64,000 nt of DNA. It comes from Trypanosoma brucei. Lineage: Eukaryota. The stretch lies in contig CP000071.1 of the NCBI GenBank assembly GCA_000002445.1, positions 1,376,001-1,440,000 of the forward strand. Direction: 5' to 3'. The notes under the pieces were generated by a model, which did not search any database, was not told where the DNA came from, and saw only the letters and a program-made list of their open reading frames with translations. This document shows, piece by piece, positions 1 to 64,000 of the stretch; position 1 is the stretch's first letter; the number at the start of each line of letters is the position of its first letter. A program made the translations under genes and the position numbers.

Positions 1-572
1 CAGACGCGTAAAGTCATCCACAGCACTGAACGTGGTTTTCTTTTGCTCCTGCTCTCGTTGGCATCGCACAAAATAGAGGGAGTTAACTTTCCCTCTTTCC
101 ACGATCAGCAAGGTGCACAACCTGAAAGTAAAAACGCGCACCGTGATGGATAGGTGTGCTTCCCCCGGGACTACGGAGGACACCACCTTTGAGTTAACGA
201 GTAGGCGCAACGATAAGAAAGCCCCCTTCCGCTACAAAAAAAAAAAGAGCAACTTCGGCTGGTACACACCCGATACCCCATACGCCCACACGAAGAAAAC
301 AGACGACACCCTCAAGGGAAGAAAACATTCCACGATTCCTCGAGCTAATTGAACCCAACATACCATTCGGGGAGTAAACATACCACTCGTATACGATATG
401 AAGAGGGGGGAAAGCACAAACAGTGAGTCGGTTCTACGCCCCAGTATGTGCACGCCCCACGTCGTGCACAAATCAACCTCTCCCTCCAACGTGTTCATCT
501 GGGGACTGGTTGCCACACCTTGTTAAGCGCCCTTACGCATAGCAGCACCAAATAAATAATGTAAGCACGCAC

Positions 573-947
573 TCATTTAAACCGCGACGAAACGCCCCCG
601 GGAAGCGATGCGATGGTCGGCTTCCCCTCCGCCTTGACCTCGCCCAACCTCACACCAGAGGGGTTCGCCTCCAGCAGAGCTCTTCCCGGGCCATCCACAT
701 AATATTTTGGGTTAGGGCAAGAAGGAACCTCACAATATACGGGGAGAGTCGCCACCCACTCACCCGAAGCACGAAACTTGTGGCCACAAGGACACTGCCA
801 CTCGCGCTCACCGAGAAGCTTGGCCGTCATTTGTGCCGCTTGGCTCACGGCATCCTTCAATGACGGGCGGTTATTCGCGGTGGTGAGTGCTTTGCTAACG
901 CTTTGGCTAGCGTGGCGAGTGACAATAGTCTTGATTTTATCGAGCAT
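573..947 (-). CDS. hypothetical small protein (124 aa) with zinc-ribbon-like Cys spacing (CPC-x19-CxxxxC)
   Basis: The track ORF 573..1268 starts at a non-ATG codon and its N-terminal part is low complexity. I trimmed it to the internal ATG at 947..945 (MLDKIKT...). The C-terminal part has protein-like composition, ending ...QCPCGHKFRASGEWVATLPVYCEVPSCPNPKYY. Confidence 0.35.
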   Translation of the reverse strand: MLDKIKTIVTRHASQSVSKALTTANNRPSLKDAVSQAAQMTAKLLGEREWQCPCGHKFRASGEWVATLPVYCEVPSCPNPKYYVDGPGRALLEANPSGVRLGEVKAEGKPTIASLPGGVSSRFK

Positions 948-3900
948 GCTGCTCCCAGTGAAAATGTGAGTAAGAACAAAAAAAAACGAAGTAAATTGAC
1001 GACGACATAAGCAACAGCGACTGTCTTCTGTTAAAATGGAAGAGAAAAGTGGCACCGCGGGAAAAGCAGAGTACATAAAAGCAAAAGTGAGGTGAGTGGA
1101 ACAGAAACGCAACGGAGGGAAGAGGACCCTTAGCGGAACGATGCTGACATAGTGTTCACAGGTGCGGCCACACATAACGGGACCCGTGAGGAGCCCGCAG
1201 CACCTATAAAGACAAAGATGCTCAGTTTGCATCTGGAGTGCGTCACTTCGCCGGCCCGCCTTTCCCACTAGAGGGAAAGAAGAATTCGTAACCAGACATC
1301 GCCTTTCTCCAAGCGCGCTTTGCGCAATGGATCAACGAAACTCTCGGTGACGTGCGTATCCCTTGTGCTCCTTGCTGCCTCTTGGCGCGTTCCAGACTGC
1401 TCACATCAATACGATACGGGTGAAATAACCTCCGAGAAAACCGCATGACCACTCGTGGTAACCCACACGCCCAACTTCCCGCAATCCCGCAAAGATGCTC
1501 GCGGTGAGCACACAACAGCGGCACAACTTATCATCAGCGCCACACAATGCGTGGTGCGTGGAGGGTAAAACGGGGAAAATACGAAGAAAGGAAATGTGTG
1601 TTGGGCAATTGGAAACAAAATAGAGGCAAACAAACGGATTATTCACAACAAATCTCCCAGGAGACGACAGAGCAAAGCAAAACGAACATCACATGTACTC
1701 CGCGAAGCCTTGATGTCTTCACATAATGAGTAAGCAAAAATGATAACAATGATTGACTTCCATTAGCACGGCCCGTGACATCGCGAACTTAACAGACAGT
1801 TACCAAAAGTGTGCGTAACAATAGAGACCAACTGCTGTCTTCTCTGCTCTTTTTCTCTTGTGAAGAAAAAAAGGAGGCGGCTAATTGTAATAATACCATC
1901 GAAGAAGGGATACCCAACTCAAATGCTTCCACGATGTGTTTGTGCGTGTGTGGAAATTTACTGGACACGCCACTTAGGAAACACTGCAAAACAGCAAGTA
2001 CTACATATGACACAGCAACTAAAGCAACGACATTGAGAAGGGGAAGATAAGGAACAAACAGAAAGAAAGTTAGCAGAGAAAAAATAGAAGTGTCAGTGCG
2101 TGTGTGGGGAAATAAACAATAATCTATCTCACACAACTAGCACGAGACGCAGCAAGTAGGCTGGAAAACGCTTTAGAAATGAGGTGGATAATTTTCCTTA
2201 GAAAAATAATAAAGAAACACCACCACAAGGCGCGATATTACCATTTATGTCGATTTTGGGCGCACTCAGGGGTGTTTGCTACCGTACCCGCAACATTGTT
2301 ATCCATGAGCCACACGAAAGAAGAAAATAGGAACCATCCCAGTTAACTTGCTCCATCTATATATAAATATTTTTTTTAATCGCATTTTTTTTACCTTTAC
2401 GTTTCCTCCTTATCTCCGCTTCCACACTCTTATCAACCAACTCCTTTTCTTCCACTCAACTCACACACACACACACCCCATCCCCTTCCTTATACACCTT
2501 TCTTATTTTTGATCGTTGCAGTTGGCCGTTGCAGGTTCACTAACTTCTTCAACCATCGAGCCGCAAACAAATATCGGTGATAACACCTGAAAACTCACAA
2601 ATTACCCATATGAACCCCATCGGAGCGACACCGCTAAAAGACGACCCAAAAAAGAAGAAAAGGCGGAAGACGCAGCAAGCGGGAATGGGAAAGAGATTCG
2701 AGGTAACAAATAAGACAACGAAAGAAAAAAAAAAGGAAACTCACGCACTCACTACAGATGAAGTGGACCCCTGCATTTACGTTCAACGAACCTGGAAAGT
2801 GGCAAATAAAAAGAAGAATACGGCACCACACGACATATCGGCAGCCTCATTAAATCCATTCATTCATTCAATTATGAACCGCACACACACACACATAAAA
2901 GGAAGAAAACTAGGGGGGACACACCTAACAATCAGAGTTTGCCACGCACTCAACCAAGCTCCACAGCGTTATCACCGCAGCACCCGATAAGAAATCGGAG
3001 CGCACGCAAGCGTCGACAGAAACCCAAAAAAAGGGTGAATAGAAGAAAAGGGAAGGTTAAGAGATCAAAAACTGAAAACCAATAGGCGGGTCACTCTCCG
3101 CAGAGGTACTCTAAAGATGATGCGCGTAAAAATGTGGCGCAAACATCACACAGATACACTAAGCAGCGGGGAATCAAGATAAATAAACAAAACAAAAGAA
3201 ACGTTTTCTTTTTCCTTTTTAAAATATCCATTAGTATAACAGGCTCCACCCAGAGTCCCTCACCCATCCATTTCCTCATCCAAACTTCCTCCCTCCTCTG
3301 GTCACTTTAATTCTTCTAACAGTTGTTAGTGGTGTCATGGCGCCCCACCGAACGTTCCCTCATCCTCCCAGTGCCAACAAAAAGAGCACGTAAATGCAAA
3401 AGCAACTGGAGAAGAGGGCAAAGGAGCAACGGAGAGGAACATTTGCAACAGTAGTCAAAACCGGGCGGTTTCAGCGTGCGCCAACGGCAATAGACAACTG
3501 ATATTGCAAGTCATCCAGGACAGCACCTAGCACGCAAGCAGAGTGGAATATATTTGTATAAACTTTCGGATAATGGAACAAAAACTACAACGCAACACAA
3601 AACGATACCCAATACACAAGCACGCACGCACAAAAACAAACAAACACATATATATATAAATATATAAATATATAAATATATAAGACAACAACTACACCAA
3701 CCAAAAAATCATATAAACAGACACTCAAATATATCTTCCTCACAGTCTGTTACGTGTCCCACAAACGACGCCCACAAATAACTAAAACCTGCACAATATA
3801 AACCGACAAGCTACTTATTCCGACAACAAAAAGGCAGACACAAAACAAAAAAGAGTTAAAAAACAAAATACAACAAAAACACGAGGCATTACACATAAAA

Positions 3901-4122
3901 ATAACACCCCTACCTACAACACATAAAAAAGAGACGAGAAGGATACCACTTAAATCAAGACACTACCTACCATTCAGCAAAAAAAAAATCTCAACACAGC
4001 TCAAGTTTGTGAAGAAAAAAAAACACACTAATCACAACTACAAAATAAAAAAATCTAACGAAACGAAAAGAACAATGTAAATATATAGCCTATCAAAAAA
4101 ATTAAAAAATGGCCAATGTTGA

Positions 4123-5499
4123 TTACACAGCCACATTGTAGATTGAGGCAGCCGTACCAAACACCACAGCGATCACTCCCGATATAAGGAGGAGGTACGT
4201 ACACACGTAATTTACCACACCCACCTGAGAAATGCCCCAGTTACCACAGTACATCCGGTACAATGCGGGAATGCAGAAACCAAGGACACCACCGCAGAAA
4301 CTTCCCAAAAGACCAAATACGGTATTCAGGTCGGGAATGAAGAGGCCAAGGAGCAGAGCGCATAGAGCCATGCAACCGCAAAACAGGCAGTTCTTCCATG
4401 TTTCAAGTGTGTTCAAATCCCACCCAATGATGTAATAGCAGCAATCACGGGCTGGTTGCATGCATAGTGAAAACCCAACACAGATCTTCAGCAACATGCC
4501 CGCAAACGCAATTGCCATCATCACGTCACCCTTCACGTCATAAATCTCAAAGACAGTTTCTACAGATTTGTTCCCAACATCCGTATAACCGAAGAAACCC
4601 GCAATGATGTACACCACACAACACATACTCATGGAATACGTTGTGTGGAGTGTCATGCGCCTTGCGCTCGGTTTGCGCATCTCCGAGTAAATGGAAAAAC
4701 AGTTCATATGGCACAGGTATGAAAACATGAAGATTGACAATCCCTCAATCGCCCTGTTCCCAGATTTAAACATCTCAACATCCTCGGGAAGTTTCCCATC
4801 CTTTAATCCATTTTTCGCGGAGTGCACAACAATGCAGATGACAAAATAAAAAACGAATAGCACAGCGATAGCGGAAGCGTAACGTAGTGAGTTGATTTCC
4901 TTGGGTAACGAGAGTGAAAACATTCCAACAAACCATATGATAGACGTGATCACGCGATTGCCCGTCTTTCCCTGAAAGAACTCCAATGTAGTGCACCCAG
5001 AAGCAACAGAGCCGACAAGGTAACCGGTAGCAATTACATAACTCACGCACGTCCCAAAGGTGAACAACCACGAGACCGATATAGTGAAGTAATCCCACCC
5101 GGGTCCAAAAAGGTTCCTCGAGAGATCCGTGTATGAGTTGTACCCTGTCATTTCTACTGCCTGCATCATCAGCCCAACGGAGTATATAGTCAACACAGTT
5201 ACAGTAATTAGAATGAGGATTGATGGGATCACACCACTCATCTGAAAAGCGATAGCGAGACTTATGACTCCAGCCCCCAATGTGGCACTCCCAAGGTTAA
5301 ACGTTGTCGAAAGGGCACCACCATGGGGAATGATTGCATTTATACATTGCATGAATTTGGAGTCTGTTGTCGGAGTGTCACCATTCTTGTGATGACTTTT
5401 CTCGTCTGCCGCTGACATCGCGCCGTATCCCTCACCCTCATCGGTAACAACCTCCGTGTGGGCCTTTCCAGAGCCTAATGGTTCTGTAGGGCTCAGCAT
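4123..5499 (-). CDS. amino acid transporter / permease (AAT family), array copy 1 (458 aa)
   Basis: A 458-aa multi-pass hydrophobic protein (MLSPTEPLGSGKAHTEV...IYNVAV) with the typical amino acid/auxin permease layout: an N-terminal hydrophilic tail followed by about 11 hydrophobic segments. The start is a true ATG at 5499..5497. The 532-aa track ORF is an upstream read-through and I rejected it. This copy is variant type A (P7, DTP41-43, T123, VGSVASGCTT161-170). Confidence 0.85.
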   Translation of the reverse strand: MLSPTEPLGSGKAHTEVVTDEGEGYGAMSAADEKSHHKNGDTPTTDSKFMQCINAIIPHGGALSTTFNLGSATLGAGVISLAIAFQMSGVIPSILILITVTVLTIYSVGLMMQAVEMTGYNSYTDLSRNLFGPGWDYFTISVSWLFTFGTCVSYVIATGYLVGSVASGCTTLEFFQGKTGNRVITSIIWFVGMFSLSLPKEINSLRYASAIAVLFVFYFVICIVVHSAKNGLKDGKLPEDVEMFKSGNRAIEGLSIFMFSYLCHMNCFSIYSEMRKPSARRMTLHTTYSMSMCCVVYIIAGFFGYTDVGNKSVETVFEIYDVKGDVMMAIAFAGMLLKICVGFSLCMQPARDCCYYIIGWDLNTLETWKNCLFCGCMALCALLLGLFIPDLNTVFGLLGSFCGGVLGFCIPALYRMYCGNWGISQVGVVNYVCTYLLLISGVIAVVFGTAASIYNVAV

Positions 5500-5520
5500 A
5501 TTTAAGAGGTGGGTTTGCTG

Positions 5521-5533
5521 CGTGTGTACGTGT

Positions 5534-5564
<31 letters not shown>

Positions 5565-5570
5565 CTGCTT
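5521..5570. repeat. imperfect (GT)n/(AC)n microsatellite in the 5' UTR of AAT copy 1, expanded relative to the other copies
   Basis: Copy 1 reads gtgtgtacgtgtgtgcgtgtgcgtgtgtgtgtgtgtgtgtgtgc. Copies 2-5 carry a shorter tract at equivalent positions (e.g. 8521-8548). This accounts for the 14-bp longer first unit and for the artefactual ORF extension. Confidence 0.9.
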
Positions 5571-5585
5571 GATAGCTTGATGACT

Positions 5586-5606
5586 GAAAAGGGAAAGAAA
5601 AGAAGC
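5586..5606 (-). promoter_or_regulatory. minus-strand polypyrimidine tract plus AG, the likely spliced-leader acceptor region for AAT copy 1
   Basis: The minus strand reads tttctttcccttttcAG about 85 nt upstream of the ATG at 5499. The same element recurs at 8569-8589, 11552-11572, 14535-14555 and 17517-17537. Confidence 0.55.
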
Positions 5607-7119
5607 GAGCTAATTCGTACAACGGAAGTAAAGACTGCCAAACACATGAATACACAAGTACCAAGAGTTCTTGCACACCCAGACAAGAATCTACTAAACT
5701 CACGGGCATAGCTACTTGCATATCGAAAAAAGCACCACGTTATTTGAAGGGGCATTCAACTCATGGCGACAAAGGAAGACACAAGAAGGTGGTTTCTACG
5801 TGCACCAGACAAGTGTCAAACATGACGCACAAATCGCAGCATCATCAGAGAATGAAACACAACGTGTGTCACACACTGCTTCTGCTTACCCCGACAGAAA
5901 ACAAAAGCGGATAACAAATACAACAAAAAAGGAAGGGAACTAAACAAAAATAAAGGAGCACATTGGAGCGACACGAACGCTGGAGTAACGTATTGTTGGC
6001 TTGGCGATTGATAAAACGCGTAACCAACCCTTCACTTAACCCTGTGGGAACATGTTGTACAAAGGTAGAACATCTTCCAGAGTACGTGTTAGGTTACACG
6101 TGACACCAACTCCATCCAGCATTCAACATTCATTCGTGTGGCAGACAGAAGTTGATACACACATGTTTTCTGTGAGGAATAGAAACATGAGTATATATAG
6201 ATAATGCTTTACGCCACGGCTTCGCAATGGAAAACAAAATAACAAATGAGAAAGCATCCTTCCTTGGCCCTCCCCTCTACCTGCGAACCCAAAAACAGGG
6301 AACTGCCTGATGGAGACATAGCGCAAAGTAAAAAATAAAAATCGTAACAAAAAGGGAGAAACACTCCAGTAGCGGCCCACGAAGATGTAGTGCAACACAA
6401 GGAAGCCACTTTGTGTCACACAATGCTGAGGAAAGAGATATACGCTAAAAGTTCTTTTTAAAAGTTCTAAAAAATAAAATATATAGATATATATATGCCT
6501 CCGCTAAACCAACAAAATAATAATCAAGAATATTTTCCCATTTCGTCTTATTTTTTTTTTTCTGTCTCATAGTTATGCATCACTCACAGCACCTGCCGCC
6601 ACCATCCCTACCGTAAATAAACACGAGGAATTAACCTCTCCGCCACAGGGATTTTGTTAAGAGGAAGGAGCCACTTTACGCAGGTCAGAGAAAACAAGGT
6701 ATGAATCCATAAATACATAACTCTGTATGATAGAGGTGGGCACGCCGTTGCAAAGTGGGCATTAGCTCCTCGTTAACACGGAAACAAACTTATTAAAAAA
6801 GAAAACGTTAACGGTGTAAGCAAATTTTCCCCGCTTACACAAACATATTCACCCAACACTGAACACAGTAAAAAGAAGAAAAGAAGAGGCACCTCAAATA
6901 AATATGCTTATATACCTATACGTAACACCTAACAGTTGCATTTTGTCTACTCTTACACCACACTGAAGGTCATGCAACTGCTTATCATGCATGACACAAA
7001 CACATGGAAAAAACAACACAGTAGAAAAAAATTTAAAAATTACCATCACACGACAGAGTTTGCCTGATTATTGCCGTCACTTGCTGCATGCTCCCACTCT
7101 AACAAAGGGCCAATGTTGA

Positions 7120-8496
7120 TTACACAGCCACATTGTAGATTGAGGCAGCCGTACCAAACACCACAGCGATCACTCCCGATATAAGGAGGAGGTACGTACA
7201 CACGTAATTTACCACACCCACCTGAGAAATGCCCCAGTTACCACAGTACATCCGGTACAATGCGGGAATGCAGAAACCAAGGACACCACCGCAGAAACTT
7301 CCCAAAAGACCAAATACGGTATTCAGGTCGGGAATGAAGAGGCCAAGGAGCAGAGCGCATAGAGCCATGCAACCGCAAAACAGGCAGTTCTTCCATGTTT
7401 CAAGTGTGTTCAAATCCCACCCAATGATGTAATAGCAGCAATCACGGGCTGGTTGCATGCATAGTGAAAACCCAACACAGATCTTCAGCAACATGCCCGC
7501 AAACGCAATTGCCATCATCACGTCACCCTTCACGTCATAAATCTCAAAGACAGTTTCTACGGATTTGTTCCCAACATCCGTATAACCGAAGAAACCCGCA
7601 ATGATGTACACCACACAACACATACTCATGGAATACGTTGTGTGGAGTGTCATGCGCCTTGCGCTCGGTTTGCGCATCTCCGAGTAAATGGAAAAACAGT
7701 TCATATGGCACAGGTATGAAAACATGAAGATTGACAATCCCTCAATCGCCCTGTTCCCAGATTTAAACATCTCAACATCCTCGGGAAGTTTCCCATCCTT
7801 TAATCCATTTTTCGCGGAGTGCACAACAATGCAGATGACAAAATAAAAAACGAATAGCACAGCGATAGCGGAAGCGTAACGTAGTGAGTTGATTTCCTTG
7901 GGTAACGAGAGTGAAAACATTCCAACAAACCATATGATAGACGTGATCACGCGATTGCCCGTCTTTCCCTGAAAGAACTCCAATGCAGAGGACCCAGATA
8001 GCACAGAGTCCACAAGGTAACCGGTAGCAATTACATAACTCACGCACGTCCCAAAGGTGAACAACCACGAGACCGATATAGTGAAGTAATCCCACCCGGG
8101 TCCAAAAAGGTTCCTCGAGAGATCCGCATATGAGTTGTACCCTGTCATTTCTACTGCCTGCATCATCAGCCCAACGGAGTATATAGTCAACACAGTTACA
8201 GTAATTAGAATGAGGATTGATGGAATCACACCACTCATCTGAAAAGCGATAGCGAGACTTATGACTCCAGCCCCCAATGTGGCACTCCCAAGGTTAAACG
8301 TTGTCGAAAGGGCACCACCATGGGGAATGATTGCATTTATACATTGCATGAATTTGGAGTCTGTTGTCAGAGTGTTACCATTCTTGTGATGACTTTTCTC
8401 GTCTGCCGCTGACATCGCGCCGTATCCCTCACCCTCATCGGTAACAACCTCCGTGTGGGCCTTTCCAGAGCCCAATGCTTCTGTAGGGCTCAGCAT
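7120..8496 (-). CDS. amino acid transporter (AAT family), array copy 2 (458 aa)
   Basis: Near-identical to copy 1. The ATG at 8496..8494 was checked. This copy is variant type B (A7, NTL41-43, A123, VDSVLSGSSA161-170). Confidence 0.85.
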   Translation of the reverse strand: MLSPTEALGSGKAHTEVVTDEGEGYGAMSAADEKSHHKNGNTLTTDSKFMQCINAIIPHGGALSTTFNLGSATLGAGVISLAIAFQMSGVIPSILILITVTVLTIYSVGLMMQAVEMTGYNSYADLSRNLFGPGWDYFTISVSWLFTFGTCVSYVIATGYLVDSVLSGSSALEFFQGKTGNRVITSIIWFVGMFSLSLPKEINSLRYASAIAVLFVFYFVICIVVHSAKNGLKDGKLPEDVEMFKSGNRAIEGLSIFMFSYLCHMNCFSIYSEMRKPSARRMTLHTTYSMSMCCVVYIIAGFFGYTDVGNKSVETVFEIYDVKGDVMMAIAFAGMLLKICVGFSLCMQPARDCCYYIIGWDLNTLETWKNCLFCGCMALCALLLGLFIPDLNTVFGLLGSFCGGVLGFCIPALYRMYCGNWGISQVGVVNYVCTYLLLISGVIAVVFGTAASIYNVAV

Positions 8497-10102
8497 ATTT
8501 AAGAGGTGGGTTTGCTGCGTGTGTACGTTTGTGTGTGTGTGTGTGTGCTGCTTGATAGCTTGATGACTGAAAAGGGAAAGAAAAGAAGCGAGCTAATTCG
8601 TACAACGGAAGTAAAGACTGCCAAACACATGAATACACAAGTACCAAGAGTTCTTGCACACCCAGACAAGAATCTACTAAACTCACGGGCATAGCTACTT
8701 GCATATCGAAAAAAGCACCACGTTATTTGAAGGGGCATTCAACTCATGGCGACAAAGGAAGACACAAGAAGGTGGTTTCTACGTGCACCAGACAAGTGTC
8801 AAACATGACGCACAAATCGCAGCATCATCAGAGAATGAAACACAACGTGTGTCACACACTGCTTCTGCTTACCCCGACAGAAAACAAAAGCGGATAACAA
8901 ATACAACAAAAAAGGAAGGGAACTAAACAAAAATAAAGGAGCACATTGGAGCGACACGAACGCTGGAGTAACGTATTGTTGGCTTGGCGATTGATAAAAC
9001 GCGTAACCAACCCTTCACTTAACCCTGTGGGAACATGTTGTACAAAGGTAGAACATCTTCCAGAGTACGTGTTAGGTTACACGTGACACCAACTCCATCC
9101 AGCAATCAACATTCATTCGTGTGGCAGAGAGAAGTTGATACACACATGTTTTCTGTGAGGAATAGAAACATGAGTATATATAGATAATGCTTTACGCCAC
9201 GGCTTCGCAATGGAAAACAAAATAACAAATGAGAAAGCATCCTTCCTTGGCCCTCCCCTCTACCTGCGAACCCAAAAACAGGGAACTGCCTGATGGAGAC
9301 ATAGCGCAAAGTAAAAAATAAAAATCGTAACAGAAAGGGAGAAACACTCCAGTAGCGGCCCACGAAGATGTAGTGCAACACAAGGAAGCCACTTTGTGTC
9401 ACACAATGCTGAGGAAAGAGATATACGCTAAAAGTTCTTTTTAAAAGTTCTAAAAAATAAAATATATAGATATATATATGCCTCCGCTAAACCAACAAAA
9501 TAATAATAAAGAATATTTTCCCATTTCGTCTTATTTTTTTTTTTCTGTCTCATAGTTATGCATCACTCACAGCACCTGCCGCCACCATCCCTACCGTAAA
9601 TAAACACGAGGAATTAACCTCTCCGCCACAGGGATTTTGTTAAGAGGAAGGAGCCACTTTACGCAGGTCAGAGAAAACAAGGTATGAATCCATAAATACA
9701 TAACTCTGTATGATAGAGGTGGGCACGCCGTTGCAAAGTGGGCATTAGCTCCTCGTTAACACGGAAACAAACTTATTAAAAAAGAAAACGTTAACGGTGT
9801 AAGCAAATTTTCCCCGCTTACACAAACATATTCACCCAACACTGAACACAGTAAAAAGAAGAAAAGAAGAGGCACCTCAAATAAATATGCTTATATACCT
9901 ATACGTAACACCTAACAGTTGCATTTTGTCTACTCTTACACCACACTAAAGGTCATGCAACTGCTTATCATGCATGACACAAACACATGGAAAAAACAAC
10001 ACAGTAGAAAAAAATTTAAAAATTACCATCACACGACAGAGTTTGCCTGATTATTGCCGTCACTTGCTGCATGCTCCCACTCTAACAAAGGGCCAATGTT
10101 GA

Positions 10103-11479
10103 TTACACAGCCACATTGTAGATTGAGGCAGCCGTACCAAACACCACAGCGATCACTCCCGATATAAGGAGGAGGTACGTACACACGTAATTTACCACAC
10201 CCACCTGAGAAATGCCCCAGTTACCACAGTACATCCGGTACAATGCGGGAATGCAGAAACCAAGGACACCACCGCAGAAACTTCCCAAAAGACCAAATAC
10301 GGTATTCAGGTCGGGAATGAAGAGGCCAAGGAGCAGAGCGCATAGAGCCATGCTACCGCAAAACAGGCAGTTCTTCCATGTTTCAAGTGTGTTCAAATCC
10401 CACCCAATGATGTAATAGCAGCAATCACGGGCTGGTTGCATGCATAGTGAAAACCCAACACAGATCTTCAGCAACATGCCCGCAAACGCAATTGCCATCA
10501 TCACGTCACCCTTCACGTCATAAATCTCAAAGACAGTTTCTACAGATTTGTTCCCAACATCCGTATAACCGAAGAAACCCGCAATGATGTACACCACACA
10601 ACACATACTCATGGAATACGTTGTGTGGAGTGTCATGCGCCTTGCGCTCGGTTTGCGCATCTCCGAGTAAATGGAAAAACAGTTCATATGGCACAGGTAT
10701 GAAAACATGAAGATTGACAATCCCTCAATCGCCCTGTTCCCAGATTTAAACATCTCAACATCCTCGGGAAGTTTCCCATCCTTTAATCCATTTTTCGCGG
10801 AGTGCACAACAATGCAGATGACAAAATAAAAAACGAATAGCACAGCGATAGCGGAAGCGTAACGTAGTGAGTTGATTTCCTTGGGTAACGAGAGTGAAAA
10901 CATTCCAACAAACCATATGATAGACGTGATCACGCGATTGCCCGTCTTTCCCTGAAAGAACTCCAATGCAGAGGACCCAGATAGCACAGAGTCCACAAGG
11001 TAACCGGTAGCAATTACATAACTCACGCACGTCCCAAAGGTGAACAACCACGAGACCGATATAGTGAAGTAATCCCACCCGGGTCCAAAAAGGTTCCTCG
11101 AGAGATCCGCATATGAGTTGTACCCTGTCATTTCTACTGCCTGCATCATCAGCCCAACGGAGTATATAGTCAACACAGTTACAGTAATTAGAATGAGGAT
11201 TGATGGGATCACACCACTCATCTGAAAAGCGATAGCGAGACTTATGACTCCAGCCCCCAATGTGGCACTCCCAAGGTTAAACGTTGTCGAAAGGGCACCA
11301 CCATGGGGAATGATTGCATTTATACATTGCATGAATTTGGAGTCTGTTGTCGGAGTGTCACCATTCTTGTGATGACTTTTCTCGTCTGCCGCTGACATCG
11401 CGCCGTATCCCTCACCCTCATCGGTAACAACCTCCGTGTGGGCCTTTCCAGAGCCTAATGGTTCTGTAGGGCTCAGCAT
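10103..11479 (-). CDS. amino acid transporter (AAT family), array copy 3 (458 aa, chimeric variant)
   Basis: The N-terminus matches type A (P7, DTP) but the middle matches type B (A123, VDSVLSGSSA). It also carries a unique CGS(MAL) residue where the others have CGC. Confidence 0.85.
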   Translation of the reverse strand: MLSPTEPLGSGKAHTEVVTDEGEGYGAMSAADEKSHHKNGDTPTTDSKFMQCINAIIPHGGALSTTFNLGSATLGAGVISLAIAFQMSGVIPSILILITVTVLTIYSVGLMMQAVEMTGYNSYADLSRNLFGPGWDYFTISVSWLFTFGTCVSYVIATGYLVDSVLSGSSALEFFQGKTGNRVITSIIWFVGMFSLSLPKEINSLRYASAIAVLFVFYFVICIVVHSAKNGLKDGKLPEDVEMFKSGNRAIEGLSIFMFSYLCHMNCFSIYSEMRKPSARRMTLHTTYSMSMCCVVYIIAGFFGYTDVGNKSVETVFEIYDVKGDVMMAIAFAGMLLKICVGFSLCMQPARDCCYYIIGWDLNTLETWKNCLFCGSMALCALLLGLFIPDLNTVFGLLGSFCGGVLGFCIPALYRMYCGNWGISQVGVVNYVCTYLLLISGVIAVVFGTAASIYNVAV

Positions 11480-13085
11480 ATTTAAGAGGTGGGTTTGCTG
11501 CGTGTGTACGTTTGTGTGTGTGTGTGTGTGCTGCTTGATAGCTTGATGACTGAAAAGGGAAAGAAAAGAAGCGAGCTAATTCGTACAACGGAAGTAAAGA
11601 CTGCCAAACACATGAATACACAAGTACCAAGAGTTCTTGCACACCCAGACAAGAATCTACTAAACTCACGGGCATAGCTACTTGCATATCGAAAAAAGCA
11701 CCACGTTATTTGAAGGGGCATTCAACTCATGGCGACAAAGGAAGACACAAGAAGGTGGTTTCTACGTGCACCAGACAAGTGTCAAACATGACGCACAAAT
11801 CGCAGCATCATCAGAGAATGAAACACAACGTGTGTCACACACTGCTTCTGCTTACCCCGACAGAAAACAAAAGCGGATAACAAATACAACAAAAAAGGAA
11901 GGGAACTAAACAAAAATAAAGGAGCACATTGGAGCGACACGAACGCTGGAGTAACGTATTGTTGGCTTGGCGATTGATAAAACGCGTAACCAACCCTTCA
12001 CTTAACCCTGTGGGAACATGTTGTACAAAGGTAGAACATCTTCCAGAGTACGTGTTAGGTTACACGTGACACCAACTCCATCCAGCATTCAACATTCATT
12101 CGTGTGGCAGACAGAAGTTGATACACACATGTTTTCTGTGAGGAATAGAAACATGAGTATATATAGATAATGCTTTACGCCACGGCTTCGCAATGGAAAA
12201 CAAAATAACAAATGAGAAAGCATCCTTCCTTGGCCCTCCCCTCTACCTGCGAACCCAAAAACAGGGAACTGCCTGATGGAGACATAGCGCAAAGTAAAAA
12301 ATAAAAATCGTAACAAAAAGGGAGAAACACTCCAGTAGCGGCCCACGAAGATGTAGTGCAACACAAGGAAGCCACTTTGTGTCACACAATGCTGAGGAAA
12401 GAGATATACGCTAAAAGTTCTTTTTAAAAGTTCTAAAAAATAAAATATATAGATATATATATGCCTCCGCTAAACCAACAAAATAATAATCAAGAATATT
12501 TTCCCATTTCGTCTTATTTTTTTTTTTCTGTCTCATAGTTATGCATCACTCACAGCACCTGCCGCCACCATCCCTACCGTAAATAAACACGAGGAATTAA
12601 CCTCTCCGCCACAGGGATTTTGTTAAGAGGAAGGAGCCACTTTACGCAGGTCAGAGAAAACAAGGTATGAATCCATAAATACATAACTCTGTATGATAGA
12701 GGTGGGCACGCCGTTGCAAAGTGGGCATTAGCTCCTCGTTAACACGGAAACAAACTTATTAAAAAAGAAAACGTTAACGGTGTAAGCAAATTTTCCCCGC
12801 TTACACAAACATATTCACCCAACACTGAACACAGTAAAAAGAAGAAAAGAAGAGGCACCTCAAATAAATATGCTTATATACCTATACGTAACACCTAACA
12901 GTTGCATTTTGTCTACTCTTACACCACACTGAAGGTCATGCAACTGCTTATCATGCATGACACAAACACATGGAAAAAACAACACAGTAGAAAAAAATTT
13001 AAAAATTACCATCACACGACAGAGTTTGCCTGATTATTGCCGTCACTTGCTGCATGCTCCCACTCTAACAAAGGGCCAATGTTGA

Positions 13086-14462
13086 TTACACAGCCACATT
13101 GTAGATTGAGGCAGCCGTACCAAACACCACAGCGATCACTCCCGATATAAGGAGGAGGTACGTACACACGTAATTTACCACACCCACCTGAGAAATGCCC
13201 CAGTTACCACAGTACATCCGGTACAATGCGGGAATGCAGAAACCAAGGACACCACCGCAGAAACTTCCCAAAAGACCAAATACGGTATTCAGGTCGGGAA
13301 TGAAGAGGCCAAGGAGCAGAGCGCATAGAGCCATGCAACCGCAAAACAGGCAGTTCTTCCATGTTTCAAGTGTGTTCAAATCCCACCCAATGATGTAATA
13401 GCAGCAATCACGGGCTGGTTGCATGCATAGTGAAAACCCAACACAGATCTTCAGCAACATGCCCGCAAACGCAATTGCCATCATCACGTCACCCTTCACG
13501 TCATAAATCTCAAAGACAGTTTCTACGGATTTGTTCCCAACATCCGTATAACCGAAGAAACCCGCAATGATGTACACCACACAACACATACTCATGGAAT
13601 ACGTTGTGTGGAGTGTCATGCGCCTTGCGCTCGGTTTGCGCATCTCCGAGTAAATGGAAAAACAGTTCATATGGCACAGGTATGAAAACATGAAGATTGA
13701 CAATCCCTCAATCGCCCTGTTCCCAGATTTAAACATCTCAACATCCTCGGGAAGTTTCCCATCCTTTAATCCATTTTTCGCGGAGTGCACAACAATGCAG
13801 ATGACAAAATAAAAAACGAATAGCACAGCGATAGCGGAAGCGTAACGTAGTGAGTTGATTTCCTTGGGTAACGAGAGTGAAAACATTCCAACAAACCATA
13901 TGATAGACGTGATCACGCGATTGCCCGTCTTTCCCTGAAAGAACTCCAATGCAGAGGACCCAGATAGCACAGAGTCCACAAGGTAACCGGTAGCAATTAC
14001 ATAACTCACGCACGTCCCAAAGGTGAACAACCACGAGACCGATATAGTGAAGTAATCCCACCCGGGTCCAAAAAGGTTCCTCGAGAGATCCGCATATGAG
14101 TTGTACCCTGTCATTTCTACTGCCTGCATCATCAGCCCAACGGAGTATATAGTCAACACAGTTACAGTAATTAGAATGAGGATTGATGGAATCACACCAC
14201 TCATCTGAAAAGCGATAGCGAGACTTATGACTCCAGCCCCCAATGTGGCACTCCCAAGGTTAAACGTTGTCGAAAGGGCACCACCATGGGGAATGATTGC
14301 ATTTATACATTGCATGAATTTGGAGTCTGTTGTCAGAGTGTTACCATTCTTGTGATGACTTTTCTCGTCTGCCGCTGACATCGCGCCGTATCCCTCACCC
14401 TCATCGGTAACAACCTCCGTGTGGGCCTTTCCAGAGCCCAATGCTTCTGTAGGGCTCAGCAT
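13086..14462 (-). CDS. amino acid transporter (AAT family), array copy 4 (458 aa)
   Basis: The protein is identical to copy 2 (type B). Confidence 0.85.
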   Translation of the reverse strand: MLSPTEALGSGKAHTEVVTDEGEGYGAMSAADEKSHHKNGNTLTTDSKFMQCINAIIPHGGALSTTFNLGSATLGAGVISLAIAFQMSGVIPSILILITVTVLTIYSVGLMMQAVEMTGYNSYADLSRNLFGPGWDYFTISVSWLFTFGTCVSYVIATGYLVDSVLSGSSALEFFQGKTGNRVITSIIWFVGMFSLSLPKEINSLRYASAIAVLFVFYFVICIVVHSAKNGLKDGKLPEDVEMFKSGNRAIEGLSIFMFSYLCHMNCFSIYSEMRKPSARRMTLHTTYSMSMCCVVYIIAGFFGYTDVGNKSVETVFEIYDVKGDVMMAIAFAGMLLKICVGFSLCMQPARDCCYYIIGWDLNTLETWKNCLFCGCMALCALLLGLFIPDLNTVFGLLGSFCGGVLGFCIPALYRMYCGNWGISQVGVVNYVCTYLLLISGVIAVVFGTAASIYNVAV

Positions 14463-16067
14463 ATTTAAGAGGTGGGTTTGCTGCGTGTGTACGTTTGTGT
14501 GTGTGTGTGTGTGCTGCTTGATAGCTTGATGACTGAAAAGGGAAAGAAAAGAAGCGAGCTAATTCGTACAACGGAAGTAAAGACTGCCAAACACATGAAT
14601 ACACAAGTACCAAGAGTTCTTGCACACCCAGACAAGAATCTACTAAACTCACGGGCATAGCTACTTGCATATCGAAAAAAGCACCACGTTATTTGAAGGG
14701 GCATTCAACTCATGGCGACAAAGGAAGACACAAGAAGGTGGTTTCTACGTGCACCAGACAAGTGTCAAACATGACGCACAAATCGCAGCATCATCAGAGA
14801 ATGAAACACAACGTGTGTCACACACTGCTTCTGCTTACCCCGACAGAAAACAAAAGCGGATAACAAATACAACAAAAAAGGAAGGGAACTAAACAAAAAT
14901 AAAGGAGCACATTGGAGCGACACGAACGCTGGAGTAACGTATTGTTGGCTTGGCGATTGATAAAACGCGTAACCAACCCTTCACTTAACCCTGTGGGAAC
15001 ATGTTGTACAAAGGTAGAACATCTTCCAGAGTACGTGTTAGGTTACACGTGACACCAACTCCATCCAGCAATCAACATTCATTCGTGTGGCAGACAGAAG
15101 TTGATACACACATGTTTTCTGTGAGGAATAGAAACATGAGTATATATAGATAATGCTTTACGCCACGGCTTCGCAATGGAAAACAAAATAACAAATGAGA
15201 AAGCATCCTTCCTTGGCCCTCCCCTCTACCTGCGAACCCAAAAACAGGGAACTGCCTGATGGAGACATAGCGCAAAGTAAAAAATAAAAATCGTAGCAAA
15301 AAGGGAGAAACACTCCAGTAGCGGCCCACGAAGATGTAGTGCAACACAAGGAAGCCACTTTGTGTCACACAATGCTGAGGAAAGAGATATACGCTAAAAG
15401 TTCTTTTTAAAAGTTCTAAAAAATAAAATATATAGATATATATATGCCTCCGCTAAACCAACAAAATAATAATCAAGAATATTTTCCCATTTCGTCTTAT
15501 TTTTTTTTTCTGTCTCATAGTTATGCATCACTCACAGCACCTGCCGCCACCATCCCTACCGTAAATAAACACGAGGAATTAACCTCTCCGCCACAGGGAT
15601 TTTGTTAAGAGGAAGGAGCCACTTTACGCAGGTCAGAGAAAACAAGGTATGAATCCATAAATACATAACTCTGTATGATAGAGGTGGGCACGCCGTTGCA
15701 AAGTGGGCATTAGCTCCTCGTTAACACGGAAACAAACTTATTAAAAAAGAAAACGTTAACGGTGTAAGCAAATTTTCCCCGCTTACACAAACATATTCAC
15801 CCAACACTGAACACAGTAAAAAGAAGAAAAGAAGAGGCACCTCAAATAAATATGCTTATATACCTATACGTAACACCTAACAGTTGCATTTTGTCTACTC
15901 TTACACCACACTAAAGGTCATGCAACTGCTTATCATGCATGACACAAACACATGGAAAAAACAACACAGTAGAAAAAAATTTAAAAATTACCATCACACG
16001 ACAGAGTTTGCCTGATTATTGCCGTCACTTGCTGCATGCTCCCACTCTAACAAAGGGCCAATGTTGA

Positions 16068-17444
16068 TTACACAGCCACATTGTAGATTGAGGCAGCCGT
16101 ACCAAACACCACAGCGATCACTCCCGATATAAGGAGGAGGTACGTACACACGTAATTTACCACACCCACCTGAGAAATGCCCCAGTTACCACAGTACATC
16201 CGGTACAATGCGGGAATGCAGAAACCAAGGACACCACCGCAGAAACTTCCCAAAAGACCAAATACGGTATTCAGGTCGGGAATGAAGAGGCCAAGGAGCA
16301 GAGCGCATAGAGCCATGCAACCGCAAAACAGGCAGTTCTTCCATGTTTCAAGTGTGTTCAAATCCCACCCAATGATGTAATAGCAGCAATCACGGGCTGG
16401 TTGCATGCATAGTGAAAACCCAACACAGATCTTCAGCAACATGCCCGCAAACGCAATTGCCATCATCACGTCACCCTTCACGTCATAAATCTCAAAGACA
16501 GTTTCTACAGATTTGTTCCCAACATCCGTATAACCGAAGAAACCCGCAATGATGTACACCACACAACACATACTCATGGAATACGTTGTGTGGAGTGTCA
16601 TGCGCCTTGCGCTCGGTTTGCGCATCTCCGAGTAAATGGAAAAACAGTTCATATGGCACAGGTATGAAAACATGAAGATTGACAATCCCTCAATCGCCCT
16701 GTTCCCAGATTTAAACATCTCAACATCCTCGGGAAGTTTCCCATCCTTTAATCCATTTTTCGCGGAGTGCACAACAATGCAGATGACAAAATAAAAAACG
16801 AATAGCACAGCGATAGCGGAAGCGTAACGTAGTGAGTTGATTTCCTTGGGTAACGAGAGTGAAAACATTCCAACAAACCATATGATAGACGTGATCACGC
16901 GATTGCCCGTCTTTCCCTGAAAGAACTCCAATGTAGTGCACCCAGAAGCAACAGAGCCGACAAGGTAACCGGTAGCAATTACATAACTCACGCACGTCCC
17001 AAAGGTGAACAACCACGAGACCGATATAGTGAAGTAATCCCACCCGGGTCCAAAAAGGTTCCTCGAGAGATCCGTGTATGAGTTGTACCCTGTCATTTCT
17101 ACTGCCTGCATCATCAGCCCAACGGAGTATATAGTCAACACAGTTACAGTAATTAGAATGAGGATTGATGGGATCACACCACTCATCTGAAAAGCGATAG
17201 CGAGACTTATGACTCCAGCCCCCAATGTGGCACTCCCAAGGTTAAACGTTGTCGAAAGGGCACCACCATGGGGAATGATTGCATTTATACATTGCATGAA
17301 TTTGGAGTCTGTTGTCGGAGTGTCACCATTCTTGTGATGACTTTTCTCGTCTGCCGCTGACATCGCGCCGTATCCCTCACCCTCATCGGTAACAACCTCC
17401 GTGTGGGCCTTTCCAGAGCCTAATGGTTCTGTAGGGCTCAGCAT
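16068..17444 (-). CDS. amino acid transporter (AAT family), array copy 5 (458 aa)
   Basis: The protein is identical to copy 1 (type A). Confidence 0.85.
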   Translation of the reverse strand: MLSPTEPLGSGKAHTEVVTDEGEGYGAMSAADEKSHHKNGDTPTTDSKFMQCINAIIPHGGALSTTFNLGSATLGAGVISLAIAFQMSGVIPSILILITVTVLTIYSVGLMMQAVEMTGYNSYTDLSRNLFGPGWDYFTISVSWLFTFGTCVSYVIATGYLVGSVASGCTTLEFFQGKTGNRVITSIIWFVGMFSLSLPKEINSLRYASAIAVLFVFYFVICIVVHSAKNGLKDGKLPEDVEMFKSGNRAIEGLSIFMFSYLCHMNCFSIYSEMRKPSARRMTLHTTYSMSMCCVVYIIAGFFGYTDVGNKSVETVFEIYDVKGDVMMAIAFAGMLLKICVGFSLCMQPARDCCYYIIGWDLNTLETWKNCLFCGCMALCALLLGLFIPDLNTVFGLLGSFCGGVLGFCIPALYRMYCGNWGISQVGVVNYVCTYLLLISGVIAVVFGTAASIYNVAV

Positions 17445-19049
17445 ATTTAAGAGGTGGGTTTGCTGCGTGTGTACGTTTGTGTGTGTGTGTGTGTGCTGCT
17501 TGATAGCTTGATGACTGAAAAGGGAAAGAAAAGAAGCGAGCTAATTCGTACAACGGAAGTAAAGACTGCCAAACACATGAATACACAAGTACCAAGAGTT
17601 CTTGCACACCCAGACAAGAATCTACTAAACTCACGGGCATAGCTACTTGCATATCGAAAAAAGCACCACGTTATTTGAAGGGGCATTCAACTCATGGCGA
17701 CAAAGGAAGACACAAGAAGGTGGTTTCTACGTGCACCAGACAAGTGTCAAACATGACGCACAAATCGCAGCATCATCAGAGAATGAAACACAACGTGTGT
17801 CACACACTGCTTCTGCTTACCCCGACAGAAAACAAAAGCGGATAACAAATACAACAAAAAAGGAAGGGAACTAAACAAAAATAAAGGAGCACATTGGAGC
17901 GACACGAACGCTGGAGTAACGTATTGTTGGCTTGGCGATTGATAAAACGCGTAACCAACCCTTCACTTAACCCTGTGGGAACATGTTGTACAAAGGTAGA
18001 ACATCTTCCAGAGTACGTGTTAGGTTACACGTGACACCAACTCCATCCAGCAATCAACATTCATTCGTGTGGCAGACAGAAGTTGATACACACATGTTTT
18101 CTGTGAGGAATAGAAACATGAGTATATATAGATAATGCTTTACGCCACGGCTTCGCAATGGAAAACAAAATAACAAATGAGAAAGCATCCTTCCTTGGCC
18201 CTCCCCTCTACCTGCGAACCCAAAAACAGGGAACTGCCTGATGGAGACATAGCGCAAAGTAAAAAATAAAAATCGTAGCAAAAAGGGAGAAACACTCCAG
18301 TAGCGGCCCACGAAGATGTAGTGCAACACAAGGAAGCCACTTTGTGTCACACAATGCTGAGGAAAGAGATATACGCTAAAAGTTCTTTTTAAAAGTTCTA
18401 AAAAATAAAATATATAGATATATATATGCCTCCGCTAAACCAACAAAATAATAATCAAGAATATTTTCCCATTTCGTCTTATTTTTTTTTTCTGTCTCAT
18501 AGTTATGCATCACTCACAGCACCTGCCGCCACCATCCCTACCGTAAATAAACACGAGGAATTAACCTCTCCGCCACAGGGATTTTGTTAAGAGGGAGGAG
18601 CCACTTTACGCAGGTCAGAGAAAACAAGGTATGAATCCATAAATACATAACTCTGTATGATAGAGGTGGGCACGCCGTTGCAAAGTGGGCATTAGCTCCT
18701 CGTTAACACGGAAACAAACTTATCAAAAAAGAAAACGTTAACGGTGTAAGCAAATTTTCCCCGCTTACACAAACATATTCACCCAACACTGAACACAGTA
18801 AAAAGAAGAAAAGAAGAGGCACCTCAAATAAATATGCTTATATACCTATACGTAACACCTAACAGTTGCATTTTGTCTACTCTTACACCACACTAAAGGT
18901 CATGCAACTGCTTATCATGCATGACACAAACACATGGAAAAAATAACACAGTAGAAAAAAATTTAAAAATTACCATCACACGACAGAGTTTGCCTGATTA
19001 TTGCCGTCACTTGCTGCATGCTCCCACTCTAACAAAGGGCCAATGTTGA

Positions 19050-19166
19050 TTACACAGCCACATTGTAGATTGAGGCAGCCGTACCAAACACCACAGCGAT
19101 CACTCCCGATATAAGGAGGAGGTACGTGCACACGTAATTTACCACACCCACCTGAGAAATGCCCCA
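19050..19166 (-). pseudogene. truncated 3' fragment (last ~38 codons plus stop) of a sixth AAT copy at the upstream edge of the array
   Basis: The sequence 19041-19166 matches the 3' end of the intact copies (ccaatgttgattacacagccacattgtagattgaggcagcc...gaaatgcccca). Homology stops abruptly at about 19166, where T-rich unrelated sequence begins. Confidence 0.8.
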
Positions 19167-19199
19167 TTTTTATATATACGTTGTGGTGTCCAGATGAAT

Positions 19200-19520
19200 T
19201 GCTTTTCCTTCGATATATTTGTTGTTAGTACATTTTTAAATAGCTGTATTGTTGTTTCTGGTTTATTCTTTTTCTTCATTTTACTTTTTTTCTGTTCATT
19301 GTCTTTTTTTGTTTGTTGTTACGTGGATGTTTAATAGTCGATATGAGTTCGTATTCGTTAAATATATTTTTAGTGTTTCACTGCTGATTATTTTTATCTT
19401 TTTGTGTGTTGTTTTGTTTTCTGTGTATGGGTTTTTATTTACACATGCCGTTCATGGTGTTTTTTCCCGGTCCTTCTACCTATTTTTGGGACGAACACGA
19501 ATGTGTTAGGTGCTTTGAAG
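19200..19520. repeat. T-rich (plus strand) low-complexity tract flanking the upstream edge of the AAT array
   Basis: About 320 bp that is more than 60% T on the plus strand, A-rich on the transcribed strand, with no credible ORF. Confidence 0.7.
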
Positions 19521-20416
19521 TGACGCCTCGGTTACTGATTTCCTCGTACATGCGTTGTAGAAGGGGTGTTGCTCGTTTTTCGTTTCGCTGGTTGTGAAGA
19601 AGTTGAGTTGGTGTAGTGAGGCATCACCGCGCTCTTGTGGTACGATCCTCAAATGAGAATACGTGCACACCGTTAATTCTGTTTCAAATTCTTCTGATCA
19701 AGTCTCATTGTTATTTGTCATACCGAACGCCGGGTCACGTATAATTCTCGTGATTCATTACAAACAGTCTCGTCATATAACGAGGTCATAGTGGATATCA
19801 GCACGATTCTGTAAACAGATGTGGCACCTATCATAAGGGAGAATGTTACCGCCACAACTGAATTGTGTGGCGACATTTTCGATGGGAATCGGTAACGTCG
19901 TTCAGGCACCTTGCTGGGTGCGATACAGTAACGGTAGGAAGAATCTAGACTACCGTCACGTCCTGTATAGTGTCACCCGAAGTGACAATAAAAAGAAAGA
20001 CAACAGAGAATTTCGTCACCACCAAAATTTCCAGTGGAGCGAAAACGAAGCACACCACTCGTTAGCCGGAATAAAGAGACCCCGAAAGACAAGTCACTCT
20101 ACTCTAATAGGTGCCGCAGTCCGCGAAGCAAGGCTTCCTTGCATAAGCATTTTATGTATCCCTACCTTCATCATCACTTTTAATTTCCAAATAAATGCGA
20201 TAATTTTTATTTTCTTGTTTCAAAAAAGAGGAAGCATGTGTGGAAGTGGGAAAGTGCAGGTAGACTATTAGCGCTACACAATCGTGAGAGGAAGAGACGC
20301 AGGCAGTGTGTAAGAGCGGGGCCACACAGTGTTATAGGTGTCACAGCATTTAAGTATGGGCACGCATATGCCAGCGTGTGCCTGTATATAGTAGTGCATG
20401 TGAGGCACTGGTTTTC

Positions 20417-21214
20417 CTACCTTTGTCCTCCTTTTAAATACCATTCCAAGACTGAGCTAGCTGCTTTCGGAAGAGATCGACCCCACCGTACAGGCAACCC
20501 CATCAAGAAGCAAGAAAGGACTGCGGAATCTCTTATAGCAACAATAGTTCCATTTTCACAATGTACCAACTCACAAAAACCATCGGAAAACCGGAATTCT
20601 ATGAATGCTCCTTCTACGCGGAAGGAGGATAAAAAGCACAAACGTGACTGATCATTACAAGCTGATGTCTCATGGAAACTAACAGCATTTACCCCCATCA
20701 CTTCCGCAACTTCGCCAGCCCATGGAAACCTACGCTCTATGTCAGATCTCGACAACACGATCGATTTTTCAATGCAAGAATTCGAATCAATAAAGTAACT
20801 TGGAAGATCGTCACGAGTAGATATAAGAAGGTTGGCGCCATCGATGAAATGGCACCCAAGAATGTCTCGATGGATCTGGTAGCAAAGTGCAATTGCTCTA
20901 GAGCTCTCACTCTCACTCCAGTAGACAGTAGGCCTCATTACCTTGCTCACCAGTGCAGTGAAAGGAGTAAGCCCCATTTTACCGCCACAGCGCAGACACA
21001 CATCTTTTCCGCTCTTTGAGCAATGGAAAAAGGGACCCTCGGAGTACTCCATAAAACAAATATCACAAACGTAGCCATTTTGGTATTCGGGCTCATGATC
21101 TATTGGAAGCACTTCAAAATACCTAAAAGTGCACTTATTTTTGTCCTTCATCGTCCCTCCAATAGTCAAAAAAGAAGAAGTAATGACATAAAGTGTAAAT
21201 AATACGCACCTCAT
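20417..21214 (-). CDS. hypothetical protein (265 aa) with a CxxC-x19-CxxC zinc-ribbon motif
   Basis: The ORF starts at an ATG (21214..21212) and has non-repetitive, protein-like composition. It contains CDICFMEYSEGPFFHCSKSGKDVCLRCGG. An alternative start at MKDKNK (21151) is possible. I did not recognise a family. Confidence 0.5.
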   Translation of the reverse strand: MRCVLFTLYVITSSFLTIGGTMKDKNKCTFRYFEVLPIDHEPEYQNGYVCDICFMEYSEGPFFHCSKSGKDVCLRCGGKMGLTPFTALVSKVMRPTVYWSESESSRAIALCYQIHRDILGCHFIDGANLLISTRDDLPSYFIDSNSCIEKSIVLSRSDIERRFPWAGEVAEVMGVNAVSFHETSACNDQSRLCFLSSFRVEGAFIEFRFSDGFCELVHCENGTIVAIRDSAVLSCFLMGLPVRWGRSLPKAASSVLEWYLKGGQR

Positions 21215-23399
21215 TCAGTGGTTAGTGGTGGCAGTTCAAACTCAGACAATGAAAATACACGTGCCCGTGGTAGAGAAATTTCTGAGACTGTATACATGCA
21301 TACAGAAATGAATAGACATGTCTATGTCCATGCAACCCCAGTAGTTCGCGACATTGAACACACAAGCACACTGAGTTTCATAACCAATGCTTCCCTGTCG
21401 TTGCGATAAGGGCTTCAATTCACTCTCGTAAGCGAAGCCCCTGTGTCAGACGCGCGGTAAACAGCCACAGGTATGAAGAGACTTTCTTCTCCCTAACACA
21501 ACGCGGGTAACCAACCTCAACTTTATTCTTTAAAAGCTAAATCACTTGTACACCGCAAGGGAAAACAACTCGCCACCAACATGAATACAGCTTTGTGACA
21601 TCAAGGGGTCGGAAAGCTGAAATACTTGGCCCACATTAAAGTTAAACGATCAACATACGTACGAACAACCATACATATACACTTACATGTGCAGAAAGCT
21701 GAGAAAGACGTAGACTCTTCAGATATGGAAATACTGAAGACGACGTAAGAGCGACAACAACGGATAAAGAAAGATCCCTTCTTCACAACCGCAACAGTGG
21801 CAACCAAACGGTTCGTTAAATTTTTATTCGTGATCGCAGAGTGAACAAACCATGGTTGCCCACTAACAAATATAGCAGTATCAATAACAACAACAGTCCT
21901 GACAGCCGACGCTGATACTTCCACATCCATCACAACACTAAGCACACTGGACGTACCCTAACAGTCCCTACGGGCACGTTGTCATAAAACGAGGGCCCCG
22001 GTGCTACGAGCAATAGAATACGCAAAGGTCAAAACATCAGACCCATTTCCAGCCTTTGTTTATCTGTACCTTCTGATTTTATTTATTAAGAGTGATTTTA
22101 TTGCAAAAAAAACAGGAGAAGGGGGTCGTGCTTGGGTGTCAGTGCTATGCAATGTCAAATACCTACCATGGAATCGACGTTTTCACGTGCTTCCATGTTC
22201 ATTTGTACATGCCCCTTCAATGGGGGAAAGTGGACATTCTCTCATCTCTCCTCCCCTGAGCAGGTTAAATAAAATTAAAAGCCGCTCCACGTCAATTGGG
22301 GGGGGGCACTTGGTTAAAACAAACAACTATAACCGGCTGCCTGGAGAGGAGGTTCAGCTGTGTGCGCAGCGTGGCGCGAACCATCAACTGAGTCCCTCCC
22401 CTAGGGACACGAAAAATGCAAAAGAAAACACTTAGTGGTTGCCCTTAACTCGCCTCAGAATGGTGGCAGGCTTGTCATGAAGAGTCATTCCACAGAGACT
22501 CTTTGACAGAGGGGATACGTAAGTCAATAGTGGCAAAGACATATTTGAACTAAGATGTAGTAATGTTGATTATCTTGCGTTTGTAGAGGAGTGACTGTCA
22601 AGCTTAGCGGTAAAGTGCATGAGTAGAGAGGAACATTCACAACTATTCCATTCACACTCCACCACGTGGTTCGAGATGGAGCGGTAAGTCACTGCATATC
22701 CCCCTCCTTTCTGTGGGATATACTGACGAAGAGGAACCTAACGATCGGTGACAATGGAAAAAAACAAAGGAAAGGCACACAAACTTTTCCTTTTCATTGA
22801 CAATCACCCCTTCATTCTTACTAATACCTCATTCGAGGAAGAGGACGAAACTGATCAATTTTTTTGTTTGCTAAAAGCGAAAAAAAAAACATTGTTCTTT
22901 TTTTTTTGAGTGTTTTTGCACAGCTCCTCGAGGTGCCTTGAGCGCATATACTTCAGCACAAACACTTAATTGCAAAATGAAAAAGTTAAACCTTGGACTC
23001 TGCCAAACGCGTGTGTGCATATAATTACAAAAATAACGCACGCAAAACACTTTGTTTTCAATGTAGTGGCGGGGTGCGCAGTCAATCCGGGGTGATGCGT
23101 ACGTTGCGACCGCGTTGCGCAGCATAAGTGGGGGGAGCACTCGCAGCACTCGAGGCTGTCTTATCGCACTAATAGTCACCGTGTTTCGTAGTGGGGGGAA
23201 CCAGAAAGCAACATGTCTAGCACCGGACTTCGTACTGAACACTGCGGCCTCAACAACGAAGGGGGGAATGATAATAATACATAAAAGAAGTAATAAGGAA
23301 ACTCCGCCGCCCCTACACACGAAAAGAGAATTTATTTATTTATTTTTATGCGCACCGGAGGTACTCCCACACCCAGATCAACGACGACGGCGAGACTCG

Positions 23400-26300
23400 G
23401 AGCAACCCTAACCACCCTTCCCACTCAAAACACCACTAACGGTCCCGTCCCGTTCGCGCACGGTGCGAAATAGGGTGGACGCCTCATCCCAGAACAATGT
23501 CGAGGAAAGCAAAACAACGTTGGAAACGCCGAGCTTACATCACCTATGAACACCGCCGCAGGATGGAACCCAACGAAGGAAAACAGCGACCCCCCATAAC
23601 GGCAGCAGACCCGCAATAGCCCAACAACTGCAAATCGTAAACACCGGCTGAATCAGGCACCGGACGCCTCTCCATCCGCCCCTTGGCGAAGGTATATCGT
23701 GGGGGGGCTACTGTGGCATGCCGCCGTGGCACACGAAGACCGATGAAACGGCAGAACGGTGGGGAGGATTGGGAGCAGCGTCGTCCCACCGACGCGGAAA
23801 AGAAAGGACCTTCGTCCTCTCTCTGAAGCGCTGAGGGCTACGGAAGAAACAAAATGGCCCTCAAGCGCGACCCGTAGTGCTCGCCAAAGGGGAAACGGAG
23901 AAGTAAAGGGGACCCCTCAACAGCCTACAAAGCGAAGCCCCATAGGGTTCCACCTCGTTGCCCCTATGGACAACGGGAAGGGAGAACCCGTGGACCGCGT
24001 CCACAGGAAAATTGGAGAGGGCAAAAGGGAAACAGCGCCACCGAACTCGAGACCGGAAACGCCATCCACTAGCAGCCGCCTTGGCCTAAAGTCTGGCCGC
24101 GCTGCCCCACACCGGAGGCACACGCAGACATACATTTTCAAAAGCGCCTGCTTTGACATACCTCTCCGAAACGAACGTGGAGAACCAGCACCATGCACGA
24201 TATCTACGGAGGGATTGAGTAAATCGGTGGGTACCCTGGTTCGAAAGGGGCTTTCATTTCACGTAGAGCAATCGGCAGACCAGCTCACGGCCGTCGCCCC
24301 ATAAGTAAGCGACCAGAGTTCGAGAAGCCCCGTCCCCGTTCACTCGGCGCCACTATGCCCTTATTGGCGGGAAAACGCCTGTGCTCCTTTACCGAAAGCC
24401 GGGGTGTGCAGCGGCAGCTGCAGCAGTCACTTTCGAGCTGCGGACTTGGTGAGAAAGGAAGAAAGCGAACTGCACCCAATGCGCGCTAGGATCGCTACGA
24501 ACAAGAGAATGCAAATGGGAGCATGCATCCCAGTAAGGCGAAATTGGGACAACCGGCTTGAAAGGGCACCTGGCCGGTTTGTGCCCACTTAGCCGGAAGA
24601 CGAACCATAATTTAAAATTTGCGCATTGAGAGCTAAAAGAAGGAGGGGAGCACCGACAAAAAACTGTCCAGGGTCAGCCGCAAAACACGCCTACCTTCGA
24701 CAGCCCAACGCAAAATAAACAAGGAAAAAAAAACCGTCTTCGACGGAACGTTGGAAGAGGATCGCCTTCCAGGAAAATTGACGTAAGTAGGGATTCCTCA
24801 AGAGGGCTGGAGAAAGTTCAGCGACGCCACTAGCTACGTAAGGTAGAAAGTGGGATCGTTTATCTACCCTCGACGGATGGGAAAATCAGACCAGTTTGCG
24901 CCGCTTACCACGCCCGCACCCACAGGAGACGGAGGGCCCCCTCCTATGGCCATATTGCCATGTGTTAACCGTGGAAGGGGCGGCGACGTTCTGGCACGGT
25001 GGAACTCCTGTTTCGTATACTGGTGAAGCGTTCCGTGCGAGGAAGCACCCCGCACACGTGTTCACACCGCCAGCAGACGCGTCTGCGCGAACCACCATCT
25101 GTAACGGGGAAAAAATGCAACACCGCCCGCTAGCAGCGTGCCCCACAGTGGTTGGTGGACCTCTGCTCCCGTCTTGAGTGACCACTGAAAAACCATGGAG
25201 GCGGCGTGTCCGCTGGTCCGCCACGATGGGAAAACCACATCACCACGGGCGACAGCGAGGCCGCAACCACCGGCCGCCCGGATACGAGGGAAAAGTTGTC
25301 TACACCGGCACTACGCCGCTGCAGAGGCAATCGCGCCACCGAGTGCGGGGTGGTTCCGTTGAGCGACAGCCCCTATACATCGCCCTTTGGAATTGGAAGC
25401 CTCCCGGCCCCCCCCCCCCCACACACACGCACACGATATCGGCAGGTACTGCGCCAACGCACGAAAGCGCGGACGTTCCGTCTACAAAATGCACCTCGGA
25501 CGCACGACCAACGACAGGAACCCTGGTGGCTGAACTCCGGGGCCTCCTCCATACATAATGCCCCGGGGGGAATCAAAATGACAGCGAGGTGCGGCGGTTG
25601 GAACCGGTTGTACACAAGCGGCCGGAGAGGCCGACATATTCTGATTAATGGAAAACGATGCCTTAAGAAAAGAAGCACAAGCCACCGACAGTGCCACGGT
25701 TCTCCACCTTGTAGACGAAGACGCAGCCGTGGAGCAAGGAGGGAAGGAAGGAAGGCGGAAACGACAGCTGTACACCGAGTAAAAGGAACGCCGTGCAGCC
25801 CCACACTTGAAAGCATAAGGATATTGGAATGGCCGGCTCTCTTGGAGCCTGGCACTCGCGGTGTCGGGAGAGCTCTTTAAAGCAGTATAATCTGATAAGC
25901 CCTGATTTCACAGCGGCATCACAACAAACAAACGAACAGAAGGGGAAAAACAGGCACAACCCTCGAGTAAGCAAAGACTTTTCAGGGAACTACCAAACGG
26001 GTTTCTATAGAAAAATTCAACGAATCCTTGTGACGGTCACGGCACGATCGCAACGATATGCTGGTGCGCTAAACTGGTTTTGGCGAATCCCACTCCCCCT
26101 CATCACTCTCGCGTGGATCCAGTTTTCCTTAGATTTAGGTAACGGCATGTATAAGCAAGGCGTGTGGCGGGTTTGGTTATTAATTATTACTTAGTGCGAG
26201 AGCAGGGATCGGACATGGCTAGTTTTCTTGAAGTCGGCACCCGCTGGGGTGGAGAACAAACAGACTGAGCGAAACGGACGCCACAAGATTAGTCTGCGAT

Positions 26301-27300
26301 TAAAACACTTTGCGGAGAAACCGGGGATTAACGGTCCCCTAGCCACTGGTGAACGAGAACCCAAAAAGAAAAAAGATGAAATGATGCAGCATACCACACG
26401 AGGAAAGTGGAAGTGCGGACGAGCCCCCAAGTTCGGCAATGAACTGATTGCGTTTTCCCCTTCATCAAGCAGGAGAAATCCATCACCATCGAGTTAGCTC
26501 CCGTGTAAAGGAGGAACGCAGCGATGCATGGCAGTTAGCCGGACGCCGCAAATGGAAGACAGTGCACCCTGAGGGGCACAGAGATAAATGGGCATTGGAT
26601 ACTCCCAACCCCTAACAGTAGACACTGCCGGGCCCCCCTCCTCTTTCTCGTGCGCGCGCACCGTCGCACATGTGGCAGCACTAACGATTCAGCGGAGCAC
26701 GCAATTCCTGGGGGGCTCAACGCCCCCCCCCTCGCAATCACACACACACGCACACCACCGAAAAAAACACTCCCACGTCCGGAGTGAAATCGCCTGTTGG
26801 GCCTCCGCCACACTCCCGAGCCATTCCAACCTGCAGCGGCTTCGAGACCCGACAACGGCAGTAAATCGTCATAGCAAGCGCTGCAAGGGTGAAATGGTCG
26901 TCAGGAGGATGCCCTCTGACGGCGCCGGCAGCCACGCCACAGTGTCAGAGAACCGTGCTCCGTCCAAAAGGAAGTTGAGAGGCGGTTTCCTGTTCGCGTC
27001 ATCGAAATGGAGAGAGCACTTGACATGTAACAACCAAAACGGCGATACGGAGGATCACTGGGGCTTGGGGGAGGGGGAAGTGCGCTTCCACAGCTGGGAA
27101 CGCATACTCGCCCTCAGTGTTTGCCCACTGTTCTTACTGCCAGATGGTCGAGACAGTGGGGTGACAGCACTATGCGGCCATACTGAAGGGCATGAGGGGA
27201 AGGAAAGAACTGCTGTTGGGATTATGCTGAGAACAGTGGTAAAAATGGGAGATGAGAGCGAGTTAACGAAAGGAGGGAGCCGTGGCAACTAACACAGTGC
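23400..27300. other. roughly 4-kb GC-rich island without a credible ORF, possibly a degenerate retroelement or other non-coding insert, nature unresolved
   Basis: There is a sharp rise in G+C with C-runs (25410-25421, 26680-26700). Only short overlapping ORFs occur in all six frames, with stop-free stretches in shifting plus-strand frames, and there is no intact protein. The flanks are ordinary coding or AT-rich DNA. Confidence 0.4.
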
Positions 27301-27584
27301 AGGGGAAAACGCATATCACCAGCAATCCCTTCCTTAGCTTTTGCGGGAGCATTTCATACATGCACGTAACGCATGCTTACACAGCGGTTACGGAGCAACA
27401 CCCACATCTTGACGAAGCAACGACAGAAAGAAACTGATCTCACATTCTCCACAAATTACTACCAACTGGGGTTCAAGCGCGCAACAACCCCCTAAAGTTG
27501 GTTTGTATTGCAAATGTCACGCGCGAAAGAAAGAAACAGCGAGAAAACGAGATGGCAATCCGCCAAGCAGCATGCCTGCGCCGC

Positions 27585-28232
27585 CTAACAGCACACCGCG
27601 CCGCTTGTGGGGTCACTTGTTTTACTGAGATTAACACCCGAGTAGCGGCTTTCGCTTTTTGACATCATTTTTTCGTACGCTGATCGCGCCACCTCATCAA
27701 AGGCCTGCTCCACCCCCACACGCGTCTTTGCTGACGTAAAAGCGAGGAGCATATGCCGATCCCGCGCCAACTGCTGAGCATCTTCCTTCGGAACCGCCAT
27801 GCCCGTAGCACCACCTCCCACCTCACACTTATCGATCTTATTTCCCACGAGCAAATACACCACCGCCTCCTCCACCCCATCCAAACGACAGAAAGCATCT
27901 GCTTCATCGATCCACTTTCTCAGTGCATGGAACGTCTGTGGTTCATTGACATCGTACACCAACACCACTGCATGCGCTCCCCGGTAGTAGGAGCTGGTGA
28001 GCGTCCGGAACCGCTCTTGACCCGCTGTGTCCCACAAGTGCAGTTTGAGTTTCTTCTGCCTCCCCATCGAATCCACCACACTCACATCCTTTGTCCTGAA
28101 ATCAATACCTATGGTTGAGCGGACGTCGCCATCAAATGTGCCCAACGAGAACGAGAGAAGCAGTGAAGACTTCCCCACGCCACTTTCACCAAGCAATACG
28201 ATCTTGACAGGACTGTTGTCACCTTGCGCCAT
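27585..28232 (-). CDS. RAB18: Rab-family small GTPase, Rab18-like (215 aa)
   Basis: I trimmed the ORF to the ATG at 28232..28230 (MAQGDNSPVKIVLLGESGVGKSSLLLSF). The G-box motifs are present: GESGVGKS, WDTAGQERF, GNKID and SAK. RFRTLTSSYYRGAHAVVLVYDV closely resembles the Rab18 switch II region. The protein ends in a CC prenylation motif. Confidence 0.8.
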   Translation of the reverse strand: MAQGDNSPVKIVLLGESGVGKSSLLLSFSLGTFDGDVRSTIGIDFRTKDVSVVDSMGRQKKLKLHLWDTAGQERFRTLTSSYYRGAHAVVLVYDVNEPQTFHALRKWIDEADAFCRLDGVEEAVVYLLVGNKIDKCEVGGGATGMAVPKEDAQQLARDRHMLLAFTSAKTRVGVEQAFDEVARSAYEKMMSKSESRYSGVNLSKTSDPTSGAVCC

Positions 28233-28851
28233 TACTGCAGTAGAAGAAATATTAAATGCCTTTACGAACCCTTTGGAGTTACTAAACACTGGTACGCATG
28301 TGAGTGATGGACAGAGAGCCCCCCACCACAGATTAGAATGAAGGAAGGACAAAAACAGAAGGGCATGAATATATGATGTTCTCCCCCCATCCCCCTGCGC
28401 GTCGGAACCCGGGTGTTTAAATGAAAGAACGGACGGGGCAAACGAGTATCTCCTCTTCCCCCACCCTTGACCTCAGCAGGAACAAAAACAAAAAATAAGA
28501 ACAAAATGGAAACACCTGATTCAGTAAGAAGGAGCTCTGCGCTCTTCAATTCTGACGAAACATTTTCAAGAAACACCGCGTCAGGAATATTACATCGGTG
28601 CACGAAGTTTCATCATATGATGAAACGCGAGGCAAACAAGAGAGAAGGTAATAAGCACCCATTCCGCCACTTTCAATAATAATAACATGACATGAAAGCA
28701 TGGCCATTTACATCTAAAAAAATTAAAAAGGGAGAAATCAAAGGAAAAGATGAGACGGTGAAAAGAGGCGGGGGCGTGGACAGTCACCGGCCACCTCCTA
28801 TTCACTAAACCTAAAACCTCTCATACAACAATGGCGGTCGAAACACTGAGC

Positions 28852-31800
28852 TTAATGTGTCTTCCTTGAAGATTCAGCAGGCGCGGGCTCACCTGCCAAA
28901 CCATTTTTTCCATCTACCCCGTTCAATTTGGACGTCGATTTGGTACCCCTCACATCGGCTATTCGGCCCCGACGATACTGCGCCGACGGACCGCGAACAA
29001 GGTCGGACAATGGCAAGGGCCGCGTCGGAACCCATGAGGCTCCATTGCTGTTATGAACCACGTCCTGCGTAGCATTATCGCGTGTCTTCTTCAATAAATC
29101 ATGTTCAACAGCGGTGTCAGCCCTGTTTTTCTCAAGAGTGGCGCGAAAGCATCGGAGGTCGCGTTCATATTTCAGCAAAAAAGTTCCGATGGAGTCAAGG
29201 ACGTACCCCTTATATCTACCGGTTTTCAGAGGTTCATCATAGTCCTCTTCCTTCTCCTCATCGGCACTTTCATCACCACCGGCTTCCTCCCCCGCACCTC
29301 CAAGCCCTGCCTCCAAGTCGCTGCCTTCACCAGTGCGCATGGCCTCCTCATGCTGCTCAAACCGCAGCAAGTCCTGTAGCGAGGGGGTCTGATCCCGCTG
29401 CTTCGAAAGCACCTTTCTAGATGCCCTCTGAAGATTTTTTAGATGAACCATAAAATCATCGATCAATTGATGTCGAGCATCATCCTCCTCCTTTTCCAAT
29501 TCTACAAAAACCTTGTGGGACACCTTCTGGACTTTTTGGGTCAAAAAGTCTTTGAGCTCAAACAACGCTTGCAGATCGCTCTTTTCCTCATTGACGATTG
29601 CTAAGCGGCTGTTGTGCTCCACACCGTATATGTCCTCCATGGCATTCTTATGTTCATGTGCCCTTCGATTTAAAAAGCGGTTAGCCAAACGTCTCCGCGC
29701 CCTATAAGCAAATATGACACTTTTGATTAAGGAGGTAGCTTCCTGCTTTTGCACCTCTTTTTTCGCCACTTGCTCATCCTTTTCGCGTTGTTCTTGGGCG
29801 GTTAGTGCATCACGTGCTGAGGTCTCACGTGCACAATTAATGGCTTTCACGGACTTCCGTTCTTCGGCTTCGATGGCATGACGCTTTTCTGTTTCTTTTT
29901 TCGAAAGAGCCACAACACACTCTATTAACCTTAGTGACAACATTTGTGCCTGCCTAAGGTCCTCTATCTCCTCCTTTTCGCCGGCCTCCACCTCACGACG
30001 AGCACCCGGCTCCTCCTCTCCAACCAAACGTTTCACCTTCTCAGCTGCTCTCCTTCTATTTTCCATCGTTTTCTCCTCATCCTCACACGTTAGCATTATG
30101 TGATCCCTGTCGTGTCTCTCGTCCTCTTCATGGAGAGATCGTGAGCGATTTTCTAATACCAGTAGTTCCTCCAATTCAGCATCGAACTCTTCCATACGTC
30201 GACGGCGTAGTGCCAACAATTCATCTCCTTCTGGCCGATCTCCCTTTTCGGCGCTTCCTTCAGCGTCACGCTCCGATGCACATAGAGCGTCCGCTTCACG
30301 GTGGTCAGTGAGACCGCTTATACTACCATCGTTAACGATAGCACCTTCACCTTCTACAACATCAGTAACGCCACCATCGCCTTCGGCGTCCTCAGCATCA
30401 GCCGCACATATTGACCCACTTTTTCCATCATCACAGACACCCCCAGCCACGGCCACCGAGCTTGTCTCGTCTCCAACAACTTCAGCACCAGCAGCCGTCT
30501 TTAAGTTATCGCTCTCTTCACCAACTCCAGCATCAATGGAAGGAGCCAGAGCACCTTCGGAAGCATCATCGTGATCCCCCTTTACTCCAACAGCAGCGTC
30601 GTCAACTACAGTTTCCGCATCACCAACAAGCGCCTCCTCCTCACCGTCTACGGCGGCACCTCCATCGGAGAAAAAGTGTGTTTTCCTTCTTTTCTGGCCT
30701 CTCATTTTGTGCAACTTTCTCCGCGAGCACGCATCGAAGCTCACCACCTCTGTTTCCTTAAAACACTCCATGGCACTTTCGTTGGGCATCAGCATCAAAG
30801 AAGATAAATGTTGATTTTGATCGGCATCCACAATACTCAACCTACTCTTTCGCGGCGACACGTTAAAAGACTTTCTAGAGCCAGTGCCAACCAAATTAGA
30901 AGCTCCCTCGGCAGCATTACCACCGGAAGGCGTCATAAGAATAACAAAAGACATAGCCCTCTTTCTTCCATCACCCCGAGCGTCGCAACAAGAAAGATAT
31001 TCACCACGCCTATTCATTTCCTCCTCCAACTCACGCAGCGCGTCGGCGTTCTTGACGGGATCACGCATCAGTTCGTCATACCGAGCGCACTGCTGTTGGA
31101 AAGCCGGGTCACGAAGCAACATAGTCAAATCATTAAGACCATCAAGAGAAGAAAGGAATGGATACTTCAAAAGCAACGCACACCTAATCGACTCATTAAG
31201 CGCCAGCTCATCAGCACGAGCACGCAACGCCTCCTCCAACTCTGTCAGTCGCTCCGCATTTGCCTCGGCGTCCTCAAGCGCGGAGAGGTGCTCATTAAAC
31301 AATTTCTGATACCCATCATCTTTGGAAAGCGGTATGTCACTGAGGAGCACGCACTTACGATCTTCGTACAAAAGGAAGGGATTGCACGCACGCACATACT
31401 CATTGGCGTCTTCACTCTCCTTCTCAGCCAGTCTTGCAAGACGAGCAAGGTCCTTAACCCGCTGCAACATCTCTTTTTCAATCGCTACTGCGCCTTTGGC
31501 ACCACCAGCAAGTTTTGCCTGTCGAGCACGACGACGACACAGTTGAGAAAACATTGCATCATCATTGATTGGAAGCTCACCAAGAGGAATACCCATTACT
31601 CGTTTCGGAAGGAAGGGATACTGTTTATGGACCGCATCCGTTTTCGTAGCATTCTCCTCGGCCAATTGCGTCACGAGCGCCTTCATTTTCTCCTCCATAG
31701 CAGCAATTGTCTCGGAATTGCCTTCCCAATCGAGGCGTAGCTCGTCCAGCTCATTCGACAGGTCACGGAACTCCTGTTGCTGAGCAGGTCGCACATCTGC

Positions 31801-34800
31801 GAGACACACACCACGCACAGGCTCTTCGGGCAAGAACGGGTAACGCTCACGGAGGTCCTCAGCACGGACTGCGGCACGGAGCCTAGAGGAACGGAGGTCA
31901 CTCACGATTTTGTCAGCAGCGTCACGCAATAATTTCTCCTGCTGAGCCCGGGCCGTCGGATCCATATTAGATGCATCCTGCGTGTAGCGAGATGCTAGCT
32001 CCGCAAATGTGGGATCTGACATGAGATGCAACTCGCCCAGCGGGATCCCTTTCAAGGTGCGTCCCAGAAACGGGTAAGCTGCTGCAAGGGACTCCTCTTC
32101 GGCCTTGCGTTCTTCAACAATCGCCCTCACTCGCTTGGCCAGTCCAGCCTCAGCCTCTCGAATAACCTCTGCATTTACTTCGTTAGGTCCCTTCGCTTTC
32201 TCTTCATCGCGTCTCTTCATGAGTTCACAGAATTCGTCGTCATCCTCCAACGTCAAGTCCCGCGGAACCTCAGCCAGCAGCGAAGGGTCAACAAAGGAGT
32301 ACAGTGAAGCATCGCGTGCAGCTGCTCGCTGCTCTGCTGATTGGAGCTTCAGAACGTCTCCTGCAATTTGGCCTGCTCGTCGGCAGAGTTGCTCATATAT
32401 TTGCTTCTCGAGGGGTGATTCGGGCTTTCTACCATCGGGAACAAGTTCGTTGTACCGCGCCAGCAACTCCTGGAAGTACGGGTCATCCTCAAGGTACAAC
32501 TCAGCCTGCGACACACCCAAAAACGTCTCCGGAAGAAAAGGGTACACAACAGCAGCAACGCTCCCCCTAGCGCCAGGGAGTCCACCAGCAAAACTTTCAC
32601 CATCAGAACTAGTCCTTGCACCCTTTGCTGCACTTGTTCCATCTAACGCACCTGCACCTCCCACACTGCCAGACGCGGTCGGGTCACCACCAGCTGCACT
32701 CTTCATGCTCAAGCTCATCTCACGTTCAAGCTGGCGCAGCGCGTCGGCGTTCTTGACGGGATCACGCATCAGTTCGTCATACCGAGCGCACTGCTGTTGG
32801 AACACCGGGTCATGTAATAGCTTCTCCGACAACTCGAGACCGTCTTGTGAGGCAAGGAATGGACATTTATTAAGCAACGCGCGCCTAACCGACTCATTAA
32901 GCGCCAGCTCATCAGCACGAGCACGCAACGCCTCCTCCAGCTCTGTCAGTCGCTCCGCATTTGCCTCAGCGTCCTCAAGCGCGGAGAGGTGCTCATTAAA
33001 CAATTTCTGATACCCATCATCTTTGGAAAGCGGTATGTCACTGAGGAGCACGCACTTACGATCTTCGTACAAAAGGAAGGGATTGCACGCACGCACATAC
33101 TCATTGGCGTCTTCACTCTCCTTCTCAGCCAGTCTTGCAAGACGAGCAAGGTCCTTAACCCGCTGCAACATCTCTTCCTCAGTCGCTACCGCATCTTTGC
33201 CACCGTCGCTGCTACTCTTCTGCTGCAACCAGCGCTGGCCCAACTGAGAAAACATTGCATCATCATTGATTGGAAGCTCACCAAGAGGAATACCCATTAC
33301 TCGTTTCGGAAGGAAGGGATACTGTTTATGGACCGCATCCGTTTTCGTAGCATTCTCCTCGGCCAATTGCGTCACGAGCGCCTTCATTTTCTCCTCCATA
33401 GCAGCAATCGCCTCTGCGTTGCCTGCCGGATCGCGGCGTAGCTCGTCCAGCTCATTCGACAGGTCACGGAACTCCTGTTGCTGAGCAGGTCGCACATCTG
33501 CGAGACACACACCACGCACAGGCTCTTCGGGCAAGAACGGGTAACGCTCACGGAGGTCCTCAGCACGGACTGCGGCACGGAGCCTAGAGGAACGGAGGTC
33601 ACTCACGATTTTGTCAGCAGCGTCACGCAATAATTTCTCCTGCTGAGCCCGGGCCGTCGGATCCATATTAGATGCATCCTGCGTGTAGCGAGATGCTAGC
33701 TCCGCAAATGTGGGATCTGACATGAGATGCAACTCGCCCAGCGGGATCCCTTTCAAGGTGCGTCCCAGAAACGGGTAAGCTGCTGCAAGGGACTCCTCTT
33801 CGGCCTTGCGTTCTTCAACAATCGCCCTCACTCGCTTGGCCAGTCCAGCCTCAGCCTCTCGAATAACCTCTGCATTTACTTCGTTAGGTCCCTTCGCTTT
33901 CTCTTCATCGCGTCTCTTCATGAGTTCACAGAATTCGTCGTCATCCTCCAACGTCAAGTCCCGCGGAACCTCAGCCAGCAGCGAAGGGTCAACAAAGGAG
34001 TACAGTGAAGCATCGCGTGCAGCTGCTCGCTGCTCTGCTGATTGGAGCTTCAGAACGTCTCCTGCAATTTGGCCTGCTCGTCGGCAGAGTTGCTCATATA
34101 TTTGCTTCTCGAGGGGTGATTCGGGCTTTCTACCATCGGGAACAAGTTCGTTGTACCGCGCCAGCAACTCCTGGAAGTACGGGTCATCCTCAAGGTACAA
34201 CTCAGCCTGCGACACACCCAAAAACGTCTCCGGAAGAAAAGGGTACACAACAGCAGCAACGCTCCCCCTAGCGCCAGGGAGTCCACCAGCAAAACTTTCA
34301 CCATCAGAACTAGTCCTTGCACCCTTTGCTGCACTTGTTCCATCTAATGCACCTGCACCTCCCACACTGCCAGACGCGGTCGGGTCACCACCAGCTGCAC
34401 TCTTCATGCTCAAGCTCATCTCACGTTCAAGCTGGCGCAGCGCGTCGGCGTTCTTGACGGGATCACGCATCAGTTCGTCATACCGAGCGCACTGCTGTTG
34501 GAACACCGGGTCATGTAATAGCTTCTCCGACAACTCGAGACCGTCTTGTGAGGCAAGGAATGGACATTTATTAAGCAACGCGCGCCTAACCGACTCATTA
34601 AGCGCCAGCTCATCAGCACGAGCACGCAACGCCTCCTCCAGCTCTGTCAGTCGCTCCGCATTTGCCTCAGCGTCCTCAAGCGCGGAGAGGTGCTCATTAA
34701 ACAATTTCTGATACCCATCATCTTTGGAAAGCGGTATGTCACTGAGGAGCACGCACTTACGATCTTCGTACAAAAGGAAGGGATTGCACGCACGCACATA

Positions 34801-37800
34801 CTCATTGGCGTCTTCACTCTCCTTCTCAGCCAGTCTTGCAAGACGAGCAAGGTCCTTAACCCGCTGCAACATCTCTTCCTCAGTCGCTACCGCATCTTTG
34901 CCACCGTCGCTGCTACTCTTCTGCTGCAACCAGCGCTGGCCCAACTGAGAAAACATTGCATCATCATTGATTGGAAGCTCACCAAGAGGAATACCCATTA
35001 CTCGTTTCGGAAGGAAGGGATACTGTTTATGGACCGCATCCGTTTTCGTAGCATTCTCCTCGGCCAATTGCGTCACGAGCGCCTTCATTTTCTCCTCCAT
35101 AGCAGCAATCGCCTCTGCGTTGCCTGCCGGATCGCGGCGTAGCTCGTCCAGCTCATTCGACAGGTCACGGAACTCCTGTTGCTGAGCAGGTCGCACATCT
35201 GCGAGACACACACCACGCACAGGCTCTTCGGGCAAGAACGGGTAACGCTCACGGAGGCCTTCAGCACGGACTGCGGCACGGAGCCTAGAGGAACGGAGGT
35301 CACTCACGATTTTGTCAGCAGCGTCACGCAATAATTTCTCCTGCTGAGCCCGGGCCGTCGGATCCATATTAGATGCATCCTGCGTGTAGCGAGATGCTAG
35401 CTCCGCAAATGTGGGATCTGACATGAGATGCAACTCGCCCAGCGGGATCCCTTTCAAGGTACGTCCCAGAAACGGGTAAGCTGCTGCAAGGGACTCCTCT
35501 TCGGCCTTGCGTTCTTCAACAATCGCCCTCACTCGCTTTGTTTTGTTAAGTTCTATTTGCTGCTTCTTTTCGTTGTCTGTTACTGTTCTTTGTTCTTCCT
35601 TCAGTAGCTGCTGTATTTCGTTGTCTTCGTATATGTTTAAGGATGCTATTTTTATACCCTTTACTGTCTTTTGTATATTCTGAAAATTTTTCATAAGTCT
35701 TCCTACCTTTCTTTCTTCTGCTTCGATCTCGCTGCGGAAGGCTTTGTGCAGCTGTGATTTTCTCTTCGCCATTCTTGTTTGAAGGATGCGCTGCAATTTG
35801 ATACCTGCGGGAGTACCTTCTTCCTTAATTCTTTGATATTCGCGATGGAGTTCCTGGTAATATTTATCATTCATTATTTCCTCCTCAATGTAAGTGTTTA
35901 TTTCGTCTTGAGAAAGTCCAGTATCATGAGTATCCTTTATTTCATCATCACTGACATCCGACGGTGTTGATGTCATTATCTCCTGCGTCGTTCTGGCCAG
36001 CTCAGCTTCAAGCCTCTGTAGCTTCTCAGCGTTTTTGTCTATATCGTCCATGAGTTCATCATGATCGCCAACAAGTTTTGCGACAAGTGGGTTGTGGAGC
36101 ATGTTGGGGTCGATGTTTCGCCCAAGCATCGGGTATGTTTTGCGCAGCTCATCTACTTCGCGCACCTTGGCTGCCCGACCCTTGCGTTCATTTTCAAGTA
36201 TGTCGCGCACGCTATTAAGGAGATCGGGATGAACTGCATCAGGCGATCCGTCGCCTGTCATTGCAAGGACTCCTTGGCTTTCTAGGAGACGAATGTCCTC
36301 TAGACTAAGTGGCTTCAGTTCGTGGAACATCTCCATTATCTTTTCAATCTTCTTTATCTCCTCCAGGGCAATTTCATCTGCTCTACATGCAAGTCGGAAT
36401 CGAACACTAGCGACGGAGTCTTCATCCAATTTGAATCGTTGCAGAAGAGATTTGTACTCAGCAAGAAGCTGGTTGAACAGGTTGTCCTCGCTCAAGCGAA
36501 TGTGACGCAAAGGAAAACACTTCCGCGTTGTGTAAATAAGAAAGGGGTTTCCGGAGAGTACAGCATCATCGGCATCGGCGAGCAGAACTTCACTTAAGTG
36601 TGCGCCAGACGCAAGTTGCACAACCCTTGACTGAAGCACAGTTTCTTTTTTCGTTGTGGTCTCCTTCTCAGAAGCGGCAAATACTTCATCATCTTTGATT
36701 GGAAGCTCACCAAGAGGAATACCCATTACTCGTTTCGGAAGGAAGGGATACTGTTTATGGACCGCATCCGTTTTCGTAGCATTCTCCTCGGCCAATTGCG
36801 TCACGAGCGCCTTCATTTTCTCCTCCATAGCAGCAATCGCCTCTGCGTTGCCTGCCGGATCGCGGCGTAGCTCGTCCAGCTCATTCGACAGGTCACGGAA
36901 CTCCTGTTGCTGAGCAGGTCGCACATCTGCGAGACACACACCACGCACAGGCTCTTCGGGCAAGAACGGGTAACGCTCACGGAGGTCTTCACTCTCGATG
37001 GCTTCACGCCATTGGCGCACATTGCTCTCACGAGCGATGGCAAGTGCGTGGTTTAGCATCTCCCTTACAAGCCGCTTTCGCCGAAGATCGTTGGAGGTAC
37101 CAAGTGAGTTGGGGAGCTTTGAATACTGCTCTGCTTTCTGCGCAAACTTTTGGTTTTCTTCCAAATGCATGGTTGACGTATCTATACCTTCCATCCTACT
37201 TGGAATAAAGGGATATTTTTGGTTGTGCTCTTTGATCTGCGTCGTGCGCCTCACGGCAAGCCAAGCCACACGGTCGTTGGCGCGCGCGTTGAGCTTGTCT
37301 ACTTCCGCTACGACGACTGGTTTCATTGCGGTAAGTTTCTCACGAGCTATCACAAGAGCCATGAACTCATTATCCCCTTCCACGTCAAGGGCATCCAGGG
37401 TGAATCCGAGGTGCCGACGGCTTACAAATGGGTATTTGGCCTCTGAACGCTGTCGCCTTCTGAAACGGTTTGCATTTACCTTCCGTACCCAAACATTCAT
37501 CTGGAGTACCCGCTCCTCCATCTGATGTGTAAGCCCCAGTGCCGTTGGTGAATCATCTGCGTTGTTCTTGAACTCGGCATTGCGGCGTTGGGATAAAACC
37601 ACGTAGTAATCATCACGCATGTTCGGCACGGTTTCCACTACAAAATTCTCTGTTGTGAAACTTTCAACGTCGTAGTTCAGCCTCTGCAGTTCATTATCGT
37701 CGTGGCGCCGTGCCGCAAGGTGATGCACCGCCACCGCCAGTTCTGATTGCAACTTGCTATCAGTATTCTTCTTCGCTAACTGATCCATCAGCGTTGCCGC

Positions 37801-40800
37801 CGCCGAGTCCTCATGCAACCGTAACATAGAAAGTCGTTGATGATAAGGCCTTTCCTCAAGAAAGGGAAACTGCTGATGTAACTCCTCGTCGTCCACCGCG
37901 AGGCACGTGCGCACGATGGAAGCCCGTTCCCACATGGCTTCAAGCTTCGCAGATATTAGGGCATGGATCCATTCTGCTTCGGCGTCCCCACGGGAAACAC
38001 AAAGGCGATGCACGCGAAGAAGGTCATGCAGGTGTGTATCTCCGGCAAGATCGGTAGCAGAAACGGAGTAGCGCTTTGATGACGAAAGCCAGGGCGACAA
38101 CTCCTTCCGCCACCGAAAGGCGTCGAGCTCGATCTCATCAACACGGCTGGCCAGCTGACCCTGAATTTGCACAAGGCCTGGTCCTAAAGATTGTGACATG
38201 GTGCATTTTCGTATCTGGTCAATTAGTGTTCTAACTTGTTCATCCTCCAACACGTAAATCCATGGTATCGGAAGCATGAGGTTGACGTACCCCCCGTGCG
38301 TATCGCTAAACTCCTGTTCCTGGCGGTCGACAAAAGCCCGTTCAAGAGCTGTATCCTTTGCCTTCTTGGCAACATACTCACATATAGCATACTCCAAGGC
38401 GTTCGTTTGTTTAGAATCATCGCTGCTGCGCAACTTATGCACAAGATCCATAAAAAATCCATCGTCTTCAAGTCTGAGGCTTGCCGTCCGCACCCCATGG
38501 ACCTCGGCGCGAAGGAAGGGGTACCGTTTTAGTATATCACCCTCTTGGATGGAACGATGTAGCTCCCACATCCGCTCCTTCATTGCCTGTTCCAGTTGCC
38601 TGCTCTCAGTTGTGTCCTTGCTTGCTCGCGCCCGCTGATGGGCAAGTTCAACGAACACCTCATCTTCCAGCAGCCGAACATCAACAAATGGAAAGCTGTC
38701 GACACGAGTTGCAAGGAAAGGATACCTCTGCAAGATCCCACGATATACCACTGGCCTGGAAGAGAGGTGCTGCTCGAGATAACGAAGGTTCTCTAGATAC
38801 GCCAAAAAATCAGGATCGTCTTTCGGTACACCGGCTTTGTCGAACGCAAGACCGGCCCTCTTGAGCGACTCTCCCGCATCACTTAAGCGATTAAGGTCAA
38901 TTTCAATCGCACCTTTGTTATTTTGTACGACAGCATACTCCCTACTCTGAACACCAAATAAGTCTGCCGCCTTATCTCCGGCCTCCCGCAGCAACGTCAT
39001 ACAGTGCTCTACATATTTTTCACGATCCCATGAGCGGTAAATGTGTGCACCATCAGTTAAAAGGGACGGCAAGTCGCGCGATTCAGTTGGTTTCTTCTTG
39101 CTAATTGTAATCGCGGTGAGAAGTACACGTATTGCGTCCTCGTACCAACCTTCAGACTCAAGTTGCAGACTTAAGTCCCACAGATAGTACATAAAATAGT
39201 CTGACGCCCAACCAATGGTACTGAGTTCGACAGAATGGCTCACGAGCTCCTTTGTGTTAACGGAGCAAGAGGGAAGAAGTTGTTTACACTGAAGAAGCCC
39301 CTTGTACGGCTGAAGATGCAGCCATGCACCGTGCTCACTCTTAAGATAGCCCGGAAGCTTTTCGATAGCACTATAGAAGTGCTTCGCAGCCTCCTCGACA
39401 CAGCTTCTGTAAGTGGCCAGCTCGTCAGACTGATACAACGTCGCCACGCGCAGCAGCCAGAAGCCATACTCAATGTGAAGGCGGCCTTGCGTTACAGGGC
39501 CCGTCAATTCTTCGAAACCGCGCATTGTGTCAGGAAACAAGCCCCGGCCCTCCGCAATGTAGTCTTTTTCCATAGTTGCAAAGCACACCTCGCACACGCT
39601 ACGGCGCGAATAGAGGGGTGACAGGCTCACAGGAGCACACAGTTCCATGTGCGCTTTTGCAGTTTCACGTACTAGGGCAAGTGCTTCATCATAATGCCCA
39701 TCCCAGCACGCCACCTTCCATCGGACCGGCAGACAAAAGGCATACCGATAACCATCTTGTGTAACGATTGTCCTGTATTTTTCACTTAGTGCGCGAACAT
39801 ACTGAGGATCTATCAATTTGGGTAATACACTGGCGTTGACGTGGGCGTGCCATCTCATTACTGTGTGATTTTTGGAAGTTTTTTCAATGGAAACTCCAAT
39901 AAGGGCACATATGCGCGCCACAATATCCGCCTTCCTCCCCATACGTATGTCTGTTAGGGACTTGATGAGATCCTCATCGGAATCTATTATGCCATATTTC
40001 TTGGCTACAACCTCCAAAAAGATACTGCGGAAATTATCCAGGTTTGTGAAGGCTGCCCCGATGTGTTTCGAGACGGTGCCGGCCAGTATATCGTCATCGT
40101 ACGCCACGCGTTTTCCTTGAACTTCCAAATAGAACTCCTGTTTCACCGACCGTGCAATCATTTCAATGGATATCAACTCCCTCACTCGTTGTGTCACATC
40201 AGGGGAATACCTCCCCACACCCTCAGTTTTACACACCACTTGCTTCAGGAGGCACATGTTGATGCCGATTGAGTGCAGCACATCGCACAGTTTCCTCAAG
40301 CGCTCGCCGTTTGAGCGAGACTCGCTGTCCACACAAGCGTGCACAATGCGGTCGAGCACTTCAGTGTTGTCAAGCAACGAAACTGTGTCCATATGACCAT
40401 CTGTCACATTGCCACAAAGCCTCAGCATCTCTTGGCGCTTCATGATTGTATCGTCAACAAACAACGGGGTTAGAGTTGAGTTGGAATTGGTTAGGTACAG
40501 GCGGCCATCCAATCCCTCATACACCTCAAGAGTGCCGTCGGGAAATGGGATATTGAGAGCATCCGCCATGTGGAGGATCTCCGCCTCGACCTCGCTGTCA
40601 TCTGTGGATTCAGCCCCATAAAGGCGGGTCGGGTTGGCCGACATAGGGACTAAGGCCTGCGCAAGCACAGGCATTCCGCGGTAGAAAATCATGCAGGAGA
40701 GCGGCACAGTCAACAGGCGGCTACGACTCTGCAGCACACCGCGGAGTGAGGCCACATAGTTCCTTCCCGAACGGCTGTCAGGTAGAACACGGAAGAAAAT

Positions 40801-41307
40801 GTTGTCCACGCGATAACACTGCAGAAATTTCGGGAGCTCCCGAGGCCCGTTATCGTCGAGCGTCACGATCTGCTTCGCCTTGCGGGTGGCCTCCTCCACG
40901 AACTCCTTCTCAATCCGGCGAAGCGCCTCCATCCGGCTCACAGCCTGGGAAATGGTGTTGTCCTCCGCTTCCCACGCAAACTGGAACTCTGCATTCCAAT
41001 TCCTAGCATACCGCGTGATGTCAGCACAAGACGCAAGAAATGGCTTCGGTGCCGTCTGCTGCATCGGAAACGCAGCTATTTTTCTGATGGAAAGTCTATG
41101 CCGGGACGCCTCCAGCATTGAAACGTGACGTTGTGCTGTACGCTGGGAACTAGTGCTTGTCAATCGCGAATAAGAGGATCGCACATCCTCGATTGGAACT
41201 CCCTGGTTTTCGGGGGTGGTAGGAAACATTACACCCGGCTTCCGGTCCCGTGCATTCGAATCAACTGATGGATTACGGCGCTGTTCATTTTGATTGCGCC
41301 GTCTCAT
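28852..41307 (-). CDS. giant repeat protein (4,151 aa) with a non-repetitive N-terminal ~1,000 aa that may carry a CLU-like domain (tentative), then more than 25 copies of a ~20-aa YPFL motif, and an acidic low-complexity C-terminus
   Basis: This is a single uninterrupted ORF starting at the ATG at 41307 (MRRRNQ). Motif instances include LRERYPFLPEEPVRGVCLADV, HKQYPFLPKRVMGIPLGELPI, AAAYPFLGRTLKGIPLGELHL, LQRYPFLATRVDSFPFVDVRLL and NQKYPFIPSRMEGIDTSTMHL. The N-terminal region contains a G-L-D-G-R-L-Y-L-T segment reminiscent of the CLU-domain GxDGRxYxLD signature. The C-terminus is rich in E, D, G, A and V. Confidence 0.75.
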   Translation of the reverse strand: MRRRNQNEQRRNPSVDSNARDRKPGVMFPTTPENQGVPIEDVRSSYSRLTSTSSQRTAQRHVSMLEASRHRLSIRKIAAFPMQQTAPKPFLASCADITRYARNWNAEFQFAWEAEDNTISQAVSRMEALRRIEKEFVEEATRKAKQIVTLDDNGPRELPKFLQCYRVDNIFFRVLPDSRSGRNYVASLRGVLQSRSRLLTVPLSCMIFYRGMPVLAQALVPMSANPTRLYGAESTDDSEVEAEILHMADALNIPFPDGTLEVYEGLDGRLYLTNSNSTLTPLFVDDTIMKRQEMLRLCGNVTDGHMDTVSLLDNTEVLDRIVHACVDSESRSNGERLRKLCDVLHSIGINMCLLKQVVCKTEGVGRYSPDVTQRVRELISIEMIARSVKQEFYLEVQGKRVAYDDDILAGTVSKHIGAAFTNLDNFRSIFLEVVAKKYGIIDSDEDLIKSLTDIRMGRKADIVARICALIGVSIEKTSKNHTVMRWHAHVNASVLPKLIDPQYVRALSEKYRTIVTQDGYRYAFCLPVRWKVACWDGHYDEALALVRETAKAHMELCAPVSLSPLYSRRSVCEVCFATMEKDYIAEGRGLFPDTMRGFEELTGPVTQGRLHIEYGFWLLRVATLYQSDELATYRSCVEEAAKHFYSAIEKLPGYLKSEHGAWLHLQPYKGLLQCKQLLPSCSVNTKELVSHSVELSTIGWASDYFMYYLWDLSLQLESEGWYEDAIRVLLTAITISKKKPTESRDLPSLLTDGAHIYRSWDREKYVEHCMTLLREAGDKAADLFGVQSREYAVVQNNKGAIEIDLNRLSDAGESLKRAGLAFDKAGVPKDDPDFLAYLENLRYLEQHLSSRPVVYRGILQRYPFLATRVDSFPFVDVRLLEDEVFVELAHQRARASKDTTESRQLEQAMKERMWELHRSIQEGDILKRYPFLRAEVHGVRTASLRLEDDGFFMDLVHKLRSSDDSKQTNALEYAICEYVAKKAKDTALERAFVDRQEQEFSDTHGGYVNLMLPIPWIYVLEDEQVRTLIDQIRKCTMSQSLGPGLVQIQGQLASRVDEIELDAFRWRKELSPWLSSSKRYSVSATDLAGDTHLHDLLRVHRLCVSRGDAEAEWIHALISAKLEAMWERASIVRTCLAVDDEELHQQFPFLEERPYHQRLSMLRLHEDSAAATLMDQLAKKNTDSKLQSELAVAVHHLAARRHDDNELQRLNYDVESFTTENFVVETVPNMRDDYYVVLSQRRNAEFKNNADDSPTALGLTHQMEERVLQMNVWVRKVNANRFRRRQRSEAKYPFVSRRHLGFTLDALDVEGDNEFMALVIAREKLTAMKPVVVAEVDKLNARANDRVAWLAVRRTTQIKEHNQKYPFIPSRMEGIDTSTMHLEENQKFAQKAEQYSKLPNSLGTSNDLRRKRLVREMLNHALAIARESNVRQWREAIESEDLRERYPFLPEEPVRGVCLADVRPAQQQEFRDLSNELDELRRDPAGNAEAIAAMEEKMKALVTQLAEENATKTDAVHKQYPFLPKRVMGIPLGELPIKDDEVFAASEKETTTKKETVLQSRVVQLASGAHLSEVLLADADDAVLSGNPFLIYTTRKCFPLRHIRLSEDNLFNQLLAEYKSLLQRFKLDEDSVASVRFRLACRADEIALEEIKKIEKIMEMFHELKPLSLEDIRLLESQGVLAMTGDGSPDAVHPDLLNSVRDILENERKGRAAKVREVDELRKTYPMLGRNIDPNMLHNPLVAKLVGDHDELMDDIDKNAEKLQRLEAELARTTQEIMTSTPSDVSDDEIKDTHDTGLSQDEINTYIEEEIMNDKYYQELHREYQRIKEEGTPAGIKLQRILQTRMAKRKSQLHKAFRSEIEAEERKVGRLMKNFQNIQKTVKGIKIASLNIYEDNEIQQLLKEEQRTVTDNEKKQQIELNKTKRVRAIVEERKAEEESLAAAYPFLGRTLKGIPLGELHLMSDPTFAELASRYTQDASNMDPTARAQQEKLLRDAADKIVSDLRSSRLRAAVRAEGLRERYPFLPEEPVRGVCLADVRPAQQQEFRDLSNELDELRRDPAGNAEAIAAMEEKMKALVTQLAEENATKTDAVHKQYPFLPKRVMGIPLGELPINDDAMFSQLGQRWLQQKSSSDGGKDAVATEEEMLQRVKDLARLARLAEKESEDANEYVRACNPFLLYEDRKCVLLSDIPLSKDDGYQKLFNEHLSALEDAEANAERLTELEEALRARADELALNESVRRALLNKCPFLASQDGLELSEKLLHDPVFQQQCARYDELMRDPVKNADALRQLEREMSLSMKSAAGGDPTASGSVGGAGALDGTSAAKGARTSSDGESFAGGLPGARGSVAAVVYPFLPETFLGVSQAELYLEDDPYFQELLARYNELVPDGRKPESPLEKQIYEQLCRRAGQIAGDVLKLQSAEQRAAARDASLYSFVDPSLLAEVPRDLTLEDDDEFCELMKRRDEEKAKGPNEVNAEVIREAEAGLAKRVRAIVEERKAEEESLAAAYPFLGRTLKGIPLGELHLMSDPTFAELASRYTQDASNMDPTARAQQEKLLRDAADKIVSDLRSSRLRAAVRAEDLRERYPFLPEEPVRGVCLADVRPAQQQEFRDLSNELDELRRDPAGNAEAIAAMEEKMKALVTQLAEENATKTDAVHKQYPFLPKRVMGIPLGELPINDDAMFSQLGQRWLQQKSSSDGGKDAVATEEEMLQRVKDLARLARLAEKESEDANEYVRACNPFLLYEDRKCVLLSDIPLSKDDGYQKLFNEHLSALEDAEANAERLTELEEALRARADELALNESVRRALLNKCPFLASQDGLELSEKLLHDPVFQQQCARYDELMRDPVKNADALRQLEREMSLSMKSAAGGDPTASGSVGGAGALDGTSAAKGARTSSDGESFAGGLPGARGSVAAVVYPFLPETFLGVSQAELYLEDDPYFQELLARYNELVPDGRKPESPLEKQIYEQLCRRAGQIAGDVLKLQSAEQRAAARDASLYSFVDPSLLAEVPRDLTLEDDDEFCELMKRRDEEKAKGPNEVNAEVIREAEAGLAKRVRAIVEERKAEEESLAAAYPFLGRTLKGIPLGELHLMSDPTFAELASRYTQDASNMDPTARAQQEKLLRDAADKIVSDLRSSRLRAAVRAEDLRERYPFLPEEPVRGVCLADVRPAQQQEFRDLSNELDELRLDWEGNSETIAAMEEKMKALVTQLAEENATKTDAVHKQYPFLPKRVMGIPLGELPINDDAMFSQLCRRRARQAKLAGGAKGAVAIEKEMLQRVKDLARLARLAEKESEDANEYVRACNPFLLYEDRKCVLLSDIPLSKDDGYQKLFNEHLSALEDAEANAERLTELEEALRARADELALNESIRCALLLKYPFLSSLDGLNDLTMLLRDPAFQQQCARYDELMRDPVKNADALRELEEEMNRRGEYLSCCDARGDGRKRAMSFVILMTPSGGNAAEGASNLVGTGSRKSFNVSPRKSRLSIVDADQNQHLSSLMLMPNESAMECFKETEVVSFDACSRRKLHKMRGQKRRKTHFFSDGGAAVDGEEEALVGDAETVVDDAAVGVKGDHDDASEGALAPSIDAGVGEESDNLKTAAGAEVVGDETSSVAVAGGVCDDGKSGSICAADAEDAEGDGGVTDVVEGEGAIVNDGSISGLTDHREADALCASERDAEGSAEKGDRPEGDELLALRRRRMEEFDAELEELLVLENRSRSLHEEDERHDRDHIMLTCEDEEKTMENRRRAAEKVKRLVGEEEPGARREVEAGEKEEIEDLRQAQMLSLRLIECVVALSKKETEKRHAIEAEERKSVKAINCARETSARDALTAQEQREKDEQVAKKEVQKQEATSLIKSVIFAYRARRRLANRFLNRRAHEHKNAMEDIYGVEHNSRLAIVNEEKSDLQALFELKDFLTQKVQKVSHKVFVELEKEEDDARHQLIDDFMVHLKNLQRASRKVLSKQRDQTPSLQDLLRFEQHEEAMRTGEGSDLEAGLGGAGEEAGGDESADEEKEEDYDEPLKTGRYKGYVLDSIGTFLLKYERDLRCFRATLEKNRADTAVEHDLLKKTRDNATQDVVHNSNGASWVPTRPLPLSDLVRGPSAQYRRGRIADVRGTKSTSKLNGVDGKNGLAGEPAPAESSRKTH
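31030..35535. repeat. near-identical 1,701-bp (567-codon) tandem repeat inside the giant CDS, about 2.65 copies
   Basis: The ORFs 32105..33010 and 33806..34711 and their neighbours are identical at an offset of 1701 bp. Copy boundaries are at about 31030, 31310, 33011, 34712 and 35535. A dispersed partial copy of about 310 bp lies at 36690-37000. Confidence 0.9.
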
Positions 41308-42179
41308 TTCAACGAAACTGACAGCAAAACAGACACAAAAATGAGTACTAAGTTACCTGAACCTCCCGGTACTTTGGTTTTTTTTCTTTCTATTATCTAA
41401 AAACAAAGCCGAAGACCTGCCGGGCAGACGGGTGCGCGAAGAAAAAAAATGCCGCAACAACGAAGGATGTTTGCTTCAAAGGCTTCGCAAAAAAAAAAAA
41501 ACAAAGTTTCTAGTCTGCCTCCGAAGATGATAATGACAGCAAGTTAAATAAACAAAAAGAGGTAAACTTCAACATGTGAAATAATAACCCTCGTGTGGCG
41601 TTTCACCACCGTTGGGATTCGTAACATCGTGGGAGGAGGGTACGCAGAAGTGATCCCCTCATTGTCCCGCAAAGCACCTAACGCAGCGGCAAAAAGGAAG
41701 TGCTTCGCAGCCATCAATACGCCGTAGCACCACTGCTGCAGGGAAAAAATAACATTCTCCCCAACATACAGAGCCATACACATCATAAGTTTCCCCACCG
41801 ATACCCACCACCACCACCACCTCTAACTGAAGCACTTTGGTCAAATTCACAAAACGAACCGTTCCCACCTGCCAGTCCACCTCATTAACACACCGGCCCC
41901 ACTTCGCATTAATGACTAACGCTGATCACCCAACCCCCGGAACAGAGATAAGTGAACAAACCCGCGTGTGGCCGAGTGAGCATCGCGTACACACAAGAAT
42001 GGGCAACTAGTTGCTCCTGACACGGTAAGCAAAAAAAAAACTCTATAGTGAACAAGCGCATGAGCTATTCGTGGTAACATTTCCACACAGCCGGCTATCC
42101 AACCCCTCAACATACATTACCATCACCGTACCGCTATTATTTGTTTTCCTCCGAGCATCGCGCCACAACGTATGAACTG

Positions 42180-42896
42180 CTACAACCGAATTTGCATCAA
42201 GTCGTCATATTCTTCATCTCCATCGCGGGGACGTTTCTTCGTCTCGACCGCCTTCGTTATACTCTTTAGCAACTGCGCTTGCAGATCACCCCGTTGAATA
42301 ATTGACTGTAGTTGCTGATCTTCGCTGACACCCATCTTTACGTACGAAACGGCTCGTTCAAGAGGATTCGGGGCTTCCTGTTTCGCCTGCAGTTTGCGAA
42401 GCTCCTTCCACCCTCCACGCTTCTTTTTCACTTCTTCGCCGCGAACAAATACGTGTGGAACAGGAAGCGCCTGTGTGTCCGTAGAGCTCACCTTTCCTTC
42501 TGTCAGTAGCAGCTCGAAACTGTGCCGTAACTTCTCTAACTCCGCACCACCAAATGCACCATCTGGAGAACTGCCAGAGATATCAGTTTTCAGGGCAAGA
42601 CAGCACTTGCGGGCAAATACAGCGATCCCTTTCCTAGCGGCCTGCAGGTCATCAGCCCTCACGCACTCGTCACCAAAGAACTCCACAAACACGGGCGCCT
42701 CTGCAAGGTAACCGGCACGCAAGTGATGGCCGTTAGCTGAGGCTCCGTCCTCCTCCATGCCAATGTGCCGCAGTGCTGCGTCGGAAAGACGCGCCAACGC
42801 AGCAACACTACCCACCTTACGCATTAATTTATTTACTACAGCGTCGCCCACCAGCATGCACAGATTTGGTACAGATGTAGGACTGTTCTCTGCCAT
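42180..42896 (-). CDS. hypothetical protein (238 aa), helix-rich with a basic/acidic C-terminus
   Basis: The track ORF begins at TTG and translates a poly(T)/(GT) tract, so I rejected that start. The first AG after the minus-strand polypyrimidine tract (43073-43100) lies near 42960. The next ATG is at 42896 (MAENSPTSVPNLCMLVGDAVVNKLMRK...). An upstream ATG at 43031 is possible but no AG lies between it and the tract. Confidence 0.5.
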   Translation of the reverse strand: MAENSPTSVPNLCMLVGDAVVNKLMRKVGSVAALARLSDAALRHIGMEEDGASANGHHLRAGYLAEAPVFVEFFGDECVRADDLQAARKGIAVFARKCCLALKTDISGSSPDGAFGGAELEKLRHSFELLLTEGKVSSTDTQALPVPHVFVRGEEVKKKRGGWKELRKLQAKQEAPNPLERAVSYVKMGVSEDQQLQSIIQRGDLQAQLLKSITKAVETKKRPRDGDEEYDDLMQIRL

Positions 42897-43072
42897 CTGC
42901 TTCTCGTTCGATCTACCTATGAATCCTTCCAACACCCCAACAGTGCTCAACGTTGCCTTCTGCGGGAGCGCCCATTTAAATGGAAAGGAAAGAGTAAGAT
43001 AAACAAAAGTTGGTGCAGGCGAATAGGACATGGTAAGGTGGAAAGAGTCATAAGAAATGGCCGTATACACCG

Positions 43073-43100
43073 CAAAAAAAAAAACACACACACAAAAAAA
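43073..43100 (-). promoter_or_regulatory. minus-strand polypyrimidine tract (T7-(GT)5-T11), a likely trans-splicing signal for the downstream gene
   Basis: The plus strand reads caaaaaaaaaaaacacacacacaaaaaaaa. Confidence 0.5.
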
Positions 43101-43243
43101 ATACGTCTCGATGCGCTCTGCGGCCCAACAACAACCAGCGTTAATTAGTGTGGACGGGTACACCGCTTCCTTCCGCGGAAGCTCGACGTGCAGATCCTCC
43201 GAAATGGAAATATGCTGAAGCGACAATAACTAGGTACCCTTCC

Positions 43244-44482
43244 TCACGTCGTAGCGGTGTCGCGGTGCCTTTTTTTTTTTATTCCACGCACCCCACACTC
43301 AGCCTTAAGTTGCTCCACAAGTTCATCACACTCTCCCTGAAGCCGCCGTTCACGCTCCTCCTCGCACCCCAATCGTCCATATGCCGCTGACGACAGTGGA
43401 AGCGCTGAGCGCACGTTTGCCGTCCACTTCACCGTCTGCGTGGGTGGACACTGCCCGACACGGACACAAGCAGATCCCCACGTACTCCAACCATCGCTAG
43501 CGCGGGAAAAAAGTGAATTGCCTTTCTCCTTAGTCTGCAACACCTCTTCCACTCGAATATGCAAACGAGAACACGAAACGGAAACCCCTTGTCTCGGATT
43601 TTGCTGCGATTGAACTAGCTGAGGTTTCTTCAACCGCCTAAAGTTGGAGGAAAGCCAAAAGTTTGCAGCATCGTGTCTCCATGTTGCGATCGCGCCATCG
43701 TCCAAGTTGCGATCCCGTGATTGAAAAATGGCGGTGAGACCGTTCTCGTCTACATGAAGAGCAGCAATGAACAGGTCGCTCGGTGACTCACTCGTGTGCC
43801 CTTCTCCACTGTCTTCCGTCTCAGCGCTGGCAGCAGCTTCCGTATTCCATGCGTAACGCCGCATCCAAAATGGTTCTTCCCGCTGCAACAACGGTTCAAG
43901 GGGGCGATCGTTATCATACAAATCCACACGTGCCAACTGTGTGCCGCCGACGTAACACATAGTTTCATCAGGCGCAAGGGCTAGGCAACGTACAGGGAAA
44001 CCAACGCGTACTTCACAAAGAAGTGTGCAAGACGAAGTATCGAAAATAATGATGTGCCCCCCAACGCTGCATGTCGCCAGCCACGAACCGGTTGAGAAGA
44101 AGGCCATGCACGTTACCGCTAGCGTATGTCCATGCAGGCGGACCGCCCGCCCGTTCGTATTTGTAATCATACTACTGATCGGCTGGACGGCGGGTGTTGC
44201 GTCGTGCCCGGCAGAGGCAACAAGATACGCCGAGGAAGCAGCTAGGCAGTGGACCGGACCGTAGTGTAGAGCGCGGGCGTACACGCAATCACAGGTAATA
44301 TTTTCAGAGTCGGAAGGTGTAGCAGAGCCAATAAAAGCGTCACCGTCTGTATATGCAAAGGCCAACACACTCCCTGCGTCAGTGCCCACCACGACAGTGC
44401 AATTGACTGTCAACAAAGCGGTAACATAGGCACCTTCGTATAGACTAGCACCAAAGGCGTCTCCTACACCTAGCGTTGTCAT
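43244..44482 (-). CDS. WD40-repeat protein (412 aa)
   Basis: The track start is GTG, so I used the adjacent ATG at 44482..44480. WD-like blades are visible (LHGHTLAVTCMAFFSTGSWLATCSVGGHIIIFD, VHCLAASSAYLVASAGHD). The C-terminus is basic and coiled-coil-like. Confidence 0.7.
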   Translation of the reverse strand: MTTLGVGDAFGASLYEGAYVTALLTVNCTVVVGTDAGSVLAFAYTDGDAFIGSATPSDSENITCDCVYARALHYGPVHCLAASSAYLVASAGHDATPAVQPISSMITNTNGRAVRLHGHTLAVTCMAFFSTGSWLATCSVGGHIIIFDTSSCTLLCEVRVGFPVRCLALAPDETMCYVGGTQLARVDLYDNDRPLEPLLQREEPFWMRRYAWNTEAAASAETEDSGEGHTSESPSDLFIAALHVDENGLTAIFQSRDRNLDDGAIATWRHDAANFWLSSNFRRLKKPQLVQSQQNPRQGVSVSCSRLHIRVEEVLQTKEKGNSLFSRASDGWSTWGSACVRVGQCPPTQTVKWTANVRSALPLSSAAYGRLGCEEERERRLQGECDELVEQLKAECGVRGIKKKRHRDTATT

Positions 44483-44938
44483 CACTGCCGACCGGCCACA
44501 CTTTTCTTCCCCGTTCTCAATATTGTGATGAAAATAACGTTGGAAAGGATGTAGCAGAGGAAAAGGTTATACGCTAAAGAAATGTGAGGGACGTAAACGG
44601 AGAATAGTAAGGAATATACCAGGCAGAACAAGGCGACCAACCAACACGTCGCGTTACCTCGTGGGATTACCCTCTCCCCGGATGTTTAGTCGAGCACAAG
44701 CACCGCAGACGCTTTCCCTTTAGCACCGTTCACAACAAGAGAGGGCGTACCCGCTCCTCCGTCGCGCGTGTAAATATGCACAGTCTTAAGTAACGAAGAA
44801 AATGGAGAAAATGCGGACGATACTTTAATACTACTCAGTAAGCTCCACCACAGACGAAGGGAACGGCGTTTCACCCGCCCACCCACACGCACACACCTTG
44901 TTTCCGTTCAATCTTATTATTTAATCCCTTCCTTCTGT

Positions 44939-45772
44939 TCAATGTGCCTGCTCAGATGCCTGATGGCTCTTCATGTGGAGAAGCATATTACTCCCCCCTG
45001 GAAGGAAGGTTACGTTTCGCATTGGTATGAGCTTTGATGCTATGTCCACAGCCGCTTCAATTCTTCGCAGCTCCAACAGTCCCCCTCCCGAGCGTTGAAT
45101 GGCTTCCGAGATCAGGCGGGCAGACTCCGCCTCACCTTCGGCGCGAACAACAGCGGCACGCCTCTTTTGCTCATTCTCTAGCACAACGTAACGGAATCTC
45201 TCTGCCTCCTGCTGTGCAACCTGTTTCTGCTCTACAGCCACCATGAATTCCTTACCGAACTGAATATCCACAAGCGATAAGTCTTCCAGTACAAGGCCGA
45301 ATTGTGATACTTTGCTCTGCATCAGCTGGTATATGCGCGCGGACACGACGTCGCGCTTCTGAATCAGTTCCTCGGCCTTGTACTCGGCCACAACTGCTTT
45401 GAGAATTTCGTTGCTGATAGAAGGAAGAATACGTTCGTCATAATCCATGCCGAACTCACGGTATATCTGTGGCAACCGATCCGTCTGCGGACGGAAGAGT
45501 ACACGAAGACTTATGTTCACCATCTGAAGATCTTTTGTGCCGGTCATGGTCTTCAGCACACGAGGCCGAATGCGAATATTAAATACCTTGATTTCATCGA
45601 GCCCTAAGATACGGCACTGCAAACCCTCGCCATACACGGAGTCCTTCAGACCAGTGATCCTATTGTAGAGAATGGCAGCTTCACCAGGATATACGACAAA
45701 GCAGCAGCTGTAGAATCCAGCAGAGGCAGCTGTAACTCCAAGCATAAACCGCTGGACAAATCTGAAGCTCAT
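44939..45772 (-). CDS. PHB1: prohibitin (band-7/SPFH family, 277 aa)
   Basis: The protein starts at an ATG (45772). It shows a prohibitin-type core (TGTKDLQMVNISLRVLFRP, DYDERILPSISNEILKAVVAEYKAEELIQKRDVVS, FGKEFMVAVEQKQVAQQEAERFRYVV) and a C-terminal coiled coil. Confidence 0.85.
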   Translation of the reverse strand: MSFRFVQRFMLGVTAASAGFYSCCFVVYPGEAAILYNRITGLKDSVYGEGLQCRILGLDEIKVFNIRIRPRVLKTMTGTKDLQMVNISLRVLFRPQTDRLPQIYREFGMDYDERILPSISNEILKAVVAEYKAEELIQKRDVVSARIYQLMQSKVSQFGLVLEDLSLVDIQFGKEFMVAVEQKQVAQQEAERFRYVVLENEQKRRAAVVRAEGEAESARLISEAIQRSGGGLLELRRIEAAVDIASKLIPMRNVTFLPGGSNMLLHMKSHQASEQAH

Positions 45773-46339
45773 AATTCCCTCTTATGTAAGTGCCTCTTTC
45801 TCTTAGCTCTTAACTAACGAATGTACATGGCCAAAAAGGTGAAAAGGCATTCGCGGGAGTGCATGAGGCGGAACCACAGCAAAGTTGCAGCTTAAACATT
45901 AGAGACACTTCTTTACCACATGCACGTACACGAGACAACATTAACATTGTTTCCCTCCTATCCTAAAGCAAAAGTGGATTCCGCAGAAACGTTCACACCA
46001 ACGCGTCAACGTGACCACATAGGCCACATCAAATTTGCTTAGCGACAGGTCACACGACCGCACTCCCCTGTACCTAGCGGGCCATCGCTTACACACTCTG
46101 TTTCCCCTGCTTATTTGCGTTCGACTTATTCTCTCTTGTCCCGACGTCGTTTACGTTATCGCGCACTGGTGTTATTTAAACTTTGTCTCTTCCTTATGCA
46201 TTAGTGAAAGCAGGTGAATTACTCTCCTCCATCTTTAATCGCGCTGCGGCCCCTTCACCCACTCTGACGGCGAGACGCCACCAGAGGTGCTGCCAACAAC
46301 GAACTTCACCCTTCTTACGCTGTTCCCTATCCGCTCACA

Positions 46340-48208
46340 TCAAGTCAAGGTCCCCTTCCCAACTGTAGCCTTCCTGAAAGCATCTTTTACTTCAGCGTCA
46401 ACCTCTCCTCCGGGAGTCCCAAGCCACTCATGCAGTGTTGCGTCGTCCACGAGACCGTTAGCATGCAATGAGGAAATGATGTGCCCGGTAATCTGTGCCC
46501 TCCCAAGTTTCGTCATTGTTACCAACGACTGCACCACAGGCAATGAAAATATGGCATCCTCTTTCTTCTCAGGAGGAGGTATTTTGCCCCAGAACTCCAT
46601 CAAAGTGCTGAGAGACATTTCATCTGGGTCACGCAGCATACCATACGCCGTGCATAGAACTCGCACCGCGTCGTAGTACACATCCGTCTTCACATCGTCG
46701 CCAGAAGTGAACCTCAGCATGTTGGCGAAGCGTTCGCTAAACTTCGGTACATCCTCAAGTATTCCCTCTTCAATGGCTGAGGAAAGAGCGGCGGCAAACC
46801 CGTTAAACACCTGATCATCCTCCAAAAACAGGCCGATAACCATAAGTCTGCTGGCTTCACACTGAGCATCCTTCCTCGTCGTCATACAGGCCTCCCGCAC
46901 CACCTGGGCCGCCACTGCCGTGGGAAGGTCCATGTCAGGTATCGGTCGGGCCCCACAATCACGGAATTCCTCCTGCCAATTGGGCAGGCACCCGGTTCTG
47001 TAGCCACTTAGCCACTCCTGAAAAAGCGAACGTACACGTTCCTCAAAAGCCACAGACTCCGTAACGGTCATCTCGTGATCATCACACGCCACTATCTCCG
47101 ACTTCACAACATCTCGCCAAGCACGCGACTTCAATCCCTCTCGCGCATCTTTTCCCACCGTTGAAGCCGCTGCTCGCTGGCCCAGTGCAGAGTCACACGG
47201 ACCCGCACCCTTCCCTTTCTTCGATCCGCTACTGCTTGCGTTACTCGAGTTCGGCGTCGTTGAGGAACGCACAGCCCTGTCAGAGGCACGAGGTGGTTCT
47301 TTCTGTGTCGCAGCGGACGTTTTCGGCATTACAGTCTCGCGCGACTCCCAGTTACGATCACGCCGTAACTCTATGAGGTCCAACATTTTGAAGCATATGC
47401 GAGGAGGGTAAATCTTCTGGTCTTTTAGGCCCTCCAGAACCTTAAAATAGGCATCCAATTTCGGTCGGAGTTCAGCGATGGAGTCAAGGCTCTTGCCAAC
47501 AATAGTGAAGAGCACCGTGAGAAACTCGAGGTCTTCGCTCGCCGGGTAACCCCCTTTTTCAGGTTGCATAATGATGTTGATAATATCCATCATTGTACTG
47601 TGTGAAAGAACTTTGTGCAGGAAGAGCTCTCCAATGAATCGCATGTTTGCTACCTTGCGTCTCATGAAGGACGACCTTTGCTGCTCCACCTCCTCTTCAG
47701 AGAGTCCCTCCGATGAAGGAACATTCCGGCGGTTTTGAAACTCCGTCTGCGCGATCCCGACAACGGCATTGCGCAACTTTGACAGTCTCTTGCCCTCCTT
47801 CTGTTTCTGTACGACGTTGAGACTTACTTCATATTCCGCAAGCTTGTAGCACAGACCTGCATAGACGTTACTGTTTTCAGGCTCCCCTAGCGCTTTATTA
47901 AAGATAATCGAAACCGTCTTCTTAAGCATCTCATCTGAAGAAAATATGGTATTTGTCTGAAGTTGCGAGACTATCTCGTTGAAATTAGCCGCACTCAGCT
48001 TATTTAATGACCCGTAGACGAGGCGCTCGACCCACTCAGCTGTGGTTTTTGCCGATCCACGCGCGGCCCATGCGTTGGGTCCACGCACCAGTTTCGTCTG
48101 TGTTTGCTTCTTTCTGCGGCAAGCCTCCTCAAGTGAAAAGCCGGGGTACGGTGGCTCCGGGTAGAGCGACCGCAGTTCGAGAATTTGGTCGATGGTGTAG
48201 ACGTGCAT
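46340..48208 (-). CDS. EIF4G5: MIF4G-domain protein, eIF4G-like translation initiation factor (622 aa)
   Basis: The N-terminus carries a YTIDQILELR segment, reminiscent of an eIF4E-binding motif. The central region has HEAT/MIF4G-like helical repeats (FNEIVSQL...VYAGLCYKLA...FIGELFLHKVL...). The symbol is from recollection of trypanosome gene order, next to PHB1, and is not verified. Confidence 0.6.
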   Translation of the reverse strand: MHVYTIDQILELRSLYPEPPYPGFSLEEACRRKKQTQTKLVRGPNAWAARGSAKTTAEWVERLVYGSLNKLSAANFNEIVSQLQTNTIFSSDEMLKKTVSIIFNKALGEPENSNVYAGLCYKLAEYEVSLNVVQKQKEGKRLSKLRNAVVGIAQTEFQNRRNVPSSEGLSEEEVEQQRSSFMRRKVANMRFIGELFLHKVLSHSTMMDIINIIMQPEKGGYPASEDLEFLTVLFTIVGKSLDSIAELRPKLDAYFKVLEGLKDQKIYPPRICFKMLDLIELRRDRNWESRETVMPKTSAATQKEPPRASDRAVRSSTTPNSSNASSSGSKKGKGAGPCDSALGQRAAASTVGKDAREGLKSRAWRDVVKSEIVACDDHEMTVTESVAFEERVRSLFQEWLSGYRTGCLPNWQEEFRDCGARPIPDMDLPTAVAAQVVREACMTTRKDAQCEASRLMVIGLFLEDDQVFNGFAAALSSAIEEGILEDVPKFSERFANMLRFTSGDDVKTDVYYDAVRVLCTAYGMLRDPDEMSLSTLMEFWGKIPPPEKKEDAIFSLPVVQSLVTMTKLGRAQITGHIISSLHANGLVDDATLHEWLGTPGGEVDAEVKDAFRKATVGKGTLT

Positions 48209-48809
48209 TGATCACCAGCTTCTCCAACCTTTCCTTCGACGTTATCGGAGATGGTCCTCACTCCCGCTCTGGCGTACTCCCCTCCCCACCCTCTAACACC
48301 CAAAGCCTGCCGGCTCCACAAACGCCGGTGCTGAGGCACCCTCAAACACACCCAACTCTGTTTAATAGAGCCGGTGGCGGGTCTCTCTGTCAATAAGGTG
48401 TAAAGTAGTGAGGGAAAAAATATATACACACGTACTACTCTGGTTCGCTGTAACCTCCTTTTTGACCCGTAAATAGGCTAAAAAGAAACAAAGCATAGGT
48501 TGGGGCGTAGGCGAATAAGCAAAGTTAACTCGAAGGGTGGAAACACACAAAGGTTTAAAATAACCAAGAAATTCTGTAATACAGGAATGTTGTTGTCTCC
48601 GGAGCTTTCTTGTGAGTGCTGCCAAACAGTTAGCGCCGTAGTGGCACATACACACACAGACAAAATAGTTACTGTGACGTGGTATTCAAACCATCGGCAT
48701 ATGGAAGGAACACAAATGCTAACTGGCAAGCACGTGTGTCCAATACCAGTGTATGTGGTAAAGATGAACAAAAGGTTGTAGGAGGGAGGGAAACGGCAGC
48801 ACCGAGGGA

Positions 48810-49646
48810 TCACGTAATACTCATGATATCATCCAGAAGGATGTCCACATCATCACGGTGTCTCAGTTCACCTCCCGATGGCTCCAGCTTAGTTGGAGCC
48901 TCCCTTGATCGATCTTGTTGCCGTTCGGTCTCATTGCGCTGGCGCTTGCCAATTGGCGTGTCTCCAGACGGCAAAACGGGGGAATTGATCGACGTTCCCT
49001 GCAATTTCACAGCTTTTGCAATGCGTTTCGGCAGAAACTCAGGTTCCTGCCGCCCTCGCTCCACGTCGATCACAACACTCCGACCGTGAAGCCGCCTCTT
49101 TCCACTACTTGCAACTGCTCTCTGCACATCCGCCTCCCGTCCAAACTGCACAAAGCCATACCGTCGGCTGTGACCATTACGGTCAAAAATTAGACGAGTG
49201 CTGACCACACGACCAAACTGCTCGCTGAAGATGCGGATGTCCTCCTCCACCGTTTTGGCGTGCAACCCCGACATCACAACTGTGCACCGCGGGTCCGAGC
49301 ATATATTCAAATCTGTATACGGATTGCGGCGATTCATCTCCGACTTCATCTGCTCCAACCAGGCCGAACGCTTAGGGTCAGATTTCTCTGCTGCTGCAAC
49401 GGGCCACGCATTCATTGACGACGACGAAACCACAGGCGGTCGCTCAGCGGCAACAAGCTCCAGTGCCCGCTTGTGAAATATATGGACCGGACTCGAAGCT
49501 ATTGGCTCACGACGTCGGCGGCACTGGGGGACAAACGGTGGGGGTGGCCTGCTCTGAAAAAAAGCCGCCTTCCATCGCATGTGCTCCTCGACCCTCCGCT
49601 GGGCGTTTTTTTTGTGGACCAGGTCTTCCTCACCAGGGGTCTGCAT
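48810..49646 (-). CDS. U1-70K: RRM-containing protein, U1 snRNP 70K-like (278 aa)
   Basis: A single RRM is present (CTVVMSGLHAKTVEEDIRIFSEQFGRVVSTRLIFDRNGHSRRYGFVQF). RGRSVVIDVERGRQEPEFLPKR immediately after the RRM matches the U1-70K signature. The C-terminus is R/D/E-rich. Confidence 0.6.
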   Translation of the reverse strand: MQTPGEEDLVHKKNAQRRVEEHMRWKAAFFQSRPPPPFVPQCRRRREPIASSPVHIFHKRALELVAAERPPVVSSSSMNAWPVAAAEKSDPKRSAWLEQMKSEMNRRNPYTDLNICSDPRCTVVMSGLHAKTVEEDIRIFSEQFGRVVSTRLIFDRNGHSRRYGFVQFGREADVQRAVASSGKRRLHGRSVVIDVERGRQEPEFLPKRIAKAVKLQGTSINSPVLPSGDTPIGKRQRNETERQQDRSREAPTKLEPSGGELRHRDDVDILLDDIMSIT

Positions 49647-50399
49647 CTAATAGTTAATGGTGTCAAAAGATAGAAGAGAGCACAGAGGGGTGGTGAAAAC
49701 ATACCAGCAGAGAAATAAGGTTAAGGAATTCAACGTTGAGTGACTATCTTCGAGAGTCAAGCGAAAGTATATGTTACAACATTGCTGACCAAAAGTTAAT
49801 TTCCCGGAAAAAAAAATGATTTACCTGGGCAAGTTGTGTCCCTTTTTCCCCTCCCTTTATCCAATCAAATCCCCTCATTCTGTTTAAGAACAGGAGAAGC
49901 AAATCCCCGCGGGGATGGGGAATCGGACTATCTCGACCGAGGTCACTCGCTAACCACTCTAGTAACATATAATATTTTTTTCGTACCACACCGTTATGCG
50001 TTACTGAGACGGGAGAACATGCGGAGTTTTCTTTCAATCACTACTCGTGTGATGGAGAGCAAACGTAAATGAGCACAATATTTAATAGCAAAATTACTGC
50101 AAACGATTTTTGGACAACGCCAAAGGCAAGAAGAAAGCGTTCAAAAGGAAAAAATCAAAAAACAAGACAAGAGACTAAATTAAGGGTGCAGGTAATTCAA
50201 AAATATCCAGTGGTGAGTCCACCTCGTATACACGCTCACCGTTCTACTAGCGACATTTGGGGAGCTTTTATTTCTATGGACGAAGACGCATCGACCACAG
50301 CGCCCGACGCAACACAGCAGAGCCTATTGTGGAATGTAAAATTAGCAATAAACACTGATATTAAGTGAAGGAGAAGTGCAAATTAAAAGAAGATATTTT

Positions 50400-53300
50400 T
50401 CAATAGGGTCCCAAAGTCGATGCGCTCCTCAATGAGAGGTGACGCGTTGAGGTCCGAGAGGGTGTCGTCGCAGCTGTCGTGGATGTTTGCGGAACACTAT
50501 TTGTCCCCTCGGCAGCGCCAACGTAGCAATTGAGCACCGGAAGAGGGTTCACGACAAGACCCTCGTCGCGGAAATGCAGCCACATCGCGGAAGATCTAAA
50601 TATATCCAAGCGTACAAGAACGCGAAGTTCTCCTGGCGTCAAACGGACCCCTTTACTCCGTTGACGACTTAGTAGTTGCTCTCTCGTCTCCGCATACACG
50701 GCTAAAGGTACATGCCACTCTCTACAAAAGTTCACACCACGGTCCCCAATTCGGAAAGCCATCCCGTCATCACTTATTCCCATTGGTAATTCGAAACGAG
50801 GCCACAGACCTGTGACATGACTAAGGCCAATCACCCATGCCTCGAATTCAGGTGGAGAGTCACACACAAAATCTACTCGTTCTTCTCTCCCGTACGAGTC
50901 CTTTTCGTGCTGTGTGTGAATAACACCCCAACTGGTGTAACACACACCCCCAACAGAGTCTTCTTTGACGCGCCCCAACAGAATACTTGTTATCAAACAA
51001 AGCGGGAAGGAGCCCTCCTTCCCTAGAGAGCCAACAACCGACCAGCACAAGCGGGGTTCTCTAGACTTGACATCTACATAAATAAGTCGACTGTGGCATG
51101 TACCATCACTGTTAAACTTTCTGACTTTACCCCCCATCTTCATGAAAGAAGCAACGTCATCCAAAAACTCGGGGTCATCATACTTTGTCTGGTGGACCCC
51201 CTTCTCCTTTTTGCGGGAACGGGTGTTTGCCCCAATATCAGCATCCACGCGCATCCAGTACGGGAACGGTTGGGCCGCTAACTCCTTTCCCTTAGGTGTC
51301 CACGGTCCCAGCACTGAGCGTAATACTTCACGGTAATTCCTGCCACCCCCTTCGTTAAAATGCGTGGTCGCGCTATCTGTCACAGCACGGGCCATGCTGA
51401 GCCTCCACATCTCCAGCACCTCTTCATTTTGCGACTGGTACCGATCCTGCTCTTCTTCTAGTAGAGTCGAAAGTTGTTTGTTCCTGTACATTAAGTTACA
51501 CATTGTGAGACACGTTGTTGCTAATTCAGCTGCCTCTCCCACATCAGACGAAATTTCAGACAATTCATCTTCTCCCTCCTCGTCGTCCCATTCTCCCCCC
51601 AGTTCCCAATGAGTCGACTCTTCACCAGAGTAATCGTTGTAAGCACCGCCGTTGTGACCTCCATTGAGGTGGGCCTCACTATACTCTAATCCGGTGATCA
51701 CGTTGTCTGTCTTTTCAATGTCCGTCGCAACGAGTTTACAACGCTGATGGAGCTGACGGCGCATGGAGCGAGTATCTCTATAGTCGGTAGCTTCCTTCAC
51801 AAGTCTCCTTTCCCACGCCTGCCACTCGTCTGTAGTCAATGGGCCATCATCCGCTGAGGCCGTCTCTAAGCGCGAGTGAAGCTCCATGTACCCATTTTTC
51901 CACTCCTCAACCATTTCGTCACACAGCTCGCGCCGCAATTCCTCTTGTCGCTCCTCCTCGTTTGCAGTCTCCTTCTCTGACGCGACAGCTTTCAGTGCAT
52001 CACATAGGGTAAACATACCAATATATCGTGCATCAGAGTCCCTGAGGCGTATATTGAAGGCCGTGTCGTACAGAAGATTGTTTCTATCTGCTGCCACATG
52101 CTTTATGACCTCTGGGGGGGAAAAGCTGTGCTTTTCCCGAGCGATGGCCAAATCTGCAGATAACTCCGCAAAGCACCGAACTGACGAGTGGAAACTCCCT
52201 GCTTTTGGCGAATCGAGGTCATTATTTGTGTTGCGGATAGCGGTGGAAGATACCTTGAGCTCTTTCACTTTGTTGGCGAAGTGAAGAGACGAAACCGTCT
52301 CATCGAATGTAAGCACAGTTGGGCTCACCGTTACGATTAGAACGACGTGAGAATTTGGGGCGGCGAAAGTGTCGCGAAGAACGGTTGTGAGCTTTGTGTT
52401 GCGATACGGGATGTGCGCCGCGCCCTCATACAGGGCATGCACAACACTTCCTAATGCAGTCAGTGACGAGTTAATTTTTTTAAGCTCGTCAAAACCAATA
52501 CTATTCACCTTGACGTTTCCCGGCTTCTCACTTCCCGCAAGATCTACCAATGACAACTTACTGTACATTACGGGAGCATTGGCATCGCCAAGTAGGTCGT
52601 TCGAAGCGTCAGCAAACAACGCATGTGTGTGCGATATGGGTCTCGTTCCCGGGGGGCACACCTGAGACGCTTCCTTCAAAGCTAAGCACTGTGGTAGAGT
52701 CAACGGTTTGGTGCTCACAGTTGTTATAGGCTGTTGGTACACCTCGATATTAAAAATTGCATGGGAACGGGACGATTTGTCGTTTCCGAAGGTCATTCGT
52801 TGCATACGTTTGGCCGATGCCTCCTGGTACACCCGCAGTGCATCGTCAAGCTCAAGGATCGGCACGTACTCAAGATTCGAAAAGAGAACGTGGTCCTTTG
52901 TGACAGCCATCTGCACAACCGCGGGGGACTCGCCAGCACTCAACAAATCTCTCACTTCTTCCAGGTAAATTTCAAGAGCGGAAATTCCAACAACAGTATG
53001 CGATGAATTTCTGCGCAAAGATGCGTAGTTCAGTATATCTTGAAGAGAGCGGAGGAGGACACCCGACTCACTTGTAATGAGTTCTCCATTTGCTGCCTCA
53101 GGATTTGTCACTCCAAGAATTGTATATGTCTTCCCACTCCCAGTTTGGCCGTATGTTAACAGCGACGAGTTGGTACCGCTTACCACGTTTTCTACCGCAG
53201 ACAAAGCGAGCGCCTCGTATACCTCCTCCTGCGTCGCATCTTCATCAAACACGCAATCGTACGCAAAGTGAACCGTGCGTCCATTCCCCACTGAGCAACC

Positions 53301-53444
53301 ATCACTTACCCGCAGTGTGGTGTCAGAAAGCACCGCGCAGGCTTTCTTCTGTTGGAACTCTGACACGTGCTGCGGATTCGCTGCTCCCTTCACCAGGGGC
53401 CGCACTCGCACACCAACACTAACCAAAGCGGAACTATTTACCAT
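50400..53444 (-). CDS. kinesin motor protein (1,014 aa) with an N-terminal motor and a C-terminal PH-like domain
   Basis: The track start is GTG, so I used the ATG at 53444 (MVNSSALVSVGVRVRPL). Motor motifs are present: GQTGSGKTYT (P-loop), SSRSHAIF (switch I) and LVDLAGSE (switch II). The C-terminal ~120 aa (MKMGGKVRKFNSDG...RLCWS...EFEAWVIGLSHV) has a PH-fold pattern with a terminal Trp helix. Confidence 0.85.
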   Translation of the reverse strand: MVNSSALVSVGVRVRPLVKGAANPQHVSEFQQKKACAVLSDTTLRVSDGCSVGNGRTVHFAYDCVFDEDATQEEVYEALALSAVENVVSGTNSSLLTYGQTGSGKTYTILGVTNPEAANGELITSESGVLLRSLQDILNYASLRRNSSHTVVGISALEIYLEEVRDLLSAGESPAVVQMAVTKDHVLFSNLEYVPILELDDALRVYQEASAKRMQRMTFGNDKSSRSHAIFNIEVYQQPITTVSTKPLTLPQCLALKEASQVCPPGTRPISHTHALFADASNDLLGDANAPVMYSKLSLVDLAGSEKPGNVKVNSIGFDELKKINSSLTALGSVVHALYEGAAHIPYRNTKLTTVLRDTFAAPNSHVVLIVTVSPTVLTFDETVSSLHFANKVKELKVSSTAIRNTNNDLDSPKAGSFHSSVRCFAELSADLAIAREKHSFSPPEVIKHVAADRNNLLYDTAFNIRLRDSDARYIGMFTLCDALKAVASEKETANEEERQEELRRELCDEMVEEWKNGYMELHSRLETASADDGPLTTDEWQAWERRLVKEATDYRDTRSMRRQLHQRCKLVATDIEKTDNVITGLEYSEAHLNGGHNGGAYNDYSGEESTHWELGGEWDDEEGEDELSEISSDVGEAAELATTCLTMCNLMYRNKQLSTLLEEEQDRYQSQNEEVLEMWRLSMARAVTDSATTHFNEGGGRNYREVLRSVLGPWTPKGKELAAQPFPYWMRVDADIGANTRSRKKEKGVHQTKYDDPEFLDDVASFMKMGGKVRKFNSDGTCHSRLIYVDVKSREPRLCWSVVGSLGKEGSFPLCLITSILLGRVKEDSVGGVCYTSWGVIHTQHEKDSYGREERVDFVCDSPPEFEAWVIGLSHVTGLWPRFELPMGISDDGMAFRIGDRGVNFCREWHVPLAVYAETREQLLSRQRSKGVRLTPGELRVLVRLDIFRSSAMWLHFRDEGLVVNPLPVLNCYVGAAEGTNSVPQTSTTAATTPSRTSTRHLSLRSASTLGPY

Positions 53445-53751
53445 AGCCTCCTTGGTGATTAGCACGCTGCAAGGCAGACGTCAAACCACTGGAAGTACAG
53501 GTGAGACAGGTGGGAGTGAGAAGGACAAAAGTGGTAACCACAAGCATTAGCTGCCACAAAGGTGGTCAGAATGAGAGAAAGTCTTCAGGTGGCGACAAAA
53601 ACAAGAATTAAAAAAAAAGTGGCGTGAGGGGTGTTACTGAGTAAATCTTTTTTTTTAAAGCAAAGTTCGATCCGGTTTCAACGAAACTTATCGGCAACTG
53701 CATGCCCATGTAACACGAGAAACTAAAAGGAAATACCAAAACCGAGCGGCA

Positions 53752-54654
53752 TCATATGTTGAAGATGATACCCTCTTCTATGAGCTGCTCGATGGCGGGT
53801 TTGATCAGCTTCCGGATTGTCTGCTCCGCCTTACAATCTGCACCCTGCACTGAACCAAAATTAGACAACACCCGGAAACTTTTCAGCGGATCACCAAAAA
53901 GCTGCATCTTCACCACGCGTTGCTTCACTAGCACTTTAGTCGATAAAATGTCAAAGAATGGTGGGGAAACATTGCGCACCCTCAAAGAATGCCTCGGATG
54001 ACCCTCCGATGCTCCTTCCATATCCACTGATGAAAGTGAACCATCAATGGAGTCGAGTACACCCGGCAACCGCATTGCCCCCCGGCCGCCACCGCCAAGT
54101 AAAACACCGTACCCCGAGCGGTGACGAGTGGACGGGGTGCCTGCACGACACGGTGGGCGCATACCATTTGTGTTTTTCCTGCTTCTGACAGTCGTCGCGA
54201 GGGGGGCAACTGGTACATCGGCGCATTTTCCCCATTGCACATTTTCTTCAAGTTCCTGAAGAATCTCAATGGCGACCATTCCATCGATGAGAATGTCCCG
54301 TAATGTCATCTCAAACGGGCAAAAAAATGGAAGGGCGAAGTTATTGTCGGCTTCCTCGGCGCCGGACCCCACCATATCGAGGTTCACCTCAAGCCCACTA
54401 AGGCGAATGAAAAAATCACCAGTGTAACGCACCTTCACCATTATTACTGTGCGCTCAGCCGACAGCATTCGTATTCCACTGAGCGTGACTTCAGGAGGGT
54501 TGGACCCCAGATTAAGTTCATCTACGTTCACAGTGCCACGAATTTGCCCATCGCTACCCTCAGCCATGGAGTTCCGGATGGCGCGCTCAACGGCCGCGCG
54601 AATCAACTCCCTTCTCTCTGCGCACAGTGAAGTGGGCCACTCCCACTGCAGCAT
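53752..54654 (-). CDS. SMP (lipid-transfer) domain protein, Mdm12-like (300 aa)
   Basis: I used the ATG at 54654 because the track start is GTG. The N-terminus (MLQWEWPTSL...LIRAAVERAIRNS...VNVDELNLGSNPPEVTLSGI) and the middle region (VKVRYTGDFFIRLSGLEVNLDM...ALPFFCPFEMTLRDILIDGMVAIEI) follow the Mdm12/Mdm34/Mmm1 SMP pattern. This is pattern-level similarity only. Confidence 0.45.
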   Translation of the reverse strand: MLQWEWPTSLCAERRELIRAAVERAIRNSMAEGSDGQIRGTVNVDELNLGSNPPEVTLSGIRMLSAERTVIMVKVRYTGDFFIRLSGLEVNLDMVGSGAEEADNNFALPFFCPFEMTLRDILIDGMVAIEILQELEENVQWGKCADVPVAPLATTVRSRKNTNGMRPPCRAGTPSTRHRSGYGVLLGGGGRGAMRLPGVLDSIDGSLSSVDMEGASEGHPRHSLRVRNVSPPFFDILSTKVLVKQRVVKMQLFGDPLKSFRVLSNFGSVQGADCKAEQTIRKLIKPAIEQLIEEGIIFNI

Positions 54655-54974
54655 CACCTAACCTCTATTTGTTGTCCACCACTACAGAAACAAACAGACC
54701 TAAGTAACTCCGGTGGTCCGCCGGATGGGGTGGGGAATGGGGACCAGCTCACGAAGCTGGCAAAAGCAAGAGAAAAAAGACAACAACTTATTGTGCCAAA
54801 GGGAACAGGGGTGATCTTGTCCCCTGTTCCTATTATCATCCTGTATTCATTTAACCAGCAAGTGAGGAATACTAGTGCCCGGACGAACGTACAGTGAAGT
54901 GCCAAAAGGGGGAAAAAACATTCGCAATTATACGAGTAAAAGCAGTATGATCAATGCCATACCGAAGCCACAAC

Positions 54975-57014
54975 TTATACCAATTGCTCCCCAGGCGAGC
55001 GACCAAATGGTATCACGCTACCACGCATACTCCCAACATCCAGAGCTGCCTTCCCCGGTGGCTTCGTGTGCTGCCCAAAGCGGCGAAGGACGATGTCACG
55101 AGGACTAAGTTTCCACTCTGTACGCAACTGCCTGAGCTCATGAGGGGGAACTTGAATCACAGGGATATCCTCATCATATTGAGGTGCTTCACCCTTTTCG
55201 GAGTCACCTTGTAAGCTCTCGCCGATAACTTTGATAAAATCATTTACAACAGGGGATTCACCAAAAGCATCCCTGCACAAATTCACACAAATCTCGGTGT
55301 CCGCATTCGGTCGAATCTTCAACAAAGTGAAGAAACCCACGAGCTCCTCCGTCATGGAAAGCGAACCATTCGATGAAATGGCGTTTGAGTTTGCCAACAA
55401 AAGCGAATTAATCATCCGCGTCGTCAAAGGCTTGCCAAACCCTACAATTCTCTTCAAGGCACTAAACCCTGAAGCAACCGCGCCAAGGTGGGCACACAAT
55501 TCAAGAAACTGATCGTAGATGGGTGAAATAAGATCCACACTACTACCCACAGCTTCCAACCGCTTGATCAAGGTTTCAGATCTCTCTAGCATGGCCGCGG
55601 TTGGCTTCTCGCAGTTACTGCAAGCCTGGATAAAGAGGAGCACCATCTCCGGTGTCGGATTCATATTCTGATGGACAAAATGTTGGTCAAATATGGCAAG
55701 TGCTAGTTCACCATCGCGCTGAAGTGCGCAGTACATGAATGAAAGAGTGAAGAGGACAAAATCTGGCGTTAAGCCTCGTGGTCGCAGTTGAGATAAGACG
55801 TCCATGACGTAATCTCCAAAACCAGCAACCCCACGGATCGCATAGACCAGCCAATGGAAGCATTCTATGGAAAGGCGGATATCAGATGCATCTGCGAAAC
55901 CCTGTGCTTTCAAAACAAGCGTTGGTTTATTGAAGGCACAACACATGCGCATGTACGCCTCAATTGAAGCGGTTGTTCGGGGCAGCTGATAAAAGTCAAA
56001 AAGGGACCAAACTTCCAAACCCATTTTCTCCACCTCCTCAGGTTCACACAGGTAGGATCTTTCGCCCTCGCTGGTGGCCCTTGACGCTTCATGTTTTGAC
56101 ATTTGTTCCCCCAAAATTGAATACAGTATCATGGCCTTGTTCAGCATGGTACCGCGGGGTCGAAGATTTCGTTTGATAACCTCCTCCAGGGTGTCTATGC
56201 CTTCGCTTACGCGACCCGCTGCAACACAAAGAGTAAGCAATGCATCGAAGAAAAACGTGTTGAGGATGAAGGACTCGGGGGACTCTTTCTCAAGTTCCCT
56301 CGCACGATTTGCGTACACGTTCCATCCCTCTTCCCACTTGCCACAAGCCGCAGCACATAACACCATCTCGCCGTGTGTCTCCACACCCACCTCTACAGGA
56401 GGGATGTTTGTTACAATCATGCGCTCGAACATTTCCACAGCACATTGGAAGCTAGCGTGGCGCCCCCACACTTCCAGCATCTCAATCTGCTGTCTCTGGT
56501 ACCGTATAAGGGCGGCACAACTTTTATCCGGTAGTGGCACTCTTTGGTATAAAAAGTCAGTGAGCAAACGACCCGGCGTTGGTAACAAGCGAGCGTGCCT
56601 GACAAGTTTGTCGACGTCAAGTAAGTGCATATCCCGTTTAAAATATCCGTACCGAGCATACCGAAGGTTTCTTGCTAGCGCTGTCTGGTTATAAATGTGC
56701 TTTATATGAGGCCGATCGGGGTCCACCCACACGCGGTGAGCCTTCTCGAAACCAGGCTCACCACCGTAGAGGCCCATAGCGGCGTTTGTAAGGGCAGGAC
56801 GGTGCAGCTCGCGGTATGCGGGGCTGCGAACATGTTGCTCACGGGCCAACAGGTTCTGCTCTGTATCGTCAAACCAAAGTGGCGCCGTACAATCAACTTT
56901 TTCTCGGGTCACATCCCCTCCCTTTTGTTTTCGTCGATTTTCCGCTGCATACCATTCGGCTGCTTTCACTGCTGCTGCGGCGAGGCGCAGACGGGGGACG
57001 GCGTGCGACAGCAT
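54975..57014 (-). CDS. helical-repeat (PPR-like) protein, probably mitochondrial (679 aa)
   Basis: The track start is GTG, so I trimmed to the first ATG at 57014 (MLSHAVPRLRLAAAAVKAAEWY), which is an amphipathic, presequence-like N-terminus. The body has repeated hairpin units of about 35 aa (e.g. MVLLFIQACSNCEKPTAAMLERSETLIKRL). Confidence 0.5.
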   Translation of the reverse strand: MLSHAVPRLRLAAAAVKAAEWYAAENRRKQKGGDVTREKVDCTAPLWFDDTEQNLLAREQHVRSPAYRELHRPALTNAAMGLYGGEPGFEKAHRVWVDPDRPHIKHIYNQTALARNLRYARYGYFKRDMHLLDVDKLVRHARLLPTPGRLLTDFLYQRVPLPDKSCAALIRYQRQQIEMLEVWGRHASFQCAVEMFERMIVTNIPPVEVGVETHGEMVLCAAACGKWEEGWNVYANRARELEKESPESFILNTFFFDALLTLCVAAGRVSEGIDTLEEVIKRNLRPRGTMLNKAMILYSILGEQMSKHEASRATSEGERSYLCEPEEVEKMGLEVWSLFDFYQLPRTTASIEAYMRMCCAFNKPTLVLKAQGFADASDIRLSIECFHWLVYAIRGVAGFGDYVMDVLSQLRPRGLTPDFVLFTLSFMYCALQRDGELALAIFDQHFVHQNMNPTPEMVLLFIQACSNCEKPTAAMLERSETLIKRLEAVGSSVDLISPIYDQFLELCAHLGAVASGFSALKRIVGFGKPLTTRMINSLLLANSNAISSNGSLSMTEELVGFFTLLKIRPNADTEICVNLCRDAFGESPVVNDFIKVIGESLQGDSEKGEAPQYDEDIPVIQVPPHELRQLRTEWKLSPRDIVLRRFGQHTKPPGKAALDVGSMRGSVIPFGRSPGEQLV

Positions 57015-57425
57015 CCACCCGGGACGGTTGAAAACTAGTGAAAGTGTAAAGTTGGAAGGGAAAAGGCGATTGAAAACGGACCATATCGGGGTAGAAAAAT
57101 AGCAACAGTACCAATAACAACCAGGAAAAAAGTGCACGAACACAACGGACGCATCCACCCGCCCTCATGCTCACATGGATACCTACCTTCTAATGCACAT
57201 CAGACAGTAAATCTATTTATGTATAAAAATGATAATAGAGCACACCTTCGAACCACGGCCACAGCGGGGTAGAGAAGTATGTGAACATTTTTCTTTATTG
57301 TTTGAGGGTACATACAGTAATCGCACGTCACTGTTTCTACCGCTGATGTTTTTTTTCTTGTACATTTCTGGAGAGAGTGTGCCCACCCCAGGGCAACAGA
57401 CCGCTTTCCCTCTCCCATACAATTT

Positions 57426-60400
57426 TTACTCCTCCTTCTTCGTGGAGAGCGGCACCTGAGCGGACCTGGTCTGAATGTCTTCCTCTAGTTTCTTCGCTAT
57501 TTCATTTAGGCGCGCTAGCTCTGCGCGTTGTGAGGCAATCTCCCGTATAACATCCTCCTCACAGGCAGATACACTGCTCTGCCCTGCCGATCGCCACACA
57601 CCGGCTTTTCCCGCCAGCAGTCTGGCCTCCTTTCGCAAGTCATTGATTTCCTTTATAAGAATGACGTTCTCAGCAGTAATACGATACTTGTCACTACGGT
57701 TATTCTCCGCGTTCTTGTTTACCTTATTCCTCAGTCCGGCAAGATTGCGCTCAAGGTGATCACGTTCACGGTTGTACTCCCTTACTTCATCGGCTGCTGA
57801 CCGCGACGCAAGGGCTTTAAGTGTACCAATTGCCTTCCCCGACGTGTACTTGTCGAAGAGTTGCTTGGCCGACTCCTTCAACTTACGCGGGTTTGTTTCG
57901 TCGTGCAAATCACATAACTCCGTCCACAGACGGGACTGGAACTCACCGAAGCTGCGCATGGAAACAGCCAGCTTCTCAAGCTCACGACTCTGTCCAGCCT
58001 TCTTTTGCCGCAAGTTGCGTATTTGTAGGACAAGGTGATCGTTGCTACGGGTGTATTTGTCCGCTTCTCGTCCCATCTCCGCTAGACGAGATTTCGTTTG
58101 CCGTATTTCTTCATCACGGGGATCAATCTGAGATTTCAGCTCTTTGATTTTGTACTCCAGAACAAACTTAAACTTCTCAAGCTCCTGGTTCTTCTTCTTC
58201 AAATCAAGTACTCGGCGTTCCTTCTCGGCTATGGTTTCTCCACGGTCCCTGAACTCCTGTGTGAGTGCCTCAATGTCGCGTTTGGCGGCTTCAATTTGTG
58301 ACTCCAGTGCCGCTTGCTGCCGCATCCTTTCTCGCACCTCCGCTTTCGTGGCCTCCAGTTCTGCCCGCGCTATGTTCTCGGCCGAGAGCAAAGAGTCGTT
58401 TACACCTTGCAAAGCAAACAGCTCGTGTGATTGTTCCTTGCGCCGCTTTTCATTGCCCTCCTTCCGCTTGATCACCTCTACGTCAGTGGCCTCCTCCATC
58501 ATAGCGCAGAACGTATCAGTGCGCTTTTCATCCTCTTCCTTTTCTGCCAGCAACTGCTGATAACGATCGTCTAGCTCCTTTATGGTACGCTGCTGGATCT
58601 CCCTATCCTCAACTGGTTTTTGTCTCGCCTGCTCGCGTATGCGAACAATATTCTTGTCATGCTCATGCTGCTTCTCACTAATCAGTTGCTGCAAGCGGTC
58701 ACTGCGACGACGTAAAAACAGGATCTTCGCGGCGTAATCCTCCTTGGTACGCAGTAGGGATGCCTTGTCCTTATCCTCCATCTCAGCCATATACTCCGTA
58801 AATCTAATTGCCTGTTCATTTTTCTCTTCTTTTAGAGCTTCAAAACGGGCAACACGCTCTGCTCGTTTCTCTGCGAACTCCCGTTCCAACCTCGACAGTT
58901 GCTCTTCGTGCACACGGTCACGAATTATTTGTTGTTGTCGCATGCGCTCTTTTAATTCAGTTGCCTCAGCGGTGAGCTCGACTACGGTCTTAGTAGATGC
59001 TTCCATATCCTTACGTGCTACAAACAGTTCGCTCGAATATTCCACCTCTTTTTGAGGGCCCCGATACGGCGCGACGACATCCCAAAATATAACGGCGCCG
59101 TCCTCACCTGTACTTATTATTAATCCGTCGTCGAACGATAGGACAAGACGTGAAACAACGCCTGCGTGGGCATGGTGCAGCTCCGACATGATACCATTTA
59201 CATCGTTGTCATTGTCATTTAACGAAAGCCTCTCACCAAGATACGTGTTAAAGACGCGAACCGTGCCATCTTCACATCCAGTAAAAAGTAGCTTCAATCT
59301 GGAGCTGATGGCCATAGAAAATATGGAGGCGTTGTGAAGGTCGTGCACCGCAACTTGTGACAGCTTAGTGCGATCAAATTGGCGTAACTTGCGGTCATTA
59401 CCTGCAGTCCACACAGTTCCCAAGTCCGCCACTGCACAGTTGTATGTCATTTCTTTTAGGGTGTTGTCATTTACCTTATGGAAGTCGCACAAGCTAAATT
59501 CAAAAACAGCACCATCCATACCTACGGTTATTATCCGCGTGTCATCCGGTGGGACGAAGTATATGCTCTTTACTTTGCCACTGTGGCCTCGTAGATGGCC
59601 TATTAACTCACAAGTATGAGTGAAGTACACATAAACCGTCGTGGCATGAGCAGCTGCAAAAAAGTTGCCGCCATTACTAAAGCGGCACTCCATGCAGGAT
59701 CTTATGCCAATGTTCTTAAGGTGCCGAACATCGTTGTAGTACAAATTCATCATATGCAGACCATCTGCGAGTCCTACGAGAAGGTGCGTCCCGGATGGGT
59801 GCAAAGCAACACTGCAGATGTCCGAAGTAAAGCGCTTGCGGAACTCAACAACACCTGTGATAAAATTCCACACAAAAACGCAGCGGTCGCGCCCTGCGGT
59901 GACAGCGAGTGGCCGCTGCACACAAATGTCTACCCCTATCACTGGCGCCGAGTGAAACGGTTGGCCAATGGGCTCAAACACACCATCCTCATTCTTAAAA
60001 AAGTCGGCATTCGGAAGGTTTAGTGAATAAAGCTGCTTCGTGCTAGTAAGAAATGAAACGTACTCCTCTGCGGGTGGAGGGGACAGAGTAAAGGAAAGTA
60101 TCACGGGTATTGCATCACCCGGAGGTCCCATAATGTTCGAGTCATTGTTGAACTTGAACGTTCGAACCTTCCGATACATCTCCTTGTTGTCAACCCGTTC
60201 GTAAATGCTAATAAGACCCAGGTCCCCTCCGCATATAAAGCCTTTGCCACAAGCAACCAACGCAGTAATAGCAATCCCGTCTGATGGGGAAAGCGGAAGT
60301 GCATACTTTACCTCGTTGTTTTCCATAAGAACCAAATCACCATTTTCTGTTGATAATATGAGCCAGTTCTCAGACGGAATCCACACATGGGCAAGGTAAT

Positions 60401-61040
60401 TCGTCACCGACTCCCGAACCCCACCGGGGGTGCGCCGGAGTTGGCTTCCCTGCTGTGAAAAGAATCTTACAATACCACTTCCAGACACACACACAATGGA
60501 AGAATCGTTTGGGCAAATACTACACTGCTTCAGCAGGTCGTGGTCGGCGGTTGCAGCCTCACTATCATCAAGGACAGCACAGGATGCTATCACCTTCCCC
60601 CTCTCGACGCTCCAGTAAACAAGGTTCCATTCAGGTTGCCCACCAAGTGATGCCAAGTTCCGACCGTCGTGAGAAAAAGACAGAGAGACATACTCCGATG
60701 AACCAAGATCCGGAAGTTGCAGTATCTTCTTCCGCTTCAACCTGGGTGTGGTATTGCTGTCACACCCATAAATAACAATACTTGGTTGCTTGGAACTCTC
60801 TGCGACCGCCAAGAAACGCCGATTGTTGGACAACGCCATCGCAGTTACTTTTTTACACCCCGGCGTGCACGACACCATCTGCTGTGTGCCCAACTGTGTG
60901 TCGAGTATAATAAGATTTTTACCTGAAACCCAGACAACGTTGTTGTCATCCAGGTACTGTATCCCACCTTTGACACTTTCACACACACCAAAGACATGCC
61001 GGCACTCTAGCAAACGTGGCGAATTATGGGGAGCGGGCAT
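57426..61040 (-). CDS. WD40 plus coiled-coil protein (1,204 aa), CFAP57/WDR65-like flagellar protein (tentative)
   Basis: The track start is GTG, so I used the ATG at 61040 (MPAPHNSPRLLECRHVFG). The N-terminal ~650 aa contain multiple WD blades. The C-terminal ~550 aa is a continuous heptad-rich coiled coil (ELKERMRQQQIIRDRVHEEQLSRLEREFAEKRAE...). This architecture matches the CFAP57 family. Confidence 0.6.
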   Translation of the reverse strand: MPAPHNSPRLLECRHVFGVCESVKGGIQYLDDNNVVWVSGKNLIILDTQLGTQQMVSCTPGCKKVTAMALSNNRRFLAVAESSKQPSIVIYGCDSNTTPRLKRKKILQLPDLGSSEYVSLSFSHDGRNLASLGGQPEWNLVYWSVERGKVIASCAVLDDSEAATADHDLLKQCSICPNDSSIVCVSGSGIVRFFSQQGSQLRRTPGGVRESVTNYLAHVWIPSENWLILSTENGDLVLMENNEVKYALPLSPSDGIAITALVACGKGFICGGDLGLISIYERVDNKEMYRKVRTFKFNNDSNIMGPPGDAIPVILSFTLSPPPAEEYVSFLTSTKQLYSLNLPNADFFKNEDGVFEPIGQPFHSAPVIGVDICVQRPLAVTAGRDRCVFVWNFITGVVEFRKRFTSDICSVALHPSGTHLLVGLADGLHMMNLYYNDVRHLKNIGIRSCMECRFSNGGNFFAAAHATTVYVYFTHTCELIGHLRGHSGKVKSIYFVPPDDTRIITVGMDGAVFEFSLCDFHKVNDNTLKEMTYNCAVADLGTVWTAGNDRKLRQFDRTKLSQVAVHDLHNASIFSMAISSRLKLLFTGCEDGTVRVFNTYLGERLSLNDNDNDVNGIMSELHHAHAGVVSRLVLSFDDGLIISTGEDGAVIFWDVVAPYRGPQKEVEYSSELFVARKDMEASTKTVVELTAEATELKERMRQQQIIRDRVHEEQLSRLEREFAEKRAERVARFEALKEEKNEQAIRFTEYMAEMEDKDKASLLRTKEDYAAKILFLRRRSDRLQQLISEKQHEHDKNIVRIREQARQKPVEDREIQQRTIKELDDRYQQLLAEKEEDEKRTDTFCAMMEEATDVEVIKRKEGNEKRRKEQSHELFALQGVNDSLLSAENIARAELEATKAEVRERMRQQAALESQIEAAKRDIEALTQEFRDRGETIAEKERRVLDLKKKNQELEKFKFVLEYKIKELKSQIDPRDEEIRQTKSRLAEMGREADKYTRSNDHLVLQIRNLRQKKAGQSRELEKLAVSMRSFGEFQSRLWTELCDLHDETNPRKLKESAKQLFDKYTSGKAIGTLKALASRSAADEVREYNRERDHLERNLAGLRNKVNKNAENNRSDKYRITAENVILIKEINDLRKEARLLAGKAGVWRSAGQSSVSACEEDVIREIASQRAELARLNEIAKKLEEDIQTRSAQVPLSTKKEE

Positions 61041-61485
61041 TGTTCCCACCTTCGCCTTTCAAGGATTTTAACACCCCGCTTTTAGAAGACTAGAGCAGTG
61101 TTCGGTGTTTCCCGTGTCGCACGTTTCTCCGGTTTGTCTCCGCCTTCTCCTTCCTTTTTCGTTGACAAAAATTAAAAGTAGCAATCGACAAAACAGAAGG
61201 AAGCGAACCAAAGTTCTTACAAAATTGCAATACCTACCACAAGGAGGTTTTTATACCCGGCCAGATCGTTGGGTAATATAAACTGAAGACAAGTTATTGG
61301 AAAGTAATAGCTTCAGAAGCGCTAGCCGATCCCTTTAAAGAAATAAAACCTGTTCCGGAAGATAAAACATTTTGGTATGGTGAATAAAAACGCCATTTTA
61401 CCGTCCACAGGGCCTAGCATCTATGATCCTATACAGGTCACATCTATGACCACACACCATGTCCACACACCATGTCCACTCGCTG

Positions 61486-64000
61486 TCATGGAGTATCGAA
61501 CAACTTGTCAAGACTAACAAAAAGATGGTCTATCCTGCGGTAAAAACTCTCCGCACATGCGAGCAACGGATCCACAGGCTCTACGTCGGGGAACCTCTCG
61601 ACATCCGCCAGTGTATAGAGTTTCCTATCAGTTCCTAAGCAACGTAGTGAAAGAACACGGTGTGCATTCTTCACTGCCGACGGGCAGTTAAGGGCCTGTG
61701 GGACGTCAAACATTGCTCGAAGGTACGTGAATTGCGCCCGAAGAGCACGGACCGAGGCAACATTCCCGCCTGAACAATAAAACTGCCGGATTATCGTGTG
61801 ACACATTTGCGTCATACAATTTGCTAGATACGCAAGGGGGAGGGATCGACCGCAGTTGAAACACACATAAAGCTCAAAGGGTGCGGTGGGAGGTGGCTTT
61901 TCACGACTGGAAAACATGTCGTTTATGTATTTGTGCGGGTCCACTGGGACAACCAACTGGCAATGTGTGCATTGAACCTGTAATGCCGTAGCAGTTGGAA
62001 AACATTCGGAGAGTGCACGGCTCTTGAAAATGGAACAGTGGGAGAAGTCGTTAGCGGTGTCTTCCTCCTTAACGTCGCGTTCCGTTCGCATATGACTTGC
62101 AATACACATTGCTTCACTAAGTTGCTCCGGTACGAAACCTTGGATATGCTCGCACAAACGCATCACTGGAGGATAAAGTTGTGAAGACAGATACCATTCG
62201 ACGTCAACAGAGAGTCCATCAGAGCGTCGCACTTCATCGATGTGGTAGGCCTTATCATCGATATGCTCATCACCTTCACAAATGACGTACGGAATAAGGT
62301 CACCAACGCGAACGCCCTCCTTCCTCTGTTTCATACGAAGAGCGACAACAGCATGGGGATATCCTGTGCCATGATATGACTCCGGCTCCTTTGTCAAGCT
62401 CTTCGAGATAACAAATTCTTCAAGAGGGTAGACGTTTCCAGAACGAACATCTTGCGCAACGCCCTTCATGTACTTGATGACGAAGTCTAGTATGTCTTCG
62501 CCACCTTCAGCATTTAATATCCTCTTTAGAACAGCGTCAGATACATGTTGGGAAAGCGGGCACCAATCCCTTCGCACCATATCCAATCCTTTCACCTCCC
62601 TCTTGTATACCTTCCCCTCCCCCTGCCAGTCCACGACGCTCAACGCAGCATATTTCTTTTTCCTAAGTAGCAACATCGCCCGGAAAACCCCATCTATATC
62701 CAACTCCAGACTCTGATACCTCTGGTTGACTTTGCCTTTAATTTCGAATCCAAGATTACGCACTTTTCCAATGTCATCCTTGATTCCCGTTTGTATCATC
62801 ACTGAATCTGTGTCTCCATATATGACTCTGATTGATGGGGAAATTTGTGGTATCAACTCCACTGTGTTTTGAAGGGCAAGACGTCCCTGTCGAGTGACCA
62901 ACTCAGCGAGGGGTTGTGCATAAAAACGGGAATATTCAAATCCCAGACATCCGTACATGCTATTTGCCGTTAGTTTCAGAGCCAACTGCCTAATTTCTAG
63001 CATAGCGAGATTACCTGGGTCCCTCTCTGACTTCATCATTCGCTTGATCTCCCTCCTGCTGTCCACAAGACCACGAATAACCTTCGGTAGAATGCACTTG
63101 TGTAGGCACGGTGAGGGCAAACCTGCGGCCCTACAAGAGAGGCAAATAAGGCTCTCGGGTGGCGGTACCTCGGCAGATACAGTGTTCTCATCGCGGTCAA
63201 TGGTAGTATAGCAGACATTGAATTCCTGAATCAGCGAAGGATAAAGTGAATTGAAGTCCAGCAGCAGAATGTACTCGGAGTAAAGCCCACTCTTTGGTTC
63301 GAGAACCATACCACCTTGGTACTTTGTTTTCCGTTTGCCTTCATCATCATCATCTTCCCGACCTCTCTTTAAATCACGTTTTTTCTTATCAGGTGTTACA
63401 AACTTCAAGTTGTGAAAAGCGTGTAGAAGAAGATATTCAATCCTCTCCGAACGAGCACCATATAGCGTTCGGCTCCATAAGTTCCCTGCCAGCAGCGTGA
63501 GCCTCTTCGTAAGCGGGATGACGTCAAGGAACGAGGCTACGTTGAAAGAAAGAACAGCACAATTAAGAAGCTGCAAGAGGATAGGGCAAAGAGCCTCGGA
63601 AGACATCATTGAGTCCTTAACCAACACGGTTGATCCCGGTTCGAAGTGGCCCCGGTTGTCCGTAATACCTTTGATTTCCATCTGCGTGCTCAGCGAAAGC
63701 AACTTGTAGTTCGTGCTTTTATAGTACTCTCTCGCAAGAAGGTAGGTATCAACGACAAGACGACCAACACAAGCCTCTTTCTCAATGGCCAGATTGAAAT
63801 TGTTCCCCTGTATTCGCGGAAAACGTCTGACATCAAGTCTACCAATCGTAGACCAGCGAACAATGTTTAGCTCCTGATAGCGATTTAAGAGAGTCTCGAC
63901 GGTATATCCGATAATATTGTGTCCGACGATAATATCGGGATCCAACGCAGCAAGGGTCTCCGCAAACCACGTAAGCAGCGCCCTCTCGTTTATAAAACGG
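61486..64000 (-). CDS. POLA1: DNA polymerase alpha catalytic subunit (family B), C-terminal 819 codons; the N-terminus lies beyond the window
   Basis: Motif A (DFNSLYPSLIQEFNVCYTT), the pol-alpha KKKYAALS motif, motif C (YGDTDSVMIQ) and the C-terminal zinc-finger domain (CTHCQ...CFNCG) are present. The ORF is open to the window end. Confidence 0.9.
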   Translation of the reverse strand, partial: RFINERALLTWFAETLAALDPDIIVGHNIIGYTVETLLNRYQELNIVRWSTIGRLDVRRFPRIQGNNFNLAIEKEACVGRLVVDTYLLAREYYKSTNYKLLSLSTQMEIKGITDNRGHFEPGSTVLVKDSMMSSEALCPILLQLLNCAVLSFNVASFLDVIPLTKRLTLLAGNLWSRTLYGARSERIEYLLLHAFHNLKFVTPDKKKRDLKRGREDDDDEGKRKTKYQGGMVLEPKSGLYSEYILLLDFNSLYPSLIQEFNVCYTTIDRDENTVSAEVPPPESLICLSCRAAGLPSPCLHKCILPKVIRGLVDSRREIKRMMKSERDPGNLAMLEIRQLALKLTANSMYGCLGFEYSRFYAQPLAELVTRQGRLALQNTVELIPQISPSIRVIYGDTDSVMIQTGIKDDIGKVRNLGFEIKGKVNQRYQSLELDIDGVFRAMLLLRKKKYAALSVVDWQGEGKVYKREVKGLDMVRRDWCPLSQHVSDAVLKRILNAEGGEDILDFVIKYMKGVAQDVRSGNVYPLEEFVISKSLTKEPESYHGTGYPHAVVALRMKQRKEGVRVGDLIPYVICEGDEHIDDKAYHIDEVRRSDGLSVDVEWYLSSQLYPPVMRLCEHIQGFVPEQLSEAMCIASHMRTERDVKEEDTANDFSHCSIFKSRALSECFPTATALQVQCTHCQLVVPVDPHKYINDMFSSREKPPPTAPFELYVCFNCGRSLPLAYLANCMTQMCHTIIRQFYCSGGNVASVRALRAQFTYLRAMFDVPQALNCPSAVKNAHRVLSLRCLGTDRKLYTLADVERFPDVEPVDPLLACAESFYRRIDHLFVSLDKLFDTP

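Follow-up and report, generated by a model that had tools for sequence, protein, structure and literature searches.

Variant haplotypes and concerted evolution in the tandem TbAAT5 arginine transporter array of Trypanosoma brucei brucei

The tandem array of amino acid permease genes analysed here corresponds to an already published locus, TbAAT5 (Tb927.8.4700-4750), which lies on chromosome 8 of Trypanosoma brucei brucei TREU927. The window, i.e. the whole 64-kb stretch of DNA that was analysed, carries five complete minus-strand open reading frames (ORFs) of the Aa_trans family, in agreement with the five intact 458-aa copies claimed by an earlier reading of the letters (hereafter the sequence-only reading), and by sequence comparison the proteins of all five are identical to the TREU927 entries AAZ13235 to AAZ13239 (Table 1). 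Mathieu et al. (2017, PMC5207785) characterized TbAAT5 as essential and as a high-affinity transporter of arginine. The array described in that study is the same locus, with five full genes and the 120-nt pseudogene Tb927.8.4750, and it shows no sequence difference from the one seen here; identical per-gene nucleotide variants are tabulated in its S1 Table, but their positional pattern, their polarity and the two-unit identical tract described below are not discussed there.

All units of the array lie in direct head-to-tail orientation, with pairwise identities of 98.6-100% (self-blastn of one unit). Copy 5 is the first full gene of the array and copy 1 the last in the direction of transcription, while the pseudogene forms the upstream edge; a 232-nt counterpart of this fragment is found in T. 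congolense. The five gene copies and the 120-nt stub would share one polycistronic transcription unit. The GT microsatellite upstream of copy 1 exceeds those of the other units by 14 bp (alignment columns 1907-1920), and because it contains no stop codon, the ORF of copy 1 extends to position 5721 (532 aa). Rfam and tRNA scans across the whole window detected no RNA genes.

Table 1. Features of the TbAAT5 array (window positions)
Feature	Position	Strand	Basis or remark
Whole TbAAT5 tandem array	4103..19166	-	four full ~2,983-bp units and a truncated unit at each end
Copy 1, Tb927.8.4700, type X	4123..5499	-	AAZ13235/P0114 from the MLSPTE start
Type-X island, copy 1	4989..5131	-	unit alignment
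GT microsatellite upstream of copy 1	5522..5564		TRF, unit alignment, translation
3,582-bp perfect direct repeat, first arm	5547..9128		exact-match scan
Copy 2, Tb927.8.4710, type Y	7120..8496	-	exact match to P0115 (AAZ13236/AAZ13238)
Copy 3, Tb927.8.4720, type Z	10103..11479	-	exact match to P0118 (AAZ13237)
3,582-bp perfect direct repeat, second arm	11513..15094		exact-match scan
Copy 4, Tb927.8.4730, type Y	13086..14462	-	CDS same as copy 2
Copy 5, Tb927.8.4740, type X	16068..17444	-	exact match to P0112 (AAZ13239)
Type-X island, copy 5	16934..17076	-	CDS nt 369-511, unit alignment
Pseudogene Tb927.8.4750, 120-nt 3' CDS fragment	~19050..19169	-	blastn of CDS nt 1258-1377

The TbAAT5 product is in all likelihood a plasma-membrane arginine transporter of the AAAP family, with 11 helices and a LeuT/APC-type fold. 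Residues 60-453 match Pfam PF01490 (Aa_trans) with E = 1.5e-51 (175.8 bits against a gathering cut-off of 25.6), and the AlphaFold2 model (pLDDT 86.5) contains 11 long helices, of which TM3 spans residues 135-166 and TM4 residues 178-196. The best Foldseek matches were LAX3, AUX1 and SLC38A9, with a TM-score of ~0.7 to AUX1/LAX3; these solved relatives have the same fold, but sequence identity with solved structures amounts to no more than 13-16%. The Aa_trans domain and the 11-helix fold are also common to TcAAAP411/TcCAT1 of T. cruzi, and the identity to the T. cruzi arginine permease is ~70%. No trypanosomatid member of the AAAP family has a solved structure, and the role of the TM3-TM4 loop discussed below is one that we infer.

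The sequence-only reading had sorted the five copies into two haplotypes, A and B, in the order A-B-chimera-B-A. Its claim that copies 1 and 5, and likewise copies 2 and 4, are protein-identical was borne out, and each pair is in fact the same over all 1,377 nt of the CDS. Its markers at position 7 and positions 41-43 are also correct, whereas those placed at T123 and 161-170 are numbered one too low, the true positions being T124 and 162-171; the core changes are A124T together with D163G, L166A, S169C, S170T and A171T within V162-T171. Type Y (its type B) carries A7, N41 and L43 plus three synonymous sites, which gives it six diagnostic CDS positions (nt 19, 24, 121, 128, 273 and 936) in addition to one site in the 3' UTR; as judged by sequence comparison, it is a derived N-terminal haplotype. 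Type X (its type A) is defined solely by a 143-bp island at CDS nt 369-511. Type Z, i.e. copy 3, combines the P7/DTP N-terminus with the A124/VDSVLSGSSA core and carries a private T-to-A change at nt 1126 (window position 10354), which gives C376S. The A-B-chimera-B-A pattern therefore very probably represents two separate derived haplotypes on a common background. Codon changes number 6 non-synonymous to 3 synonymous in the island and 3 to 3 in the Y haplotype; positive selection on X or Y was considered but is not supported, as neither ratio shows a replacement excess. The Y haplotype was seen in TREU927 only, and could be an allelic haplotype folded into the diploid Sanger assembly.

The nucleotide alignment of the copies, which had been proposed as a means of mapping tract boundaries, placed both the limits of the island and those of the two-unit tract (Table 1). 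The island contains 11 nucleotide differences in 143 bp (7.7% divergence), which account for all six core replacements; units 5 and 3 show 15 differences in all, 11 of which are located in it (corrected binomial ~7e-11). In T. equiperdum, the last copy carries the full nt 486-511 block and two others carry parts of it (486/488 in one, 488 only in the other); in strain 427 the block is reported in genes 4700 and 4740 (PMC5207785, S1 Table). The strain 427 gene models cited there probably depend on the 927 reference. The island is absent from all three assembled T. b. gambiense copies. That the variants are sequencing errors, the outcome named beforehand as a refutation, is excluded for the type-A block by a PCR clone from strain 427 and by the separate T. 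equiperdum assembly. Compared with T. congolense, both X and Z carry derived states. A single burst of mutation in X was rejected as the sole explanation of the island: T. congolense shares the X states at codons 165 and 170, so both the X and the Z lineages have changed. A search of the 64-kb window for an ectopic donor, using the 30-nt X and Z blocks with up to 6 substitutions allowed, returned the array copies only. It is likely that the island predates the split of the T. brucei lineages, and that it sits in both end copies while its surroundings have been homogenised.

The middle copy had been described as a chimera. Its mosaic appearance is real, with an A-like N-terminus, a B-like core and the private C-to-S substitution, but a chimeric origin is not required. 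At every site that separates the types, the state of copy 3 is that of all T. b. gambiense copies and of most T. equiperdum copies, and at most of these sites it also matches T. congolense; copy 3 thus carries the common, ancestral-like haplotype of the T. brucei group, and no recombination is needed to explain it. That copy 3 is instead a true X/Y recombinant, formed by a crossover between the N-terminal and core regions or by a type-B patch in a type-A copy, is possible though not favoured. An exchange with an offset of two units between X-type end copies would leave an X-type middle copy, which a later patch of 143-662 bp from a neighbour would turn into what is seen; copies 1 and 3 have identical upstream spacers, as expected under this model, and short partial tracts do occur in the island block of T. 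equiperdum. On the other hand, apart from the agreement of copy 3 with the related genomes, one of the four possible gametes is missing among the CDS sites, so that an X/Y exchange is not required, and neither GENECONV nor SISCAN detected an event in AAT5 (Jackson 2007). On the reading of copy 3 as a carrier of the common haplotype, it would either never have gained the island or have lost it again to a 143-662 bp patch donated by a neighbouring copy.

The mirror-symmetric order of the types, likewise noted from the letters, holds at the level of protein and CDS but does not extend beyond the coding regions, where the spacer variants are asymmetric. The spacer patterns across copies 1-5 are TATAA, AAAGG and TTT--, together with three sites private to unit 2, and none of them is palindromic. 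Furthermore, 2 of the 30 possible orders of the types X, X, Y, Y and Z are palindromic, so the order alone is not beyond chance. A true palindrome was rejected, as every unit is a direct repeat and the spacers are asymmetric. The mirror image would be a by-product of two events in an odd-numbered array, without a structural basis.

The clearest structure in the array is instead a perfect direct repeat of 3,582 bp, the two arms of which are offset by two units (5,966 bp). Each arm is made up of a spacer (upstream of copy 1 in the first arm, upstream of copy 3 in the second), one complete gene (copy 2 and copy 4, respectively) and a portion of the spacer that follows. Copies 2 and 4 owe their identity to this repeat in a two-unit register. 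A second exact repeat of 1,421 bp (4111-5531 = 16056-17476, exact-match scan) relates copies 1 and 5. At spacer sites 155 and 1007, derived alleles are common to the spacers downstream of both Y genes. Type Y would occur twice through the copying, in a two-unit register, of a stretch longer than one unit, and the likely cause would be an offset-2 unequal exchange between sister chromatids or homologues, or a long conversion tract. A simple exchange from X-Y-X to X-Y-X-Y-X would have left units 2 and 4 the same over their whole length, yet 5 sites in 406 bp of spacer distinguish them; additional patch conversions must therefore be invoked. We infer this sequence of events, of which no unique reconstruction is possible.

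Gene conversion or unequal crossover had been proposed from the mosaic of the coding sequences. The process stands, but the evidence for it is of another kind, namely incompatibilities that involve the spacers, the 3,582-bp repeat and the partial tracts. Within TREU927, the CDS variants fit the single tree ((1,5),3,(2,4)) and pass the four-gamete test (reading of the variant tables), whereas the core and N-terminal CDS blocks are incompatible with spacer sites 782 and 1007 (reading of the site table). In addition, CDS nt 6, 96, 183 and 618 are uniform within each genome, yet TREU927 differs at them from T. b. gambiense and T. equiperdum IVM-t1. The locus is a concertedly evolving tandem array with conversion mosaics, in which only the comparison of coding with spacer sites reveals recombination; the units would be held at their high identity by unequal crossover and gene conversion. 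Jackson et al. (2010, PMC2854126, Table 2) had already listed the array of Tb927.8.4740 among recombinant mosaics, with PHI p<0.001, and other T. brucei arrays analysed by Jackson (PMC1810246, PMC1855330, PMC2854126) are likewise direct tandem arrays with concerted evolution and short conversion tracts. The null result of GENECONV and SISCAN for AAT5 in 2007 agrees with the tree-compatible CDS found here; the present signal of recombination appears only when the spacers or other subspecies are included.

A different explanation, raised as an alternative by the sequence-only reading and legitimate as a caveat, is that the Sanger-era TREU927 assembly is wrong in copy number, in the order of the types or in the assignment of variants to copies, either through repeats that were collapsed or arbitrarily ordered, or through allelic differences between homologues merged into one array. 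We consider this unlikely. Both exact repeats exceed the length of a Sanger read, and the copy number varies among assemblies, with 5 in TREU927, 4 in T. equiperdum IVM-t1, 3 in T. b. gambiense DAL972 and 1 (with Ns) in T. equiperdum OVI, a spread that either assembly collapse or real variation could produce; for T. b. gambiense, 6 copies were given by Jackson et al. (2010, PMC2854126, Table 2) against 3 on the chromosome record. However, the variants themselves are real, an X-type ORF having been cloned by PCR from strain 427 (PMC5207785), and the separate T. equiperdum assembly also has the X-type block in its last copy. The units can moreover be told apart by their spacer variants, which could serve as anchors for an assembly, and the 427 table puts X in the same two genes, though the 427 assembly was probably guided by the reference.

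As to function, the sequence-only reading had suggested that the block of substitutions could alter substrate specificity. On the AlphaFold2 model, on which it had asked for the residues to be placed, the block lies at the outer end of TM3 and in the TM3-TM4 loop. The 4720-type protein of strain 427 takes up L-arginine selectively and with high affinity (Km 3.6 uM), and in yeast the 4740-type ORF supports growth on Arg and His but not on Lys, while the 4720-type supports growth on all three (PMC5207785). The suggestion thus has support from a published difference in growth on lysine, but this cannot be assigned to the island alone, since D32E is present as well in the type-X ORF cloned from 427. 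The island may modulate side-specificity, i.e. the acceptance of lysine. It has further to be asked whether selection shields the X island from homogenisation, so that the array encodes two isoforms of different selectivity, which we regard as rather doubtful. TREU927, 427 and T. equiperdum all retain the island, whereas nt 183 and 618 on its flanks have been homogenised within each genome, its predicted position is at the extracellular end of a helix and the adjoining loop, and L166, where a hydrophobic residue is conserved across the family, is replaced by Ala in X. Nevertheless, the codon changes of the island show no excess of replacements, most columns of the block are among the more variable ones of the family, none of the three copies assembled for T. 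b. gambiense has the island, and a 100-fold excess of lysine is needed for competition with arginine (PMC5207785), which makes the physiological relevance doubtful. More speculative, and improbable on present evidence, is the idea that the island marks a distinct Arg/His-not-Lys isoform held by selection at the array ends across the T. brucei lineages, the end copies acting as protected reservoirs that take least part in unequal exchange.

The locus, its copy variants, the essential role in arginine transport and the recombinant nature of the array have all been published, and the present analysis is of little significance beyond the existing literature. Its small additions are the polarity of the variants, the perfect 3.58-kb tract in a two-unit register, the persistence of the island in the end copies, and the placing of the island at the outer end of TM3 and in the TM3-TM4 loop. 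They could be used to try out the checking of array assemblies with long reads, and could guide a targeted swap experiment on the selectivity of the transporter for lysine versus arginine.

The array protein is a transporter of the Aa_trans family (PF01490, E = 1.5e-51), which resembles Trypanosoma proteins most closely (98% to T. b. gambiense, ~70% to the T. cruzi arginine permease). Its three isoforms are identical letter-for-letter to TREU927 proteins, i.e. AAZ13235 and AAZ13239 (Tb927.8.4700 and 4740), AAZ13236 and AAZ13238 (Tb927.8.4710 and 4730), and AAZ13237 (Tb927.8.4720), all encoded on one contig of 2,481,190 bp. The array is the locus AAT5 (Jackson 2007), or TbAAT5 (Mathieu et al. 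2017, PMC5207785), a high-affinity arginine transporter of the plasma membrane (Km 3.6 uM) and essential to bloodstream forms; S1 Table of the 2017 study lists, per TREU927 gene, the identical variant at each nucleotide position. Both the locus and its recombinant nature have already been documented.

Five ORFs lie on the minus strand at a spacing of ~2,983 bp (copies 1 to 5 by rising position, Tb927.8.4700 to 4740), and self-blastn of one unit showed a direct tandem array with four full units of 99.3-100% identity, whose high end carries a stub, the 120-nt pseudogene Tb927.8.4750. Every large ORF across the window is on the minus strand, which we read as a single polycistronic unit. Translation confirmed five 458-aa proteins, as the sequence-only reading had stated: copies 1 and 5 are identical (type X), as are copies 2 and 4 (type Y), and copy 3 (type Z) is intermediate, with the P7/DTP N-terminus, the A/VDSVLSGSSA core and a private Cys-to-Ser change. 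The core residues, which had been numbered one too low, are corrected here; the changes are A124T, D163G, L166A, S169C, S170T, A171T and C376S. The ORF of copy 1 reaches 532 aa only because the GT microsatellite upstream of it contains no stop codon; with its extra length the upstream stop is lost, which accounts for both the 532-aa annotation of Tb927.8.4700 and the models of 524-538 aa in T. b. gambiense. The 458-aa ORF is backed by published RNA-seq.

Positions of features (window coordinates unless stated otherwise)
Feature	Position	Source	Remark
Tandem array	4103-19166	self-blastn	direct
Low-end truncated unit	4103-6619	self-blastn
High-end stub unit	18550-19166	self-blastn	617 bp
GT microsatellite upstream of copy 1	5522-5564		exceeds those of the other units by 14 bp
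Longest exact repeat	5547-9128 = 11513-15094		3,582 bp, two-unit offset
Exact tract common to copies 1 and 5	4111-5531 = 16056-17476		1,421 bp
Array to next large gene	19170-28800		~9 kb
265-aa ORF	20417-21214 (-)
4,151-aa ORF	28852-41307 (-)
23-bp array, twice	33161-33212, 34862-34913	TRF	identical, 1,701 bp apart
P7A, D41N, P43L	residues 7, 41, 43	AlphaFold2 model	disordered N-terminal tail, pLDDT below 50
A124T	residue 124	AlphaFold2 model	start of short helix between TM2 and TM3; predicted cytosolic
Core changes	residues 163, 166	AlphaFold2 model	last turn of TM3 (135-166)
Core changes	residues 169-171	AlphaFold2 model	loop preceding short helix 173-176 and TM4 (178-196)
C376S	residue 376	AlphaFold2 model	TM9
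T. equiperdum IVM-t1 first copy	L004 7027-8401 (own coordinates)
T. congolense IL3000 3' CDS fragment	L005 8195-8426 (own coordinates)		232 nt

The interval that separates the array from the next large gene contains short ORFs only; GC reaches 0.56 at 24-26 kb, and no Rfam or tRNA matches were found. The 265-aa ORF in this interval has no Pfam match and is called in T. b. gambiense and T. equiperdum as well. Besides an N-terminal CLU (clustered mitochondria) domain, the 4,151-aa ORF contains 22 repeats of DUF7623, and its repeated 23-bp array suggests a large internal duplication within this gene.

Nucleotide alignment of the units sorted the variants into three classes. In the first, six CDS sites (nt 19, 24, 121, 128, 273 and 936) and one 3'-UTR site alternate, with copies 1, 3 and 5 against 2 and 4. 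The second comprises 11 sites in a 143-bp stretch (nt 369-370 and 486-511; the island), at which copies 1 and 5 differ from 2, 3 and 4; at nt 495-498 a compensated frameshift (+T/-A) turns GTG CTA into GTT GCT. The third consists of spacer sites with the patterns TATAA, AAAGG and TTT-- and three sites at which unit 2 alone differs; no spacer pattern is mirror-symmetric. The mirror symmetry that had been proposed for the array is therefore limited to coding regions, as units 1 and 5 (0 CDS, 7 non-CDS differences) and units 2 and 4 (0 CDS, 5 non-CDS differences, all inside 406 bp of spacer) differ only outside the CDS; the non-CDS sequences of units 4 and 5 are identical. Palindromic orders account for 2 of the 30 arrangements of types X, X, Y, Y and Z, so the symmetry does not hold up as a special feature.

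Nor does the chimera. Although copy 3 does combine the two protein patterns, it has the common state at every site separating the types, and its private nt 1126 is the main difference from other T. brucei-group sequences; a single tree, ((1,5),3,(2,4)), therefore accommodates the CDS variants, which show only three of the four gametes, and the middle copy can be explained without any crossover. This agrees with the absence of GENECONV and SISCAN events in AAT5 (Jackson 2007). In the middle copy the island may never have been present, or may have been lost to a 143-662 bp patch.

The polarised spacer sites, on the other hand, are incompatible with the CDS classes: all four gametes are present for the core block versus spacer 782 or 1007, and for the N-terminal block versus spacer 782. 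Furthermore, the longest exact repeat exceeds one unit, and a single event would therefore have copied spacer, Y gene and spacer in a two-unit register, which accounts for the identity of copies 2 and 4. Together with the published tests (PHI p<0.001, 1 LRT breakpoint and 7 GARD breakpoints; Jackson et al. 2010, PMC2854126), these data bear out gene conversion or unequal crossover. The X copies share an exact tract, their spacers differ, and the island is the only derived sequence common to both; its 143 bp contain 11 of the 15 differences that separate units 5 and 3 (~7e-11 after correction for window choice). Concerted evolution is seen at nt 6, 96, 183 and 618, which are uniform within each genome and different between genomes; nt 183 and 618 flank the island within 435 bp.

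Polarity was assessed with three other arrays, outgroup proteins and T. congolense DNA. The arrays comprise a pseudogene and 3 copies in T. b. gambiense DAL972, a pseudogene and 4 copies in T. equiperdum IVM-t1, and 1 copy in T. equiperdum OVI, whose locus contains Ns. By this comparison the N-terminal type-Y alleles are derived and, nt 936 excepted, private to Tb927.8.4710 and 4730 of TREU927. The type-X core is absent from the 3 DAL972 copies; in IVM-t1 the last copy has the full type-X core at nt 486-511, the third the X state at nt 486/488 only, and the first at nt 488 only. T. congolense agrees with Z at codons 123, 124, 169 and 171 and with X at codons 165 and 170; each type is thus partly matched, which points to an old divergence in which both lineages have changed. 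A simple derivation of X was rejected on the two X matches.

In the IVM-t1 first copy one nucleotide is deleted near CDS nt 486 and another near nt 730; this copy, which lacks a gene call, is either a real pseudogene or a product of long-read indel errors. The T. congolense fragment lies upstream of the AAT5 gene and is 99.6% identical to it; the stub at the upstream edge is therefore older than the T. brucei / T. congolense split, or such a stub has arisen more than once.

In the history that we infer as most likely, the starting array would have carried the X island in its two end copies, with the common type between them; offset-2 unequal exchange or long conversion would then have duplicated the Y gene together with the spacer downstream of it, and later short patch conversions would have reshuffled the spacers, so that those of units 4 and 5 became identical and unit 2 kept some ancestral spacer alleles. 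That the island occurs at both ends may be due to chance, to selection or to terminal copies being protected by their position. The assembled copy number and order could themselves be wrong or allelic: the exact repeats are longer than a Sanger read, copy numbers differ in other assemblies, and the repeat count of an assembly can be arbitrary and confounded with allelic differences (Jackson et al. 2010). The same study (Table 2), under the name "Amino acid transporter Tb927.8.4740", gives 5 T. b. brucei and 6 T. b. gambiense copies, against the pseudogene and 3 on the DAL972 chromosome 8 record; the two counts may have been made differently, or unplaced contigs may carry the remainder. The variants, however, are not sequencing errors, a possibility excluded by PCR cloning from strain 427 and by a separate assembly, that of T. 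equiperdum.

Structure prediction with AlphaFold2 from an alignment of 94 sequences gave a confident model (pLDDT 86.5, pTM 0.85) that has 11 transmembrane helices and matches AUX1/LAX3 and SLC38A9. The model places the core block at the end of TM3 and in the loop before TM4, with outer-face and cytosolic sides predicted from a cytosolic N-terminus and helix order. Family-wide, the block columns are variable, the hydrophobic L166 excepted, and the island codon changes (6:3 non-synonymous to synonymous) give no signal of selection. Although lysine had to be in 100-fold excess to compete with arginine, and D32E is also present in the cloned 427 type-X ORF, growth on lysine differs between types in yeast complementation, in partial support of the suggestion that the block alters substrate specificity: the 4740-type ORF supports growth on Arg and His and not on Lys, and the 4720-type ORF on Arg, His and Lys (PMC5207785).

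Follow-up and report, generated by a model that had tools for sequence, protein, structure and literature searches.

A giant trypanosome open reading frame with a CLU-containing head and a DUF7623 repeat array very probably encodes the flagellar protein FLAM3

Identity of the giant open reading frame

The giant open reading frame (ORF) analysed here is very probably the gene for FLAM3 (FLAgellar Member 3, Tb927.8.4780) from Trypanosoma brucei or from a strain nearly identical to it, and this is the best explanation overall. The window, meaning the whole stretch of DNA that was analysed, comprises 64,000 nucleotides. Translation revealed an ATG start, 4151 amino acids and no internal stops. The 4,151-aa giant protein at 28852-41307 that the first-pass annotation had described was thus borne out as an intact ORF on the minus strand. 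The computed mass of the protein was 468.13 kDa and its predicted pI 5.2. Coordinates of all features are collected in Table 1.

Assignment to FLAM3 was based on four published quantitative descriptors and not on an alignment. It was made because the published gene agrees with this ORF in length, in mass, in having a CLU domain and in carrying ~2.7 x 567-aa repeats. A published C-terminal fragment is given as 'nucleotides 11656-12452 lacking the stop codon', compared with 4151 codons here (12,453 nt before the stop). The FAZ protein table lists 468 kDa for Tb927.8.4780, compared with the mass computed above. A 'Clu domain' has been published for the N-terminus of Tb927.8.4780, and the PF13236 match was found here at aa 103-247. 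The published '~1.7 kb (567 aa) repeats, ~2.7x567 aa' compare with ~2.65 x 1701 nt in our sequence. Furthermore, the published repeats and the present units are both related to the 68-aa ClpGM6/H49 repeat. Compared by published description, nothing detectably different was found. The description is refined, not contradicted, by the resolution into ~30 DUF7623 units from aa 860 onwards and by a TPR-like part of the head.

The closest database relatives of the giant protein were only ~50% identical. In T. conorhini, too, the orthologous locus follows closely downstream of a Nop-domain gene, with one extra CLU gene separating the two. The best named Leishmania match was LPMP_161630; Leishmania FLAM3 is located on chromosome 16 (LdBPK_161760). 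Orthologous loci in draft genomes were visibly fragmented or partial. The genes adjoining the giant ORF all share its strand, which resembles the polycistronic units of kinetoplastids. They include an amino-acid transporter array, a Rab GTPase gene, a Nop-domain gene and an MIF4G gene, and this neighbourhood agrees with FLAM3 only indirectly. Rfam and tRNA scans of the whole window were empty.

The T. brucei gene has been described in the literature (Rotureau et al. 2014; Sunter et al. 2015, PMC4541047). The 468-kDa FLAM3 is a structural part of the flagellum-side domain in the flagellum attachment zone (FAZ), which fastens the flagellum onto the body of the cell, and it also occurs at the flagella connector. 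Tagging placed it in the detergent-resistant flagellar cytoskeleton/FAZ; it is intracellular, inside the flagellum, into which it is transported by the orphan kinesin KIN-E. FLAM3 and the calpain-like repeat protein ClpGM6 are mutually dependent for stability or localisation, as are FLAM3 and FAZ27; FAZ27 and cAMP-BP1 are its reported partners. No domain mapping of FLAM3 was found in the KIN-E and cAMP-BP1 papers. FAZ length is limited by FLAM3 abundance, and after RNAi knockdown the FAZ is shorter and trypomastigotes take on an epimastigote-like form. The giant protein is thus already named and experimentally studied, and its detection in the window is a correct but ordinary observation that was already known. 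The earlier idea of a modular flagellar or cytoskeletal kinetoplastid scaffold is in line with this literature. In contrast, the protein can no longer be called uncharacterised, given the published localisation, RNAi phenotypes and partners of the FLAM3 that it matches.

Table 1. Position, strand and supporting evidence of the features assigned to the giant ORF (positions refer to the window)
Feature	Position	Strand	Evidence or remark
Probable FLAM3 coding sequence, complete	28852..41307	-	4151 codons + stop; ORF listing and translation
Non-repetitive N-terminal module, aa 1-859	38731..41307	-	Homologues and AF2 model
CLU (clustered mitochondria) domain, PF13236, aa 103-247	40567..41001	-	Profile positions 1-173 of 225
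CLU-central/eIF3_p135-like segment, PF12807, borderline, aa 339-392	40132..40293	-	Pfam
TPR-like alpha-solenoid, roughly aa 500-850, about 17 predicted helices	38758..39810	-	AF2 and Foldseek
DUF7623 array, aa 860-3441, about 26-30 units of ~65-80 aa	30985..38730	-	Pfam and own HMM
Super-repeat 1, aa 1942-2508, 567 aa	33784..35484	-	1701-nt period; 7 units and G/S/A-rich insert
Super-repeat 2, aa 2509-3075	32083..33783	-	1701-nt period
Partial super-repeat 3, aa 3076-3441, about 0.65 copy	30985..32082	-	DNA comparison with super-repeat 2
C-terminal region, aa 3442-4151	28855..30984	-	Acidic by composition; without recognised domain

DUF7623 units and 567-aa super-repeats

The repeats had been taken for an unrecognised family. 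They belong to Pfam DUF7623 (PF24610), which matched 26 stretches with 616.9 bits (E=3.5e-190; gathering score 27), and a single unit alone still reached 53.5 bits. The strict pattern [YFN]PF[LIV] occurred 24 times, with the occurrence at aa 872 overlapping that at aa 862, compared with 0.07 times on average and at most 2 times in composition-preserving shuffles. An HMM built from the giant protein detected 30-31 units within aa 860-3441; being self-fitted, it gives a count that leans high. The Pfam stretches and our own HMM both number more than 25, yet no more than about 17-20 different unit sequences exist. The count of more than 25 is inflated and the copies are not independent, because super-repeats 1 and 2 (see below) are 99.8% identical. 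Further weak Pfam matches, including VipB_2, KorB, DUF1902 and CsoSCA_cat, all fell below cut-off and were dismissed as noise within the repeats.

Unit spacing was mostly 61-81 aa, close to the 60-80 residues noted before, but a few gaps of 94-218 aa did not fit this range. The array covers 2,582 aa and not the central ~3,000 aa, and the non-repetitive N-terminus in front of it is about 860 aa long instead of ~1,000. The consensus of the unit reads xxYPFLPxrvxG(i/v)pLxeLxLxdDxxFxxL...D(P)xxNAeal..LEeem..Rv..LA. Pairwise identity of the units is only 16-33%; the YPFL, G.PL.EL, DD..F and NA..L..LE positions recur in most of them. The DDxxFxxL element, previously assigned to acidic linkers, is a conserved part of the unit and lies at the start of its first helix.

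Five units were modelled with AF2 (pLDDT 75.8). Most of them showed a short beta-bridge or turn, followed by a first helix (~13-16 residues) and, after a loop, by a long second one (~30-40 residues). The underlying alignment was shallow (8 rows) and confidence in the model is moderate. The unit is thus predicted to consist of a clasp and a helical hairpin, without a relative in the PDB. TPR, HEAT and spectrin repeats had been named as possible known families; no sequence or fold match of the unit to any of these was found, and the known family turned out to be DUF7623 instead.

The unit profile retrieved only 108 representatives among 1.84 billion proteins. Ten of its clusters were looked up. 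Nine were named, and all nine were trypanosomatid; their names indicate CLU+DUF7623, calpain+DUF7623 and repeat-only (Tb-292-like) proteins. According to Pfam, DUF7623 is largely specific to trypanosomatids and linked to proteins of the calpain family, and the present protein is a member without difference.

With its start at aa 860, the array sets in far upstream of the 567-aa repeats. A DNA repeat search revealed a 1701-nt (567-aa) period that is present about 2.65 times. This period exceeds the maximum of 500 in Tandem Repeats Finder and was therefore missed by that tool. Super-repeats 1 and 2 are equally similar in protein and DNA and differ at 4 of 1701 nt, and the first 1050 nt of super-repeat 3 are 92.6% identical to super-repeat 2. 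A further near-identical piece was located at aa 1444-1543. Each 567-aa block contains 7 DUF7623 units. The last ~19 units thus form 2.65 copies of a 7-unit block, which, judged by sequence, was homogenised very recently.

The copy number of 1.7-kb repeats that are 99.8% identical is the kind of feature that assemblies get wrong. Part of the motif copy number could then be an artefact, in which the near-identical repeats were collapsed or expanded. We consider this quite unlikely: the few differences between super-repeats 1 and 2 and the fragmentation of orthologous loci in draft genomes would be compatible with such an error, but the reference gene has a published copy number of ~2.7, equal to the ~2.65 found here, and no junction disrupts the reading frame.

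N-terminal head and C-terminal region

In the AF2 model of the head, the first ~120 aa are predicted to be disordered or of low confidence. CLU comes next, then the helical middle and finally the TPR-like solenoid. The model of the N-terminal module had an overall pLDDT of 67.6, with aa 310-850 being confident. Homologues of this module with 34-50% identity were found in Leishmania, Trypanosoma and others. The CLU domain scored 49.5 bits in the whole protein, 52.4 bits in the N-terminus and 58.8 bits in aa 103-320 (Pfam; cut-off 24), and was matched by 14 of 14 aligned homologues. The profile check that had been proposed for the N-terminus therefore confirmed CLU.

Recognition of CLU in the first-pass annotation had relied on the segment GLDGRLYLT. 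The domain is real and the segment (aa 265-273) is conserved, with D267, R269, Y271 and T273 invariant in 14 homologues. However, it lies just past the CLU HMM alignment, and as an isolated fragment it gave no Pfam match.

CLU-central was borderline: the whole protein scored 19.5 bits and the N-terminus alone 22.4 bits, compared with a cut-off of 22, and only profile positions 9-60 of 171 were covered. It was matched in 7 of 14 homologues (best E=1.5e-5). The solenoid at aa ~500-850 was modelled with a pLDDT of mostly 80-94. In Foldseek searches against the PDB, its best coherent matches were the TPR domains of LGN/Pins, with TM(target) values of 0.62-0.72 over ~360 columns; these are generic TPR matches only. 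Pfam TPR families gave no match in the giant protein, and each of them matches at most 2 of the 14 homologues. No match at E<=1 was obtained with the N-terminal profile against PDB sequences, and CLU_N did not appear in the whole-protein Pfam scan at E<=1. The N-terminal 850 aa look like a whole CLU, CLU-central-like and TPR-like module (aa ~100-850).

The CLU match above threshold, the borderline CLU-central (eIF3_p135) match and the TPR-like solenoid follow the canonical order of CluA/CLUH/Clu1(TIF31). The protein might thus act like CluA or CLUH, as a cytosolic, mitochondria-associated or mRNA-binding factor with the repeat array as an appendage. This is very unlikely. In contrast to these proteins, no CLU_N was detected, the CLU match is partial, and the head of FLAM3 is continued by about 3,300 additional residues that make up the DUF7623 repeats and the tail. 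Published tagging located FLAM3 to the flagellar cytoskeleton/FAZ and the flagella connector, its reported phenotype concerns FAZ length and not mitochondria, and the FLAM3 authors themselves regard it as unclear what the CLU domain does. No published evidence supports a mitochondrial role, and the mitochondria-associated option in the first-pass annotation was not borne out.

The C-terminal region (aa 3442-4151) contains 20.6% D+E and has a pI of 5.1. By eye, a G/A/D/E-rich low-complexity stretch is followed by a charged, E/K/R-rich stretch. The whole-protein Pfam scan gave no family in this region at E<=1.

Kinship with calpain-like FAZ proteins

Sequence comparison identifies the YPFL unit as the 68-aa repeat long known from the calpain-like FAZ proteins ClpGM6 (Tb927.11.1090) in T. 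brucei and H49/FRA/Ag1/JL7 in T. cruzi. A published FRA/H49 peptide scored 85.2 bits on DUF7623 and aligned directly with FLAM3 units at 38% identity (E=5e-9). Similarity of the FLAM3 repeats to the 68-aa ClpGM6 repeat was reported in the FLAM3 paper itself. According to the literature, ClpGM6-type proteins have the same location in the FAZ flagellum domain and the same RNAi phenotype as FLAM3, and they are mutually dependent with it. The proteins differ at their ends, with calpain-like domains in ClpGM6/H49 and the CLU-TPR head in FLAM3. Their repeats differ as well: ClpGM6 (>660 kDa) has uniform 68-aa repeats, whereas the FLAM3 units are diverged and grouped in the 567-aa higher-order repeat.

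The T. cruzi Ag1/FRA/JL7/H49 repeat is a classic serodiagnostic antigen, and Leishmania FLAM3 has been flagged as a balancing-selection candidate. One could thus regard the array mainly as an immunodominant decoy or antigenic repeat and not as a structural element. We find this highly improbable, as FLAM3 is located inside the flagellum, its RNAi phenotype is morphogenetic, and the recurrence of conserved positions in most of the strongly diverged units suggests structural constraint; antigenicity would be a by-product and is compatible with a structural role.

That the ORF is not FLAM3 but another DUF7623 protein, either ClpGM6/H49-type calpain-like or Tb-292-like repeat-only, is scarcely credible: the repeat does occur in such giants, and a FLAM3-type fragment of T. 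cruzi marinkellei is annotated as 'calpain cysteine peptidase', but no calpain domain was found in the 4151 aa at E<=1 (Pfam scan), CLU, the FLAM3 hallmark, is present at the N-terminus, which together effectively refute this alternative, and length, mass and 567-aa super-repeat fit FLAM3 and not ClpGM6.

Discussion

With the ORF assigned to FLAM3, a working model of the protein can be outlined. In each unit, a short extended 'YPFLP..G.PL.EL' clasp would pack against a helix-loop-long-helix hairpin, as the AF2 model suggests. Tandem units may then build an elongated, semi-rigid rod that would serve the FAZ flagellum domain as a spacer and scaffold, and the CLU-TPR head may be a protein-docking module. 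The repeat type common to FLAM3 and ClpGM6 could be the basis of their co-assembly and co-stabilisation. A more far-reaching version, which we put forward only as speculation and consider rather unlikely, is that the DUF7623 unit is a new structural module without a solved relative, that FLAM3 and ClpGM6 arrays pair unit-to-unit into a heteromeric fibre whose stoichiometry sets FAZ length, and that the head is a repurposed CLUH-like docking module. If such a fibre existed, it would explain the mutual dependence of both proteins.

That the FLAM3 level helps to set FAZ length, and thereby trypomastigote versus epimastigote shape, has been known since 2014-2015. The additions made here are modest: the array from aa 860, the 7 units per 567-aa block, the predicted clasp and hairpin, the CLU/central/TPR head and the 108 representatives of the family. 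They may help domain-deletion or structural work on FLAM3 and ClpGM6.

A giant open reading frame in the window is FLAM3

The ORF listing and translation revealed one unbroken minus-strand ORF of 4151 aa with an ATG start, bearing out the giant repeat protein claimed in the first-pass annotation. The strict motif [YFN]PF[LIV] occurs 24 times in the protein, whereas 1000 residue shuffles averaged 0.07 occurrences and never exceeded 2. A Pfam scan gave 26 matches to DUF7623 (PF24610; E=3.5e-190). A profile built on the window protein itself, of which the Pfam model is independent, detected 30-31 units, spaced mostly 61-81 aa apart. These counts, matches and units confirm both the repeat and the place assigned to it. 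The earlier figure of more than 25 copies includes copies that are not independent; there are 20 distinct unit sequences. The proposed spacing of 60-80 residues held, whereas the extents did not: the array covers 2,582 aa instead of about 3,000, and the non-repetitive N-terminal part (head) about 860 aa instead of about 1,000. DDxxFxxL, read as part of an acidic linker, is a conserved portion of the DUF7623 unit.

In the literature, a flagellar repeat protein with a CLU domain leads to FLAM3 (FLAgellar Member 3), which is Tb927.8.4780 in T. brucei (Sunter et al. 2015, PMC4541047). Its C-terminal tagging fragment was 'nucleotides 11656-12452' of the ORF, 'lacking the Stop codon', which fits an ORF of 4151 codons. 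A review table of the flagellum attachment zone (FAZ) gives Tb927.8.4780 as 468 kDa with a 'Clu domain'; the mass computed from the window sequence is 468.13 kDa. Sunter et al. depict the repeats as ~2.7 x 567 aa (PMC4541047). Thus four independent quantitative descriptors coincide (ORF length, mass, CLU domain and 567-aa repeat), and the ORF, matched through these published descriptors, is FLAM3, a known gene and not an uncharacterised protein. Its nearest database relatives are about 50% identical. The best named Leishmania match, LPMP_161630, is on chromosome 16, where Leishmania FLAM3 (LdBPK_161760) is also located.

Features of the window, of FLAM3 and of the T. conorhini contig MKKU01000489.1 (L001)
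Feature	Position	Strand	Remark
Amino-acid transporter array (Pfam Aa_trans)	4103-18781	-	five tandem genes: 4123-5721, 7120-8496, 10103-11479, 13086-14462, 16068-17444
Interval without long ORFs	~21215-27584		~6.3 kb, separates the Rab-type GTPase gene from a 265-aa ORF that matched nothing in Pfam
Rab-type GTPase		-	between transporters and FLAM3
FLAM3 ORF	28852..41307	-	
Antisense ORFs, 301 aa	32105-33010, 33806-34711	+	within FLAM3 repeats
Antisense ORFs, 150 aa	32989-33441, 34690-35142	+	within FLAM3 repeats
FLAM3-Nop gene gap	41308-42179		~870 nt
Nop-domain, WD40, Band-7, MIF4G and RRM genes		-	listed after FLAM3
Kinesin	50400-53465	-	
EML-like WD40 protein	57426-61049	-	double beta-propeller
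Family-B DNA polymerase	61486-63945	-	near right window end
CLU domain (Pfam)	aa 103-247		FLAM3
GLDGRLYLT	aa 265-273		FLAM3
eIF3_p135/CLU-central match	aa 339-392		FLAM3, borderline
Predicted alpha-solenoid	aa ~500-850		FLAM3
Repeat units (own profile)	aa 860-3441		FLAM3
Additional near-identical piece of the 567-aa repeat	aa 1444-1543		FLAM3
CLU-only gene, ~677 aa	L001 2033-4066		between Nop-domain gene and FLAM3 orthologue
FLAM3 orthologue, several gene models	L001 5064-13675		238, 2008, 550 aa and more

The repeat belongs to a largely trypanosomatid family

In the first-pass annotation the repeat was not assigned to any named family; it does have a name, DUF7623. According to a 2026 survey, DUF7623 is largely trypanosomatid-specific and linked with calpain-family proteins. 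A synthetic peptide published for the T. cruzi Ag1/FRA/JL7/H49 antigen, KKKLADRAFLDQKPEGVPLRELPLDDDSDFVAMEQERRQLLEKDPRRNAREIAALEESMNARAQELAR, maps to the cysteine peptidase TcCLB.511441.10; it scored 85.2 bits on DUF7623 and was 38% identical to FLAM3 units (E=5e-9). Thus, judged by sequence, the 'YPFL' repeat is the classic 68-aa FAZ/cytoskeletal repeat. The repeat may serve as an antigenic decoy alongside its structural role, but a decoy leaves unexplained why most units, diverged as they otherwise are, keep the key positions.

With a profile made from 15 FLAM3 units, only 108 proteins were found among 1.84 billion representatives. Ten of the 108 were looked up, and the nine that were named were all trypanosomatid (Leishmania, Porcisia, Phytomonas). 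By their annotations, these clusters combine the repeats with CLU (FLAM3-type, such as a 4583-aa Porcisia 'Clu domain-containing protein') or with calpain (ClpGM6/H49-type, up to 7062 aa), or are repeat-only or unnamed giants ('Tb-292 membrane associated protein-like'; a 7614-aa Porcisia 'DUF7623 domain-containing protein'). P0089, a 4334-aa protein from a Logan assembly, has eight weaker DUF7623-like stretches (E=3.4e-15) and may represent a further class with degenerate unit copies. P0018, a 220-aa protein of T. cruzi marinkellei, bears the annotation 'calpain cysteine peptidase, putative'. It is a DUF7623 fragment of the FLAM3 type that is 56% identical to the window repeat and has long stretches in common with P0015, a T. 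conorhini fragment, in the latter's C-terminal part. Its record contains no calpain domain, and the name was probably passed on via the common repeat.

At the DNA level the array contains a higher-order repeat of 1701 nt (567 aa), made of seven units and a G/S/A-rich insert. Copies 1 and 2 differ at 4 of 1701 nt; copy 3 has ~0.65 of the length and is 92.6% identical across its first 1050 nt. Distinct units are only 16-33% identical pairwise while block copies are nearly identical, and on this comparison the array is old and the 567-aa block a very recent duplication or homogenisation. Mis-assembly could in principle have altered the copy number, yet the two copies plus ~0.65 in the window equal the published ~2.7. 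Each antisense ORF within the repeats is present twice, exactly 1701 nt apart; most simply, these are by-products of the repeated coding sequence opposite rather than genes.

The head carries a CLU domain

In the N-terminus, the Pfam scan found a CLU domain above the cut-off of 24 bits (49.5 bits in the whole protein, 58.8 bits in aa 103-320). The suspected CLU likeness was therefore correct. The GLDGRLYLT segment, kept in 14/14 homologues, sits beyond the HMM-aligned part, and the fragment alone had no Pfam match. The structure of aa 1-860, predicted from a 14-row alignment, had a pLDDT of 67.6 and was confident across aa 310-850. Among coherent Foldseek matches, its solenoid came closest to the TPR domains of LGN/Pins (TM(target) about 0.7). 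With the head scanned alone, the eIF3_p135/CLU-central match scored 22.4 bits (cut-off 22), and it was present in 7/14 homologues. With a borderline central match and a predicted solenoid, the head resembles the CLU, central, TPR order of the clustered-mitochondria proteins CluA/CLUH, but lacks CLU_N in the Pfam scan. The published localisation of FLAM3 gives no support to a mitochondrial or RNA-related role like that of CLUH. The CLU head and the lack of any calpain domain in the Pfam scan rule out a calpain-type or repeat-only member of the family.

Genomic surroundings

All sizeable window genes are on the minus strand, and the surroundings of FLAM3 are compatible with a kinetoplastid polycistronic unit. 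The transporter array has a period of 2982-2997 nt, with copies 99-100% identical in 300-nt samples; the first copy is longer (532 versus 458 aa). It coincides with the first 18 kb, where AT skew is strong (~0.2) and GC is lower. The interval before the Rab-type GTPase gene, in which GC rises to 0.56, contained no ORF of at least 250 aa, no Pfam match in five ORFs tested, no Rfam family and no tRNA. The listed polymerase ORF starts with TTG and its first residues align to the exonuclease profile from position 157/242, so the true N-terminus probably lies upstream of the listed start or past the window end.

The T. conorhini FLAM3 orthologue likewise lies downstream of a Nop-domain gene. The CLU-only gene between them shares 46% identity with FLAM3 aa 104-774, and similar ~700-aa 'Clu domain-containing' proteins occur in T. 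cruzi, T. grayi, T. theileri, T. melophagium and one Leishmania species. T. brucei is without this paralogue at the FLAM3-Nop position, since the gap there is short and tblastn found no second copy. A segment matching FLAM3 aa ~104-245 occurs twice in each T. conorhini CLU gene; this doubling and the split gene models are probably draft-assembly or annotation artefacts.

FLAM3 as a flagellar scaffold

In summary, the first-pass observation is confirmed and its interpretation partly right. The finding was already known, because the gene (FLAM3) and the repeat family (DUF7623) are known. The flagellar scaffold guess was right according to the literature, which assigns FLAM3 to the detergent-resistant skeleton of the flagellum, both at the flagella connector and on the flagellum side of the FAZ. 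When FLAM3 is depleted, the FAZ becomes shorter, trypomastigotes turn into epimastigote-like cells and ClpGM6, the calpain-like FAZ protein, is lost; depletion of ClpGM6 reduces and redistributes FLAM3. The kinesin KIN-E binds FLAM3 and is needed for its entry into the flagellum, FAZ27 interacts with it, and it is associated with cAMP-BP1 at the flagella connector. In Leishmania, FLAM3 is a marker of the flagellum FAZ domain and is dependent on both FAZ27 and FAZ34. No FLAM3 domain mapping was found in the published KIN-E and cAMP-BP1 work. About 30 clasp-plus-hairpin modules would form an elongated scaffold, with the CLU-TPR head as a putative docking module, and the repeat type common to FLAM3 and ClpGM6 may be the basis of their co-assembly.

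Follow-up and report, generated by a model that had tools for sequence, protein, structure and literature searches.

Concerted evolution as a probable explanation for the ancient higher-order tandem repeat of Trypanosoma brucei FLAM3

The 64,000-nucleotide stretch of T. brucei DNA analyzed here (the window) contains a very long gene in which a 1,701-bp segment is repeated almost without change, which raises the question of whether such near-identity reflects a recent expansion, an error of assembly, or an old repeat whose copies are kept alike. The comparisons below argue strongly for the last of these: the array is very probably an ancient higher-order tandem repeat that has been homogenised by recombination (concerted evolution).

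The FLAM3 gene and its array

The minus-strand open reading frame at 28852-41307 (4,151 aa plus stop, taken from the open reading frame list and its translation) was an exact full-length match to XP_847308.1 of T. brucei brucei strain TREU927 in a protein collection look-up. This gene is Tb927.8.4780, which encodes FLAM3 (Flagellar Member 3) on TREU927 chromosome 8, and the mass calculated from its sequence, 468.1 kDa, equals the published 468 kDa. FLAM3 was described by Rotureau et al. 2014 and Sunter et al. 2015 (PMC4541047) as a protein of the flagellar domain of the flagellum attachment zone (FAZ); its knock-down leads to a shorter FAZ, and it is a key determinant of flagellum attachment and of trypomastigote/epimastigote shape in T. 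brucei. Its repeats are already published (given as '~1.7 kb (567 amino acids) repeats' and '~2.7x567 aa' in Sunter et al. 2015, PMC4541047), so finding them alone adds no new biology. The copy-number differences between assemblies, the explicit evidence for concerted evolution, and an older block with a co-converted 305-bp piece were not found in the FLAM3 papers and represent a small comparative addition.

According to Pfam, an N-terminal CLU domain (PF13236, residues 103-242, minus strand 40582-41001; E 6.2e-13, 49.5 bits against a cut-off of 24) is followed by DUF7623/GM6-like repeats, with PF24610 (DUF7623) matching 25 stretches along the protein (616.9 bits). A weak match to eIF3_p135 (19.5 bits) lay under its 22-bit cut-off, and no calpain family was present among the Pfam matches at E <= 0.1. 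The translated C-terminal region (28855-31022, minus strand) is acidic, of low complexity and non-repeated, and no identity at period 567 was found past residue ~3428.

Near-identical 1,701-bp tandem repeats had been proposed by the initial annotation at 31030-35535, in about 2.65 copies, and self-identity at this period was indeed seen from 31023 to 33844 (+1701 = 35545), which covers 4,523 bp or 2.66 copies. As 1701 = 3 x 567, the period is in frame, and the repeat is, as had been suggested, a 567-codon unit within the 4,151-aa reading frame. No N occurs in the window, and the reading frame stays open across the array. Tandem Repeats Finder reported small internal repeats only and missed this period because its maximum was 500. 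When one unit was compared with the gene by BLAST, three pieces were returned in gene order (34425-35538, 32724-34424, and 31034-32723). The first copy (34425-35545, minus strand) is partial, covering unit columns 588-1701, and differs from the second by 3 nt (at 35258, 35260, and 35461, opposite 33557, 33559, and 33760 in the second) and 1 aa (its BLAST piece, 34425-35538, has 3 mismatches in 1,114 nt). The second (32724-34424, minus strand) is a full 1,701 bp in both the self-identity scan and BLAST. The last, an edge copy (31023-32723, minus strand; BLAST piece 31034-32723, ~1,690 nt, 95.9% identity), equals the second except at one site up to column 990 and then carries four diverged patches at 31708-31733, 31476-31543, 31102-31188, and 31023-31033. 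The earlier remark that only the last partial copy has a few substitutions needs correction. The change from ELRRDPAGNAEA to ELRLDWEGNSET was found in the last copy, but this C-terminal copy is nearly full and differs from the second in 84 columns (substitutions and small indels) spread over the four patches, with 33 amino acid differences. By eye, a diverged patch of this copy shares an RRRxRQ motif with T. cruzi and T. theileri, as it might if it kept the ancestral state, but the interior version has about as many other residues in common with them.

Two nested levels of repetition, with about seven sub-repeats per 567 aa, had also been noticed, and this description fits well. One block in module phase (32077-33777, minus strand) comprises seven DUF7623 ('xPFL') sub-repeats, recognizable by AYPFLG, RYPFLP, QYPFLP, CNPFLL, KCPFLA, VYPFLP, and LYSFVD, whose lengths are 78, 74, 79, 72, 108, 81, and 75 aa. 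The modules are strongly diverged, with a mean pairwise amino acid identity of 26% (17-41% between adjacent modules), whereas the blocks differ at 3 of 1,114 nucleotides; near-identity is present at the 567-aa period alone. The AlphaFold2 model of the block had a pLDDT of 76.7.

An older, diverged copy of the block (block 0) precedes the array at about residues 1283-1923 (35539-37461, minus strand), as detected by BLASTP against a doubled block (34.5% amino acid identity over 653 columns, E 1.5e-91, collinear). Inside it lies a 305-bp piece (36687-36991, minus strand) that is 99.3% identical to the array copies (2 mismatches in 305), and its flanks are unrelated to the array (25-31% identical).

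Age of the block and homogenisation of its copies

In T. cruzi Dm28c, FLAM3 (5,565 aa) contains these seven modules in unchanged order, repeated every 1,809 bp, and the copies in the locus examined (~1.9 copies, without N runs) are 99.06% identical to each other. Between T. cruzi and T. brucei, the blocks share only 51% of amino acids, 59% of nucleotides, and 40% of third positions, compared with 99.7-100% nucleotide identity among interior copies within T. brucei. Judged from these sequences, the block architecture is older than the T. brucei / T. cruzi split, and the presence of the same array in T. cruzi implies that the repeat is old and has been homogenised within each genome. The 305-bp piece repeats this pattern: its offset is 1731 in T. 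cruzi and 1734 in T. theileri, and within each of T. brucei, T. cruzi, and T. theileri its identity to the array reaches 99% or more, compared with 66-73% between species. In Leishmania sp. Ghana, FLAM3 has only 219-bp single-module repeats, in part of the gene within the examined locus. A 1,977-bp repeat of 99.95% identity in T. theileri was not counted as evidence; it lies on the flanks of an N gap, in a region orthologous to the segment before the array, suggesting that it is probably a scaffolding duplication.

Differences between strains point in the same direction. At alignment column 736, all three TREU927 copies have one base and all gambiense and equiperdum copies have the other, and columns 1005 and 1634 divide the strains in this way too, apart from one or both of the edge copies. 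Such strain-specific variants are few (one clean column and two with edge-copy exceptions); their occurrence in every copy requires homogenisation after the strains diverged. The edge copies escape homogenisation, with 84 differing columns in the last TREU927 copy versus 3 between the other two, and the upstream block 0 is 34% identical to the block. In T. b. equiperdum IVM-t1, the last copy has the interior sequence in two of its four patches, which is apparently the result of gene conversion.

A partly conjectural scenario can be proposed from these observations. Seven anciently diverged DUF7623 modules make up the 567-aa block, of which 2.65 copies follow one old diverged block. Near-identity within a genome probably persists because misaligned copies keep recombining, through unequal crossing-over and gene conversion, and the same recombination would gain or lose whole in-frame blocks, each of 567 aa and 62.8 kDa. 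The helical modules may form a long scaffold or spacer that functions jointly with ClpGM6, a related repeat protein. Papers on KIN-E and cAMP-BP1 contained no dissection of the FLAM3 repeats and mentioned no scaffold role for them. As concerted evolution inside coding sequence, the array is a clean textbook case.

Copy number and competing readings

The number of blocks differs between three Trypanozoon assemblies in whole 1,701-bp steps: 2.65 in TREU927, 3.65 in T. b. gambiense DAL972, and 4.65 in T. b. equiperdum IVM-t1. The expectation that copy number would change in 567-aa steps agrees with these exact multiples, within a comparison in which two of the three assemblies have flaws. In DAL972 the array is interrupted by 100 N, and IVM-t1 is a MiSeq/PacBio hybrid draft built with only 7,508 PacBio reads that shows single-base indels in the repeats and splits FLAM3 into three gene models; some of the copy-number differences could therefore be assembly error.

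Two other readings of the near-identity were considered. A recent duplication of the block in the T. brucei lineage, with identity simply reflecting youth, would be compatible with interior copies that differ at 0-3 sites, and the fact that very closely related subspecies differ in copy number does suggest that single gain or loss events are recent. Nevertheless, T. cruzi carries this seven-module block in tandem as well, in near-identical copies of its own, the arrangement of the 305-bp piece is common to three species, and strain-distinguishing variants occur in all copies. The recent in-frame expansion that the initial annotation had read from the near-identity is accordingly not the best interpretation; it is largely refuted by the T. 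cruzi array, and we regard it as very unlikely. A spurious duplication of a single-copy segment during assembly, of which the T. theileri repeat beside an N gap looks like an example, is hardly credible here, as at least 2.65 copies were found in three independent Trypanozoon assemblies, the T. cruzi array lies in a locus without N runs, the copies have a few distinguishing variants and the edge copy is distinct, and Sunter et al. 2015 (PMC4541047), who had cloned and tagged the gene, reported the repeats.

The opposite error, a collapse of the TREU927 reference, deserves more weight; the real array would then hold more blocks than the 2.65 seen (for example 3.65-4.65), and the protein would exceed 4,151 aa. 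The most copies were found in IVM-t1, a hybrid and partly long-read assembly, with an intermediate number in DAL972, and TREU927 keeps the minimum interior, one full copy between two edge copies, as a collapse would leave. Moreover, a contig of the short-read T. equiperdum OVI assembly begins inside the repeat, FLAM3 repeat fragments in T. rangeli, T. cruzi CL, T. grayi, and T. theileri lie on tiny or gapped contigs, and the related ClpGM6 repeat region has been stated to be collapsed in the TREU927 assembly. On the other hand, the window contains no N and its array is in frame throughout, the IVM-t1 count depends on the small PacBio read set, and the compared strains belong to different subspecies, so true polymorphism would explain the copy differences equally well. 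Collapse is thus possible but somewhat doubtful, and the original concern over copy number has some support in that assemblies disagree and short-read or draft ones break or have gaps in the repeat. It is also conceivable, if rather improbable, that block number is truly polymorphic among Trypanozoon (2.65-4.65 blocks, ~468 to 594 kDa) and, as FLAM3 level and ClpGM6 set FAZ length, might adjust the architecture of the FAZ or the shape of the cell from one strain or subspecies to another. If so, the TREU927 reference would represent either the shortest allele or a collapsed one.

These considerations have practical consequences. The reference length of 4,151 aa (468 kDa) may fail for other strains, and even for TREU927, and doubt about FLAM3 length bears on tagging, RNAi design, proteomics, and size estimates. 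Because FLAM3 is broken up or cut short in short-read and low-coverage assemblies, tables of its orthologues are unreliable.

Related proteins and genomic neighbourhood

The DUF7623 module family of FLAM3 is shared with ClpGM6 of T. brucei and the H49 calpain-like protein of T. cruzi, and FLAM3 was in fact discovered because it is homologous to the GM6 repeat (Sunter et al. 2015, PMC4541047). ClpGM6 and FLAM3 both reside in the flagellar domain of the FAZ, and the protein level of each depends on the other (Sunter et al. 2015, PMC4541047). The near-identical GM6 repeats are collapsed in assemblies and have been attributed to unequal crossing-over or gene conversion. The two proteins are organized differently: in ClpGM6, which has calpain-like domains, one 68-aa module recurs at least 55 times, whereas FLAM3 contains 2-5 copies of a seven-module 567-aa block and, unlike ClpGM6/H49, has a CLU domain and no calpain domain in Pfam. 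The FLAM3 block also gave a 34% identity match to an Angomonas calpain-like peptidase. The CLU domain (PF13236) is shared with the clustered-mitochondria proteins CluA, CLUH, and TIF31, which are soluble mitochondrial-distribution factors, whereas FLAM3 belongs to the flagellar cytoskeleton and has DUF7623 repeats.

An analogy may be drawn with nebulin, another giant cytoskeletal protein, in which short modules are arranged seven per super-repeat. The triplicate region of human NEB contains near-identical multi-module copies whose number varies and which are difficult to assemble. Nebulin is an animal actin-binding protein with exon-built repeats and is unrelated to FLAM3 in sequence and fold; no homology is claimed.

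In word-indexed protein searches, ~700-aa CLU proteins retrieved with an N-terminal FLAM3 query (44% identity) were rejected as CLU paralogues rather than true FLAM3 orthologues, the C-terminal query gave no matches, and the block query gave fragments only; the window's own protein cluster was not returned by any of these three queries. Genes for a kinesin and for RRM, MIF4G, prohibitin, WD40, and Nop-domain proteins lie upstream of FLAM3 in the window, and a Rab GTPase gene lies downstream. This neighbourhood is found in the same order in IVM-t1 and partially in DAL972, T. theileri, and T. cruzi, and an extra ~700-aa CLU paralogue is present upstream of FLAM3 in non-brucei species.

The FLAM3 gene and its nested repeats

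A very long ORF on the minus strand of the window (28852-41307, 4,151 aa), recovered from the ORF list and by translation, corresponds by exact-sequence look-up to XP_847308.1 of Trypanosoma brucei brucei TREU927 (2.48-Mb contig), and neighbouring ORFs also match TREU927 proteins. The computed mass of its product is 468.1 kDa, a cluster-mate carries the annotation 'Flagellar Member 3', and Pfam assigned to it a CLU domain near the N-terminus as well as 25 DUF7623 stretches. FLAM3 (Tb927.8.4780), a protein of 468 kDa, localises to the flagellar domain of the flagellum attachment zone (FAZ); its large repeats, their likeness to the 68-aa ClpGM6 repeats, and its N-terminal CLU domain were described by Sunter et al. 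(PMC4541047). The 567-aa repeats are therefore already known and were rediscovered here; the modest additions are a cross-assembly series of copy numbers, evidence of concerted evolution, and a diverged older block (block 0) with a co-converted 305-bp piece.

Self-comparison at a 1,701-nt offset placed the array at 31023-35545 (4,523 bp, approximately 2.65-2.66 copies), the unbroken identity over 31023-33844 carrying the repeat to 35545, and the window contains no Ns. BLAST of one repeat unit against the FLAM3 gene delimited three minus-strand pieces, in gene order a partial first copy (34425-35538; 1,114 nt, 99.73% identity, 3 mismatches), a full second copy (32724-34424), and a last copy of about 1,690 nt (31034-32723; 95.9% identity). 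Since 1,701 is 3 x 567, the repeat stays in frame. Copies 1 and 2 are one residue apart at the protein level, and the last copy has 33 different residues. Each block comprises seven xPFL modules of 72-108 aa with a mean mutual identity of only 26%.

Offset comparison, BLAST, and module identities thus bear out the near-identical, in-frame 1,701-bp tandem repeats with nested xPFL modules described in the initial annotation, an observation that is confirmed even though its interpretation is only partly supported. The few substitutions attributed to the last copy do occur (such as ELRRDPAGNAEA to ELRLDWEGNSET among its residue differences), but they understate a C-terminal edge copy with 84 differing columns clustered in four patches, and the description also has to include an extra 305-bp piece (36687-36991) that is 99.3% identical to the array. 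Plus-strand antisense ORFs of 150-310 aa at 30808-35142 recur with the 1,701-bp period (e.g., 32105-33010 and 33806-34711); these arise from the repeat and its codon composition and are no sign of genes.

An old block with signatures of concerted evolution

Recent expansion, which had been proposed as the cause of the near-identity, does not account for it when T. cruzi is compared. In FLAM3 of T. cruzi Dm28c (5,565 aa; the examined locus is free of N runs), the block again comprises these seven modules in unchanged order and repeats every 1,809 bp, and its visible copies share 99.06% identity. Between T. brucei and T. cruzi the blocks align collinearly, with 51% protein, 59% nucleotide, and 40% third-codon-position identity. 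Copies that are near-identical within species but diverged between them indicate that the array is old and has been homogenised separately in each lineage, so that near-identity is not evidence for a young duplication. The examined part of Leishmania sp. Ghana FLAM3 (L006:20371-21327), unlike the 567-aa block organisation of T. brucei, contains 219-bp (73-aa) single-module tandem repeats that are 97-99% identical.

Signatures of concerted evolution were found in shared variants, the edge copy, block 0, and the 305-bp piece. Interior copies are 0-9 nt apart in an alignment of every array copy of TREU927, T. b. gambiense DAL972, and T. b. equiperdum IVM-t1. Column 736 separates TREU927, all of whose copies have one base, from gambiense and equiperdum, all of whose copies have the other; columns 1005 and 1634 divide the strains likewise, one or both edge copies excepted. 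As is typical of an edge copy, the last copy has interior-identical stretches broken by patches of about 50% divergence, and that of IVM-t1 carries interior-copy sequence in two of the four patches. Directly upstream of the array lies block 0 (residues 1283-1918), an older block that is collinear with the array block but has diverged to 34% identity. Embedded in it is the 305-bp piece, whose flanks are unrelated to the array. The piece matches the array at 99% identity or more within each of T. brucei, T. cruzi, and T. theileri, whereas comparisons between species give only 66-73%; its offset is conserved (1728, 1731, and 1734 bp, respectively). Unequal crossing-over and gene conversion, already proposed as the cause for the related H49/ClpGM6 repeats, probably homogenise the array copies.

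Copy number and assembly

The initial annotation also anticipated copy-number change in in-frame steps and an assembly-prone repeat. The differences between TREU927, DAL972, and IVM-t1 are indeed all whole multiples of 1,701 bp, and fragility is evident in several assemblies: the short-read T. equiperdum OVI contig starts within the last copy, in its repeated part, short or gapped contigs hold the fragments of FLAM3 repeats from T. rangeli, T. cruzi CL, T. grayi, T. conorhini, and T. theileri, and DAL972 (3.65 copies, gene model of 4,684 aa) has a 100-N run within its first copy. This run (L002:1860-1959) takes the place of exactly 100 nt without shifting the repeat register, which suggests a gap that was sized or masked and not one of unknown length. 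In the MiSeq/PacBio hybrid assembly of IVM-t1 (4.65 copies), FLAM3 (L001:10001-25853) has been split into three gene models (2,418, 1,715, and 1,055 aa), its frame being interrupted by single-base gaps at alignment column 157 in copy 2 and column 507 in the last copy. Uncorrected PacBio indels are the probable cause, although the gene might still be a real pseudogene.

The concern that the TREU927 array is itself collapsed has some support. Its interior is the minimum of one full copy, fewer than in DAL972 or IVM-t1, and the ClpGM6 repeats were stated to be collapsed in the same assembly; however, the comparison strains belong to different subspecies, and IVM-t1 drew on only 7,508 PacBio reads. 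We therefore regard collapse as possible but somewhat improbable. On assemblies alone, it looks the same as true polymorphism between strains (2.65, 3.65, and 4.65 copies).

Proposed role and gene neighbourhood

An AlphaFold2 model of one block (mean pLDDT 76.7, pTM 0.64) predicts for each module a short beta bridge at the xPFL motif, then a short and a long helix, and disorder in the Gly/Ala/Ser-rich insert of module 5. FLAM3 enters the flagellum as cargo of the kinesin KIN-E and co-precipitates with ClpGM6, the two proteins being mutually dependent; papers on KIN-E and cAMP-BP1 contain no dissection of the FLAM3 repeats. Together the modules might build an extended, helical scaffold within the flagellar domain of the FAZ, to which each block would add its computed 62.8 kDa.

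All neighbours of FLAM3 share the minus strand with it, the arrangement seen in a trypanosomatid polycistron, and encode five tandem amino-acid transporters, a Rab-like GTPase, Nop-domain, WD40, MIF4G, and RRM proteins, a prohibitin, a kinesin, and a family-B DNA polymerase. The transporter genes occupy five tandem units of about 2,983 bp (4103-18960, 99-100% identical), each with one Aa_trans ORF (4123-5721, 532 aa; 7120-8496, 10103-11479, 13086-14462, and 16068-17444, 458 aa each; all minus strand). This is a second near-identical array in the window, as open to collapse or copy-number change as that of FLAM3. Between it and the Rab gene, a relatively GC-rich region (21300-27500, up to 0.56) has no long minus-strand ORF, and its plus-strand ORFs of 181-234 aa have no Pfam match.

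Only 872 bp (41308-42179) separate FLAM3 from the Nop-domain gene in T. brucei. At the corresponding position in T. theileri (L005:4515-12115), Leishmania sp. Ghana (L006:2384-12073), and T. cruzi (L008:10001-12121) lies a CLU-domain paralogue of the FLAM3 N-terminus (about 700 aa, 44% identity to T. brucei FLAM3), accompanied in the first two by a gene of 1,714-1,780 aa with faint eIF3_p135/TPR matches in the T. theileri copy and no Pfam match in that of Leishmania sp. Ghana. Both genes appear to be missing from this locus in T. brucei. A 503-bp stretch of the T. theileri CLU paralogue (L005:10049-10551 vs. L005:13285-13784) is 96.8% identical to the FLAM3 N-terminal part, which, from sequence similarity, suggests gene conversion between the adjoining paralogues.

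Follow-up and report, generated by a model that had tools for sequence, protein, structure and literature searches.

What connects the endoplasmic reticulum (ER) of trypanosomes to their single mitochondrion? The proteins responsible for this link are explicitly stated to be unknown (PMC8630539), and the literature on ERMES subunits is contradictory, with candidates proposed in one paper (PMC6027259) and none identified in others (PMC12699882, PMC8630539). The gene Tb927.8.4850 bears on this question. It lies in a window of 64,000 nucleotides of Trypanosoma brucei DNA (contig CP000071.1, positions 1,376,001 to 1,440,000), and the sequence-only reading of this stretch had taken its product for a putative lipid-transfer protein with an SMP domain similar to that of yeast Mdm12. 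The SMP part of this proposal is supported here by the predicted fold and by profile comparisons, whereas the nearest family by sequence turned out to be Mdm34 and not Mdm12. On balance, we consider it reasonably probable that Tb927.8.4850 is a soluble or peripheral single-domain SMP (TULIP-fold) protein and the divergent kinetoplastid representative of Mdm34/Mmm2, with weaker relatives in diplonemids.

The complete gene occupies positions 53752..54654 of the minus strand (300 codons and a stop), with the coding sequence at 53755..54654 and the stop codon at 53752..53754. The open reading frame as found extends to 54657, and the ATG at 54654 gives the protein of 300 aa that had been read from this ORF before. 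This ATG is the start because all of the approximately 30 orthologues begin there with MLQWEWP, which also led us to reject a GTG one codon upstream (54657). The translation is identical, residue for residue, to the T. brucei brucei TREU927 protein XP_847315.1 / AAZ13249.1 / UniProt Q57UW7, which the supplement of Peikert et al. 2017 assigns to Tb927.8.4850 (Tb08.4A8.550; 32.956 kDa; 'hypothetical protein, conserved'; PMC5436138). The protein contains no transmembrane segment (maximum Kyte-Doolittle value of a 19-residue window 1.18), and its SMP domain begins at Met1, with no cleavable presequence.

Tb927.8.4850 is part of a minus-strand polycistronic run, with the kinesin gene Tb927.8.4840 (50400..53465, minus strand) downstream and Tb927.8.4860 (54975..57158, minus strand) immediately upstream. 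The product of the latter (Q57UW6, 76.5 kDa) carries no Pfam domain and is flagged as a mitochondrial, ATOM40-dependent importome protein in the supplements of PMC5436138. Among the ORFs of 250 aa or more in the window, every one that was identified as a gene is encoded on the minus strand, the arrangement expected of a single trypanosomatid polycistronic unit; the three on the plus strand all fall inside a giant minus-strand gene of 4151 aa (28852..41307). This ORF has a CLU ('clustered mitochondria') domain at its N-terminus (E 6e-13) and 14 DUF7623 repeats (E 3.5e-190). A further array on the minus strand (4123..17444) consists of four 458-aa ORFs in tandem, with a period of approximately 2983 nt, and a 532-aa relative, all of which are Aa_trans amino-acid transporters (E ~5e-52).

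Full-length orthologues of Tb927.8.4850 with 36-72% identity were found in T. congolense, T. vivax, T. cruzi, T. rangeli, T. theileri, Phytomonas, Angomonas, Leptomonas, Leishmania, Porcisia and Novymonas, and Bodo saltans also possesses an orthologue. With E-values of 1e-40 to 1e-195 in Trypanosoma, Leishmania, Phytomonas, Angomonas and Bodo, the match to these proteins is, as judged from the sequences, more than chance. Two diplonemids, Diplonema ambulator (best E 4e-15) and Rhynchopus humris, encode weaker full-length relatives; these come from transcriptomes (P0064, P0068, P0071 and P0073) and were matched at E 4e-15 to 6e-10. Four peptides covering 19% of the protein have been detected by whole-cell SILAC-MS of procyclic extracts (PMC5436138, Suppl. 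Data 3); Tb927.8.4850 is therefore expressed in procyclic cells. A chance ORF is ruled out by the conservation across kinetoplastids together with these peptides.

The fold was predicted with two AlphaFold2 models, one based on 21 orthologues (pLDDT of the ordered part approximately 80-90) and one based on 43 sequences (mean pLDDT 73.3, ordered parts 85-96, pTM 0.59). Both display a helix at residues 12-32, long twisted strands arranged as a sheet (38-137 and 241-264) and a C-terminal helix at residues 272-293. The models thereby show the elongated alpha/beta barrel with N-terminal helix, twisted antiparallel sheet and C-terminal helix that is characteristic of SMP/TULIP domains, in agreement with the TULIP barrel that the sequence-only reading expected from structure prediction, and the predicted fold of Tb927.8.4850 is an SMP barrel. 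The N-terminal part of the domain, residues 1-137 (54244..54654, minus strand; pLDDT 86-96 in the second model), comprises the MLQWEWP segment, helix 12-32, strands 38-48, 55-64, 68-78 and 82-91, and a long strand at 111-137. The C-terminal part, residues 233-300 (53755..53958, minus strand; pLDDT 85-95), contains two strands, 241-253 and 257-264, with the Mdm34-like motif FGDPLKSFRVLSNF, followed by helix 272-293 and a final strand.

A Foldseek search with the model retrieved 19 Mdm12 chains at E <= 1e-3, and Mmm1 followed at 1.7e-3. In the fold comparison, which lists two values per structure in unlabelled columns, Mdm12 (5yk7_D; 13.6 and 11.9) ranked before Mmm1 (5yk6_A; 12.1 and 9.7), K. 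lactis Mdm12 (5h55_A; 10.0 and 9.8), E-Syt2 (4p42_B; 8.0 and 6.6) and TMEM24 (5tod_F; 7.5 and 7.4). Mdm12 thus tops the fold searches, but there was no Mdm34 chain among the PDB matches, so that this ranking is probably no test of Mdm34. We know of no solved structure of Mdm34. Searches of the PDB sequences by phmmer and by profile hmmsearch yielded chance matches or none.

The homology of Tb927.8.4850 to SMP families is visible at the profile or fold level only. A kinetoplastid profile built from 18 sequences was used for an hmmsearch against 1.84 billion representative proteins and gave 104 matches at E <= 1e-3. Beyond the Euglenozoa, these included a Balamuthia 'ERMES complex subunit' (1e-10), proteins of Cyanophora and Diphylleia, and many fungal proteins, among them a Millerozyma 'Mitochondrial distribution and morphology protein 34' (8e-5), which is itself a strong match to Pfam PF26545 (Mdm34_N). 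Homology to an established SMP family, Mdm34, is thus statistically significant at the profile level. Mdm34 was the sole non-euglenozoan family clearly recovered; its members numbered in the dozens among the 104 matches, and none of the matches was clearly an Mdm12. When HMMs of a yeast-type Mdm34 group and of 57 Mdm12 proteins were compared, nearly all non-euglenozoan matches scored far higher with the Mdm34 HMM, and the kinetoplastid proteins reached 12-22 bits with Mdm34 versus 0-5 bits with Mdm12. The diplonemid relatives are ambiguous, with about equal scores for the two.

Profile-profile comparison by hhalign pointed in the same direction. The kinetoplastid profile matched a diverse Mdm34 set with a probability of 99.6% (E 1e-23; residues 1-137 over 126 columns), a value biased by the selection of this set with the query profile itself; a control restricted to Saccharomycete Mdm34, which lessens this bias and does not remove it, still gave 96.1% (E 3e-9). 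Residues 233-300 produced a second match in the Saccharomycete-only comparison (Mdm34 columns 144-198; 51 columns, E 3.5e-4). For Saccharomycete Mdm12, a comparison set of yeast proteins only, the probability was 37.8% (E 3.4e-4). For scale, Mdm34 and Mdm12 match each other with 98% (E 1.6e-13).

Curated Pfam families contribute less for the single protein. The search with Pfam and SMP profiles that the sequence-only reading had suggested came out negative in its plain form, as a single-sequence hmmscan of the query and 21 orthologues at E <= 10 returned no SMP, MMM1 or Mdm family; this search is only partly informative, as genuine Mdm34 proteins were missed by it too. The precomputed Pfam annotation of Q57UW7 consists solely of 'PF26545:Mdm34_N (faint)', i.e. 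no match reaching E 0.001, so that the T. brucei protein falls short of the curated Mdm34_N family. Across the kinetoplastid proteins, PF26545 is the only family among these precomputed matches and PF26544 never appears, while all 59 Mdm12 proteins carry PF26544, listed first. Because of the profile scores, the Pfam pattern and the shared signature motifs, Tb927.8.4850 is Mdm34-like rather than Mdm12-like. By sequence, Mdm34 (Mmm2) is its closest family in both halves of the domain, which we understand as closest similarity, as opposed to orthology.

The resemblance to Mdm34 starts at the first residue. In both proteins the SMP domain begins at Met1 with an M-x4-W-P N-terminus, MLQWEWP aligning with MSFxFNWP from residue 1, and both lack a transmembrane segment. 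They also share GSxPPE, Y-x-GD and the C-terminal (F/N)DPLxSxxVxS(N/T)F, in which FGDPLKSFrVxSNF (FGDPLKSFRVLSNF) lines up with NDPLxSxxVxSTFD of the Mdm34 consensus. On the other hand, the identity is only approximately 20%, the Pfam match remains below threshold, the long disordered C-terminal tail of fungal Mdm34 is missing from Tb927.8.4850, and a hairpin that is tight in Mdm34 bears an insert of 95 aa with a kinetoplastid-specific motif. Mmm1 (5yk6), E-Syt2 (4p42) and TMEM24 (5tod) have an N-terminal membrane anchor and extra domains such as C2, neither of which is found in Tb927.8.4850. A reading as Mmm1 or E-Syt was rejected on the grounds that there is no transmembrane segment and no C2 domain; in particular, the ER anchor that precedes the SMP domain of Mmm1 has no counterpart, as Tb927.8.4850 lacks a hydrophobic segment and its SMP domain starts at residue 1.

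That Tb927.8.4850 could instead be the kinetoplastid orthologue of Mdm12, the cytosolic middle subunit of ERMES, appears improbable to us. Several details of the sequence-only reading are real. The pattern L-x-L-G-x-x-P-P-x-x-x-L-x-x-I is matched exactly from L47 to I61, the two quoted strings are located at residues 73-94 (VKVRYTGDFFIRLSGLEVNLDM) and 108-129 (LPFFCPFEMTLRDILIDGMVAI), and hhalign independently placed VRYTGDFFIRL and LPFFCPFEMTLRDILIDG (against TLPVKLSISDIGLHS) in the same register on yeast Mdm12, the ScMdm12 sequence used being 100% identical to PDB 5vkz/5gyd. The M/W/L start of the N-terminus likewise exists, with the spacing M1-x4-W6-x3-L10 and not M-x3-W-x2-L as read before, and its M-x4-W-P is common to Mdm12, Mdm34 and Tb927.8.4850. 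In overall size (300 aa), in consisting of an SMP domain only and in having an internal disordered insert, the protein resembles Mdm12 (PDB 5yk7, 5gyd, 5vkz, 5h55; PF26544) more than fungal Mdm34; a broad euglenozoan profile reached 94.8% against Mdm12 in hhalign, and the nearly equal scores of the diplonemid relatives lean slightly to the Mdm12 HMM. These points are opposed by profile scores that are many orders of magnitude better for Mdm34 (1e-23 or 3e-9 versus 3e-4), by the recovery of Mdm34-family proteins instead of Mdm12 from the search of 1.84e9 proteins, by the absence of the Pfam family found on all true Mdm12 proteins, and by the insert itself, which is located at a different hairpin from that of yeast Mdm12. 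The structural ranking, with no Mdm34 chain among its matches, was probably no test of Mdm34.

The lineage-specific insert spans residues 138-232 (53959..54243, minus strand). It interrupts the barrel at one of its ends, in the hairpin that joins two long SMP strands, and residues 147-227 are predicted to be disordered (pLDDT < 50). The G/R/S-rich low-complexity middle described from the sequence was recovered in this segment, which is rich in P as well: G, R, S and P make up 14.7%, 11.6%, 10.5% and 9.5% of the insert versus 6.8, 6.8, 5.9 and 3.4% of the rest of the protein. In the hhalign comparison, its flanks map to adjoining columns of the Mdm34 profile (141 and 144). Since both halves of the domain are thus contiguous on the Mdm34 template, residues 138-232 represent a clean insertion. 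The length of the insert varies between species, from approximately 95 aa in T. brucei and approximately 135 aa in Leishmania to several hundred in P0031.

While the remainder of the insert is variable in length and sequence, the orthologue alignment revealed one motif within it, GYGVLLGGGGRGAMRLP at residues 181-197 (54064..54114, minus strand), with a consensus, GYGVLLGGGGRxAMRxP, that shows no or almost no variation among trypanosomatids. The invariant columns are G181, G183, L185, G189, G190, R191, M194, R195 and P197. The bodonid version is degenerate yet recognisable (GLGLLVGGGGRRAMRQP). The motif was not found in diplonemid or non-euglenozoan relatives, and a regular-expression scan matched P0001-P0036 only. 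The insert motif is probably a docking or membrane-contact element. No mention of the insert or of its conserved motif was found in the literature searched.

By analogy with other SMP domains, the barrel of Tb927.8.4850 would shield the acyl chains of phospholipids in a hydrophobic groove and could pass glycerophospholipids between closely apposed membranes; the principles of lipid transfer by SMP domains and ERMES are set out in PMC2916718 and, as a summary of AhYoung 2015 and Kawano 2018, in PMC7018664. By analogy with Mdm34, the site of action would be the cytosolic face of the mitochondrial outer membrane at ER-mitochondrion contacts, where the protein would probably be arranged end-to-end with a second SMP protein. 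Tb927.8.4850 possesses neither the tail of fungal Mdm34 nor a membrane anchor of its own, and the conserved loop motif would be the best candidate for the part that docks to a membrane protein or partner. A function at contact sites is what we infer from these likenesses. Proteomic data on its location are neutral to slightly negative. Tb927.8.4850 is neither in the uncut mitochondrial reference set nor among the new ATOM40-dependent candidates, and its abundance did not fall significantly upon ATOM40 knock-down (ratio 0.67, p 0.22; PMC5436138). This is compatible with a peripheral protein on the cytosolic face, but does not positively speak for a mitochondrial location.

If a Mdm34-type protein is indeed retained, the partners with which it acts can be envisaged in different ways. 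A tentative hypothesis, to which we attach a rather low probability, is that kinetoplastids, and possibly diplonemids, have kept a cryptic, remodelled ERMES-type lipid bridge, in which the Mdm34 subunit would have shed the fungal tail and acquired a disordered loop whose conserved GYGVLLGGGGRRAMRPP motif docks it to a lineage-specific receptor of the outer membrane, for example a Mdm10-like barrel such as TAC40 or components of ATOM. TAC40 is the only Mdm10-like protein reported (PMC8630539). It is possible but equally doubtful that Tb927.8.4850 is a lineage-specific SMP lipid-transfer protein, derived from Mdm34 or resembling it, that no longer belongs to an ERMES-like bridge. By itself or together with partners specific to kinetoplastids, it would then function at a different contact site, such as mitochondrion-acidocalcisome, mitochondrion-glycosome or ER-plasma membrane contacts, to which the loop motif would recruit it. 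The unique insert with its kinetoplastid-only motif and the missing Mdm34 tail fit such a role, as do the failure to identify a conventional ERMES in trypanosomes (PMC8630539), the position of the protein outside the mitochondrial reference sets and the importome (PMC5436138) and the contact of yeast Mdm34 with peroxisomal Pex11 as well (PMC10469627). It is harder to reconcile with the Mdm34 signature motifs kept in both halves of the domain, including the M-x4-W-P common to Mdm34 and Mdm12, and with the T. brucei Mdm12 candidate that, according to the citing statement in PMC6027259, has reportedly been proposed too and would supply a partner for the Mdm34-like protein.

The TULIP fold might also serve a purpose other than lipid transfer, e.g. 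as a purely structural element or tether during the segregation of the mitochondrial genome, beside the Mdm10-like beta-barrel TAC40. This is suggested by the recruitment of TAC40, a functional Mdm10 homologue, to the tripartite attachment complex (TAC; PMC8630539), and by the link between nucleoid segregation and yeast ERMES (PMC13108849). We regard this explanation as very improbable. Nothing in our analysis ties Tb927.8.4850 to the TAC. Nor is the protein, to our knowledge, among the published TAC components, and all SMP domains studied so far of which we are aware bind lipids.

The kinship with Mdm34 is not new in itself, as might have been implied by the sequence-only reading. UniProt and UniRef name Q57UW7 'SMP-LTD domain-containing protein', and PMC6027259 (2018), in the statement that cites Wideman et al. 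2013, refers to proposed T. brucei orthologues of Mmm2 (=Mdm34) and Mdm12, the former presumably Tb927.8.4850, and describes them as not studied. According to other papers, SMP proteins are missing from L. donovani (PMC10341546), and Diplonema is without Mdm34 and Mdm12 (2025 diplonemid mitoproteome; PMC12699882). Despite the latter statement, full-length diplonemid relatives of Tb927.8.4850 exist, scoring about equally with the Mdm34 and Mdm12 HMMs. A literature search by accession (Q57UW7, XP_847315) gave no match. The failure of single-sequence Pfam and PDB searches to find anything is likely the reason why SMP or ERMES proteins were reported to be absent from trypanosomatids. The Mdm34 kinship of Tb927.8.4850 is hence a correct re-discovery of an already proposed and automatically annotated, neglected candidate.

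A conserved Mdm34-type SMP protein thus occurs throughout the kinetoplastids, with weaker relatives in diplonemids, and the statements of its absence likely stem from insensitive searches. A cryptic ERMES, if true, would refute the widespread claim that this complex is missing from trypanosomes and diplonemids, and would provide a first molecular entry point to the ER-mitochondrion contacts of these parasites. Tb927.8.4850 is a ready candidate for finding their ER-mitochondria lipid route.
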